DNA of 64,000 bases from Eledone cirrhosa. Lineage: Eukaryota. Where the stretch lies: assembly GCA_964016885.1 (NCBI GenBank), contig OZ024763.1:14074001-14138000 (forward strand), read 5' to 3'. This document shows, one piece after another, positions 1 to 64,000 of the stretch. Each line of letters starts with the position of its first letter. Position 1 is the stretch's first letter. The position numbers and the translations under genes are program-made. Below the pieces are notes generated by a model. That model worked only from the letters and a program-made list of their open reading frames with translations, had not been told where the DNA came from and ran no database searches.

Positions 1-24
1 GAAACAATTATCATACATATGTAA

Positions 25-243
25 GGGCGGTGGGTTGGCAGAATCGGTAGATCATCGGACACCATGCTTTGCAGCATAGAGTTATGGCCTTTTACGTTCT
101 GAGTTCAAATCCCGCTGAGATTAGCTTTGCTTTTCATCCTTATGGGGTCAATAAAATAAAGTACCAGTCATGCACTGGGGTCAATTTCTTTGACTTTCCC
201 CTTCCCCCAAATTGTTGACCATGTGCCTTAATCAGAAACCATT
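25..243 (+). mobile_element. tRNA-derived SINE, Nin-domain type (octopus-like)
   Basis: A box TTGGCAGAATCGG, B box GAGTTCAAATCCC, Nin-like core TTTCATCCTTATGGGGTCAATAAAATAAAGTACCAG; more than 10 related copies in the window. Confidence 0.85.
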
Positions 244-527
244 ATATATGTGTGTGTGTGTGTGTGTGAATATATATATATACATGTGTGTATATATGTA
301 TATATATATGTGTGTGTGCGTGTTTTATATGTATACATATATATGTGTATATATATATATATGAATATATATATGTATGTATATATGTGTGTGTGTGTAT
401 ATATATGTGTGTGTGTGTGTATATGTATGTATATATATATATGTGTGTGTGTGTGTGTATATATATATGTGTGTGTGTATATATATATATATGTGTATAT
501 ATATATATATATGTGAATATATATATG

Positions 528-568
<41 letters not shown>

Positions 569-657
569 GTGTGTGGGGGGGGGGGGGGTGTACATATATA
601 TATATGTGTGTGTATATGTAGGTATATATATATGTGCATATATATATATATATATAA
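243..657. repeat. (TA)n/(TG)n compound microsatellite
   Basis: Direct inspection; source of the YI/HT/CV-rich ORFs. Confidence 0.95.
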
Positions 658-717
658 TGTAGGCAGTACCCCAGCATGGCCACAGTCCAGTGACTGAAAC
701 CAGTAGAAAAGTAGTAA

Positions 718-958
718 ATAATGATAACAACAAAGAAAACAAACAGGCCCATAATGAAAGCCCTAGGACTTAGGTATATATACAGGATACAGAAGAGCTC
801 TATACTTCAAGGCATTGCATGTATAATGAAGAGCACTGTCAATACAATAGAAACAAAACTAAAGACTACACTGCACATAGACAAGACACACACAGCTGTG
901 CTCACTAATGCTGTTATATAATACACAATAAAAGTAAGACTAATTGTAATTATAATGT
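718..958 (+). mobile_element. 3' end remnant of an RLE-type (R4/Dong-like) non-LTR retrotransposon
   Basis: Translates ...[20 protein letters not shown], resembling the IQKxxLLGTAxILRxxL C-terminus of RLE LINEs; followed by a 3' UTR and AAT-rich tail. Confidence 0.55.
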
Positions 959-1067
959 TAACCTTCAGAATGCTGAATTTCTTTATGAATTATTTCCCTT
1001 GACACTGTATTATGTATTCAGGGGAGATTACTCTATCGGTGACATATCGCTGAGAGCGCACAGAAGG

Positions 1068-1247
1068 ATAATAATTGTTTCTATTTTTTGGCACAAAGCC
1101 AGCAATTACCCCAGTGCATTACTGGTACTTTATTTTATCGAGGCAAAGTTAACCTCGGCGGGATTCGAACTCAGAATGGCAAGGGCCGTAACTCTATGCG
1201 TCAAAGCATGGCGTCCGACGCTCTACCGATACTGCCAATCCACCCTC
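1068..1247 (-). mobile_element. Nin-type SINE
   Basis: Reverse complement of the 25-243 family (CTGGTACTTTATTTTATCG, GGGATTCGAACTCAG). Confidence 0.85.
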
Positions 1248-1948
1248 GCAGGAGGATAATAATGAAGGCCGGTGATAATCACCTCTTCAGAACTGATTGT
1301 AAATGCTGCAATAGGTTGAGGTTGTGTTGCAAATAAACTATGGTGATGATGATGATTGTGGTTGTGATGATGATGATGATGATTGTGGTTGTGATGATGA
1401 TGATGATGATGATGGTGGTTGTGGTTGTGAGGATGATTCTCGTGCAAGCCGTTAGTCCCAGGTCTAAATGATAGCAGAGATGTTTTTCAATCCTGGCTCG
1501 ACTTTCATCCAGCTGTCATTATGATGTATTACGTCTCCTGTGACCATTCTATCTTATATTCAGACATAATGTAAACCAACCACAGCACATTATCCTGTTT
1601 ACCACACCCTACCAACTTCATTTTTTAAAACTCTTTAACATCTTGTAATAATTTAATAAGAAAATATCTAAAAACAGGTTTGTTAATTCAAATGTCTATA
1701 TTATATTTACTAGTGGACAGATTGTTCTGAAAATTTGTAGTTTTATATCTTAATATCCTGTAATAATTTAGCAGAGAATAGTTAATTCAAATGTTTATAG
1801 TATCTTTACTAATTGACAGATAGTTGTGAAAATTTGCAATATTAAAAGTAAAAAATTCAATATTTAATTTAATGCAGTCATAGTGTTGTTTTATACTTTT
1901 CAGGAATGTTTTGCTTATGTGGTTTCATGCAGCTTTAAGTAGCTTTAG

Positions 1949-2148
1949 CCCTTTAGCATTTACATTACATTTACATAGCATTTACATTACTCTATATTTA
2001 CTATCATATTTTCATGGTAAAGGCTTTACCTGACATAATTATCTCACATAATATTGAATCTATGTAAACAATACCTTAACATCAGTATGAGTGGTTGGTT
2101 TGAACAGAAAGGGGTGAGAGAATTATGGCCAGTTTAAATGCTAAAGGG
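1949..2148. mobile_element. piggyBac-like MITE
   Basis: TIR CCCTTTAGCATTTA...TAAATGCTAAAGGG with TTAG/TTAA flanks; partial copy at ~2387. Confidence 0.75.
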
Positions 2149-2791
2149 TTAAATATCTATAGTATCTTTACTATGGGACAAACCCGTTGAAGAAATTTGC
2201 AACATTACGTAACTTTTAATGTGATGGAGCCAGAGTACAGTTTTGTAATTTTTAAAAGTACAAAACAGCGCCATGACTTCATCCTATTAAAAATTTAAGT
2301 CTTTACTTTAATACTGCAAATTTTCACAACAATCTGTGCACTAGTAAAGATACTATAGACAAGTTAAGGCATTCTACAGGTGTGATTAACCCTTTAGCAT
2401 TTACATTACTCTATATTTACTATTGTATTTTCATAGTAAACACTCTCACATAATTATATCACATCACGGAGCTCCAGGGGGGTGTTAGAAGCCCCTTTCG
2501 TTTGGTAAGTTTTATAAGTCATATTTGTACGTCTCTTAGACAGCCAGTGTGAATGGATTTGAATGAAGAAAATAAATAAAAGAAGCTTGTCAACGAATTC
2601 CCTAGGGAGATAAAAGAAATCAAAGAGAATGAAAATAAGGACTACTTCAACAGAAATGACAACAAAAAGAAGCAATGGTGGTGAACATACACACACATGC
2701 TGACGTGAGGTATTTAATCTCCCTAGGTAATAAAATCTGATGACAAAATTTTCCTTCTTATCAAAAAAGAACACATAGATCATATCAACAT

Positions 2792-3005
2792 CCTTACACA
2801 CTTAAATATAAATGCATGTATATATACAAATGTATAAATGCATAGCTATATACATATGTATATCTATGTATGTATGTAGATTTATATTTATTTATATATA
2901 TATATATATAAATCTACATACATATATACATACATTTAATTATGTATATAGCTATGCATTTATACATTTGTATATATACATGCATTTATATTTAAGTGTG
3001 TAAGG
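2792..3005. repeat. Large AT-rich palindrome (65-bp perfect outer arms)
   Basis: 2792-2856 is the exact reverse complement of 2941-3005; inner arms surround a (TA)n centre. Confidence 0.85.
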
Positions 3006-3037
<32 letters not shown>

Positions 3038-3065
3038 GTGTGTGTATAATATATATATATATACT

Positions 3066-3320
3066 CAGTGTGACAAGAAGCTTGCTTCCCAACCACGTGT
3101 TTCCGGGATCAGTCCCACTGCTCGGGCCGACCAAAGCCTTGTGAGTGGATTTGATAGACCGAAACTAAAAGAAGCGCGTTGTATATATGTATATATATGT
3201 CTGTGTGTGTCTTTGCGTCTGTGTTTGCTCTCCCACCAATGCTTGTTGGTTTGTTGACCATAACTTACCAAGGTGATGCTCCAGCATGGGCACAGTCCAG
3301 AGACAGAAAAAAGGTAAAAT
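3066..3320 (+). mobile_element. Internally deleted octopus-type SINE
   Basis: GCTTGCTTCCCAACCAC...CGGGCCGACCAAAGCCTTGTGAGTGGATTTG...GCTCCAGCATGG tail; same tail at 660-716. Confidence 0.7.
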
Positions 3321-3338
3321 ATATGTGTGTGTGTAGAA

Positions 3339-3511
3339 GAGGGGTCTCAAACTCAAGGACACAAAAGGGCCATTACGTCCTGGGGGAGAGGCACAGTGGG
3401 CCAGACATGGTGGTGGGTGAAGATTTTCACCAGTTATAATGCAATATGAAATATTGGTTCTACCACGGGCCACAGAAAAGTAGTTCGCGGGCCGCATGTT
3501 TGTACCCCCTG
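3339..3511. mobile_element. hAT-Charlie-like MITE
   Basis: Imperfect TIRs (G)AGGGGTCTCAAAC / GTTTGTACCCCCTG; subterminal CGCGGGCCGCA. Confidence 0.65.
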
Positions 3512-3637
3512 TTGGAGATAGATAGATGTGTACCAAACGCGCGCACACACACACACACACATTTCTTACTCTCTCTGTCCCTCCCTCTTTCTCTCTTCAT
3601 TTATATATATATATATATGTAGCGTTGTTGGAAAGAG

Positions 3638-5567
3638 CAGTGGCCTTTGACCTGGCAATAAAAAACTAGACAAAATTCTTTCTGTACCCAAACCAAGACA
3701 CACACACACAAATTTGTGTGTGTGTATCTATCTATGTATGTATATATATATATAAGGGATACAAATACTACTTTCTCACTGTCACCAAGCTTCTCAATTC
3801 ATTCGTTGCTAAGTATTTTATTTTGCAAGGTACTATTTTCCCAGTGAGTTTGTGATTCAAGAGAAAGGTAAGAAATTCTTCATATTTTGCATCTTTTGTA
3901 TTTTGACTTTACAGTTTGAATTGTAGAATTGTTTATCGAATCAAAATATTACAACAGCTAACAGTGAAATATAGAATAAAAAAAAAAGCTTTTCCGACTG
4001 AAATCAAGTCTTTGAGAACATTACCGTCTATTTTTCAAAAATATATAATTTGAAATAGTTTGCTTTTGTTTTGGACTGAAACTTTTTTTGTATTTAATTT
4101 GTACGGGTATTTTTTAAAGATTCTAACATAACTTGATTTGGCCCATTACGTGCACTGCCGCATTCATATTTCTCAACTTATTATAACTAAGTCCGTACAA
4201 CAAGCTTCACTTATCAAAAATGTTCTCGATTACGTGAATGAATTGCGAAAACTATATAGTGCATCAGGGAAACTTAAGCACGCGTATTTATCACAACATG
4301 ATGAAGAAAATGAAGTATTGTCACCACGCTCCTTAACACCTGTGTGCCTTACTCGATGGCTAACACAACTTTCTGCAGTCAAAGCCCTTCTTGACAATTA
4401 TTCAGATGTCCCTATTTCTTTACAAGAGGCAACAAATGATTTTGGCACCAACATTGCATCCAGAGCTAATGTTATTCCTAAGTGTCACTCTCCGGGCCAA
4501 TGTGTCCTTGGATTGCACGTTGTAGTTCCATTACTTCAATTCCTTGAAGGATTGAACAAATATTTTCAAAGTACCACCTTCAATCTAGGTAGCATGTTGC
4601 ATAGTGTCAAACTGGTGCAGGAGGAGCTAAAAAAATCTACGCAGTGAAGAAAGATTTCAGGAGCTGTTCAATACAGCAGAAAAAATGATTTATCAACTCG
4701 ATATTTCTCCTTTGGAGCTACCCAGACAACGAAGAGTTCCTAAAAGATACCAGGAAGGAAATGCGTTAAAATATCAACACTGCACTGCTTTGGATCATTA
4801 CAGAGTGCAGTATTTGCAGGTAGTGGATACTGCAATATCAAATTTGAAAGATTATTTTTTTTCACAGGATTTAGCAGATTATGAAAAACTGAGCAATATT
4901 TTACTCAATGGAAATGTTTGTGCTGAAATGATCATGCAGTATCCAGAGATTGATGAATTTTCTTTAAGGAATGAAATACTTTTTTATAGAAATCATCATA
5001 ATGGATCATCTCTCGAGGATCATCATAAAATATTCGGTGAAATGCAACCAGAAGTCCGTCACATGTTTCTAAATGTTGAGCGATTGCTCAGGCTACTTTT
5101 AATGTTTCCAACCAGTTCTTGTGAAGCTGAAAGATCTTTTAGCGCTCTGCAGAGACTCAAAACTTGGTTGCGATCAACCATGACTTAACAAAGGTTGAAT
5201 CATATTCTAATATGAGACGTTCATAGAGATGTTTTGAAAAAGATTAGTTGTGAAGAAGTTGCTAAATTATTTATTGACAGCAATGATGCGAGATATGATA
5301 CATTTGGAAAGTTCTAAATAAAAATCATATAAAGTAAATTTACTTTATATGATTTTTATTCAAACGTCTATGTTTTATTTTTTGTTTATTTGATATAATA
5401 AATACTTTTTAAGCTTATTTATTTTATATCTGAACTTCATTTAATTTAATTAGCGTAAAATTTTACTTATGTGATAGGGTTCAGGAAAGACACCATAAGT
5501 AATACTAAAATGCTCCAACAAATGTTGGTTTGTCCCTCCCACATTTTTAAGGCAAATGAGGCCCCTG
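3638..5567 (+). mobile_element. Decayed hAT transposon (Tip100/ZMYM1-like), internally deleted
   Basis: Termini CAGTGGCCT / AGGCCCCTG; 8-bp TSD GGAAAGAG / GAAAAGAG (7/8 match); contains a transposase pseudogene. Confidence 0.75.
4138..5317 (+). pseudogene. hAT transposase C-terminal half, with frameshift and stops
   Basis: Motifs HYVHCRIH, CLTRW, LPRQRRVPKRY and hATC dimerisation SSCEAERSFSALQRLKTWLRSTMT*QRLN; frameshift near 4640. Confidence 0.85.
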
Positions 5568-6321
5568 GAAAAGAGCAACATTATTCATGAATTGAATTCA
5601 CTGACCCGTTCATCACCGTGTTCGGCTTGACCGCGATACTTCAGCTCATTCTTCCTAACATTTGGTTTGCTTGACCCCATCTTCTCGTCACTGCATTTCC
5701 ACATCATTTATTCTATAACTAGGTTGTTGCTATTCCTATATAAACTGACTGTTTATACTACGATCAAGTCTTGTTATAGCCTTGGGTTTAAGGAAGTGCT
5801 TTTGTAGTCTTCAACAGTCATCCATTATAATTGCAGCACCATTACAAGAATATCACAGTGATGCATTAAGTTAAGGGTGATAAGTTGAGTAACTCTGACT
5901 AATAAGTAATGTCTTAACTTAGTATTATTGCGTCTTATCACTACGTGCTTAATTGATGAATTCCATTTCAAAATAGTACATTACTAGTCATTCTTGCATT
6001 AAGTTCTCTTGAACTCGTTACCTCGTTGATCCTTTATTGAGTCTGCCACCTTAATTCCCTCAAGCTAAGTTATTACTATTCCTACATGAAAGACTGGTTA
6101 ATCTCCATATATAACTTGTCTCGACTTGGTTAATTAATGACAGTATTTGTGTTTTTTATTGCAGTTGTGTTTATTACAAAGTGTTATTCCAGAACTTTAC
6201 TTGAAACTTTATCATACTGGAACAGGACTCATTATAGTAAGTTCCTTATACATAATTTTATAGGCTTATATAGGCAAATAATTTTTGCATAATTTTACCA
6301 AACACATTCGATAAACAGAAA

Positions 6322-7842
6322 ATGGCCTCAGCAATGAAGAAAAAATGCAGGCAGTACAGCGTTGATTACTTATGGTTCGGATTCATCCCATCGCCATCAA
6401 ACCACCTGTCACCCATGTGTTTAATTTGCAAGGAGTCTTTTTTGAATGAGGCGATGAAGCCATCGCGTTTGAGTAGACACCTGGAGGTGAGGCACCCCGA
6501 TAAGAGATATAAAGATTTAGCATACTTTCAGTCTCTTAGGGACCAATTTCAGAAAACAACACTAATTTCTTCTGCCTTTTCAAAACTTGAAGCTTCAAAT
6601 GTTGATGGACTTGTCGCATCTTACAATATTGCCAACATAATCGCAAAGTGTGGCAAGCCCCATTCCTTGGGTGAAACATTGGTAGCTCCTGTCATCTTAG
6701 AAGTTCTTTCAACAGTACTACGTCAGAACCCGTTAAAGACCTTGAAATGTATTCCGTTGAGTAACGACTCAATAAAGAGACGCAGCGACGAAATGGCGGA
6801 AAATGTTGAACAAAAAATATGCAACTTGATGAAAGCACACTTTCCGGGAATCAGTCCTTACTACTGGGATACGTGCGATTTTTCCACCAAAACGAAATGC
6901 ACGAGGAGCTTCTCTTCACTCTGAATAGCCACAGATACTAAAGGTGCCACCATCTTCAAATCTGTCAAGGGATACCTCGAAGAAAAAGAGATACCTCTTA
7001 ACAATATTGTATCATGTGCTACGGACAGCGCACGAGCAATGGTTGGCCAACATAAGGGTTTCGTCTCTCTTCTGAAGAGGGAAAATCCATCTGTATTTGC
7101 TGTTCATTGTGTCATTCATCGACAACACTTGGCTGCAAAGAAACTCAGCGAGCCGCTGAGCAAGTCTTTGCAGGTAGCCATTGATGTCATCAATTATATC
7201 AAACGCCATGCCCTCAATGAACGAATTTTCCGGCAACTGTGCGAAGATAATGACGAAGAATTCGTTGAGTTGTTCCTTCATACTGAAGTGAGGTGGCTTT
7301 CAAAGGGCAAGTGCCTTACTCGCTTCTTTGAACTGTTCAACTCTATCATTGAGTTTCTTCGAGGATGCAACACAGAACTGTACAAAAAAACCCTCGATGT
7401 GAGGCAAGACTGCGCCTACCCCGCCGACATCTTCGACAAATGCAATAGCCTCATTATGGTTTTGCAGGGGGAGATCACCTTGTTTAAAGCAAGGAATGCT
7501 GTGAAAATATTCCTGGCCAAATTGAAAGTCATCGAAAGAAATCTTTGTCGATGGGAATTCTATAATTTTCCTAGTGTCGCCAATGTTCAAAACATTGTGA
7601 GCGATGACCAACTCCAAATGTATACCGCGCACCTCCGTGCACTACAAGACAACATGAGAGAACGGTTTGTCGACCTTTTGCCGATGGACATCCCAATGTG
7701 GATAGCAGATCCCTTCATAGCTAACGTCGACGATTTGGACGTTAAATTCCAGGAAGAATTCATTGAACTTCAGACAGATGACATTATCAAAATTAAATTT
7801 TCCAAAATAGGTGAACCCCTTTTTTTGGATGCATTGTCATGA
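6322..7842 (+). pseudogene. Charlie/Buster (SCAND3/ZBED8-like) hAT transposase pseudogene
   Basis: BED finger CLIC...KPSRLSRHL..RH, PLSNDSIKRR, CATDSARAMVG, HCVIHRQHL, HTEVRWLSKG; first catalytic motif (LDES) deleted with frameshift near 6840; 3' end truncated at a SINE. Confidence 0.9.
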
Positions 7843-8055
7843 GGTGGTGGATTGGCAGTATAGGGCACCGGACAACATGCTGTGTAGCATAGAGTTATGG
7901 CCCTTTATGTTCTGAGTTCAAATCCCGCCAAGGTTAGCTTTGCCTTTCATCCTTACAGGGTTAATCAAGTACCAGTAACGTACTGGAGTCAATTTAATCG
8001 ATTTTCCTCTACTCCGAAATTGTTGGCCTTGGGCCTAAATCAGAAACCATTATCA
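7841..8055 (+). mobile_element. Nin-type SINE at the truncation point of the Buster transposase
   Basis: A/B boxes and Nin core as in 25-243. Confidence 0.85.
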
Positions 8056-8189
8056 TCGTTGTCGTCCTGTGTCTGTAGAAAGTGGGGAGTGGGCATTTTG
8101 GTGATGACAGGCACTTGTCATCCTCTCTAGTGTTGGTTTCAATGACACAATGTACCTTGTAAACTCTGTAAGTAGGTAGACAAACAAGA

Positions 8190-9285
8190 TTACTCTGGTG
8201 CAGTTGTGTCCTTAGTAAGGAGACAGACAAGGTTACCCTGGTGTTGTGATGCCCTTTGTAAGTTGAGAAACAGACAAGAGTTACCCTGGTGCTGTAGTGT
8301 CCTTTGTAAGGAGAGAGACAAGGTTACCCTGGTGCTGTGATGTCCTCTCTAAGTTGAGAAACAGACAGACAAGGTTACCCTGGTGTTGTGATGCCCTTTG
8401 TAAGTTGAGAAACAGACAGAGTTACCCTGGTGCTGTAGTGTCCTTTGTAAGGAGAGAGACAAGGTTACCCTGGTGCTGTGATGTCCTCTCTAAGTTGAGA
8501 AACAGACAGACAAGGTTACCCTGGTGCTGTGATGTCCTTTGTAAGTTGAGAAACAGACAGAGTTACCCTGGTGCTGTAGTGTCCTTTGTAAGGAGAGAGA
8601 GACAATGTTACCCTGGTGCTGTGATGTCCTCTCTAAGTTGAGAAACAGACAGACAAGGTTACCCTGGTGCTGTGATGTCCTTTGTAAGTTGAGAAACAGA
8701 CAGAGTTACCCTGGTGCTGTAGTGTCCTTTGTAAGGAGAGAGAGACAAGGTTACCCTGGTGCTGTGATGTCCTCTCTAAGTTGAGAAACAGACAGACAAG
8801 GTTACCCTGGTGCTGTGATGTCCTTTGTAAGTTGAGAAACAGACAGAGTTACCCTGGTGCTGTAGTGTCCTTTGTAAGGAGAGAGAGACAATGTTACCCT
8901 GGTGCTGTGATGTCCTCTCTAAGTTGAGAAACAGACAGACAAGGTTACCCTGGTGCTGTGATGTCCTTTGTAAGTTGAGAAACAGACAGAGTTACCCTGG
9001 TGCTGTAGTGTCCTTTGTAAGGAGAGAGAGACAATGTTACCCTGGTGCTGTGATGTCCTCTCTAAGTTGAGAAACAGACAGACAAGGTTACCCTGGTGCT
9101 GTGATGTCCTTTGTAAGTTGAGAAACAGACAGAGTTACCCTGGTGCTGTAGTGTCCTTTGTAAGGAGAGAGAGACAAGGTTACCCTGGTGCTGTGATGTC
9201 CTCTCTAAGTTGAGAAACAGACAGACAAGGTTACCCTGGTGCTGTGATGTCCTTTGTAAGCTGGAAAACAGACAAGGTTATTCTT
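8190..9285. repeat. Minisatellite of 43-51 bp monomers arranged as a 141-143 bp trimeric higher-order repeat
   Basis: Monomer core GTTACCCTGGTGCTGT; A-type monomer starts at 8280, 8421, 8562, 8705, 8848, 8991, 9134. Confidence 0.95.
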
Positions 9286-9722
9286 CTGTTGTTCATGAGT
9301 TAATTATGTCATAAAAACATGTATATACAAAATACAGGCTAAACAACCAATGTTTATATACACCTATATATATACACATCTATATATGCATTTGTATATA
9401 CATTACACTAGCTAAAGGACCTGTGTTTATACATAAATATTTCTACATTTCTATATACAACATAACAGCTTAAAAACCTGTTTTTATCACATTTATATAT
9501 GCATTTGTATATACAACAGACAAGCTTTAGAAAATGCCTTTATATACATCTTTATACAGCTGGTAGATTCAGCAAGCTTCAAATTGTTCTGGAAGGTTTA
9601 AATATACGATGTGAATTAGTCCAGTAGCTAACCAGTTTATCTGCTGCAGTGTTTATTAATAGAAAAAATCAGCAGATTATATTGCACGTACACACACACA
9701 CACTCACTCACATATATATATA

Positions 9723-9819
9723 CAGGGTGTCCCAAAAATGTATACACACTTTGATTACCTGTACAGGCAATATTTATTAGAATGCTGTTGAATTGTGTAT
9801 ACATTTTTTGGGACACCCG
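9723..9819. mobile_element. Tc1/mariner-like MITE
   Basis: TIR CAGGGTGTCCCAAAAATGTATACAC / GTGTATACATTTTTTGGGACACCCG preceded by TA; related copy at 56328-56407. Confidence 0.75.
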
Positions 9820-10185
9820 TTATCATCATCATTGTTTAACGTCCATCTTCCTTGCTAGCATGGGTTGGACAGGTTTGTCCCACTTGAGGCAAGATTGGTT
9901 GGGTGATCATGTCTCGCTCGTATAGAAATGTTTCCCACAGGTTTTCTATGGCTGGATGCCCTTCCTCACACCAAAGTGTGAACAGGAATAATTACCTGAA
10001 AGAAACGCAGATCCTGGCATTGCCCACAACAGGCCAACTTGCTTAACCCATGCTAGTGTCGAAAAATGGACATAAAATGATGATGGTGATAATATATATA
10101 TAATGTGTGTGTGTATATATATATATATCAGTATATATAGATATGTATATATACATAAATGCATATCTATATGTGTGTGTGTATG

Positions 10186-10244
<59 letters not shown>

Positions 10245-10346
10245 CCAGAGAGTGTAACTTGGAGTTACTGTAGGGTGAGCACTCGATGTTTAGGTTCACT
10301 TCAGTGTCGAGGTGTAGAGCTATACAGAGTGTATTATAGTGAAAAG

Positions 10347-10530
10347 ATTGGCAGTATATGTAGAGGGTCGGACGCCATGCTTTGACGCATAGAGTTACGA
10401 CCCTTGCCATTCTGAGTTCAAATCCCGCCGAGGTTAACTTTGCCTTTCACCCTTACGGGGTCGATAAAATAAAGTACCAGTAATGCACTGGGTAATTGCT
10501 GGCCTTGTGCCAAACATAGAAGCAATTATA
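10347..10530 (+). mobile_element. Nin-type SINE
   Basis: Near-identical to copies at 24673, 32203 and 61122. Confidence 0.85.
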
Positions 10531-10811
10531 GTGAAAAGATAACAAGGACGATTGGTTACTCCTTTGTTACATTTATTGGTTGGTGACACGTGTTTCACCA
10601 CTGATCAGCTCAAGGTTCGATCTGTATCGATCTTACCCGACTCTGGAATCTGCGCCTTGTCGGACCCCTTGTAATGCTATATATATATATATAAATATAT
10701 GTGTGTGTATGTAACTCTTTCTCTCTCTCAAAATATAATATATATATATTGTTGAATACCTCAGCTGTTTACACAGACACACACACACAGTTTTAGTTAC
10801 AAACTCACAAC

Positions 10812-11044
10812 TTGAGCAAGACACTTTATTTCACATTGCTCCAGTTTACTCAGCTGTAGAAATGAGATGATAGGGACTGGGGTCCATATCATTCCACTGA
10901 AAAGTGGTCGTGGAGGTGCCACGGCAAAAAAGCACCCAGCACTCACTGTAAATGAGGTTGGTGTTAGGAAGGGCATCCAGCTGTAGAAACCAAGCCAGAA
11001 TCAGTTCCCGTCCCACCCTTGCAAAGCGGACGTAAAATGATGAT
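10812..11044 (+). mobile_element. CORE-type SINE with RTE-derived tail, 5' truncated
   Basis: CTTGAGCAAGACACTTTATTTCAC core; GTTAGGAAGGGCATCCAGCTGTAGAAA; (ATG)n tail. Confidence 0.75.
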
Positions 11045-11177
11045 ATATAAATATATATATATTATACACACACACACACTCACATACATATGTGCCAGGT
11101 ATGCTGACCTGTATATATACATGTTTTTGTGTGTGTGTGTATATATATATATATACATCATCAGACGTTAAATGATA

Positions 11178-11521
11178 TCATTTCATCATTTCATTTCATT
11201 TTACGTCCACTTTTCCCTGCTTGCAAGGGTGAGACGGGAACTGATTCTGGCTTCATTTCTACAGCTGGATGCCCTTCGTAACACCAACCTCATTTACAGT
11301 GAGTGCTGGGTGCTTTTTTGCCGTGGCACTCCCACGACCACTTTGCAGTGGAATGATATGGACCCCAGTCCATATCATCTCATTTCTACAGCTGAGTGAA
11401 TTGGAGCAATGTGAAATAAAGTGTCTTGCTCAAGGAAACAACACATCACCTGGTCTGAGAATTGAACTCATAACCTTTTGATTGCAAGGCCAATGCTCTA
11501 ACCACTAAGCCATGTGCCTCC
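11178..11521 (-). mobile_element. Full-length CORE-type tRNA-SINE with RTE-derived tail
   Basis: Minus strand: TGGCTTAGTGG A box, GAGTTCAATTC B box, core, tail; further copies at 14726-14974 and 15620-15880. Confidence 0.8.
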
Positions 11522-11577
11522 ATATATATATATATATACACACACAAAAACATGTATATGTATATATACACACAAAT

Positions 11578-11825
11578 AGCAAAGCATAAACAAACTAAGT
11601 GAAAAATTAGGCATAAGTGGGATCAGATGCAGTTTACTAGAGGGGAGATTGTGTGGGTAAGTTTATGTGATGTGTATGAAAGATGACAGCTGTATAAAAA
11701 AAAGTGCAGGCCGATAAAAATTGATGGAAGCTACAGAGTAGGTAGACCTAGAAAGGTAGATCTGGGATGAGATGATAAAGGCTGACCTTGCACACTTGAA
11801 CCTCTCTAAGACAATGTCAGACTTA
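11578..11825 (+). mobile_element. Degenerate RTE LINE 3' fragment
   Basis: Alignable by eye with 15344-15590 and 55700-55950. Confidence 0.6.
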
Positions 11826-12286
11826 AACTTACACTCAGGAGGCACCTCCTAATCCAATATACACCCTCCACTTCCACCCATACCACCCTTACTCTGTAAA
11901 GTTATGTTCGTACCACAAAACATGCAGCCCATGCTGTAAAGAGGTCTTGTAGGTGTCATGACAAAAAGCACTGAGTCCACACTGTAAATGTGGTTGGAGT
12001 TAGGAAGGGTATCCAGCCGAAGAAAACCAGCCAGTACAGTCCTATACGAGTGAGACTCAGTCACCTAACTTGCCTCAAATAGGGCAAAGCCGTCTAACCC
12101 ATGCTACCATGGAAGATAAAGGTTAAACGATGATGATGATGATGGTGATGATATATATATATATATGTATGTATATATAATTTATATATATATATATTAA
12201 AAAATAAATTTAGAAATTTATTTCTCTCACTAGCACAGCTGTACATAAATGAAAGTATGCATATGTACACACACACACACGCACAC

Positions 12287-12318
<32 letters not shown>

Positions 12319-12476
12319 ATAAAACACAAACAGTTTGGATCTAACTTTCAAAATGGCTGGAGCTCAGCCGTCAGGGTCCTGAATCTTTTTCATATATATA
12401 TATACACATCATCATCATCGTTTAACGTCCATTTTCCATGCTAGCATGGGTCCCTCCATGATTTTCCATATGTATA

Positions 12477-12765
12477 TCACTGTGTATTTCTCCCGTCTTT
12501 GTCCAAGGAGTAGAGTTTCAGTTCTTTTAGCCAGTCCCAGTATCTTATCTCCTTCATCATTGCAATCCTCTTGGTGTAGCTTCGTTGGATTGCCTCAAAC
12601 TCCATGGTTAGTTTGACACTATGGGGTGACCACAGCTGGGAGCAATAGTCCAGGCGGCTTAGGACAAATATCCTCCATAGTATCAACATGGTTTTTTGGT
12701 CTCTTGTCCGGGAAGTCCTCAAGATCCAGCCAGCGAGTCGTCTGCACATTGTTGCCACCCTCATG
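12477..12765 (-). mobile_element. CR1/L2-like LINE reverse-transcriptase C-terminal fragment
   Basis: GWILRT...VLSRLDYCSQLWSP...EAIQRSYTKRI...YWDWLKELKLYSL. Confidence 0.85.
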
Positions 12766-13780
12766 ATGTATAGGTAGACAGCTAGAATTTGAACAGGAAA
12801 AACAGAAAAACATAATGATGGAATAAAGCTTACTTCTGTTATTTTGATTTGTTGATATGCTCCATGCTGAAATTTGGTGTTGTTTTCTCAAAGCAGTGGT
12901 TGAAATATATAACAGCAAAAATGAATAGACTAAGTTAATTTTAACCTGTTTACTTACATTTCTTATTTTTAAATTACTCCGGAGTAAACAGGCCCACCTG
13001 CGCACTTCGTGGAGTGCTCTACCCTGCATACTGAAGTGTCAGTAATTAATCAACATATACTAGAATATATATATGTATATATATATGGGATAACAAATTA
13101 TCGTTATAGGTAATCTAGTTAGAGGTTGTGAATACTCCGTATTGTGGATAGTTTTAACGTACGCCGTTGTTTGATTCAACAAGAGGTTTCCATAGTTAGG
13201 CAGCGAGTTCTCGGGAATTCTTATGTAGGTTAATCTTGGAGTAATAATAGTGAAAGAGTGAAGAATAACATACGAGTAAGATATGGTCACCTGATCAATC
13301 TTGCCTCAAGTGGGACAATTCCCGTCTAACCCATGCTAGCGTGGAAGATGGACGTTAAAGACTTCATTTATACCATAAACGTGGTTTTGTCTTTGCGTGT
13401 AATTGTTCTCACCGCTCCAAATAATGACGTATTATCTTCACTTTTTTTCCGTTCATTGCCAGGGAACGTCTCTTTGAACCAAAGTATCGTCTTCCTGTTT
13501 TCCTTCAGTTGCAACGTTTTTCGAAATATTTACTTCTGCGTTCACAGATTGATTTTTTTAGTTTCAGAAGATCCCGTTAAGGGTGAAAGCAGCGATTCTT
13601 TGCTTAAACTTTAATCTGTTATTTAAAAAAAAATATATATATATATATGCTGAGGTTATATTTAATTTGTTGGGATTCAACAAGCTTAAACATTTTTATA
13701 ACTGATATAAAGCACTCAACAGTTTAGTGGAGTAAATACACAATATATTAATAAATGGAACCTATATTTATAAAACCATA

Positions 13781-13850
13781 TTTATTTTATTATACATATT
13801 TCAAGGGCAACCAAGGCAAATTATGGTGCGCTTTCATCAGATAAAATACA
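13781..13850 (-). ncRNA. Type-I hammerhead ribozyme, intact core
   Basis: Minus strand: tgTATTTTAT CUGAUGA aagcgcacc-loop-ggttgccctt GAAA tatgta UA ATAAAATA; 8-bp stem I, imperfect stem II, minimal stem III. Confidence 0.7.
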
Positions 13851-13899
13851 GATTTGTTTTATAAATAAATATTGACATACCCGGAAATATATTTTTTAG

Positions 13900-14124
13900 G
13901 ACAAGGATTCTACGGTTGTGAAGTTGTTTGTTGACAATGATCAGAAGCCAGTTCGGACAACCAAGATCCGACTCCAGGACACCTGGAGTGAACAAGTTCC
14001 TCTCAACAGCTACGCCAACATGCCAATACAACTACAGGTGTTTACGTCAGTAGCCCTTAACGACGTCGAGGAAGAAGAACCAGAATTTGAAGACCGGCTG
14101 AACGGCTACCTTGGTCTCATGTAG
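13900..14124 (+). CDS. Possible orphan terminal exon (74 codons plus stop), product unknown
   Basis: ATTTTTTAG|GAC acceptor, open frame DKDSTVVKLF...GYLGLM*, non-repetitive composition; no upstream exon found. Confidence 0.25.
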   Translation, partial: DKDSTVVKLFVDNDQKPVRTTKIRLQDTWSEQVPLNSYANMPIQLQVFTSVALNDVEEEEPEFEDRLNGYLGLM

Positions 14125-15039
14125 AACTGGACATTGGTCAAACAGCTAATTTTGGCCTCTTGTAATTGTAACGCTAACCAACAACACTAACACCACTATT
14201 TCAGTCCAGAAATAGCCGTCGAAACGGCTTGAGCTCTGCCGTCGGGGTTAAACATTTTCCTATTACCCACTCTACTACCCTAAGTATTGAGTACTTTGGT
14301 GCATTATGGTCCATCTGGTTCCTTACCAGACTTCCTTCGTTATATATATATATATATCCATCCATCTATAAGATGGGCACACAAATCTAAACTGCCACTC
14401 AAATATTTTTCAAATGAAATTTCTTTTTCTTTCTATGAGTGAAATATTTGAAAGTAATTTGTTTAAAGTATATATACAGACAAACTACACACATATATAC
14501 ATTTTTAATACAACCAGATACACTTAGGCTTCATCACAAACAGTGTATAGACCATTCCACTAGTATATACACTGATAAACACATTCTCACATGTTCTCCT
14601 TTTTCTATTTCCTAATCTCTAAACTATTGTATTCTCCTGATGAAGGACTATTATCCGATATGTCAAACTTTTTCTCTCTTTCATCCAAAGTGTGAAATTA
14701 ATAGACTAATTGTTTTTGTATCTCCGTGTTGTTTCCTTGAGCAAGACACTTTATTTCACATTGCTCCAGTTTACTCAGCTGTAGAAATGAGATGTTAGGA
14801 CTGGGGTCACTATCATTCCACTGCAAAGTGGTCGTGGAAGTGCCATGGCAAAAAAGCACCCAGCACTCACTGTAAATGAGGTTGGTGTTAGGAAGGGCAT
14901 CCAGCTGTAGAAATCAAGCCAGAATCAGTTCCCGTCCCACCCTTGCAAGCAGGGAAAAGCGGACGTAAAATGATATACTACACTACTTTGTCATTTATAT
15001 ATATATATCATCATCATCGTTTTTACGTCCGCTTTTTCA

Positions 15040-15312
15040 TGGGTCCTTCTCAGCATTGCATCTTTCCACTTGTCTCTGCCAGTCTTAGCGATTTGAGGTC
15101 CGCTCTCACAACCTCTTCCCAGGTCTTTCTGAGACATACTCTATTGCAGTTTCCTTCTGTGATTTCTTCACCTATCGGTCATTGTCCATGTTCGTACAAG
15201 CACAGTCTTCTCTCCTGCAGACCTTGGATTCCCCTCAAGCCCAGCTTTTTTCTTAGCTCATCTAAGGTCTGCCTTTCCCTCACATTTACATTCCACATCC
15301 AATGAAACATAG
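15040..15312 (-). mobile_element. RTE LINE 3' fragment
   Basis: Reverse complement similar to 55670-55980 (LRKKLGLRG, QERRL, KTWEEVVRADL). Confidence 0.65.
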
Positions 15313-15343
15313 TTGCTTCATTTCTCACAACCTATGTTTCATT

Positions 15344-15590
15344 ACCAGGAGAGGCGGTTGCGCTGGTATGGACATGTGATGCGTATGAAGGATGACAGCT
15401 GCATAAAAAGGTGCAGAGCACTAGAAGTCGATGGAAACCGCGGAGTGGGGAGACCCAAGATAACTTGGGCTGAGGTGATAAAAGCCGACCTTACCCAATT
15501 ACACCTCTCAAAGGCGATGACACACGACCGTGACCTCTGGCGTCACGCAGTAATACAGAGTACCCGACCTCCCATGGGTACAAGCTGAAG
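15344..15590 (+). mobile_element. RTE (BovB-like) LINE 3' fragment
   Basis: QERRLRWYGHVMRM...GRPKITWAEVIKADL...DRDLWR. Confidence 0.85.
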
Positions 15591-16459
15591 CATATAGACA
15601 ATATGCCCCCACACCCCCCACCGAAAGGTGGTCGTGGAGGTGCCACGGCAAAAAAGCACCCAGCCCACACTGTAAAGTGGACGTGTAGGCGCCACGAAAA
15701 AGCACCCAGTACTCACTGTAAATGAGGTTGGTGTTAGGAAGGGCATCCAGCTGTAGAAATCAAGCCAGAATCACTTCCTGTATGAGCAAGACATGGTCAG
15801 CTGACCAGACACTGCCCACAACAAGACAACCCGTCTAACCCATGCTAGCGTGGAAGAACGGACGTAAAACGGTGATGATATATATATATATATATATGTA
15901 TACACACACACATACATATATGATCGCCGCCACTCGATTTCGAGTAATGTCGTCACTTGATACTTAAGCATGATTATCACGGACAGGGTTTTTTAGTCCT
16001 GCTATGGCCAGCAATATCACGCATCACACAAAATGTCACATATCAAGCGATGCCTGTGCTTGAAGCTTTTAAAGTAAGGAATGACTTTGCACAGGGCCAA
16101 TCCTGCGATAGACCAGCGTCCTATCCAGGGAGAGTCTTGTACTCTCAGACACTTGAAACCTGGTGATAAACTTTACAGAACAGACTTTAACTTAATTATA
16201 TATATACTAAATCTTAAATTGTTGATTGATACTAATTAATAAAATCGACAGTTTGCATATTTTTTATTTATTTCCAAAAACAGATTAGTTACCATCTTGA
16301 AGTATATTTACTTACATGTTACTTCCGTATCATTCCATTTCCATTTCTATAAATGGAATGATAGTGAAGTAACACGGAATATATTTTAAGGCGTGTTATC
16401 TCGCTTCCTTCCTGTTTCTTTGTATATATTTTAAAAAATAAAGTAAGACTAATTTACTC

Positions 16460-16788
16460 AGTAGAATTGCGGCTTCGCGTGGCGATGCGCGTAGTGGTTC
16501 GGACTTTGTCGCCTACTTATGTATGGCGTGACCATTCTGTGTGTCTGAAGATCGAATAGTTGCGGTGGCATGCGGCCTTGTTGGCACCCGGGACTATTTG
16601 CAGGCTGGCTATATGCTGGCCTGTGTCTTGGACCGCGCGAGGAATCCATCTTTCCCACTTTTGCTCTAAATTTGATTAGAGTTATCTCCCTTTATTTAGA
16701 GTGACTTCCCCTTTATGGAATTCTTTTTTTTTTTATTGACTTCCGGTCAAAATCATTCTGGATATTATATTCATGTCAAGAGGTATGT
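16460..16788 (+). promoter_or_regulatory. CpG-rich promoter-like segment with ETS site and candidate first splice donor
   Basis: Local CpG/GC enrichment 16460-16650; AGAGTTATCTCCCTT; GACTTCCGG (ETS-like) at ~16738; AG|GTATGT at 16782/16783. Confidence 0.35.
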
Positions 16789-18970
16789 AATGTTTTTATT
16801 TGCTCAACCTTCTCTCTATGCATGTTATTAGATACACTATATGTCATTAACTCTCACATTAATGTTTTATTTGCCGTGTATTAGGCTTGTACATTTTATT
16901 CTAAGAAACTAAACCCCTTTCTAGCACTTCTAAAAATCATAACTAAACACATACATACAGCTACATTTTATCTTTCTGGCACTTCTTCACCCACATTCTT
17001 TCTTTTAACATAAACAAACTAGACATAGTTATTCTTTATATATACATCTTTTTCTTTTTCTAAGAAATAAGAAACTAAACTTTCTTTCAGCGCTATATAC
17101 AAACGTTGCTCTCTTTAGTTATTCAACACACACACATTTTATTATCTTGTCTAACTTATAGTATAAGATGTAGCGTGCCATGACTGGCTCTAGATACTGT
17201 ATCATGTTTTGTACGTGGGTAGTACCCTCTTCTGCTGCTAATTAAGTCACCTAGGTATGAACCACTTCTATTACCCCTGTGCATCTTTTATATAAAGTCG
17301 TCAGATAATTTAACTTACTTTGTCACACTGAATCGCCCTGAGAATTACTTCATCTATGGTCTTAGTTTCTTTTCATACACTTGATGGGACTGCATGGCTA
17401 ACGTAGGTCCCTTCTGTATATATATATATATATATACTTACATATTTTAAAAGACAAAATTGAAAGAATTTTATAAAGTTTAACATTTGTTTTATTGACA
17501 ACGTATGTAAATGGCTTTCATCGTTTTTCTTATTTCATTACAGATGTCCAGCCTTCTTAGTCATATGCCGTGTTGTTTGTAACCACAGAGTATGTACAAG
17601 TCGGAATGGCGAAGTTATCTGTTAATAAAGAAATGTTTACATATTATATACGAATTGTGTTCAGTTTATTTTAACAAAAAACACTTGAGCGCTGAGGCTC
17701 ATGAACAAAGAAAATCTCCACATATTATATACGAGTTATGTTACTATTAGCCTTATAAATCATCGAAAGAAGAGAGGTCTACATTCTAAAAATCTCTGTT
17801 ATAATCGATATATATATAATTGTTTCTACTTTTGGCACAAGGCCAGTAATATGTAGAAGTGTCTAAGAATGTAAATGAAGTGTGTTTGAAAATGTAAAGA
17901 AAAAAAAAAATATATATATATAAGTACATTTGGCTGCTATTTCTGGCAGGTTTAGAATTTACTATTTTCCAAACAGAATTCTGTTTTACACCCCTCACTC
18001 TGAACTCAATTTCAAATTACCGAGGAGTTTGTTGAAGCAGGTTTCAACTGAAATATCTACACCGGTAACTTAATTAGTGTTACACCGGTATCCCGTAGGC
18101 ATAACTTCGAATGAGGTACTGGTTTTTTCGCTGTCTTAAATGGAGTATATACGCACACAATGCTTATATATAAATTAATGTTTTTCCTCTGTACAAAGAG
18201 ATTGACATCATTTCTTAAATCATTATTTAGGGTTTTACAACAAAATATATTGTATGTGTAATTATACATACATTGAATTTAAGTATTTATTTTTTAATTT
18301 TACATACACTTTAGTAGTGTATATATATATATATATATTCATTTGTGTGTGCGTTAATTTCGTAGGTAACCGTTAACGTTCGTCTCGTGTTGGGTTTTAT
18401 TCCAGAGTTAAAGCGACTAGAGTGTGAATAATAAAGTAAGAAAGATCGAAAACACTTGCTGTATATATATATATATATATAAATTTTATTGGCACATTAG
18501 AATTGTTTCAATATTGATAGCTCCGCAGTACACAATCATAATATGTATATATTTTTCACATGAAATCAATATTCAAACTGACCCCAGTGTGTTTATTTTA
18601 AAGTAACGTAATTCTACCTCCCAGGGATTTGAACACAGTTTCATGTTACTGGGTGGTACAATGAAGCAGAGAATATAAAATCGCTACACAGGTGACATAT
18701 TTAGTGTTTCACCGGTTTTCTTATAATACACTGGATACGACGTGCATGATAGAGGTAAATGAAATCATCATTATTTTACATTGACGCTATACATATGTTC
18801 ATGCATAGAGTATACACCCCCCATATATATATATATATATATGCAAAAGTTTTATTTAAAATTGTTGGGTTACAACGAGTAAATATTTTATAACTGATAT
18901 AAAGCACTCAACAAGTTTTGGAGTAGATATACGATATTAAACAAATGGAAACTATATTTATAAAACCATA

Positions 18971-19040
18971 TTTATTTCATTATACATATTTCAGGGATAC
19001 CATATTAAAAATATGGCATGCCTTATTTAGATAAAATACA
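18971..19040 (-). ncRNA. Hammerhead ribozyme relic (core mutated to CUAAAUA)
   Basis: Same flanks and stem I/III as the 13781 copy; long stem II retained. Confidence 0.5.
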
Positions 19041-19460
19041 ATATATAAGCAGTTTTATAAATAAATTTGACGTACCATAAATATTGTTCAACTTCCATTT
19101 AAAAAAGTTGGTTTGGTAGTATATATATATATAATTCAGATGATAAAAGTTGGTTGATCGTATAATCGGCCGACCTTTTTGTAAACAACCGTAATGCACT
19201 CTACGATTTGTATTGCTTAGGGTTTTCTCGGTAATGTGTTAACCGGAGTTTCAATATAATGAATAAGAGAGACGTTTATGTATGAATAAAACCGTATGTA
19301 TGTATGCACACACACACATATATATATATATATAAACATGTATATTTATGTATAAAATATATTTGTATATGTATGAATGTATATATATATATATATATAT
19401 ATACTGCCAATACTGGATTTGAACCATCAAGACTGTTGAGGTATGTCATACATCAATTCA

Positions 19461-19530
19461 TGTATTTTATCTGACGAGGACGTACTGAAAAAACAGCACA
19501 GTACTTTCGAAATATATATAATAAAACATA
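19461..19530 (+). ncRNA. Type-I hammerhead ribozyme, intact core
   Basis: TGTATTTTAT CUGACGA GGACGTACTG-loop-CAGTACTTTC GAAA TATATA UA ATAAAACATA; stems I and II each 9/10 paired. Confidence 0.75.
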
Positions 19531-20285
19531 TTTTGATTATGTGAATGTCTTCATTTATTAATATTTTGAATAATATCAATAACTCCAGAAAACTTCTTTG
19601 TAGAGTGCTTTTAATCTATTGTAAAACTATATTCATTGAGTAATCAATGAACCATATTAATCTTTGGTTAGGTATATATAGTAAAGTTTATATTTTATTT
19701 TATGTATTCACTGCTGAGTGAAGTTAAGTGACCTCTCATTTATTTGCTCTAATTTATTTTACTAATCTGTATTCTGAAGACATATTTTCGTTGGTGTACC
19801 TTACGATTTTGTTGATGAAATTTCTCTCGTCTTTAGATCATTATTTCTTATAAAAGTTATAATACTCACCTCTTCCCATTACATCTATATTTTACTTCTG
19901 GAATACTGTATTATCATTTATATTTTCGTGTCCATATTATTAAATAATAAGGTTGTTATGTAATATTTACAATACCGACTATAGATAAGGGGAAGTGGGG
20001 AGGGTAATTATTTAATCAGAGCTAATCCCACACCCTCTGTTTTTAGATTACACCAGGGTTTCCCAACATGGGTGATTTCATATATACATACACATGTATA
20101 TATATTTACACATATATCGACAAATGTATATAAATGTCTTCACACACGATCGACTGTCGATATATATAAGGACATTTAAATAAATCTAAGGTAAAAGACT
20201 AATTGTCAACAATATCTTTTGCATTTGCCTTCTTTATTCTATGTCCATACCTGCATTGTTTTGGCTTTATTATACATATACAAAC

Positions 20286-20378
<93 letters not shown>

Positions 20379-21121
20379 ACATCTATGTAAATATACATAT
20401 ATATTAAAAACATATACCATCATAATAACGATTGACTAACCGTCAGGACACATGCTCGCTCTTGTGAAAATTCTCACAGACACTTACGAAATCCGAACTT
20501 GCTACCCCACGTACACTTACATACACAGACGAGGTATGACTTATATAGGTACATCAAAGTTTATGTTCCACTCTTGCTCCATTCGAGGTAGATAAAACGA
20601 AGTACCAGTATAGTACCGGGGTCGTTTCTTCTTCTATATCTTTTTCTTACTTCCGTTCTCCTACTCTCTATCCTTCTCTGGAAAAATATCTCCTCTGATC
20701 AGATCTGGGGTAGAGATGCTATCTGTCAGCTTTCACAAAATACTTTCGACACCCCGAATGTCAATGTGGCACCTCTACGACTCCCTCACAAGTTATGGGA
20801 CCTTACAGACATACATAGCAACATCAGACAAATCCTTTATGTAGATCTCTTTTACTCGATGATGGAAGACAAGTTTTCAGTGAGTCAGAAAGGAATATTT
20901 GCGATATGAAGGGAGAACCTCTCTGAATAAATATTAGATAGTTAAGATGCTACGTAAAGCAGGCGGTGACAACATCGAGGACCAGAGATGCCATGTGGAA
21001 ATCGACATCGACATATAAATATACAAAGATAGGGGGACCTTATCATCATAGACACTTGGGCTTATGAATACACACACAAATATATATTTATATATATACG
21101 TGTGTGTGTGTGTGTGTGTGT

Positions 21122-21154
<33 letters not shown>

Positions 21155-21156
<2 letters not shown>

Positions 21157-21238
21157 GCAGGACTAGAACGGTTTCATTCGGAAGAAATCAAGTGCTTTCC
21201 TGATGATTTCTTCCGAATGAAACAGTTCTATCTTGTAG
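21155..21238. repeat. Palindromic foldback/MITE-like element
   Basis: ~35-bp arms CTGCAGGACTAGAACGGTTTCATTCGGAAGAAATCA / TGATTTCTTCCGAATGAAACAGTTCTATCTTGTAG; copies at ~37891, ~43598 and (inverted) 55437-55547. Confidence 0.75.
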
Positions 21239-24200
21239 AAGCCATTTCTATATTAAATATTATTTATTAAGTATCTATACTCTATGTAATGAGTACCTTA
21301 TTTACTGTGGTTACCGCCGATTGAACCCGGGATAAACATAGGTGTACGGTGTCCTGTCACACATCACTACATCTTCGAGTAAATGTTGATTAGTAAACAA
21401 AACCGTGTATCTCACATGTAAGAGGAAAACTATAGCAAGTGTTGAGGATAAGAGACGTGTGAAGATAATAATAATAGTGTTAAAATTATTAATAGTAGTA
21501 GTTGTAATGATAAAGTGAGGAGGACAACATTATTATAAATACTTATGTACACACAAGCTTACATAGGTACACGTATCTACACACATACGTACATAAACGT
21601 TTATAAATATAAGACGAAGCTGATAAAAAGAACATTACCGTATCACGTTTGGAACGTTACACTTGACGTTGAGTTCTTGAATCTGATCCCATCATCCTTT
21701 GCTGATACGATTATTGCACACACAACACAAGTTTAAAGAGTTGCCTGTTTAGAAACAATATTTCTAGGCCGCCATCTATTCACTAAGGTATGACAGTTGA
21801 AGAACATCACTGGACATCAGCTGGTCATTGGATGAAATAAACCTAAAGGGAAGAATAAAAGTCATGATATATTTTCTGAAAACTCCAGAAAAGTAAAAAC
21901 CAAGTCGACTCGTTTGAGGTATTAAGTCTGAGAAAGCCATGAACACCACCACGTCAATTAAGCTTCGAAAATAGGTTTATATATATATATATATATATTA
22001 ATTTTCAGTATATTTTTGGCCTATTGGTAGGTGTTAGAGATGGTGGAGATCGAAATTAGTAAAAATCCCTTATTTTATATAGATCCAGACCAGGATCTCC
22101 ACCGTCTCTCATACCTCCCACTAGGCTACAGAGACAGCTTGAAAATAATATTACTTTTTATTTTGGAAGATTAATTGAAGTGGTGGCGTTCATGCCTTTC
22201 TTAATGTTGCTGTTATTAGAAAGGGTCGACTTTATCTTTCATAATTCAGGGTCTTTCATGAAGTAAATATTCATTTTATTTCCTAATTCCCTAGAGTTGA
22301 TTTGAACCTACAATGATTTCGTCTGCAATACTGTTCACTAATTTCAAATCTGCCATAACTAAATCCTGTGTGCGACTTACAAATAAATTGTTAAACGTCA
22401 CCTTTTATCAATGTAAGATTGGAACCTACAGTGATGTGCTTTGCAGTAATGTCCCGTAACTCCAACTAGATTGCGCTAAGCTTGTATATTTCTTTCGTCC
22501 GAATAACAATGGTTTCGATCCCAGTTCGCTACTGGTACAAGAAATTCTATATCCCCAGCTAAATATTGAACTCCTAACGACATTTTATGTTACTCAATAC
22601 CAATAACCCCGTTACACACTGAACATCTAAGCCCTGAACACACATTTATATTTATAACTCAATTTCTAATTTTTAAATGATATTACACCACCTTTGTGTT
22701 CTCGGTGGATATTAATTTACAATTTTATAGCAGAAAAATAGAGTACCAGTCATTTTATAGGTTCAATTTAATCGATCGGCCCCCCCCCCTAAATCATTTG
22801 ACATTTGTCAAACGAAGACACACAAACAGTATATATATATATAATACGATAAATTATGTGTTTAATTAAGAAGAAGAATTATTGAAAGTAAGAAATTATA
22901 ATTATTTAGTAATAATATTTTTATTGTTTGTTTTCACTGCATTAACTGCGGAATGTTACTTATTTTTCTTCTGTAAATTGCGGTTGAGACGTTATTGGAT
23001 TATTACTAAGGTTTACTGGATGATGGCGTTTCCTTCTTACATTATTTTACAAACAGTGGACATCGGAACATCCCTCTATATACCTGGGATAAATGTAAGG
23101 AGCATTGTGATGTTATACATAGTACAATGGTCATCTCTTTCCCCAATTCTGTATTTAGAAGTCCTTTCATTATTTTAAATATTTCTATCATGTCACTCGT
23201 TTGATTAATCTCCTCCAAAGTTGTAATTCTAAGTGTTTGTCCTTGGTATAGTGAACTAATGTTGATATTTTCAAGTCTTGACATTTATATTTTATCCTGT
23301 CTCCCCTAAGATTTTAGATTTTTCAGCATTTAGTTAAGAAAAAGAACGTTTTATTATTTCCATTATCCGTCTCGCTGTTTTGCTTCAACATGGTTAGCCA
23401 TCTTTCAATTCTTACATATTCACAATTCTTCAGAGAGAAACAAGAGAGATGAGAAACGAGAGAGAGATCGAGAGAAAAGTAAAAACCAAGTCAACTTGTT
23501 TGTGGTATTAATAAGTCTGAGAAAGCCATGAACACCACCACGTCAATTAAGCTTCGAAAATAGAAAGTAGATTTATATATATATTAATTTTCAGTATATT
23601 TTTGTAGCCGTCTCGTTGGCCTATTGGTAGGTGTTAGAGACGGTGGAGATTAGTAAAACCCCCTTATTTTATATAGATTAATTGAAGTGGTGGCGTTTAT
23701 GCCTTTCTTAATGTTGCTGTTATTAGAAAGGGTCGACTTTGTCTTTCATGAAGTAAATATTCATTTTATTTCTTAACTCCCTAGAGTTGATTTGAACCTA
23801 CAATTACTTCGTCTGCAATAATGTTCACTAATTTCAAATCTGTCATAACTAAATCCTGTGTGCGACTTAGAAATAAATTGTTAAATGTCACTTTTATATA
23901 TTTACCAATGTAAGATTGGAACCTACAGTGATGTGCTTTGCAGTAATGTCCCGTAACTCCATCTAGATTGCACTAAGCTTGTATATTTCTTTCGTCCGAA
24001 TAACAATGGTTTCGTTCCCAGTTCGCTACTGTTACAAGAAATTCTATATCCCCAGCTAAATATTGAACTCCTAACGACATTTCATGTTATACCAATAACC
24101 CCATTACACACTGAACATCTAAGCCCAGAACACACATTTATAACTCAATTTCTAATTTTTAAATGATATTACCTTTGTGTTCTCGGTGGATATTAATTTA

Positions 24201-24553
24201 CAATTTTATAGCAGAAAATAGAGTACCAGTCATTTTATAGGTTCAATTTAATCGATCGGCTTCTCCCTATCAATCACTTGACATTTGCCAAACAAAGACA
24301 CACAAACAGTATACGACAAATTTGAAATAAATTGTGTTTAATTAAGAAAAATAATTATTGAAAGTAAGTAATAATATTTTTATTGTTTGTTTTCACTGCA
24401 TTTACTGCTGAGTGCGACTTATTTTTCTTACTATTTTCTACTGTAAATGGCGGCTGCCACGATATTGGATTATTACTAAGGTTTACTGGATGATGGCGTT
24501 TCCTTATTGTATTATTTTACAAACAGGATAACTTTCTAAATACCTGGAATGCA

Positions 24554-24588
<35 letters not shown>

Positions 24589-24672
24589 CTCTCTTCATCC
24601 TCAGAACAATGGTCATCTCTTATATTTACATTTTCTTCAATTCTGTATTTTAAAATATTTCATTATTTTAAA

Positions 24673-24858
24673 TGGATTGGCAGTATCGGTAGAGGGTCGG
24701 ACGCCATGCTTTGACGTATAGAGTTACGGCCCTTGCCATTCGGAGTTCAAATCCCGCCGAGGTTAACTTTGCCTTTCATCCTTACGGAGGTCGATAAAAT
24801 AAAGTACCAGTAATGCACTGGGTTATTGCTGGCCTTGTGCCAAACGTAGAAACAATTA
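24673..24858 (+). mobile_element. Nin-type SINE
   Basis: A/B boxes and Nin core. Confidence 0.85.
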
Positions 24859-25262
24859 TTATAAATACTTATATACACACAAGCGTAAAACAGGTATACA
24901 TGCGTACGCTTATCTCCTCCAAAGTTGTAATTCTAAGTGTTTGTCCTTAGTTTAGTGAACTAATGTTGACATTTATATGGAATAGTGTACTAATATTTAA
25001 ATAGTCTTTATATTTTTATCCCGTCTCTCATAAATTTACAAAAGTTTCTCATCTTCCTTCACAAGACAGATCCCTAAAAAATGTTAGTGTCTCTGGGTTG
25101 CTTCAAGAGCCTCACCGTTTTTTTCGGATGTCGGTTGACCATGGCCCAAAATATTCTCAGGGGTATCACATTCATCTAGGGAAAAGAATGTTTTATTATT
25201 TCTATTCTATGTCTCCTTAAATAATTATAGTGTTTTCTGTTTTCTTCTCTGGGTTGCTTCAA

Positions 25263-26141
25263 GAGCAACAAGAGAGAGATGAGGGAAACAAACGAGAGAG
25301 AGAGAGTTGAGAGAAACAAGAGAGGGAGAGTGATGAGAGCAACAAGAGGGAGATTGATGAGAGAGAGTTGGGAGCAAAGAGAGACAGAGATGAGAGAAAC
25401 AACAGAGGGAGAGAATGTTGAGAGCAACGAGGGAGAGAGAGAGATGATAGAAACTAAAGAGAGAGAGATGAGAGAAACAAGAGTGAGATGAGAGCAACGG
25501 GAGAGAGGGAGGAGAGGTATGAGAGAAACGAGAGAGAGAGGTACGAGAGAGATGTGAGATGTGAGAAACGAGTGAGATGTGAGAAACGAGAGAGATCAGA
25601 GAGAAAGATGAGCAACAAGAGAGGACGTAGAAACAAGAGGAGGTAGAAACAAGAGAGAGAGGGGAGAGAAACAAGAGAGGGGAAAGTGTTGGGAGCAACG
25701 AGAGAGAGAGAGAGATGAAAGGGTGAGTTGAGGAGAGAAGGAACGATAAGAGGGGAGAGAGGGACAGAGGGAGAGAAGAGAGAAGAGAAAGATGACGCGA
25801 GAGATGAGGAGAGAGAGAGGAGAGAAACAGGAAACAGAGAGGGGAGAGACGAGAGAGAAACAAGGATGGAGAGAGGAATGAGACGAGAGAGAAACAAGGA
25901 TGGAGAGAGGAATGAAACAAGAGAGGGGAGAGAGGAGGAGGGAGGAGGAGGGAGAGGAGAGAAACAGAAACAAGAGCGAGAGAAACAAGAGAGAAGGGGA
26001 GAGAAACAAGAGGAGAGACGAGAGAGAAATAAAGAGAGGAGGGAGAGACCGGGGAGAGGGAGAGAGAGAGGTGAGAGGAGGGAGAGAGGTGAGAGAGGAG
26101 GGAGAGAGGGGAGAGGGGAGAGAAATAAGAGAAAGAAGAAA
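25263..26141. repeat. GA-rich polypurine low-complexity tract (GAGAAACAAGA type)
   Basis: Direct inspection. Confidence 0.95.
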
Positions 26142-26175
26142 AGAGCTGAGAAATAGAAAAACATGTAAGACTTAC

Positions 26176-26248
26176 CTATTTGTGATGTCAAATAAAGTTT
26201 GACAGTACTTTTAGATTTTACAATTATAGGAATGACTCGACATGGTAA
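26176..26248 (-). CDS. Internal exon B (73 nt) of an unidentified gene fragment, copy 1
   Basis: TTTTCTATCTTGTGTAG| ... AG|GTAAGT; phase-0 open frame LPCRVIPIIVKSKSTVKLYLTSQI; phase matches exon A. Confidence 0.6.
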
Positions 26249-26278
26249 CTACACAAGATAGAAAATATACAGAAAGTA

Positions 26279-26421
26279 ATATAATTGTTTCTACTTTTGG
26301 CACAAGTCCAGCAATTACCCAGCGTATTACTGGTAATTTATTTTATCGACCCCGTAAGGATGAAAGACAGTTAACCTCGGCCGGATTTGAACTCAGAATG
26401 GAAAGGGGCGTAATTCTATGC
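26279..26421 (-). mobile_element. Nin-type SINE, 5' truncated
   Basis: Reverse-complement Nin core; paralog at 51001-51157. Confidence 0.8.
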
Positions 26422-27002
26422 TTCAAAGTGTGGTGATGTGTGTTGTGTGGTGTATAGAAGGTAATGTGCGTTGTGTAGAGTGTGGTGTGTAGAGTATAAT
26501 GTGTGGTGAGTAGAACATAATGTGTGGTCAGTGATGTGTATGGCGTGGTGTGAGCACATGGTGTGTGAGTACATGTGTGGAGTATGTGGTGTGTAACGAG
26601 GGTGTGGTGTAATTATGTGTATGTGTGAGTGTTTAATGTGCTGTGTTAATGAGTGGACTGGAGTAAAAAGGAGTCACACAATCTTTAAAAGACCCTAAAT
26701 TAACTTGCCCTAATTACTATATATACTCAATTATAAGCCAATCCCTTTCTTATTTGAGAAATAGGACAGAATCCAAACCCCATTTATAAGCCATGGTGGC
26801 TAATCAACAGACGACAGTTTTGAAATTCTCATGAGTGGAGAATATATTTATGAAGTTTTAATATTTTGATATTTAAAATGTTTTAAGTGTCATTTAGAGT
26901 ATAGTTTTTATTTCACTTCTTTATGTAATGAGTTACCATTTTCTGATTGATTTCAAGGTCATATTCATTAAAAACCTCAAATATAATAGCAAATATAAAT
27001 TT

Positions 27003-27242
27003 CCCCTCCAAAGTGAAACTGGTGTAATATATTCCCCTGCAAAGTGAAACTGGTGTAATATTCACCTCCAAAGTGAAACTGGTGTAATATTCCAAAGTGA
27101 AACTGGTGTAATATATCCACCTCCAAAGTGAAACTGGTGCAATATTCCAAAGTGAAACTGGTGTAATATATCCACCTCCAAAGTGTAAACTGGTGTAATA
27201 TTCCAAAGTGTAAACTGGTGTAACATTCATCTCCAAAGCGAA
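27003..27242. repeat. Minisatellite CCAAAGTGAAACTGGTGTAATATT(CACCT), ~10 units
   Basis: Direct inspection; lies in the intron between exons A and B. Confidence 0.95.
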
Positions 27243-27755
27243 AATATTTTAGCACCTCATTTACATATAATTTTTAAGTTGGTGAAATCAAAATATTGAC
27301 CTCGAAGACAAGTCCTCCCCCCTATTTTACCATCAATATGTTGTCACATTTCTCAACATATATACAAGTATATACAATATTTACTTTACATAAATAGCAA
27401 ATCTTTTGATAATTTATGTAAACAGAATTATCCGAAACTAAATCTAATAAAATTTCTTTTAATTAAATTTAAGAAAAAAAATATAGTTTGAAAGAAAACT
27501 AGAGATCACTGCTCCGACCAAGGTGTAGGGGTCACTGATTTTGACCAAGGTGTAGGGGTCACGACATACAAAATAAACAGTACTCACTGTAAATGAGGTT
27601 AGCGTTTGGAAAGGCTTCCAGCTGTTAAAGCGAAGCCAAGATCAGTTCTGTATGAGCAAGACATGGTCACCTGACATTGCCCACGATAGGACAACTCGTC
27701 TAACCCATGCTAGCGTAGAAAAATGGACATTAAATGGTGATTATATATATATATA

Positions 27756-27844
<89 letters not shown>

Positions 27845-27956
27845 CCCAACTCTTGGAAGAGTCGCGGCGCCATAGAGATATAGAGTGTGCCTTGGGCATT
27901 TATAAACCTGATGGAGCCCATCTCTTCAGAGAGAGAGAACACATACGCATGTTTAA

Positions 27957-28172
27957 CCCTTTAGCATTTAAACCGGCCATATCTGGCCAGAATTCTCTCA
28001 CCTCTTTCTGTTCAAGCCGACCGTTCAAACCCACACATACTGATGTTAAGGTATTGTTTTCAAAGTAAATAATATCATCAAAATCTCAGATTCGATGTGA
28101 ATAATTATGTGAGATCAAGTCTTTACTGTGAAAATACAATAGTAGATATAGAGTAATGTGAATGCTAAAGGG
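27957..28172. mobile_element. piggyBac-like MITE
   Basis: TTAA|CCCTTTAGCATT ... AATGCTAAAGGG|TTAA; paralog at 56750-56968. Confidence 0.85.
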
Positions 28173-28228
28173 TTAAATACACACAAACATACATATACAC
28201 AGCCTTAATATAAACCAACAATACTTAC

Positions 28229-28414
28229 CATAGATATACAGTGTTGTTTACCATCTCCGGTCAGTTTAAACTGGAGATGGTAGACAGCCAGACCAATCTC
28301 AGAGATAATATTTACGTTTATGTTGACAGAGGGCAAATGGGTGGGTATTGGTGTGGTCAGCCAGAACAATGACGTCCCCTTCTTCTGTAAGGTTGACAGG
28401 ACGGGACTGGGTCA
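28229..28414 (-). CDS. Internal exon A (186 nt) of an unidentified gene fragment, copy 1; possibly pseudogenised
   Basis: TTTTAATTTTGTAG| ... ATG|GTAAGT; frame open for 61 codons (PSPVLSTLQKKG...GDGKQHCISM) after a first-codon TGA, implying an alternative CAG acceptor 8 nt in, or a frameshift. Confidence 0.55.
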
Positions 28415-28544
28415 CTACAAAATTAAAACAATATTTGTTATATGAACAGTATGTGTGTGTGTGTGAATAGGGGGGTAATTTTTTGTGTGGGGGTTAATTT
28501 AAAGAATATAGGGTTAACATCAACAATGTGGAGGTAATATGGCT

Positions 28545-28800
28545 AACATGAAGAGTGTGGTGTGTGTATGTGGGGGGGGGACATGAAGAGTGTGGTGGTG
28601 GGTGGGGGAAAACATGGCGAGAGTGGGGGGGGGGCAACATGAAGAGTGTGGTGGTGGGTGGGGGTAAACATGGCGAGAGTGTGGTGGGGGGCAAATATGG
28701 CGAGAGTGTGGTGGGGGGCAAACATGGCGAGTGTGTGATGGGGGGACAAACATGGCGAGAGTGTGTGTGTGGGGGGGCTAACATGGAGATAGTGTGGGGG
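28545..28800. repeat. G-rich ~27 bp minisatellite (AACATGGCGAGAGTGTG...GGGGG)
   Basis: Direct inspection; paralog at ~57345-57620. Confidence 0.85.
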
Positions 28801-28873
28801 CTTTTGAGCAGGAGGGGATATCAGTATGCGCGTAGTTGTAGAAGGGTAACGTGTGTGTGTGTGTGTGTGTAGA

Positions 28874-29100
28874 AGCACGTAGCCTAGTGGTAAGTGTTGG
28901 ACTTACAATCATAACATCGTGGGTTCGATTGCTGGGTTCTGTGTTGTGTTCTTGAGCAAAACACTTCGTTCACGTTGCTCCAGTAAACTCAGCTGAAAAT
29001 GAGTACCAGCAATAGATGGGGGCTTTAACCCTGCGATGGACTGGCGCCCTGTCCAGGGTGGAGTCTTGTACTCTCAGTCGCTTCACGCCATAATGCATGG
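28874..29100 (+). mobile_element. tRNA-SINE with CORE plus Meta/V-like domain
   Basis: TAGCCTAGTGG, GGTTCGATT, CTTGAGCAAAACACTT, CCCTGCGATGGACTGGCGCCCTGTCCAGGG; paralog at 57698-57925. Confidence 0.75.
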
Positions 29101-29224
29101 AAAATCAAAGTAGTCTAACTACAGAGGTACAACGTCAAACCACTCTAGCCCATTACTATAAAAAGTTATTTCAAAAATAAATAGATGATAAATAGAAAAA
29201 GAGAAATGGGGAATACATATACAT

Positions 29225-29265
<41 letters not shown>

Positions 29266-29336
29266 TGAGTTTTATTATTTCTGGAAATATAATATCCCCC
29301 ACCCCTATATATATATATATATAAATAAATATATAT

Positions 29337-30108
29337 CGGGGTGGGGGATATTATAATATTGCCAGAAATAATAAAACTCACTTTTTGGTTTGGGTTGGAT
29401 TTCACTTCCATATATTTTATATCTATCCCTATAGTTAATTTAACTAGCAATCAATGTTTTATTGATTGACCAACAGTTATATATATATATCTAGTCTCCC
29501 AGAGTTCTTTCGTCACACACCTGTGACATCAGTGATACTATTGTTTCTTCCTGTTGTATTGTAATGATGGTACAACAACCAATCAAAGCCATAAGAAAGA
29601 TTAAAGTGGTAGAAAAGCCAGGATCTACTATAAAATCCCTGATCAGTAAACCTTAACCCTTTAAGAAAACCCAAATTAGGGAAGCAACTGAAATAGAACC
29701 AAGAAAACCGAAGTAGAACAGAAAACTTGAATGGAACAACAACAACCATACAAATACACACTAATGACCAAAGATAGAATACAAACACGAACACATACCA
29801 AACAGAAAACGCGCATAGAAACACATTCGGAAATCGAGACAAATAAATAAACAATTGAATAAGTAAACATTACAATACAACGGGAGGAAACAATAATATC
29901 ACTGATGATGTTACAAGTGTGTGATGAAAGAACTCAGACTATAAATAAATATATATATATATATAAACAGTTGGTCAATCAATGATAAACATTGATTGCC
30001 ATCTAAATTAACTATTGGGATGTAGAATATACGGAAGCCAAAACCAACCCAACCCATACTGTTTTATTATATATTTCTGGCAATACTATAACAATATGAC
30101 CCTCCCCA
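29337..30108 (+). mobile_element. Penelope-like element remnant with inverted pseudo-LTRs
   Basis: ~230-bp inverted arms (29337-29566 / 29869-30108), hammerhead-like CTGATGA-T-GTTACA..TGTGAT-GAAA at 29902-29929, spacer reading KIKVVEKPGSTIKSLISKP*PF; paralog at ~58400-59143. Confidence 0.6.
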
Positions 30109-30329
30109 AATATAATTTGTTTCGACATATGATTTCATATAAAAAAACGTTGCAAACAAATTTGTTCGGATCTAGCTGTCGAAACATCTAGCTTCTGTGT
30201 TTTTTTTCTTTTGTTTTTCCTTCCCCTTTTCTTTATATTATAATATATTATATTATATACTTGTTTGTGCTTTCGTTCTGTAAATATTGTATTATATTTC
30301 TTTTTATAAGAAATATAATATAATTTTAA

Positions 30330-30519
30330 GGGGAGCAGATTGGCAGTATCAGTAGAGAGTCGGACACCATGCTTTGCAGCATAGAGTCACGGCCCTTTAC
30401 GCTCTGAGTTCAAATCCCGCTGAGGTTAACTTTACCTTTCATCCTTACGGGGTCGATAAAATAAAGTACCAGTAATGCACTGGGATAATTGCTGGCCTTG
30501 TGCCAAAAGTAGAAACAAT
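30330..30519 (+). mobile_element. Nin-type SINE
   Basis: A/B boxes and Nin core; paralog at 59351-59541. Confidence 0.85.
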
Positions 30520-31682
30520 GGTATTTCTTTTTATACAAAATAAAATTTAAATCATCTATTATACAATAAAAATATTGCAAATGAGAGGTGTCATTTACCT
30601 TTAATCTCATCTCTTCCCATTAGATCTATATTTTACTTCTGGAATACTGTATTAACATTTATATTTTCATGTCTATATTATTAAGTATTAAGGTTGTTAT
30701 ATAATATTTAGAATATAGTCTATAGACAAGGGGAGGTAGGGAAGGGATAATTATTTAAACACTGATCTCTCAACTCCATCTTTATTTACCTGGGCGATTT
30801 CATATATACGTACACATATATCTTCATTAAATAATAACCCTTCTTTAATATTTAACTCTGCACCTTAAGCATTGAGCACACCTCGCTTCGGCTATTGGCG
30901 TCTAGTATACTGTACCACACTTTTTTGTCTCCTCTTTTCTTATGATACATATCTTCTCTTTAATATATATATATATATATATATGCACACATACATGCAT
31001 AAACACTTCTATGCAAATACTCATACATATATATTAAAAACACATATATACCAGCATAATAACGATTGACAAACCATTAGGACACATGCTTGCTCGTGTG
31101 AAAACCGAACTTGCTACTCTACGTACACTGACGGAAACAGATATGTACATAAACACACAAGCAGAACTGGTAGGACTTATATAGGTACATCAAAGATTTT
31201 GTTCCACTATTGAACCATTCGAGGTAATTAGAACGAAGTAGCAGTGTAGTACTGGGGTCAATTCTTGTTCTATATCTTTCTTAATTCCTTTCTCTCACTC
31301 TATATCCGTCTCAGGAAAACATAACCTATCTGGGGTAGAGATCGGATCTGTCACCTTATACAAAATGCCCCGAACACCCCGAATGTCAATGTGGGACCTC
31401 TACAACTCCCTCACAAGTTATAGGTCCCTACATACATACATACATAGAAACATCAGAGATATCTTTTATATCTTTCACTCGATAATGCTAGACAAGTATT
31501 CCGTGAGTCAGAAAGGAATATTTGCGATATGACGGGAGAACCTCTCTGAATAAATATTAGATAGTTCAGATGCTACGTAAAGCAGGCGGCGACAACATCG
31601 AAGACCAGAGATGCCATGTGGAAATGGACATCGACATAACACACATAGGGTTACCTTATAATCATAGACATTTGGGCTTATG

Positions 31683-31852
<170 letters not shown>

Positions 31853-32106
31853 AATATATACGGGTGTACAGGGTATACATGTCGCCACTAAGGATTCCGC
31901 CAGATGTCCCGTCACACATCTCTACACCTTCCATTAAATGTTGATTAGTAAATATATAGTAAGTATATCTCACATGTAAGAGGGAAAGCCATAGCAAGTG
32001 TTGAGGATAAGAGACGTGTGGAATTAATAATAAAAATATTGTTAAAATTATTAATAGTAGTAGTTTTCACAATAAAGTGGGGAGGACAACATTATTATAA
32101 ATACTT

Positions 32107-32378
32107 ATAATTGTTTCTACTTTAGGCACAAGGCCAGCAATTACCCAGTACATTACTGGTACTTTATTTTATCGACCCCGTCAGGATGAAAGGCGTTATT
32201 TAGAGGGCGGTGGATTGGCAGTATCAGTAGAGGGTCGGATGCCATGCTTTGACGTATAGAGTTACGGCCCTTGCCATTCTGAGTTCAAATCCCGCCGAGG
32301 TTAACTTTGCCTTTCATCCTTACAGGGTCGATAAAATAAAGTAATTGCTGGCCTTGTGCCAAACGTAGAAACAATTAT
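32107..32378. mobile_element. Inverted Nin-SINE pair (3' half on minus, full copy on plus) inside one TSD
   Basis: Direct repeat ATTATTATAAATACTTATA on both sides; empty site at ~21528-21546 and ~38328; paralog at 61026-61316. Confidence 0.8.
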
Positions 32379-32859
32379 TATAAATACTTATATACACACA
32401 AGCTTAAACAGGTATACATACGTACGCTTATCTAGACTCGTACGTACATAAACGTTTATAAATAAAAGCCGAAGCTGATAAAAAGAACATAGCTTACCAT
32501 ATCGAATTTGGAAGGATGCACATAACGTTGCTTCAACATGGTCCCATCATCATTTGCTGATACGATTATTGTATACGCAACACAAGTTTAAAGGGCTATC
32601 TGTTTAGAAACCATCAAGCCAGGCTACCATCTATACACTGAGGTATGACAGTTGAAGGACATCAGGTGGTTGTAGCATCAAATCAAACCTAAAGAGATAA
32701 AAATAGAAGTCATGATATATTTTCTGAAAACTACAGAATAGTAAAAGACATGTCGACACCTTTGCGGTATTAATAAGACTGAGAAAGGTATGAACGCCAC
32801 CACGTCAATTAAGCTTCGAAAATAGAAAGTAGGTTTATATATATATTAATTTTTATTTT

Positions 32860-34090
32860 CTTCCCCAATTCTGTATTTTGAAGTGCTTTCATTATTTTAA
32901 ATATTTCTATCATGTCACTCGTTTGATTAATCTCCTCCAAAGTTGTAATTCAAAGTGTTTGTCCTTGGTATAATGAACTAATGTTGATATTTTCAAGTCT
33001 TGACATTTATATGGAATAGTGTACTAATATTTAAATAGTCTTTATATTTTTATCCTGCTCCCCTAAGATTTATCTCCTCTAACTTTACAAAAGCTTCACA
33101 TTTCTTTCACAAGATAGATCCTTAAATAATTATAGTGTTTTCTGTTTTCTTCTTCTGTGGGTTGCTTCAAGAGCCTCACCGTTTTTTCGGATGTCGATTG
33201 ACCATGGCCCGAAACAATTTTCTCAGTGGTATCATACATATTCATCTAGAGTTTTAGATTTTTCAGCATTTAGCTAGGGAACAGAATGTTTTATTATTTC
33301 TATTATCCGTCTCCCTGTTTTGCTTCAACATGGTTAGCCATCTTTCAATTCATATTCATACATATTCACAATTCTTCTGTGAGGGGTATGAGAAGCTCGT
33401 TTTTTGCTCCACATTCGATACCAAATCATGCTTCCTTTTTATAATTTCGTTGTATGAATATAATAATTAAAGTATATATATATATAAGCCATGTATATAT
33501 ATATAGCTGCTTATTAACTCTTTCCCGAAACATTTATTTCTTCAAAATAAGGTAAGACATATCCCGAAAAATATTGTAAGGTGTCTCAATAATTATTCCA
33601 TTTCAATCAATTTCTCATTTCAGTTTTCTTTAGAAATATCTTGGCGTTGAAGATTTGTCCTTCTCATAGTAATTAGCTTGTCTCAAAATTGTTCGCAGTG
33701 TTTCCATGTTTAGTGTCACAAACTATCGTTAATTCAAGATTTTGCTCTAATGTAATAAATGTTACTTTTAAAAGAGTGAAGCTCTCAATTTTTTCTTTCA
33801 CTTGTATATTGATATCTAATGAATGACAAATGTACGTGTTATGTGATAGGAGAAAAAACACACAGCCTTCTTCCCTCGCTATAAAAGGCTAACTGAAAAT
33901 CTCGTTCGTAGGAGTGACAAGTAGTCGACAACTGAGCATCACCTGTTACTGCCTTTTATATACCATGTTAACTGGAAAGACTTACCAAGTATGGATACAC
34001 TCTCTCCTTATCAATATTGTCCGAGTCCGAGGACATTTTCTCTCTGGTTAAGGAGTGAGAAGAAATATTAGGGATCAATCTCTAGCAATA
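32860..34090 (-). mobile_element. Ancient CR1/L2-like LINE remnant in unit copy II
   Basis: Minus: WSIDIRKNGEALEATHRR; ITTLEEINQTSDMIEIFKIMK, compare the WSP...LExVQRRA and TLEERR..GDMIEVFKI motifs. Confidence 0.65.
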
Positions 34091-34552
34091 ATTTAATTAA
34101 ATTATATTTAACCAAAGTCGTGGTTGTTGTTATATTTTATAGTCGTGGTTTCAATGTTTATCAGGGGTTGTAGAATTAGTTTTATCAAATTATTATCAAA
34201 CAAAAATGATGTATATATTGTCGTTGTACGTTGAAATCACATATATAGATTTATATACACACCAAGGATGGAGGGAAGACGGAATTGAAAACCATTATTG
34301 CTGAGCACAACATTGCAGGATCAAATATAACACACACACACACATATATATATATAATCAGGTATGACCATTGATGAATGTCCCTGCAGATCATCAGGTT
34401 GTAGGATGAAATCAACCCTAGAGAAATGATAAATTATATGAAGGTATATTTTATGGAAGCTCGAGAAGAATAAAAATGAAAGTGAACCATTTTGAATTGT
34501 TAATAGCATTGGGAAAGACATGGAGGCCACTACATCAATTTTTCTTTTAAAT

Positions 34553-35165
34553 AGAAAGTAGGTTTATAAATTTTAATTTTGATTGTATTTTTGTAGTTGT
34601 CTCGGTAGTCTATTGGTAGGTGTTGGGACAGTGGTGATGCTGGTCTGGGGTTCAATCTCAGTCAGGAATCGCTAGAGAAATTAAATTTTTTTTTTATTTT
34701 CATAAAATGAACGAAAAATAGAGGTTGCAGTAATCTGACTGAGATCGAACCCCAGCCCAGCATCTCCATCACCTCTAATACTTACCACTAGTCTACGGAC
34801 ACGGTTATAAAAACTTACTGAAAATTAATATTTATAAACCTACTTTTTCAATTTTTTATAAAAACAAAATTTCTGTACAAGGTTTTCATGTGCACCTGAC
34901 AGAGATCGAAACCCTAATCAATATCACCACTGTCTCTAATGTCTACCACTAGACCACTGAGACGGTTACGAAATCGTAGTGAAAATTAATATTTATGAAC
35001 TTACTTTTTAATGGTTTTTTTTATTTTAGAAGTGGTAAACTAAAAATACCCATAATGTAGAACCAGATAGAGATTGAACCCTAGACCAGGATTTCACCGT
35101 TTCTAATACATATCACTGGGCCAGAGAGAATGTACGAATTCGTAGTGAAAATTAATATTTATAAA
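34553..35165. repeat. Array of tRNA-like (Pol III A/B box) units, one forward and three reverse
   Basis: TAGTCTATTGGTAGG...GGGGTTCAATCTC forward; GATCGAACCCC, GATCGAAACCC and GATTGAACCC reverse at ~160-170 bp spacing; paralogs at 41600-41810 and 63450-63895. Confidence 0.55.
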
Positions 35166-36885
35166 ACTTCATTTTGTTCGGAAGTAATTCAAATAAATTA
35201 TTGTTTCTGACGATCCCGTAACAAGTTGAAAGCAGCGATTCTTTGCTTAAACTTTAATTTGTACTCATAATAAATAAATAAACATGTATTTATGTGTGTA
35301 TGCATGTATATGCGTTGCTTTGATGCTATTTCTAGCATATTTATTGTTGTTTTTTTATGAAAAATACAGAAACCGGAAGTGAAAAGATTGAAAATCTTTG
35401 GTCAAAATTCAGGCGAACTTTTTTAAACAAAAGGATTTTTTTTGTAAACAAACTTGAAATTTTTGCCAAGAAACATAACTCTTGCCTGACTTAAACGCAA
35501 AAATTGATGCAAAAACTTTGCGTGCGTGCAAATTATAGGGACTGTAGGAATTCGTTTTGAAAATTAATCTTTATAAAACTACATTTTGTTCGGTTGAAAA
35601 CTCGATGTAGTGGCGTTCGTGGCTTTTTCGGGACGTCCTTGAATTCATAAAGTAAATCTAGACTTTATTTCTCATTGCTCTAGGCTTGATTTGAACCTAC
35701 AACAACTCTGTCTGCAATAATGTCATACCTCATTCCAGCTTAGTACGTCGTAGCCGTAAATTGTTAAACGTCGTTCCTATATATACATGCAAGTAAGATT
35801 TGAACCTACAATGCTGTGCTTAATTTCTATTAATAAGTGTGTTTTATAAAAGAAAGTAATGAAACAATTTAATGAAAGTAAAAAATTTATTTTATTCAGT
35901 CATGGTTTTATTTGTATTTTATGTATTCACTTCATTAACTGCTGAATAGTTCTCTTGTTTTTGTTTGTTCTTACCATTGTTTACTGTAAATGGTGACTTG
36001 ACGAGACTGGATTATTACCAAGTTTTACTGGATGATGACATTTCCTTATTGTATTATTTTGTTGCCAGTGGACATCTCTCTAAATACCTGGAATAAACAT
36101 ATGGTGTGTCTTTTACGTAACATTTCATTTAATATCTGATGTTCCAATGGATTACTTTTAAAATAAAACCAATAAACGTAACAGGTAGACTCCATCAAAA
36201 GAGACCACAGAGATGAGGTACGAATAATCTAAAATTAATTTTAAAAAAAAGACAAAGTTTGAAGAAAGACAAACATTAAAAAAGGATTTCCAACAAAGAC
36301 GTAAAGGCAAAGACAATCATATCCACAATTTAATATCTGAAGATCAACATTTTTCACGATATAATTAAAACTAAATATGTAAAGTTAAGTGACCTCTCAT
36401 TTATTTGCTCTAACTTATTTTACTAATCTGTATTCTGTAGACATATATTTTCGTTGGTGTACATTACGATTTCGTTGATGAAAGTTTTCACTCGTCTTTA
36501 GATCTTTATTTCTTATAAAAGTTATAATACTCACCTCCTCTCATTAGATCTCTATTTTACTTCTGGAATATTGTATTAACATTTATATTTTCATCTCGAT
36601 ATTATTAAGTATTAAGGTTGCCATGTATTACAATACAGTATATAAACAAGGGAATATGTGGAGGGGTAATCATTTAAAAACAGCTAACCCCACACTCTGT
36701 ATATTTAGATTACCCCAGGGTGTCCCATGGGCGATTTTTCATATATACATACACACATATATATACAAGTTATTGATTACAGAGTCGGGCTAGATCGATA
36801 CAGAACGAACCTTAAGCTGATGAATAGCGAAACGCGCGCCACGAACCAATAAACGTAATGAAGGTGTACCCATTCGTCCTTGTTT

Positions 36886-36949
<64 letters not shown>

Positions 36950-39900
36950 TTATTTATTTATTTATTTAATTCCACCTGGAGTTTCGACCGATAGATAGTA
37001 TTAGCAATTGGAAAGACCAGTGGAAACATTGTTTCGTCGGTCCGATCTGACGAAGGTCGATCGATTGTCTATATATGTATATACATACCCATACATTCAT
37101 ATTTACTCACTTCTATGTAAAACACATACCATATACCAGCTTAAAAACGACTGACTAACCATCAGGACACATGCTTGCTCTTGTTAAAATTTCACAGAGA
37201 TACTTATGAAAACCGAAATTGCAAGGCCACGTACACTTACATACACACACCTGTACATACACAGACGTTTAGAAAAGGTATGACTTATATAGGTACGTCA
37301 AAGTTAATGTTCCACTATAGCACCATTCGAGGTAGATAAAACGAAGTACCAGTGTAGTACTGGGGATCGATTCTTCTTCTATATCTCTTTCTTACTTCCT
37401 TTCTCCTACTTTCTCTCCTTCTCTGGTAAATATCTCCTCTGATCAGATCTAGGGTAGAGATGGGATCAGTCAGCTTTTACAAAATGCCCAAGACACCCCG
37501 AATATCAACGTGGGGTCACCAAGACTCCCTCGCAAGCTATACGTCCCTAGATACATACATAGCAACATCAGACAGATCCTTTATGTAGATCACTTTTACT
37601 CGATATGGAAGACAAGTTTTCAGTGAGTCAGAAAGGAATATTTGCGATATGAAGGGAGAACCTCTCTGAATAAATATTAGATAGTTAAGATGCTACGTAA
37701 AGAAGGCGGTGACAACATCGAGGACCAGAGATGCCATGTGGAAATAGACATCGACATATAAATGTACAAAGATAGGGGGACCTTATCATCATAGACACTT
37801 GGGCTTATGAATACACACACAAATATATATTTATATATATACATACATACGTGTGTGTGTGTGGTGTATGTGTGTGTCTCTCTCTCCCTCCTGCAGGACT
37901 AGAACGGTTTCATTCGGAAGAAATCAAGGGCTTTCCTGATTATTTTTTTCCGAATGAAACAGTTCTAGTCCTGTAGAAGCCATTTCTATATTAAATATTA
38001 TTTATTAAGTATTTATACCCTGCTATGTAATGAGTACCTTACTTACTGTGGTTACCGCCGATTGAACCGTGATAAACATGTATATATATACGGGTGCACA
38101 GGTGTACGGTGTCCTCAAGTTAACACTAAGGATTACGCTCGATGTCCCGTCACACATCACTACATCTTCGAGTAAATGTTGATTAGTAAATAAATCGTGT
38201 ATCTCACATGTAAGAGGAAAACTATAGCAAGTGTTGAGGATAAGAGACGTGTGAAAATAATAATAATAATAATAGTGTTACAATTATTAATAGTAGTAGT
38301 TGTAATAATAAAGTGAGGCGGGACAACATTATTATAAATAGTTATGTACACACAAGCTTACACAGGTACACATTCGTACACGTATCTACACACGTACCTA
38401 CATAAACGTTTATAAATAAAAGACGAAGCTGATAAAAAGAACATATATTACCGTATCGCATTTGGAACGATAAACTTGACGTTGAGTTCTTGAATTTGAT
38501 CCCATCATCGGTTGCTGATACCATTATTGCACACACAACACAAGTTTAAATAGCCGCCTGTTTAGAAACAATATTTTCAGGCTGCCATCTACTCACTAAG
38601 GTATGACAGCTGAAGGACATCACTGGATGTCAGCTGGTCGTTGGATGAAATAAACCTAGTAATAAGAATAAATGTCATGATATATTTTCTGAAAACTCCA
38701 GAAAAGTAAAAACCATGTCAACTCGTTTGTGGTATTAATAAGACTGAGAAAGCCATGAACACCACCACGTCAATTAAGCTTCGAAAATCGAAAGTAGGTT
38801 TATATATATTAGTTTTCAGTATATTTTTTTAGCCGTCTCGTTTGCCTATATGTAGATCCTGGCCAAGATAGAAACCGAAACCAGGATCTCTACCGTCTCT
38901 CATACCTCCCTCTAAGCTACAGAGACAGCTTCAAAATAATATTAAAAATTAATATTTATAAACTTACTTTATATTTTGGAAGATTAATTGAAGTGGTGGC
39001 GTTCCCGCCTTTCTTAGTGTTGCTGTTATTAGAAAGGGTCGACTTTGTCTTTCATAATTCAGGGTCTTTCACGAAGTAAAATATTCATTTTATTTCTTAA
39101 CGCCCTAGTATTGATTTGAACCTACAATTACTTCGTCACTAATTTCAAATCTGTCATAACTAAATCCTGTGTGCGACTTAGAAATAAATTGTTAAATGTC
39201 ACTTTTATATATTTACCAATGTAAGATTGGAACCTACAGTGATGTGTTTTGCAGTAATATCCCGTAACTCCAACTAGATTGCTCTAAGCTTATATATTTC
39301 TTTCGTCCGAACAACATAATGGTTTCGATCCCAGTTCGCTACTGGTACAAGAAATAATTTAAAGAAATTCTATATCCCCAGTAAAATATTGAACTCCTAA
39401 CGACATTGTACGTTACTTAATACCAATAACCCCATTACGCCCTGAACACACATTTATATTTATTACTCAATTTCCAATGTTTAAAATGATATTACACCAC
39501 CTTTGTGTTCTAGGTGAAAATCCTGTCGATATTAATTTACAATTTTATAACTTTAGAGAAGAAAAATAGAGTACCAGTCATTTTATGGGTTCAAATTAAT
39601 CGATCGGCTTCACCCCGTCAATCACTTGACATTTGCCAAACAGTATAAATATGATACGACAAATTTAAAATAAATTACGTGTTTAATTAAGAAAAAAATT
39701 ATTGAAAGTAAGAAATTATAATTATTTAGTAATAATATTTTTATTGTTTGTTTTCACTGCATTAACTGCTGAGTGTGACTTTTAATTTTCTTACTATTTT
39801 CTACTGAAAATGGCGGCTGAGACGTTATTGGAGTATTACTAAGGTTTACTGGATGATGTTTCCTTATTGCATTATTTTACAAACAGTGGACATCGGAATA

Positions 39901-39959
39901 TCCTTCTATATACCTGGGATAAATGTAAGGAGCATTGTTATGTTATACATAGTACAATG

Positions 39960-41230
39960 GTCATCTCTTCTATTTACATTTTTCCCCAATTCTGTATTTT
40001 GAAGTCTTCATTATTTTAAATATTTCTAGCATGTCACTCGTTTGATTAATCTCCTCCAAAGTTGTAATTCAATGTGTTTGTCCTTGGTATAGTGAACTAA
40101 TGTTGATATTTTCAAGTCTTGGTATTTATATGGAATAGTGTACTAATATTTAAATAGTCTTTATGTTTTTGTCTAGTCTCCCCTAAGATTTATCTCCCCT
40201 AAATTTACAAAAGTTTCTCATCTTCCTTCACAAAACAAATCCCTAAATAATTCTAGTGTCTTCTGTTTTCTTCTTCTCTGGGTTGCTTCAAGAGCCTCAC
40301 CGTTTTTTCGGATGTCAGTTGACCATGGCCCAAAACAATATCCTCAGTGGTATCACACATATTTATCTATAGTTTTAGATTTTTCAGCATTTAGATAGGA
40401 AAAAGAATGTTTTATTATTTCTATTATCCGCCTCTCTGTTTTGCTTCAACATGGTTAGTCATCTTTCAATTCATATTCATACATATTCACAATTCTTCTG
40501 TGAGGGGTATAAGAAGCTCGTTGTTTGCTCAACATTCGATACCAAAACATGTTTCCTTTTTATAACTTCGTTGTACAAATATAATTATTAAAGTAGATAT
40601 ATATATATACAAGCCATGTATAATATATTTATATAGCTGCTTATTAACTGTTTCCCGAAACATTTCTTCAAAATAAGGTAAGACATATCCCGAAAAATAT
40701 TATAAGGTGTCTCAATAATTATTCCATTGCAATCAATTTCTCATTTCAGTTTTCTTTAGAATATCTTAGCGTTGAAGATACATACATTTGTCCTTCTCAT
40801 AGTAATTAGCTTGTCTCAAAATTGTTCGTATTGTTTCCATGTTTAGTGTCACAAACTATCGTCAATTCAAGATTTTGCTCTAATGTAATAAATGTTACTT
40901 TTAAAAGACTAAAGCTCTCAATTTTTTTCTTTCTCTTGTATATCGATATCTAAAGAATAACAAATGTATGTGTTTTGTGATAGGAGAAAAAACCCACGGC
41001 CTTGTTTCCTCGCTATAGAAGGCTAACTGACAATGTCGTTCGAGGCGTGACAAGTACACAACAACAGTGAGCATCACATGTTTACTGCCTTTTATATACC
41101 ATGTTAACTGGAAAGATTTGCCAAGTATGGATACACTCTCTCCTTATCAATATTGTCCGAGCCCGAGAAACATTTTCTCCCTGGTTAAGGAGTGAGATAA
41201 AATATTAGGGATCAATCTCTAGCAATAATT
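39960..41230 (-). mobile_element. Ancient CR1/L2-like LINE remnant in unit copy III
   Basis: Minus: GYCFGPWSTDIRKNGEALEATQR; also at 23125-23430, 24610-25262 and 61790-62970. Confidence 0.65.
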
Positions 41231-42755
41231 TAATTAAATTATATTTAACCAAAACTGTTATGTCGTGGTTTCAATGTTTATCAGGGGTTGTAGCATTAGT
41301 TTTATCTAATTATTCTCAAACAAAAATGATGTATATATTGTCGTTGTACGTTGAAATCACATATATAGATTTATATACCCACCAAGGATGGAGGGAATTG
41401 AAGACGGAATTGAAAACCAAATTGCTGAGCAGAACATTGCAGGATCAAATATGTATATATAATCAGCCATGTCCCTGCAGATCATCAGGTTGTAGCATGA
41501 AATCAACCCTAAAAGCTCGAGAAGAATAAAAATGAAAGTGAACCATTTTGAATTGTTAATATCATTGGGAAGGCCACTACATCAATTTTTCTTTTAAATA
41601 GAAAGTAGGTTTATAAATTTTAATTTTGATAATATTTTTGTATCTGTCGCGGTAGCCTATTGGTAGGTGTTGGGACAGTGGTGATGCTGGTCTGGGGTTC
41701 AATCTCAGTCAGGAATCTCTCAAGAAATTTAAATTTTTCGTAAAATAAACAAAAAATAGCGGTTGCATGAATCTGACTCAGATCGAACCCCAGACCACCA
41801 CCTCTAGTATTTATAAAATTACATGTTTCTCGGTTGAAAATTCGATGTAGTGGCGTTCATGGCTTTTTCGGGACGTCCTTGAATTCTTAAAGTAAATCTA
41901 GACTGTATTTCTCATTGCTCTAGGCTTGATTTGAACCTACAACAACTCCGTCTGCAATAATGTCATACGTCGTACCCGTAAATTGTTTAATGTGGTTCCT
42001 ATATATATATATACATGCAACTAAGATTTTGAACCTACAATGCTGTGCTTTATTTCTATTAATAAATGTGTTTTATAAAAGAAAGTAAAGAAACAATTTA
42101 ATGAAAGTAAAAAATTTATTTTATTCAGTCATGGTTTTATTTTTATTTTATGTATTCACTTCATTAACTGCTGAATAGTTATCTTGCTTTTGTTTGTTCT
42201 TACCATTGTTTACTGTAAATGGCGACTGGATTATTACCAAGTTTTACTGGATGATGGCATTTCCTTATTGTATTATTTTGTTGTCAGTGGACATCTCTCT
42301 AAATACCTGGAATAAACATATGGTGTGTCTTTTACGTAACATTTCATTTAATATCTGATGTTCCAATGGATTACTTTTAAAATAAAACCAATAAACAGGA
42401 CAGGGAGACTCCATGATGAGGTACGAATAATCTAAAATTAATTTTAAAAAGAAGACAATGTTTAAAGAAAGACAAACAATCACATCCACAATTTAATATC
42501 TGAATATCAACATTTTTCACGATATAAATATGTAAAGTTAAGAGACCTCTCATTTATTTGCTCTAACTTTATTTTACTAATCTATTCTGTAGACTTATAT
42601 TTTCGTTGGTGTACATTACGATTTCGTTGATGAAATTTTCTTTCGTCTTTAGATCTATATTTTACTTCTGGAATACTGTATTAACAATTATATCACTTGT
42701 CTTTAGATCTTTATTTCTTATAAAAGTCACCTCTTCCCATTATATTTTCATATAT

Positions 42756-42855
42756 ATATATTTGAAAAAAGGAAAAGAATGACTTGACTTGTAGTTCTAA
42801 ACAATTTTATTTAGAACTACAAATGAAGTCATTCTTTTCCTTTTTTTAAATATAT
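42756..42855. repeat. AT-rich palindrome specific to unit copy IV
   Basis: AAAAAAGGAAAAGAATGACTT..TTGTAGTTCTAAA / TTTAGAACTACAA..AAGTCATTCTTTTCCTTTTTT. Confidence 0.8.
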
Positions 42856-44482
42856 CTGACTGTACCAAGGATTTCACACACACACACATATTTCTACCTG
42901 GAGTTTCGACCGATAGATAGTATTAGCAATTAGAAAGACCATTTTCATTTATATATACCCATACATTCATATTTACTCACTTCTATGTAAAATATACATA
43001 TATATATATATATATATTAAAAGCACATACCATCATAATAACGATTGACTACTCATCAGGACACATGCTTGCTCATGTAAAAATTCTCAGAGACACTTAC
43101 GAAAACCGAACTTGCAACGCCAGGTACACTTACATACACATATATAGGTACATCAAAGTTTAGGTTTCGCTCTTGTACCATTCGAGGAAGTTAGAAACAA
43201 GTACCAGTGTAGTACTGGGTCGATTCTTCTCAATTCCTTTCTCTCACTCTCTGTAAGAGATCTGGGTGTGGAGATGGGATCTGTCAACTTTTACAAAGTA
43301 CCCTAGACACCCTGAATGTCAATGTCGGGCCTTTAGGACTCCCTCACAAGTTATAGGTCGCTACATAAGACAGATTCTTTAGATCTCTTTTACTCGATGA
43401 TGCAAGACAAGTTTTCAGTGAGTCAGAAAGTGATATGAAGGGATAAATATTAGATAGTTAAGATGCTACGTAAAGCGGGCGGTGACAACATCGAGGAGCA
43501 GATGTGCCATGTGGAAATAGACATCGACATATAAATATACAAAGATGGGGGGGGGACCTTATCATCATAGACAATTGGTCTTATGTGTGTGTGGCTTCTG
43601 CAGGACTAGAACGGTTTCATTCGAAAGAAATCAAGGGCTTTCCTGATGATATTTTCCGAATGAAACAGTTCTAGTCCCGTAGAAGACATTTCTATATGAA
43701 ATATTTATACTCTGATATATATTGAGTACCTTACTTACTGTGGCGTTCATGCCTTTCTTAGTGTTGCTGTTATTAGAAAGGGTCGACTTTGTCTTTCATA
43801 ATTCAGGCTCTTTCATGAAGTAAATATTCATTTTATTTCTTAACGCCCTAGTGTTGATTTGAACCTACAATGACTTCGTCTGCAATAATGTTCACTAATT
43901 TCAAATCTGCCATACCTAAATCCTGTGTGCGACTTACAAATAAATTGCTAAACGTCACTTTTATCAATGTAAGATTGGAACCTACAGTGATGTGCTTTGC
44001 AGTAATGTCCCGTAACTCGAACTAGATTGAGCTAAGCTTGTATATTTCTTTCGTCCGAATAACATAATGGTTTCGATCCCAGTTCGCTACTGGTACAAGA
44101 AATAATTTTTAGAAATTCTATATCCCCAGCTAAATATTGAACTCCTAACGACATTTTATGTTACTTAATACCAAAGCCCTGAACACACATTTATATTTAT
44201 AACTCAATTTCTAATTTTTAAATGATATTACACCACCTTTGTGTTTTCGGTGGATATTAATTTACAATTTTATAGCAGAAAAATAGAGTACCAGTCATTT
44301 TATAGGTTCAATTTAATCGATCGGCTTCTCCCCGTCAATCACTTGACAAACAAAGACACACAAACAGTATATATATATGATACGACAAATTTGAAATAAA
44401 TTACGTGTTTAAGAAAAAGAATTATTGAATGTAAGTAATAATATTTTTATTGTTTGTTTTCACTGCATTAACTGCTGAGTGT

Positions 44483-47400
44483 GATGGAGAGAGGGGTGGA
44501 GAGAGAGGGATGGAGAGAGAGAGAAAGAGATAGAGAGAGGGTGAATGGAGAGAGGGGTGGATAGAGAGAGAGTTGGATGGATAGAGAGAGGGAGAGAGAT
44601 GGATGGAGAGAGATGCAAAGAGAGAGGGGTGGAGAGAGAGTGAGGGATGGAAGGAGAGAGTGAGGGATGGAAGGAGAGAGTGAGGGATGGAAGGAGAGAG
44701 TGAGGGATGGAGAGATAGTGGAGAGTGAGGAATGGAGAGAGAGTGAGGAATGGAAAGAGAGAGAGGAATGGAAAGAGAGAGGGGTGGATGGAGAGAGAGA
44801 GATGGAAAGAGAGGGGTGGATGGAAAGAGTGAGGGATGGATGGAAGGAGAGAGGAATGGATGGAAGGAGAGAGGGAGAAGGATGGATGGAAGGAGAGAGG
44901 GAGAAGGATGGATGGAAGGAGAGAGGGAGAAGGATGGATGGAAGGAGAGAGGGAGAAGGATGGATGGAAGGAGAGAGGGAGATGGATGGATGGAAAGAGA
45001 GATGGATGGAGAGGGATGGATGGAAAGAGAGAGGGATGGATGGAGAGAGAGAGGGGTGGATGGAGAGAGAGAGAGAGGGATGGATGGAAGGAGAGAGAGA
45101 GAGGAATGGAGAGTGAGGAATGGGGAGAGAGTTGGATGGATAGAGAGAGAGAGGGATGGATGGAGAGAGAGGGAGTTGGATGGATAGAGAGAGGGAGAAA
45201 GATGAATGGAGAGAGAGAGGGGTGGAGAGAGGGATGGATGGAGAGAGAGAGAGGGATGGAAGGATAGAGAGAGATGGAAGGATAGAGAGAGAAAGGGGTG
45301 GATAGAAGGAGAGAGTGAGGAATGGAGAGAGAGAGAGAGTAGGATGGATGGATAGAGAGGGATGGATAGAGATGGAAGGATGGAGAGATGAAAGGATAGA
45401 GAGAGATGAAAGGATGGAGCGAGGGATGGAGAGAGAGAGGGATGGAGAGAGAGGGATGGATAGAGAGAGAGAGGGAGAATGATGGATGGAGAGAGGGATG
45501 GATAGGAGAGAGGGAGAATGATGGATGGAGAGAGGGATGGATGGAAGGAGAGAGGGATGGATGGAAGGAGAGAGAGATGGAAGGATAGAGAGAGAGAGGG
45601 ATGGATCGAGAGAGGGAGAATGATGAATGGAGAGAGAGAGGGATGGATGTAGAGAGCGATGGATGGAAGGAGAGAGAGAGAGGGGTCAAGAGAGGGATGG
45701 ATGGAGAGAGAGGGGTCAAGAGAGGGATGGATGGAAGGATAGAGAGAGAGGGATGGATGGAGAGAGAGAAGGAAGGATAGAGAGAGAGGGATGGATGGAG
45801 AGAGAGAAGGAAGGATAGAGAGAGAGGGAAGGATAGAGAGAGAGAGGGATAGAGAGAGAGAGAGGGATGGAAGGAGAGGGATGGGTGGAGAGAGAGAGAG
45901 AGAGAGGGATGGACCGATAGAGAGAGAAGGATGGATGGAGAGAGGGATGGAATGGACAGAGAGAGATGGAAGGAGAGAGAGGGATGGAAGGAGAGAGAGA
46001 GAGGGATGGAAGGGGAGAGAGAGAGGGGTATGGATGGAGAGGGAGAGAGAGAGGGTATGGATGTAGAGAGAGGGATGGAGAGAGATGGATGGAAGGAGAG
46101 AGAGGGATGGTTGAGAGGGAGAGAGAGGGGTATGGATGGAGAGAGGGAGAGATGTAGAGAGAGGGATGGAGAGAGAGAGGGAGGGATAGATGTAGGGAGA
46201 GGGGTGGATGAAGAGAGAGGGAGATGGAAGGAGAGGGAGGGGTGGATAGAGAGAGAGAGGGGTGGATAGAGAGAGAGGGGGGGGGGGTGGATAGAGAGAG
46301 AGGGGGGGTGGATAGAGAGAGAGGGGGGTGGATAGAGAGAGGGGGGTGGATAGAGAGAGAGGGGGGTGGATAGAGGGAGAGAGAGATGGAGAGAGAGAGA
46401 GAGGGATGGATGTAGAGAGAATGATGAATGGAGAGAGGGATGGATGTAGAGAGAGGGATGGAGGGAGAGAGAGAGAGGGAGGGACGGAGAGAGGGGTGGA
46501 TAGAGGGAGAGGGGTGGATGGAGAGAGAGCGAGAGAGGGAGAAGGATGGATGGAAGGATAGAGAGAGGGATGGATGGAGAGAGAGGGATGGAGGGAGAGG
46601 GATGGAAGGAGAGAGAGGGAGTACGATGAATGGAGAGGGATGGATGTAGAGAGAGGGAGTACGATGAATGGAGAGAGGGATGGATGTAGAGAGAGGGAGG
46701 GATGGATGTAGAGAGAGAGAGGGGTGGATGGAAGGATGGAGAGAGAGGGGTGGATGGAAGGATGGAGAGAGAGGGGTGGATGAAGAGAGAGAGGGATGGA
46801 TGAAGAGAGAGAGGAATGGGGAGAGAGAGGGAGATGGATAGGAGAGAGATGGATATAGAGAGTGAGGAATGGAGAGAGAGAGATGGAAGGATAGAGAGAG
46901 GGATGGATGGAAGGAGAGAGAGAGATGGAAGGATAGAGAGAGAGGGATGGAAGGTGAGAGAGAGAGTAGGGATGGATGGATAGAGAGGAATGGAAGGAGA
47001 GAGGGGGATGGAAGGAGAGAGGGGGATGGATGGAGAGAGGGAAGGATGGATGGAGAGAGGGAAGGATGGATAGAGAGAGGAAGAGGGATGGAGAGAGGGA
47101 GGGATGGAGAGAGGGAGGGATGGAGAGAGGGGGTAGGGATGGATGGATAGAGAGAGGAATGGAAGGAGAGAGAGAGAGAGGAATGGAAGGAGAGAGAGAG
47201 AGAGGAATGGATGGAGAGAGAGGAATGGATGGAGAGAGAGGGATGGAAGGAGAGAGAGAGAGAGAGAGAGATGGATAGAGAGAGGAATGGAAGGAGAGAG
47301 AGAGAGAGGGGGATGGAAGGAGAGAGAGAGAGAGGGGGATGGATGGATAGAGAGAGAGAGGGGGATGGATGGATAGAGAGAGGAATGGAAGGAGAGAGAG

Positions 47401-50354
47401 AGGGATGGATGTAAGGAGAGAGAGAGAGAGGGATGGAGAGAGAGAGGGAGAGGGATGGAGAGAGAGAGAGAGAGAGAGGGATGGAAGGAGAGAGAGGGAG
47501 AGGGATGGAGAGAGAGAGAGGGAGAGGGATGGAGAGAGAGAGAGAGGGATGGAAGGAGAGAGAGAGGGAGGGAGGGATGGAAGGAGAGAGAGAGAGAGAG
47601 AGGGATGGAGAGAGAGAGGGGGTAGGAGAGAGGGATGGATGTAGAGAGAGAGAGAGGGGTGGAGAGAGAGGGATGGAGAGAGAGAGAAAGAGAGAGGGGT
47701 GGAGAGAGAGAAAGAGAGAGAGAGGCTGAATGGAGAGAGAGTTGGATGGATAGAGAGAGAAAGGGTGAATGGAGAGAGAGTTGGATGGAGAGAGAGAGAA
47801 AGAGAGAGGGGTGGAGAGAGAGAAAGAGATAGAGAGGGTGATAGAGAGAGAGTTGGATGGATAGAGAGAGTGAGGGATGGAAGGAGAGAGTGAGGGATGG
47901 AGAGATAGTGGAGAGTGAGGAATGGATAGAGAGAGAGGAATGGAAAGAGAGAGAGAGGAATGGAAAGAGAGAGGGGTGGATGGAGAGAGTGAGGGATGGA
48001 TGGAAGGAGAGAGGAATGGATAGAGAGAGAGAGAGGGAGAAGGATGGATGGAAGGAGTGAGGGATGGATGGATGGAAGGAGAGAGAGGGATGGATGGATG
48101 GAGAGAGAGAGGGATGGATGGATGGAGAGAGGGATGGAGAGGGATGGATGGAGAGAGAGAGGGATGGATGGAAGGAGAGAGAGGAATGGAGAGTGAGGAA
48201 TGGGGAGAGAGTTGGATGGATAGAGAGAGAGAGGGATGGATAGAAGGAGAGAGAGAGAGGGATGGATAGAAGGAGAGAGAGAGAGGAATGGAGAGTGAGG
48301 AATGGGGAGAGAGTTGGATGGATAGAGAGAGAGAGGGATGGAAGGATAGAGAGAGAGAGGGATGGAAGGATAGAGAGAGAGGGAAGGAAGGATAGAGAGA
48401 GAGGGAAGGATAGAGAGAGAGAGGGAAGGATAGAGAGAGAGAGGGAAGGATAGAGAGAGGGATGGATGTAGAGAGCGATGGATGGAAGGAGAGAGAGAGG
48501 GATGGCAGGAGAGAGAGGGGTCAAGAGAGGAATGGATGGAGAGAGAGAGAGAGAGAAGGAAGGATAGAGAGAGAGGGAAGGATAGAGAGAGAGAGAGGGA
48601 TAGAGAGAGAGAGAGGGATGGAAGGAGAGGGATGGGTGGAGAGAGAGAGAGAGAGGGATGGACCGATAGAGAGAGAAGGATGGATGGAGAGAGGGATGGA
48701 ATGGACAGAGAGAGATGGAAGGAGAGAGATGGATGGAAGGGGAGAGAGAGAGGGATGGAAGGGGAGGGAGAGAGAGAGGGATGGAAGGGGAGGGAGAGAG
48801 AGAGGGGTATGGATGGAGAGGGAGAGAGAGGGTATGGATGTAGAGAGAGGGATGGATGGAAGGAGAGAGAGAGGGATGGTTGAGAGGGAGAGATGTAGAG
48901 AGAGGGATGGAGAGAGAGAGGGATAGATGTAGGGAGAGGGGTGGATGAAGAGAGAGGGAGATGGAAGGAGAGGGAGGATAGAGAGAGAGAGGGGTGGATA
49001 GAGAGAGGGGGGGTGGATAGAGAGAGAGAGAGAGATGCAGAGAGAGAGGGATGGAGGGAGAATGATGAATGGAGAGAGGGATGGATGGAGGGAGAATGAT
49101 GAATGGAGAGAGGGATGGATGGAGGGAGAATGATGAATGGAGAGAGAATGATGAATGGAGAGAGGGATGGATGTAGAGAGAGGGGTGGATGGAGAGAGGG
49201 GGTGGATGGAGAGAGGGGGTGGATAGAGGGAGAGGGGTGGAGAGAGAGAGAGAGAGAGAGAGAGGGAGAAGGATGGATGGAGAGAGAGAGAGGGAGAAGG
49301 ATGGATGGAAGGAGAGAGAGAGAGGGAGAAGGATGGATGGAAGGAGAGAGAGAGGGAGGAATGGATGGAGAGAGAGGGATGGAAGGATAGAGAGAGGGAT
49401 GGATGGAGAGAGAGAGGGATGGATGGAGGGAGAGGGATGGATGGAGGGAGAGGGATGGAAGGAGAGAGAGAGGGATGGAAGGAGAGAGAGAGGGAGTACG
49501 ATGAATGGAGAGGGATGGATGTAGAGAGAGGGAGTACGATGAAAGGAGAGAGGGATGGATGTAGAGAGAGGGAGGGATGGATGTAGAGAGAGAGAGGGGT
49601 GGATGGAAGGATGGAGAGAGGGGTGGATGAAGAGAGAGAGGGATGGATGAAGAGAGAGAGGAATGGGGAGAGAGAGATGGAAGGATAGAGAGAGGGATGG
49701 ATGGAAGGAGAGAGAGAGAGATGGAAGGATAGAGAGAGAGAGGGATGGAAGGTGAGAGAGAGAGAGAGGGGGGAAAGGGATGGAAGGAGAGAGAGTAGGG
49801 ATGGATGGAGAGAGGGAAGGATGGATAGAGAGAGGAAGAGGAATGGAGAGAGAGGGGGTAGGAGAGAGAGAGAGGGGGTAGGAGAGAGAGAGAGGGGGTA
49901 GGGATGGATGGATAGAGAGGAATGGAAGGAGAGAGAGGGGGATGGATGGAGAGAGAGGAATGGATGGAGAGAGAGGGATGGAAGGAGAGAGAGAGAGGGA
50001 TGCATGGAGAGAGAGAGATTAGGGATGGATGGATAGAGAGAGGAATGGAAGGAGAGAAAGAGAGAGGGGGATGGATGGAGAGAGGGAGTAGGGATGGATG
50101 GATAGAGAGAGGGATGGAAGGATAGAGAGAGAGAGGGAAGGATGGATAGAGAGAGGAAGAGGGATGGAGAGAGAGGGAGGGATGGAGAGAGGGAGAGAGG
50201 GGGATGGATGGAGAGAGAGGAATGGATGGAGAGAGGGAGAGAGGGGGATGGATGGAGAGAGAGGAATGGATGGAGAGAGGGATGGAAGGAGAGAGGGAGA
50301 GATGGATGGATAGAGAGAGGAATGGAAGGAGAGAGAGAGAGAGAGAGAGGGATG

Positions 50355-50401
<47 letters not shown>

Positions 50402-50594
50402 GGATGGATGTATATATATATATATATAGAGAGAGAGAGGGATGGATGTATAGAGAGAGAGAGAGGGATGGAAGGAGAGAGAGAGAGGGATGGAAGGAGA
50501 GAGAGAGATGGATGTATAGAGAGAGAGAGAGAGAGGGATGGAAGGAGAGAGGGATGGAAGGAGAGAGAGAGAGAGATGGAGAGAGAGAGAGAGG

Positions 50595-50642
<48 letters not shown>

Positions 50643-50866
50643 AGGAGAGAGAGGGATGGAAGGAGAGAGAGGGATGGAAGGAGAGAGAGAGAGAGGGATG
50701 GAAGGAGAGAGAGAGAGAGGGATGGAAGGAGAGAGAGGGATGGATGGAGAGAGAGAGAGAGGGATGGAGAGAGGGATGGAGAGAGGGAGAGGGATGTATG
50801 TAGAGAGAGGGATGGATGGAGAGAGAGGGGGTAGGGATGGATGTAGAGTGAGAGGGATGGAGAGAG
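44483..50866. repeat. 6.4 kb polypurine tract (GAGAGAGGGATGGA-type low-complexity satellite)
   Basis: Direct inspection; contains internal block duplications such as 45.75-46.3 kb ~ 48.5-49.0 kb. Confidence 0.97.
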
Positions 50867-50896
50867 CTGAGAAATAGGAAAACATGTAAGACTTAC

Positions 50897-50969
50897 TTTT
50901 TTGTGATGTCAAATAAAGTTTGACAGTACTTTTAGATTTTACAATTATAGGAATGACTCGACATGATAA
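50897..50969 (-). CDS. Exon B, copy 2
   Basis: Same acceptor, AA|GTAAGT donor; LSCRVIPIIVKSKSTVKLYLTSQK. Confidence 0.55.
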
Positions 50970-51780
50970 CTACACAAGATAGAAAATATACAGAAAGTAA
51001 TATAATTGTTTCTACTTTTGGCACAAGTCCAGCAATTACCCACTGGTAATTTATTTTATCGACCCCGTAATGATGAAAGACAGTTAACCTCGGCCGGATT
51101 TGAACTCAGAATGGAAAGGGGCGTAATTCTATGCGTCAAAGCATGGCGTCCGACGGTGTAGTGTGGTGATATGTGTGGTGATGTGTGTGGTGTGGTGTGT
51201 AGAAGGTGATGTGTGTGGTGTGTAGAAGGTGATGTGTGTGGTGTGGTGTGTAGAAGGTAATGTGCATTGTGTAGTGTGTAGAGTGTGGTGTGTAGAGTAT
51301 AATGTGTGGTGTGTAAAACATAATGTGTGGTCAGTGATGTGTATGGCGTGGTGTGTGCACATGGTGTATGAGTACACGTGTGGAGTATGTGGTGTGTAAC
51401 GAGGGTGTGGTGTAATTGTGTGTATGTGTGAGTGTTTAATGTGCTGTGTTAATGAGTGGACTGGAGTAAAAAGGAGTCACACAATCTTTAAAAGACCCTA
51501 AATTAACTTGCCCTAATTACTATATATACTCAAATAAAAAAGGGATTGGCTTATAATTGAGAAATAGGACAGAATCCAAACCCCATTTATAAGCCATGGT
51601 GGCTAATCAACAGACGACAGTTTTGAAATTCTCATGAGTGGAGAATATATTTATGAAGTTTTAAGTGTCATTTAGAGTATAGTTTTTATTTCACTTCTTT
51701 ATGTAATGAGTTACCATTTTCTGATTGATTTCAAGGTCATATTCATTAAAATCATCCAACATAATAGCAAATACAAATTT

Positions 51781-54726
51781 CACCTCCAAATTGAAACTGG
51801 TGTAATATATCCACATCCAAAGTGTAAACTGGTGTAATATTCCAAAGTGTAAACTGGTGTAATATTCCAAAGTGAAACTGGTGAAATATTCACCTCCAAA
51901 GTGAAACTGGTGTAATATATCCACCACCAAAGTGAAACTGGTGTAATATATTCACCTGCAAAGTGAAACAGGTGTAATATATCCACATCCAAAGTGAAAC
52001 TGGTGCAATATTCACCTACAAAGTGAAACTGGTGTAATATTCCAAAGTGAAATTGTAATATTCCAAAGTGAAACTGGTGTAATATTCCAAAGTGAAACTG
52101 GTGTAATATTCACCTCCAAAGTGCAAACTGGTGTAATATTCACCTCCAAAGTGTAAACTGGTGTAATATTCACCTCCAAAGTGTAAACTGGTGTAATATT
52201 CACATCCAAAGTGAAACTGGTGTAATATTCCAAAGTGAAACTGGTGTAATAATCCAAAATGAAACTGGTGTAATATATCCACCACCAAAGTGAAACTGGT
52301 GTAATATATTCACCTGCAAAGTGAAACAGGTGTAATATATCCACATCCAAAGTGAAACTGGTGCAATATTCACCTACAAAGTGAAACTGGTGTAATATTT
52401 CAAAGTGAAACTGGTGTAATATTCCAAAGTGAAACTGGTGTAATATTCCAAAGTGAAACTGGTGTAATATTCCAAAGTGAAACTGGTGTAATATTCCAAA
52501 GTGAAACTGGTGTAAAATTCACCTCCAAAGTGTAAACTGGTGTAATAATCCAAAGTGAAACTGGTGTAATATATTCACCTGCAAAGTGAAACTGGTGTAA
52601 TATTCCAAAGTGAAACTGGTGTAATATATCCACCACCAAAGTGAAACTGGTGTAATATATTCACCTGCAAAGTGAAACTGGTGTAATATTCCAAAGTGAA
52701 ACTGGTGTAATATATTCACCTGCAAAGTGAAACTGGTGTAATATTCCAAAGTGAAATTGGTGTAATATTCCAAAGTGAAACTGGTGTAATATTCACCTCC
52801 AAAGTGTAAACTGGTGTAATATTCACCTCCAAAGTGTAAACTGGTGTAATATTCCAAAGTGAAACTGGTATAATAATCCAAAATGAAACTGGTGTAATAT
52901 ATCCACCACCAAAGTGAAACTGGTGTAATATATTCACCTGCAAAGAGAAACAGGTGCAATATATCCACATCCAAAGTGAAACTGGTGTAATATATTCACC
53001 TGCAAAGTGAAACTGGTGTAATATATTCACGTGCAAAGTGAAACTGGTGTAATATATCCACGTGCAAAGTGAAACTGGTGTAATATATTCACCTGCAAAG
53101 TGAAACTAGTGTAATATATCCAAAGTGAAACTGGTGTAATATTCTAAAGTGTAAACTGATGTAATATTCCAAAGTGAAACTGGTGTAATATATCCACCAC
53201 CAAAGTGAAACTGGTGTAATATATCCACCTGCAAAGTGAAACTGGTGTAATATATTCACCTGCAAAGTGAAACTGGTGTAATATATCCACCTCCAAAGTG
53301 AAACTGGTGTAATATTCCAAAGTGAAACTGGTGTAATATTCACCACCAAAGTGTAAACTGGTGTAATATTCCAAAGTGAAACTGGTGTAATATTCACCTC
53401 CAAAGTGTAAACTGGTGTAATATTCCAAAGTGAAACTGGTGTAATATATCCACCACTAAATTGCAACTGGTGCAATATTCACCTGCAAAGTGAAACAGGT
53501 GTAATATATCCACATCCAAAGTGAAACTGGTGTAATATATCCACCTCCAAAGTGAAACTGGTGCAATATTCACCTACAAAGTGAAACTGGTGTAATATTC
53601 CAAAGTGAAACTGGTGTAATATTCACCCCCAAAGTGTAAACTGGTGTAATATTCACCTCCAAAGTGTAAACTGGTGTAATATTCCAAAGTGAAACTGGTG
53701 TAATATTCACCTCCAAAGTGTAAACTGGTGTAATATTCCAAAGTGAAACTGGTGTAATATTCACCTCCAAAGTGTAAACTGGTGTAATATTCCAAAGTGA
53801 AACTGGTGTAATATTCCAAAGTGAAACTGGTGAAATATTCACCTCCAAAGTGAAACTGGTTAATATATCCACCACCAAAGTGAAACTGGTGTAATATATC
53901 CACCACCAAAGTGAAACAGGTGTAATATATCCACCACCAAAGTGAAACAGGTGTAATATATCCACATCCAAAGTGAAACTGGTGTAATATATCCACCTCC
54001 AAAGTGAAACTGGTGCAATATTCACCTCCAAAGTGAAATTGTTGTAATATTCCAAAGTGAAACTGGTGTAATATTCCAAAGTGTAAACTGGTGTAATATT
54101 CCAAAGTGAAACTGGTGTAATATTCACCTCCAAAGTGTAAACTGGTGTAATATTCCAAAGTGAAACTGGTGTAATATTCACCTCCAAAGTGTAAACTGGT
54201 GTAATATTCCAAAGTGAAACTGGTGAAATATTCACCTCCAAAGTGAAACTGGTGTAATATTCCAAAATGAAACTGGTGTAATATTCCAAAATGAAACTGG
54301 TGTAATATTCCAAAATGAAACTGGTGTAATATTCTAAAGTGAAACTGGAGTAATATTCACCTCCAAAGTGTAAACTGGTGTAATATTCCAAAGTGAAACT
54401 GGTGTAATATTCACCTCCAAAGTGTAAAATGGTGTAATATTCTAAAGTGAAACTGGTGTAATATTCACCTCCAAAGTGTAAACTGGTGTAATATTGCAAA
54501 GTGAAACTGGTGTAATATATCCACCACCAAAGTGAAACTGGTGCAATATTCACCTACAAAGTGAAACCGGTGTAATATTCCAAAGTGAAACTGGTGTAAT
54601 ATTCACCCCCAAAGTGTAAACTGGTGTAATATTCCAAAGTGAAACTGGTGTAATATTCACCTCCAAAGTGAAACTGGTGTAATATTCACCTTCAAAGTGA
54701 AACTGGTGCAACATTCATCTCCAAAG
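51781..54726. repeat. Expanded minisatellite (~2.9 kb, 21-29 bp variant units)
   Basis: CCAAAGTG(T)AAACTGGTGTAATATT(CACCT) repeated more than 100 times. Confidence 0.97.
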
Positions 54727-55258
54727 AGAAAATATTATAGCACCTCATTTACATATAATTTTTAAGTTGGTGAAATCAAAATATTGACCTCGAAGACAAG
54801 TCCTCCTCCCTATTTTACCATCAATATTTTGTCTCATTTATCGACATATATACAAGTATATACAATATTTACTTTACATAAATTATCAAAAGATTTGCTA
54901 TTTATGTAAACAGAATTATCCGAAACTAAATCTAATAAAATTTCTTTTAATTAAATTTAAGAAAAAAAAATAGTTTGAAAGAAAACTAGAGATCACTGCT
55001 CCGACCAAGGTGTAGGAGTCACTGATTTTGACCAAGGTGTAGGGGTCACGACATACAAAATAAACAGTACTCACTGTAAATGTGGTTAGCGTTTGGAAAG
55101 GCTTCCAGCTGTTAAAGCGAAGCCAAGATCAGTTCTGTATGAGCAAGACATGGTCACCTGACCTGGCTTTGCCCACAATAGGACAACTCGTCTAACCCAT
55201 GCAAGCGTAGAAAAATGGACATTAAATTGTGATTATATATATATATATATATATATAT

Positions 55259-55362
<104 letters not shown>

Positions 55363-55549
55363 TCTCGGGTTCAATCGAGGGGGAAACCACAGTAGGTAAA
55401 GTACTCAATACATTAGTAGAGTATATACAAAATATAATATAGAAATAGCTTCTACAGGACTAGGAATATTTCATTCGAAGGAAATCATTAGGAAAGCCCC
55501 GATTTCCTTGAAATGAAAGTTCTAGTCCTGTAGAAGTCATTTCTATATC

Positions 55550-56017
55550 ATTCTGTTGACAAAGGGTTTCTCCCTACGAACGAAAATCCAGTTATATGAT
55601 GCCTGTGTGAGATGGGCAGCAACTGCGGAGGATATGCGACGGCTGGAGAGAAATGAATCAAGCATGCTCCGTTGGATGTGCAATGTCAATGTGTGTGAAC
55701 GACCAAGTATAGACGAGTTGAAAAAGAAACTGGGAATAAGAGGGATAAGTTGTGGTGTGCAGGAGAGAAGACTGCGATGGTATGGACATGTGATGCGCAT
55801 GGAGGATGACCGCTGGGTAAAGAAGTGCCAAGAAATCCCAGTAGAAGGAAGATGCAGTAGAGGAAGACCACGAAAATCATGGGCAGGAGTGGTGAGAGCT
55901 GACCTCAGATCGCTGAAACTCACAGATGACGACGAAGGACAGTGACGATGGAGAGATGCTGTGCTGAATAGGACCCGTCCCACCCTTGCAAGCAGGAAAA
56001 CTCAGACGTATGAAAAG
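55550..56017 (+). mobile_element. RTE (BovB-like) LINE 3' fragment
   Basis: KIQLYDACVR...ESSMLRWMC...QERRLRWYGHVMRM...RGRPRKSW. Confidence 0.88.
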
Positions 56018-57036
56018 ATATATATATATATATATATGTATATATAAGAATCAAATATACTACTTGACCAATATACTAATATGTATAGATAATATAGATA
56101 TAACAAACCTGTTGGTATAAACATCAACACTGGTAGACTCCTTCAGTACAGGAGAGGGGCAGATGATACTCCTGGCTTGTGTTTGATCAATAGCATCACT
56201 CCTTCCCTCTGGCACATAAATTTCTATTTGGTAGTGACCAGTTGTTTCCTCCTACTAAGAAAGAAATACCACCAGGGGTCAGAAGGTTAATTTATGAGTT
56301 TTATTTATTTAGTTTATGTATCATATACAGGGTGTCCCCCAAAAATGTATACACGCTTCAACAATATTCTTATAAATATGTGTATGCATTTTGGGGGGTA
56401 ACCCTTTATTTGTGGCTGAATTTTTGTGGTGGTGGTGGAAGGTTATTGTAGCTGAGGGAAGGAAGGAAGGGAGGGAGAATGTAGATTGTGTGTGTAAGTA
56501 GAAGAGAGAGAGAACCTGAGATGGGAGAGACACATACATGTATGTGTGTCTCCCATCTCACGTTCTCTCTCCCTTCTACTTGCACATGTGTATGTGTGTG
56601 TGTACCCCAACTCTTGGAGGAGTCGGGGCGCCATAAAGATGTAGAGTGTGCCGTGGGCATTTATAAACCTGGTGGAGCCCATCTCTTCAGAGAGAGAGAG
56701 AGAGAGAGAGAGAGTGAGAGAGAAAGAGAGAACACATACGCATGTTTAACCCTTTAGCATTTAAACCGGCCATATCTGGCCAGAATTCTCTCACCTCATT
56801 CTGTTCAAACCGACCGTAACTAGCCACCCATACTGATGTTAAGGTATTGTTTTCAACGTAAATAATATCATCATCAAAATCTCAGATTCGATGTGAATAA
56901 TTATGTGAGATCAAGTCTTTACTGTGAAAATACAATAGTAGATATAGAGTAATGTGAATGCTAAAGTGTTAAATACACACAAACACACACACAAACATAC
57001 ATATACACAGCCTTAATATAAACCAACAATACTTAC

Positions 57037-57222
57037 CATAGATATACAGTGTTGTTTACCATCTCCGGTCAGTTTAAACTGGAGATGGTAGACAGCCAGA
57101 CCAATCTCAGAGATAATATTTACGTTTATGTTGACAGAGGGCAAATGGGTGGGTATTGGTGTGGTCAGCCAGAACAATGACGTCCCCTTCTTCTGTAAGG
57201 TTGCCAGGACGGGACTGGGTCA
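57037..57222 (-). CDS. Exon A, copy 2
   Basis: TTTTGATTTTGTAG| ... ATG|GTAAGT; one substitution relative to copy 1. Confidence 0.55.
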
Positions 57223-58241
57223 CTACAAAATCAAAACAATATTTGTTATATGAACAGTGTGTGTGTGAGTAGGGGGGTAATTTTTTGTGTGGGGGTTAAT
57301 TTAGAGAATATAGGGTTAACATCAACAATGTGGAGGTAATATGGCTAACATGAAGAGTGTGGTGTGTGTGTATGTGGGGGGCTAACATGAAGAGTGCGGT
57401 GGCGGGGGGGGGGGGGGGGGTAAACATGGCGAGAGTGTGGTGGGGGGCAAACATGGCGAAAGTGTGTGATGGGGGGACAAACATGGCGTGAGTGTGATGG
57501 GGGGACAAACATGGCGAGAGTGTGATGGGGGGACAAACATGGCGAGAGTGTGTGTGTGGGGGGACAAACATGGCGAGAGAGTGTGTGTGTGGGGGCTAAC
57601 ATGGAGATAGTGTGGGGGCTTTTGAACAGAAGGGGATATAGTATGCGTGTAGTTGTAGAAGGGTAACGTGTGTGTGTGTGTAGAGAGAGAGAGAGAGGGG
57701 CACGTGGCCCAGTGGTAAGGGTCTTGGACTTACAATCATAACATCGTGGGTTCGATTCCTGGGTTCTGTGTTGTGTTCTTGAGCAAAACACTTCATTTCA
57801 CGTTGCTCCAGTAAACTCAGCTGAAAATGAGTACCAACAATAGATGGAGGTTTAACCCTGCGATGGACTGGCACCCTGTCGAGGGTGGTGTCTTGTACTC
57901 TCAGTCGCTTCATGCCATAATGCATTGAAAATCTAAGTCGTTTAACTACAGAGGTACAACGTCAAACCATTCTAGCCCATTACTATAAAAAGTTATTTCA
58001 AAAATAAATAGATGATAAATAGAAAAAGAGAAATGGGGAATACATATACATACACAAATATATATATATATATATTTATTTATTAAAATAACAGATTAAA
58101 GTTTAAGCAAAGAATCGCTGCTTTCACCCTTAACGGGATCTGTTATTTTAATAAATATTTGCTCTACGGTTCTTATATATTTGATATATATTCATCCTTA
58201 TCGAGCCCTCTTTGGATTTTAGTCTTCAAATTTATTATTAT

Positions 58242-58294
<53 letters not shown>

Positions 58295-58336
58295 AGTGAG
58301 TTTTATTATTTATGGAAATATAATAATATCCCCCAC

Positions 58337-58402
<66 letters not shown>

Positions 58403-61400
58403 GTGGGGGATATTATTATATTGCCAGAAATAATAAAACTCACTTTTTGGTTTGGGTTGGATTTCACTTCCATATATTTTATATCTATCCCTATAGTTAA
58501 TTTAACTAGCAATCAATGTTTTATTGATTGACCAACAGTTTTATATATATATATATATATATAGTCTCCCAGAGTTCTTTCGTCACACACCTGTGACATC
58601 AGTGATACTATTGTTTCTTCCTGTTGTATTGTAATGATGGTACAACAACCAATCAAAGGCCATAAGAAAGATTAAAGTGGTAGAAAAGCCAGGATCTACT
58701 ATAAAATCCCTGAATTAGGGAAGCAACTGAAACAGAACCAAGAAAACCGAAGTAGAACAAAACCTGAATGGAACAACAACAACCATACAAATACACACTA
58801 GTGACCAAAGATAGAATACAAACACGAACACAAACCAAACAGAAAACGCGCATAGAAACACATTCGGAAATCGAGACAAATAAATAAACAATTGAATAAG
58901 TAAACATTACAATACAACGGGAGGAAACAATAATATCACTGATGATGTCACAAGTGTGTGATGAAAGAATTCAGACTATAAATAAATATATATATATATA
59001 AACAGTTGGTCAATCAATGATAAACATTGATTGCCAGCTAAATTAACTATAGGGATGTAGAATATACGGAAGCCAAAACCAACCCAACCCAAACTGTTTT
59101 ATTATATATTTCTAGCAATACTATAACAATATGACCCTCCCCAAATATAATTTGTTTCGACATGCGATTTCATATAAAAAAACGTTGCAAACAAATTAGT
59201 TCGGATCTAGCTGTCGAAACATCTAGCTTCTGTGTTTTTCCTTTCCCTTTCCTTTATATTATATTATATTATATTATATATTTGTTTGTGCTTTCGTTCT
59301 GTAAATATTGTATTATATTTCTTTTTATAAGAAATATAATACAATTTTAAGGGCAGTAGATTGGCAGTATCAGTAGAGAGTCGGACACCATGCTTTGCAG
59401 CAAAGAGTCACGGCCCTTTACGCTCTCAGTTCAAATCCCGCTGAGGTTAACTTTACCTTTCATCCTTACGGGGTAGATAAAATAAAGTACCAGTCATGCA
59501 CTGGGATAATTGCTGGCCTTGTGCCAAAAGTAGAAACAATGATATTTCTTTTTATACAAAATAAAATTTAAATCATCTATAATACTTAGATACAACAATA
59601 CAATAAAAATATTGCAAATGAGAGGTGTCATTTACCTTTAATCTCACCTCTTCCCATTAGATCTATATTTTTCTTCTGGAATACTGTATTAACATTTATA
59701 TTTTCATGTCTATATTATTAAGTATTAAGGTTGTTATATAATATTTAGAGTACAGTCTACAGACAAGGGGAAGTAGGGAAGGGATAATTATTTAAAAACT
59801 GATCTCTCAACTCCATCTTTATTTAGCTTACCCCAGGGTTTCCCAACCTGGGCGATTTCATATATACGGACACACATATATTCATTAAATAATAGCCCTT
59901 CTTTAATATTTAACTCTGCACCTTAAGCATTGAGCACACCTCGCTTCGGCTATTGGCGTCTAGTATACTGTACCACACTTTTTTGTCTCCTCTTTTCTTA
60001 TGATACATATCTTCTCTTTAATATATATATATATTTATATATATATACACACATACATGCATAAACACTTCTATGCAAATACTCATACAGATATATTAAA
60101 AGCACATATATACCAGCATAATAACGATTGACAAACCATCAGGACACATGCTTGCTCGTGTGAAAACCGAACTTGCTACTCTACGTACACTGACGGAAAC
60201 AGATATGTACATAAACACACAAATAGAACTGGTATGACTTATATAGGTACATCAAAGATTTTGTTCCAATATTGAACCATTCGAGGTAGTTAGAACGAAG
60301 TAGCAGTGTAGTACTGGGGTCAATTCTTCTATATCTCTTTCTTAATTCCTTTCTCTCACTCTATATCCGTCTCAGGAAAACATAACCTATCTGGGGTAGA
60401 GATCGGATCTGTCACCTTATACAAAATGCCCCGAACACCCCGAATGTCAATGTGGGACCTCTACAACTCCCTCACAAGTTATAGGTCCCTACATACGTAC
60501 ATAGAAACATCAGAGATATCTTTTATATCTTTCACTCGATAATGCTAGACAAGTATTCCGTGAGTCAGAAAGGAATGTTTGCGATATGACGGGAGAACCT
60601 CTCTGAATAAATATTAGATAGTTCAGATGCTACGTAAAGCAGGCGGCGACAACATCGAAGACCAGAGATGCCATGTGGAAATGGACATCGACATAACACA
60701 CATAGGGTTACCTTATAATCATAGACATTTGGGCTTATGAACACACACACACACACACATATACATATATACGGGTGCACAGGTGTACGGAGTTCTCATG
60801 TCGCCACTAAGGATTCCGCCAGATGTCCCGTCACACATCTCTACACCTTCCATTAAATGTTGATTAGTAAATATATAGTAAGTATATATCACATGTAAGA
60901 GGGAAAGCCATAGCAAGTGTTGAGGATAAGAGACGTGTGGAATTAATAATAAAAATATTGTTAAAATTATTAATAGTAGTAGTTGTCACAATAAAGTGGG
61001 GAGGACAACATTATTATAAATAGTTATAATTGTTTCTACTTTAGGCACAAGGCCAGCAATTAACCAGTACATTACTGGTACTTTATTTTATCGACCCCGT
61101 CAGGGTGAAAGGCGTTGTTTAGAGGGCGGTGGATTGGCAGTATCAGTAGAGGGTCGGACGCCATGCTTTGACGTATAGAGTTACGGCCCTTGCCATTCTG
61201 AGTTCAAATCCCGCCGAGGTTAACTTTGCCTTTCATCCTTACAGGGTCGATAAAAGAAAGTACCAGTAATGTACTGGGTAATTGCTGGCCTTGTGCCAAA
61301 CGTAGAAACAATTATTATAAATACTTATATACACACAAGCTTAAACAGGTATACATACATACGCTTATCTAGACTCGTACGTACATAAACGTTTATAAAT

Positions 61401-64000
61401 AAAAGCCGAAGCTGATAAAAAGAACATAGCTTACCATATCGAATTTGGAAGGATGCACATAACGTTGCTTCAACATGGTCCCATCATCATTTGCTGATAC
61501 GATTATTGCATACGCAACACAAGTTTAAAGGGCTATCTGTTTAGAAACCATCAAGCCAGGCCACCATCTAGACACTGAGGTGTGACAGTTGAAGGACATC
61601 AGGTGGTTATAGATTCAAATCAAACCTAAAGAGATAAAAATAAAATCATGATATATTTTCTGAAAACTACAGAATAGTAAAAGACATGTCGACACCTTTG
61701 CGGTATTAATAAGACTGAGAAAGGTATGAACGCCACCACGTCAATTAAGCTTCGAAAATAGAAAGTAGGTTTATATATCTATTAATTTTCATTTTCTTCC
61801 CCAATTCTGTATTTTGAAGTGCTTTCATTATTTTAAATATTTCTATCATGTCACTCGTTTGATTAATCTCCTCCAAAGTTGTAATTCTATGTGTTTGTCC
61901 TTGGTATAGTGAACTAATGTTGATATTTTCAAGTCTTGACATTTATATGGAATAGTGTCCTAATATTTAAATAGTCTTTATATTTTTATCCTGCTCCCCT
62001 AAGATTTATCTCCTCTAAATTTACAAAAGTTCACATTTCTTTCACAAGATAGATCCTTAAATAATTATAGTGTTTTCTGTTTTCTTCTTCTCTTGGTTGC
62101 TTCATGAGCCTCACCGTTTTTGCGGATGTCGGTTGACAATTTTCTCAGTGGTATCATACATATTCATCTAGAGTTTTAAATTTTTCAGCAATTAGCTAGG
62201 GAACAGAATGTTTTATTATTTCTATTATCCGTCTCCCTCTTTTGCTTCAACATGGTTAACCATATTTCAATTCATATTCATACATATTCACAATTCTTCT
62301 GTGAGGGGTATAAGAAGCTCGTTTTTTGCTCCACATTCGATACCAAATCATGCTTCCTTTTTATAACTTCGTTGTACAAATATAATAATTAAAGTATATA
62401 TAAGCAATGTATATATATATAGATAGCTTCTTATTAACTCTTTCCCGAAACATTTATTTCTTCAAAATAAGGTAAGACATATCCCGAATAATATTGTAAG
62501 GTGTCTCAATAATTATTTCATTTCAATCAATTTTTCATTTCAGTTTTCTTTAGAAATATCTTGGCGTTGAAGATTTGTCCTTCTCATAGTAATTAGCTTG
62601 TCTCAAAATTGTTCGCAGTGTTTCCATGTTTAGTGTCACACACTATCGTTAATTCTAATGTAATAAATGTTACTTTTAAAAGAGTGAAGCTCTCAATTTT
62701 TTCTTTCTTTTGTATATTGATATCTAATGAATGACAAATGTATGTTATGTGATAGGAGAAAACACACACAGCCTTCTTCCCTCGCTATAGAAGGCTAACT
62801 GACAATGTCGTTCGTAGGAGTAACAAGTCACCTCTTACTGCCTTTTATATACCATGTGAACTGGAAAGATTTGCCAAGTATGGATACACTCTCTCCTTAT
62901 CAATATTGTCCGAGTCCGAGGACATTTTCTCTCTGGTTAAGGAGTGAGAAGAAATATTAGGGATCAATCTCTAGCAATAATTTAATTAAATTATATTTAA
63001 CCAAAGCTGTTATGTCGTGGTTGTTGTTATATTTTATAGTCGTGGTTTCAATGTTTATCAGGGGTTGTAGAATTAGTTTTATCAAATTATTATCAAACAA
63101 AAATGATGTATATATTGTCGTTGTACGTTGAAATCACATATATAGATTTATATACACACCAAGGATGGAGGGAAGACGGAATTGAAAACCATTATTGCTG
63201 AGCACAACATTGCAGGATCAAATATAACACACACACACATATATATATATAATCAGGTATGACCATTGATGAATGTCCCTGCAGATCATCAGGTTGTAGG
63301 ATGAAATCAACCCTAGAGAAATGATAAATTATATGAAGGTATATTTTATGGAAGCTCGAGAAGAATAAAAATGAAAGTGAACCATTTTGAATTGTTAATA
63401 TGATTGGGAAAGACATGGAGGCCACTACATCAATTTTTCTTTTAAATAGAAAGTAGGTTTATAAATTTTAATTTTGATAGTATTTTTGTAGTTGTCTCGG
63501 TAGTCTATTGGTAGGTGTTGGGACAGTGGTGATGCTGGTCTGGGGTTCAATCTCAGTCAGGAATCTCTCGAGAAATTTAATTTTTTTTAATTTTTCATAA
63601 AATGAACGAAAAATAGAGGTTGCAGGAATCTGACTGAGGTCGAACCCCAGACCAGCACCTCCATCACCTCTAATACTTACCACTAGTCTACGGAGGCGGT
63701 TATAAAAACTAACTGAAAATTAATATTTATAAACCTACTTTTTCAATTTTTTATAAAAACAAAATTTCTGTACAAGGTTTTCATGTACACCTGACAGAGA
63801 TCGAACCCCTAATCAATATCACCACTGTCTCTAATGTCTACCACCAGACCACTGAGACGGTTATGAAATCGCAGTGAAAATTAATATTTATAAAACTACA
63901 TTTTGTTCGGTTGAAAACTCGATGTAGTGGCATTCATGGCTTTTAAAGGACGTCCTTGAATTCATAAAGTAAATCTAGACTTTATTTCTCATTGCTCTAG

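Follow-up and report, generated by a model that had tools for sequence, protein, structure and literature searches.

Publications on Penelope-like elements (PLEs) already describe pseudo-LTRs (pLTRs) that bear hammerheads, insertion into (TA)n, pairs of inverted copies and covariation, and the clade relevant here, Hydra, is known from Octopus. Specifically, Hydra-1_Obim of Octopus bimaculoides is described as carrying a hammerhead and targeting (TA)n, and members of the clade are generally shorter than 3 kb and carry a tail of 30-40 bp (Craig et al. 2021, PMC8557442). In vitro work on another PLE, Poseidon PAc of Anolis, has reported two internal RT start sites and insertion that is independent of the hammerhead ribozyme (HHR) (Frangieh et al. 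2024, PMC11167929). Finally, tandem HHR units (at least two consecutive) are the published defining feature of non-LTR retrozymes (PMC7229834; bioRxiv 10.64898/2026.07.22.740005). The window analyzed here, 64,000 nucleotides of the Eledone cirrhosa genome, contains three repeat copies that an earlier note, made from the sequence alone, had taken for a retrozyme or Penelope-LTR family. These copies are very probably the truncated pLTR ends of protein-coding, Hydra-motif Penelope-like retrotransposons, likely put into (TA)n by target-primed reverse transcription from RNA in which the hammerhead was left uncleaved.

Three repeat copies and their hammerhead motifs

The three copies of about 250 bp that had been proposed are all present, with limits refined as listed below together with their associated features.

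13633-13648, no strand: target (TA)n tract that adjoins c1 on its 3' side
13649-13886, minus strand: c1, which belongs to Hydra-type PLE subfamily A and comprises a 5'-truncated pLTR and its tail
13783-13850, minus strand: predicted type I hammerhead of c1, core CTGATGA at 13840-13834, predicted cut after 13791
18843-19119, minus strand: c2, a solo pLTR plus tail of subfamily C, with the ACT boundary and the long end as its limits
18973-19040, minus strand: hammerhead of c2, damaged core CTAAATA at 19030-19024, predicted inactive
19380-19402, no strand: (TA)n tract on the 5' side of c3
19403-19668, plus strand: c3, a solo pLTR plus tail of subfamily B, with the ACT boundary and the long end as its limits
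19461-19528, plus strand: predicted type I hammerhead of c3, core CTGACGA at 19471-19477, stem II at 19478-19508, GAAA, predicted cut after 19520
19582-19610, plus strand: conserved ACTCCA...GAGTGC hairpin, located at the start of the c3 tail, directly behind the short 3' end

Copy c1, which starts about 46 nt before the core and finishes at the long 3' end, is 81% identical to c2 over 258 nt (E 9e-57) and 65-68% identical to c3 (E 0.017 and 3e-5, within the window); equivalents of the ACTCCA...GAGTGC hairpin are found in c1 and c2. Tracts of (TA)n flank c2 on either side, and the 3' side of c3 holds only a remnant; the (TA)n preference as such is supported. The opposite orientation of c2 and c3 was likewise correctly observed, but the two do not constitute a single inverted insertion: segmental duplicates elsewhere (L068 and L069) both carry c3 and have an empty (TA)n site at the position of c2, and c2 and c3 are therefore independent insertions. 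A tblastn search of the window with the family ORF as query returned nothing, in agreement with the reported lack of an RT ORF.

All three copies carry predicted type I hammerhead motifs and belong to three young, high-copy subfamilies (95-99% identity, thousands of insertions). The CUGANGA, GAAA and NUH core with stems I-III is intact in c1 and c3 and damaged in c2, and among pieces spanning the hammerhead it is intact in 69 of 87. In c1, the parts comprise stem I, a stem II with a C.C mismatch and one bulge, GAAA, and a 2-bp stem III with a 4-nt loop. Copy c2 reads CTAAATA where the consensus is CTGANGA, and its closest relatives read CTGAAGA in 19/19 cases; the damage is private to c2, which rules out that subfamily C is propagating with a dead ribozyme. 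The motifs and stem II arms quoted in the earlier note are correct. Stem I measures 8 bp, and stem II, which includes an internal C.C, extends to as many as 14 positions. Compensatory pairs across subfamilies bear out the claimed covariation of stem II, though not its full pairing: pair 4 is mismatched in 10/10 aligned rows, c1 has its bulge, and a position that is both unpaired and conserved means that the stem is not fully paired. The minimum-energy form of single-sequence folds differs from the active hammerhead.

ORF-bearing relatives and the encoded protein

Each of the subfamilies A, B and C is also found elsewhere in the genome as the end of ORF-bearing copies, 1.2-2 kb 3' of an RT plus GIY-YIG ORF on the same strand, and the search for adjoining Penelope ORFs that had been suggested was thus rewarded for all three. 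For example, c1 is 97.9% identical to ORF-linked pLTRs, and a c1-like pLTR lies 1.2-2.0 kb downstream on the same strand in 16/16 loci that were chosen for a long endonuclease frame. ORF pieces lie upstream in 7/10 C-like loci, likewise chosen, and RT and endonuclease sequences lie upstream in 1/3 extended loci of subfamily B, the linkage of which is seen in that single locus. The order of the element is a pLTR with a sense type I hammerhead, a leader of about 140 nt, a 743-codon RT plus GIY-YIG ORF, a 1.3-kb 3'UTR and a second pLTR. This complete architecture is seen in L082, the source of the 743-codon ORF, and in L098, and partial-tandem pLTRs, an inverted 5'-truncated partner and an optional tail were all found (L082, L098, L061). 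The L082 element spans about 4.0 kb because of its 1.3-kb 3'UTR, exceeding the 3 kb below which Hydra elements tend, though do not strictly have, to fall. Since the subfamilies sit downstream of RT plus GIY-YIG ORFs in a pLTR-ORF-3'UTR-pLTR layout, the copies in the window are read as 5'-truncated pLTR ends. The hammerhead fold and the Penelope-LTR link put forward in the earlier note are therefore supported, whereas its non-autonomous retrozyme yielding small circular RNAs is not, the same sequences being terminal repeats of RT plus GIY-YIG elements.

The predicted protein carries Hydra-clade motifs of Penelope-like elements. Natural ORFs contain RWR, DKT, CxCx5C, YVGST, CxxC and CxH, in agreement with the Hydra diagnosis; in the L082 protein, RWR (a conservative change from RWK) stands at 39 and DKT (in place of DKG) at 122. 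Both CxCx5C and CxxC occur in 5/5 ORFs checked, and the C-terminal CxH occurs in all four subfamily-A ORFs, the L063 frame stopping short of it; CCHH is absent from the ORFs by eye. The TMGS/YRDD and YVGST motifs are present in L085, and a fully intact ORF was not found, L082 having YRDY and TMRS instead of YRDD and TMGS. Molluscan sequences are the best named homologues, and one homologue bears GIY-YIG PF01541; Pfam gave no RT or GIY-YIG matches for the ORF pieces or for whole family ORFs, and the domain call is therefore based on motifs and homologues. By eye, the family ORF also resembles the letters of Hydra-1_Amil. Neptune, the initial guess as to clade, was given up on comparison with the Hydra diagnosis, and a GIY-YIG fragment near L057 and RT/endonuclease frames in L062 and L064 were set aside as other PLE insertions.

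Insertion ends and competing origins

End statistics were compiled from 100 position-ordered loci of subfamily A only, within the first 167 Mb of one contig; exact motifs served as anchors, and a few of the loci are duplicates. Two fixed 3' ends are used, which lie some 95 nt apart (about +98 and about +193, counted from the core C) and both adjoin (TA)n, and a TA run adjoins 131 of 139 ends. Both sites lie upstream of the ATG at TA-like letters, which could pair with a (TA)n primer, and the tail measures 80-100 nt. Head-to-head pairs number 48 in the 100 loci, and 46 of the 48 combine the long with the short 3' end. On the other side, a wall is seen about 84 nt before the core, with 40 of the 56 pieces that reach -74 stopping within -86..-74. 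These loci were also searched for 5' ends clustering at the cleavage site, but no such pile-up was found: 2/102 stop nearby. The 5' wall is also compatible with short RNAs made from solo copies.

Chance similarity of AT-rich sequence beside microsatellites would be in keeping with the composition of the copies (72-76% AT; GC 24-28%) and with a scan of the whole window against Rfam (E<=1) that listed no hammerhead families. However, genome-wide counts of exact family motifs are 2258 and 3697 (reversed controls, 0), and the hammerhead pattern matches 80,274 times versus 146 for its reversed control. Motif counts so far above the controls mean that the similarity is not due to chance, an explanation that these counts and the compensatory pairs have already refuted and that retains a negligible probability. 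The retrozyme reading of the earlier note, in which tandem hammerhead repeats give rise to circular RNAs of 250-400 nt that are reverse-transcribed in trans, is very improbable, even though the copies have a type I hammerhead, a low GC content of 24-28% and a unit length within the retrozyme range, and animal retrozymes are reported to be pLTR-derived. Tandem units are nearly absent, with a single same-strand pair bearing two hammerheads among 140 pieces and no same-strand neighbors within 1 kb among the 100 matches listed; ends do not pile up at the cleavage site; and the sequences are ends of ORF-bearing elements, all three subfamilies being ORF-linked rather than a family without a protein of its own. 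The earlier note had itself named a match to an ordinary Penelope LTR as evidence against its reading, and on the DNA side such a match is what the genome provided.

It is unlikely that many solo pLTRs are transcribed from an internal promoter at the ACT boundary as SINE-like, non-autonomous 280-nt RNAs that use the Hydra protein in trans. The sharp wall at -86..-74 would fit such RNAs, as would the span of c2 and c3, each of which begins exactly at the ACT boundary and finishes exactly at the long end, and the far greater number of short pieces relative to ORF-bearing ones. On the other hand, the wall is explained equally well by full-length mRNA with a 5' pLTR, and no clear solo-specific variant or lineage emerged from 39 solo and 11 ORF-linked copies, the best candidate substitution being present in 7/39 versus 0/11. 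Mean identity between solo and ORF-linked copies (94.2%) is no lower than that among solo copies (93.5%), and although the nearest neighbor of a solo copy is slightly more often solo (median 97.9% versus 96.8%), this gap is expected from the unequal sample sizes. Transcription of solo copies and truncation of PLE ends can coexist.

Under the favored reading, as truncated PLE ends, the endonuclease would nick both strands of (TA)n, and each nicked 3' end would prime at one of the two sites, yielding head-to-head long and short pairs. Most cDNAs would stop early or run off the 5' end of the RNA about 84 nt before the core. PLE hammerheads are reported by Lunse et al. to cleave as dimers. Judging from published work, with a stem III of just 2 bp the hammerhead would be limited to slow cleavage, to cleavage as a dimer or to cleavage assisted by a protein, and would be dispensable for insertion. 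A more specific scheme is offered tentatively, and is possible rather than probable: the RNA may have a fixed start, 84 nt ahead of the core, and a terminal redundancy of about 280 nt, and a single uncleaved RNA may be primed by both strands of a nicked (TA)n tract at two TA-like sites, one on each side of the ACTCCA/GAGTGC hairpin. Instead of truncated 3' ends, most copies would then be run-off cDNAs of the RNA 5' end, comparable to LTR strong-stop DNA, and the invariant pair-4 mismatch of stem II may act as a switch or contact a protein so that the ribozyme stays inactive while the RNA is copied.

Relation to described elements

The E. cirrhosa element has in common with the Hydra clade a single RT ORF with a C-terminal GIY-YIG domain, the motifs RW[K/R], DKT, CxCx5C, CxxC and CxH, a sense hammerhead near the 3' end, a (TA)n target, 5'-truncated and inverted insertions, and an optional tail. 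It differs in its length (about 4 kb with a 1.3-kb 3'UTR, versus generally <3 kb), its tail (80-100 nt versus 30-40 bp), its long stem II with a conserved pair-4 mismatch, and its copies, which are far more numerous than the small number of reported Hydra families suggests. Hydra-1_Obim is another family, as its listed hammerhead differs in every stem and it is annotated without a pLTR (all PMC8557442). With the PLE min-HHR and its variants (Cervera & de la Pena 2014, PMC4209133), the element shares a type I hammerhead in pLTRs, a short, palindromic-type stem III, a long helix II, numerous consensus families that show compensatory changes, and a predominance of single truncated copies or of pairs on opposite strands separated by 100-700 bp. 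In contrast to those hammerheads, stem I has 8 bp, stem II contains an internal C.C and reaches up to 14 positions, and the genome holds about 80,000 motifs that follow a single design, versus reported counts in the thousands per genome (PMC4209133). Like metazoan non-LTR retrozymes, the copies have a type I hammerhead, a length of about 250-300 nt, low GC and pLTR ancestry; unlike them, tandem arrays are nearly absent, longer copies are ORF-attached, and the E. cirrhosa elements are known from DNA alone (PMC7229834; bioRxiv 10.64898/2026.07.22.740005).

In the literature on octopus, cephalopod, Hydra and dimeric PLE hammerheads, including the supplements of PMC8557442, no description of subfamilies A, B and C was found, and the main text of a 2026 O. 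vulgaris repeat paper mentions neither hammerhead, ribozyme nor Hydra. The family itself is ordinary, and its worth lies in the material that it provides for study. With 95-99% identity, thousands of datable insertions and near-intact ORFs, the young subfamilies offer a system for examining the origin of the tail and of inverted pairs, and for asking what the pLTR hammerhead does. Because about 80,000 motifs share one design, hammerhead matches in E. cirrhosa are best presumed to represent PLE ends unless arrays or circles are demonstrated. The end statistics are consistent with the in vitro result that the template is uncleaved RNA and would extend it to a second clade. As in Poseidon PAc, two adjacent internal start sites would define a tail and copies likely derive from uncleaved RNA; the Poseidon PAc sites are located within the ORF and lack homology to the target, whereas those of E. 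cirrhosa precede the ATG and are separated by about 95 nt (PMC11167929).

Hammerhead layout and stem II covariation

The three repeats reported in the earlier note are present, with limits shifted slightly by sequence comparison:

13649-13886, minus strand: c1, subfamily A
18843-19119, minus strand: c2, subfamily C
19403-19668, plus strand: c3, subfamily B

In pairwise alignment, c1 is 81% identical to c2 and 65-68% identical to c3. All three have a type I hammerhead layout (stem I of 8 bp, CTGANGA, long stem II, GAAA), each with a 2-bp stem III, an ATRT loop and a UA cleavage site; Rfam lists no hammerhead family in the window. The core of c2 reads CTAAATA, damage that is private to this copy since CTGAAGA is kept in 19/19 of its closest copies. 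The feature is real, was rightly recognised as a hammerhead, and constitutes a new set of families of an already known kind.

Stem II had been described as fully covarying, and of this the covariation stands while the full pairing does not. In an alignment of 10 rows (the three window copies and seven subfamily representatives, which makes three rows near-duplicates), 89% of cells pair and both sides change in 10 of 17 pairs, counts inflated by relatedness according to the tool's own warning and therefore taken as support rather than as a p-value. None of 500 shuffles matched the observed pairing and covariation, and slid controls paired at 32-53%. Position 4 is unpaired in all ten rows and is C.C in six of eight cluster representatives, including one distant family in which this mismatch is kept even where stems I and II otherwise differ (e.g., L063:5473-5537, elsewhere in the genome). 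No such mismatch is apparent among six Hydra hammerheads listed in the PMC8557442 supplement. Covariation among consensus families of Penelope-like element (PLE) hammerheads has already been published (PMC4209133).

Copy number and ORF-bearing relatives

The three copy queries returned 1058, 1696 and 2089 candidates, with 40 scored per query at 95-100% identity. Exact matches to two subfamily-A motifs number 2258 and 3697 across the genome (controls, 0), and the pattern of this hammerhead design has 80,274 genomic matches vs 146 for its control.

As noted earlier, the window copies lack an RT ORF, and no ORF piece of the family was found in the window. The suggested search for adjoining Penelope RT/GIY-YIG ORFs succeeded elsewhere in the genome, upstream of c1-, c2- and c3-like copies. 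An extended c1-like locus, L061, contains a truncated RT, a cysteine linker, a GIY-YIG-type endonuclease, a 1.3 kb 3'UTR and then the same pseudo-LTR (pLTR), its hammerhead in sense orientation relative to the element. In 16/16 loci selected for a long endonuclease frame, a c1-like pLTR likewise follows downstream at a distance of 1.2-2.0 kb and on the same strand. Locus L082 has the order upstream pLTR, leader, 743-codon ORF, 3'UTR, downstream pLTR, and L098 has the same pLTR-leader-ORF start. For c3-like copies, RT and endonuclease lie upstream in one of three extended loci (L063), the protein being 51-53% identical to that of subfamily A. ORF pieces (65-80% identity) lie upstream in 7/10 chosen c2-like loci, which is not a rate because six were picked as widely spaced inverted pairs. 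Finally, c1 is 97.9% identical to 4 of 11 ORF-linked pLTRs.

The family ORFs carry RWR, DKT, CxCx5C, CxxC and CxH motifs and gave no Pfam match. Such motifs, together with hammerheads and (TA)n targets, are diagnostic of the Hydra clade (PMC8557442), and by these features the elements are probable members of that clade. Among homologues with a named source, the best come from a bivalve and Argonauta, at 36-41% identity, and the bivalve one contains GIY-YIG. The supplement of PMC8557442 includes Hydra-1_Obim of Octopus bimaculoides, whose listed hammerhead is unlike that of these families; the present element is also longer than a typical Hydra.

Several further PLE families have RT or GIY-YIG frames within a few kb of sampled copies:

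L062:7281-8486
L064:1401-2858
L094:1738-2879
L096:2606-3889

Ends of the copies and a proposed insertion mechanism

The earlier note read the repeats as a candidate non-autonomous retrozyme. The defining trait of retrozymes is a tandem series of units, each with its own hammerhead (PMC7229834; bioRxiv 10.64898/2026.07.22.740005), and such units are nearly absent here: 100 position-ordered subfamily-A loci of one contig, anchored by a tail motif (70) or a middle motif (30), gave 140 pieces from ~92 insertions, with a single same-strand pair carrying two hammerheads. In these loci the retrozyme reading is thus not supported, and the copies are read as 5'-truncated pLTR ends of Hydra-type PLEs.

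With the C of CTGATGA as the reference position and the cleavage site following +50, 57 pieces have their 3' end at ~+98 and 82 at ~+193 to +197; a TA run adjoins 131/139 of these ends. Head-to-head pairs combine one long and one short end in 46/48 cases; among 30 c3-like loci, 21 likewise include a partial partner in inverted orientation. The stretch separating the two ends, the tail, belongs to the leader upstream of the ATG, and since ORF-bearing copies continue it as TATAT, the long end lies at a TA-like word. In ten representatives the tail has an invariant ACTCCA/GAGTGC hairpin, which adds little covariation evidence because its sequence is conserved, and a second hairpin.

The 5' ends cluster sharply, forming a wall: 40 of 56 pieces reaching -74 end within 13 nt, and just 2/102 end near the cleavage site; c2 and c3 start at an equivalent ACT boundary. 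Subfamilies A, B and C all begin at (T/C)CACT(A/G), which we take to resemble an initiator element. In the proposed mechanism, the endonuclease would nick (TA)n on both strands, uncleaved RNA would be primed at two internal sites, and cDNA would run off an RNA 5' end near -84. The long arm begins at or after +90 in 21/46 pairs, which is what blocking of the first primer by the second on a single RNA would produce, whereas the overlapping arms of the other 25 need displacement or two RNAs. A Poseidon element has two internal start sites in vitro, its hammerhead not being required (PMC11167929). The 5' wall could instead reflect short RNAs made by solo copies, but no clear solo-only lineage emerged from a low-power comparison of 39 solo and 11 ORF-linked copies.

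Three unlinked loci, L119, L146 and L211, share one inverted junction, in which the short arm reaches -84 and the long arm begins at +100; either twin priming recurred or the composite was itself copied.

Flanks and neighbouring repeats

Beside c1 lies an exon-like frame, without a Pfam match:

13891-14124, plus strand: 74 codons after a TTTTTTAG acceptor, starting ~13 nt from c1

The single paralogue (L250, G000:C24:13775747-13779055; 94% identical) carries, in the same (TA)n tract, a subfamily-C copy that faces the other way; the site was thus struck twice independently.

The c2/c3 region, 17926-21571, has been segmentally duplicated and exists in at least three copies, 85-92% identical:

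L068, C24, about 26.0 Mb: duplicate
L069, C24, about 27.0 Mb: duplicate

In both duplicates c3 is present and the c2 position is an empty (TA)n site. The divergent pair therefore represents two events, c3 inserting before and c2 after duplication, and a single inverted insertion is ruled out.

Further high-copy repeats that terminate in (ATG)n or (TA)n, and one with an internal palindrome, lie in 12090-15870 and 14203-14340; they recur beside PLE ends in many loci and probably represent SINE- or MITE-like elements that use these tracts too. The window also contains large tandem arrays, namely of a 143-nt unit (98% identity), of a 24-55-nt unit present at two sites, and a GA-rich tract of 6.4 kb:

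8221-9274
27001-27243
44483-50866
51779-54731
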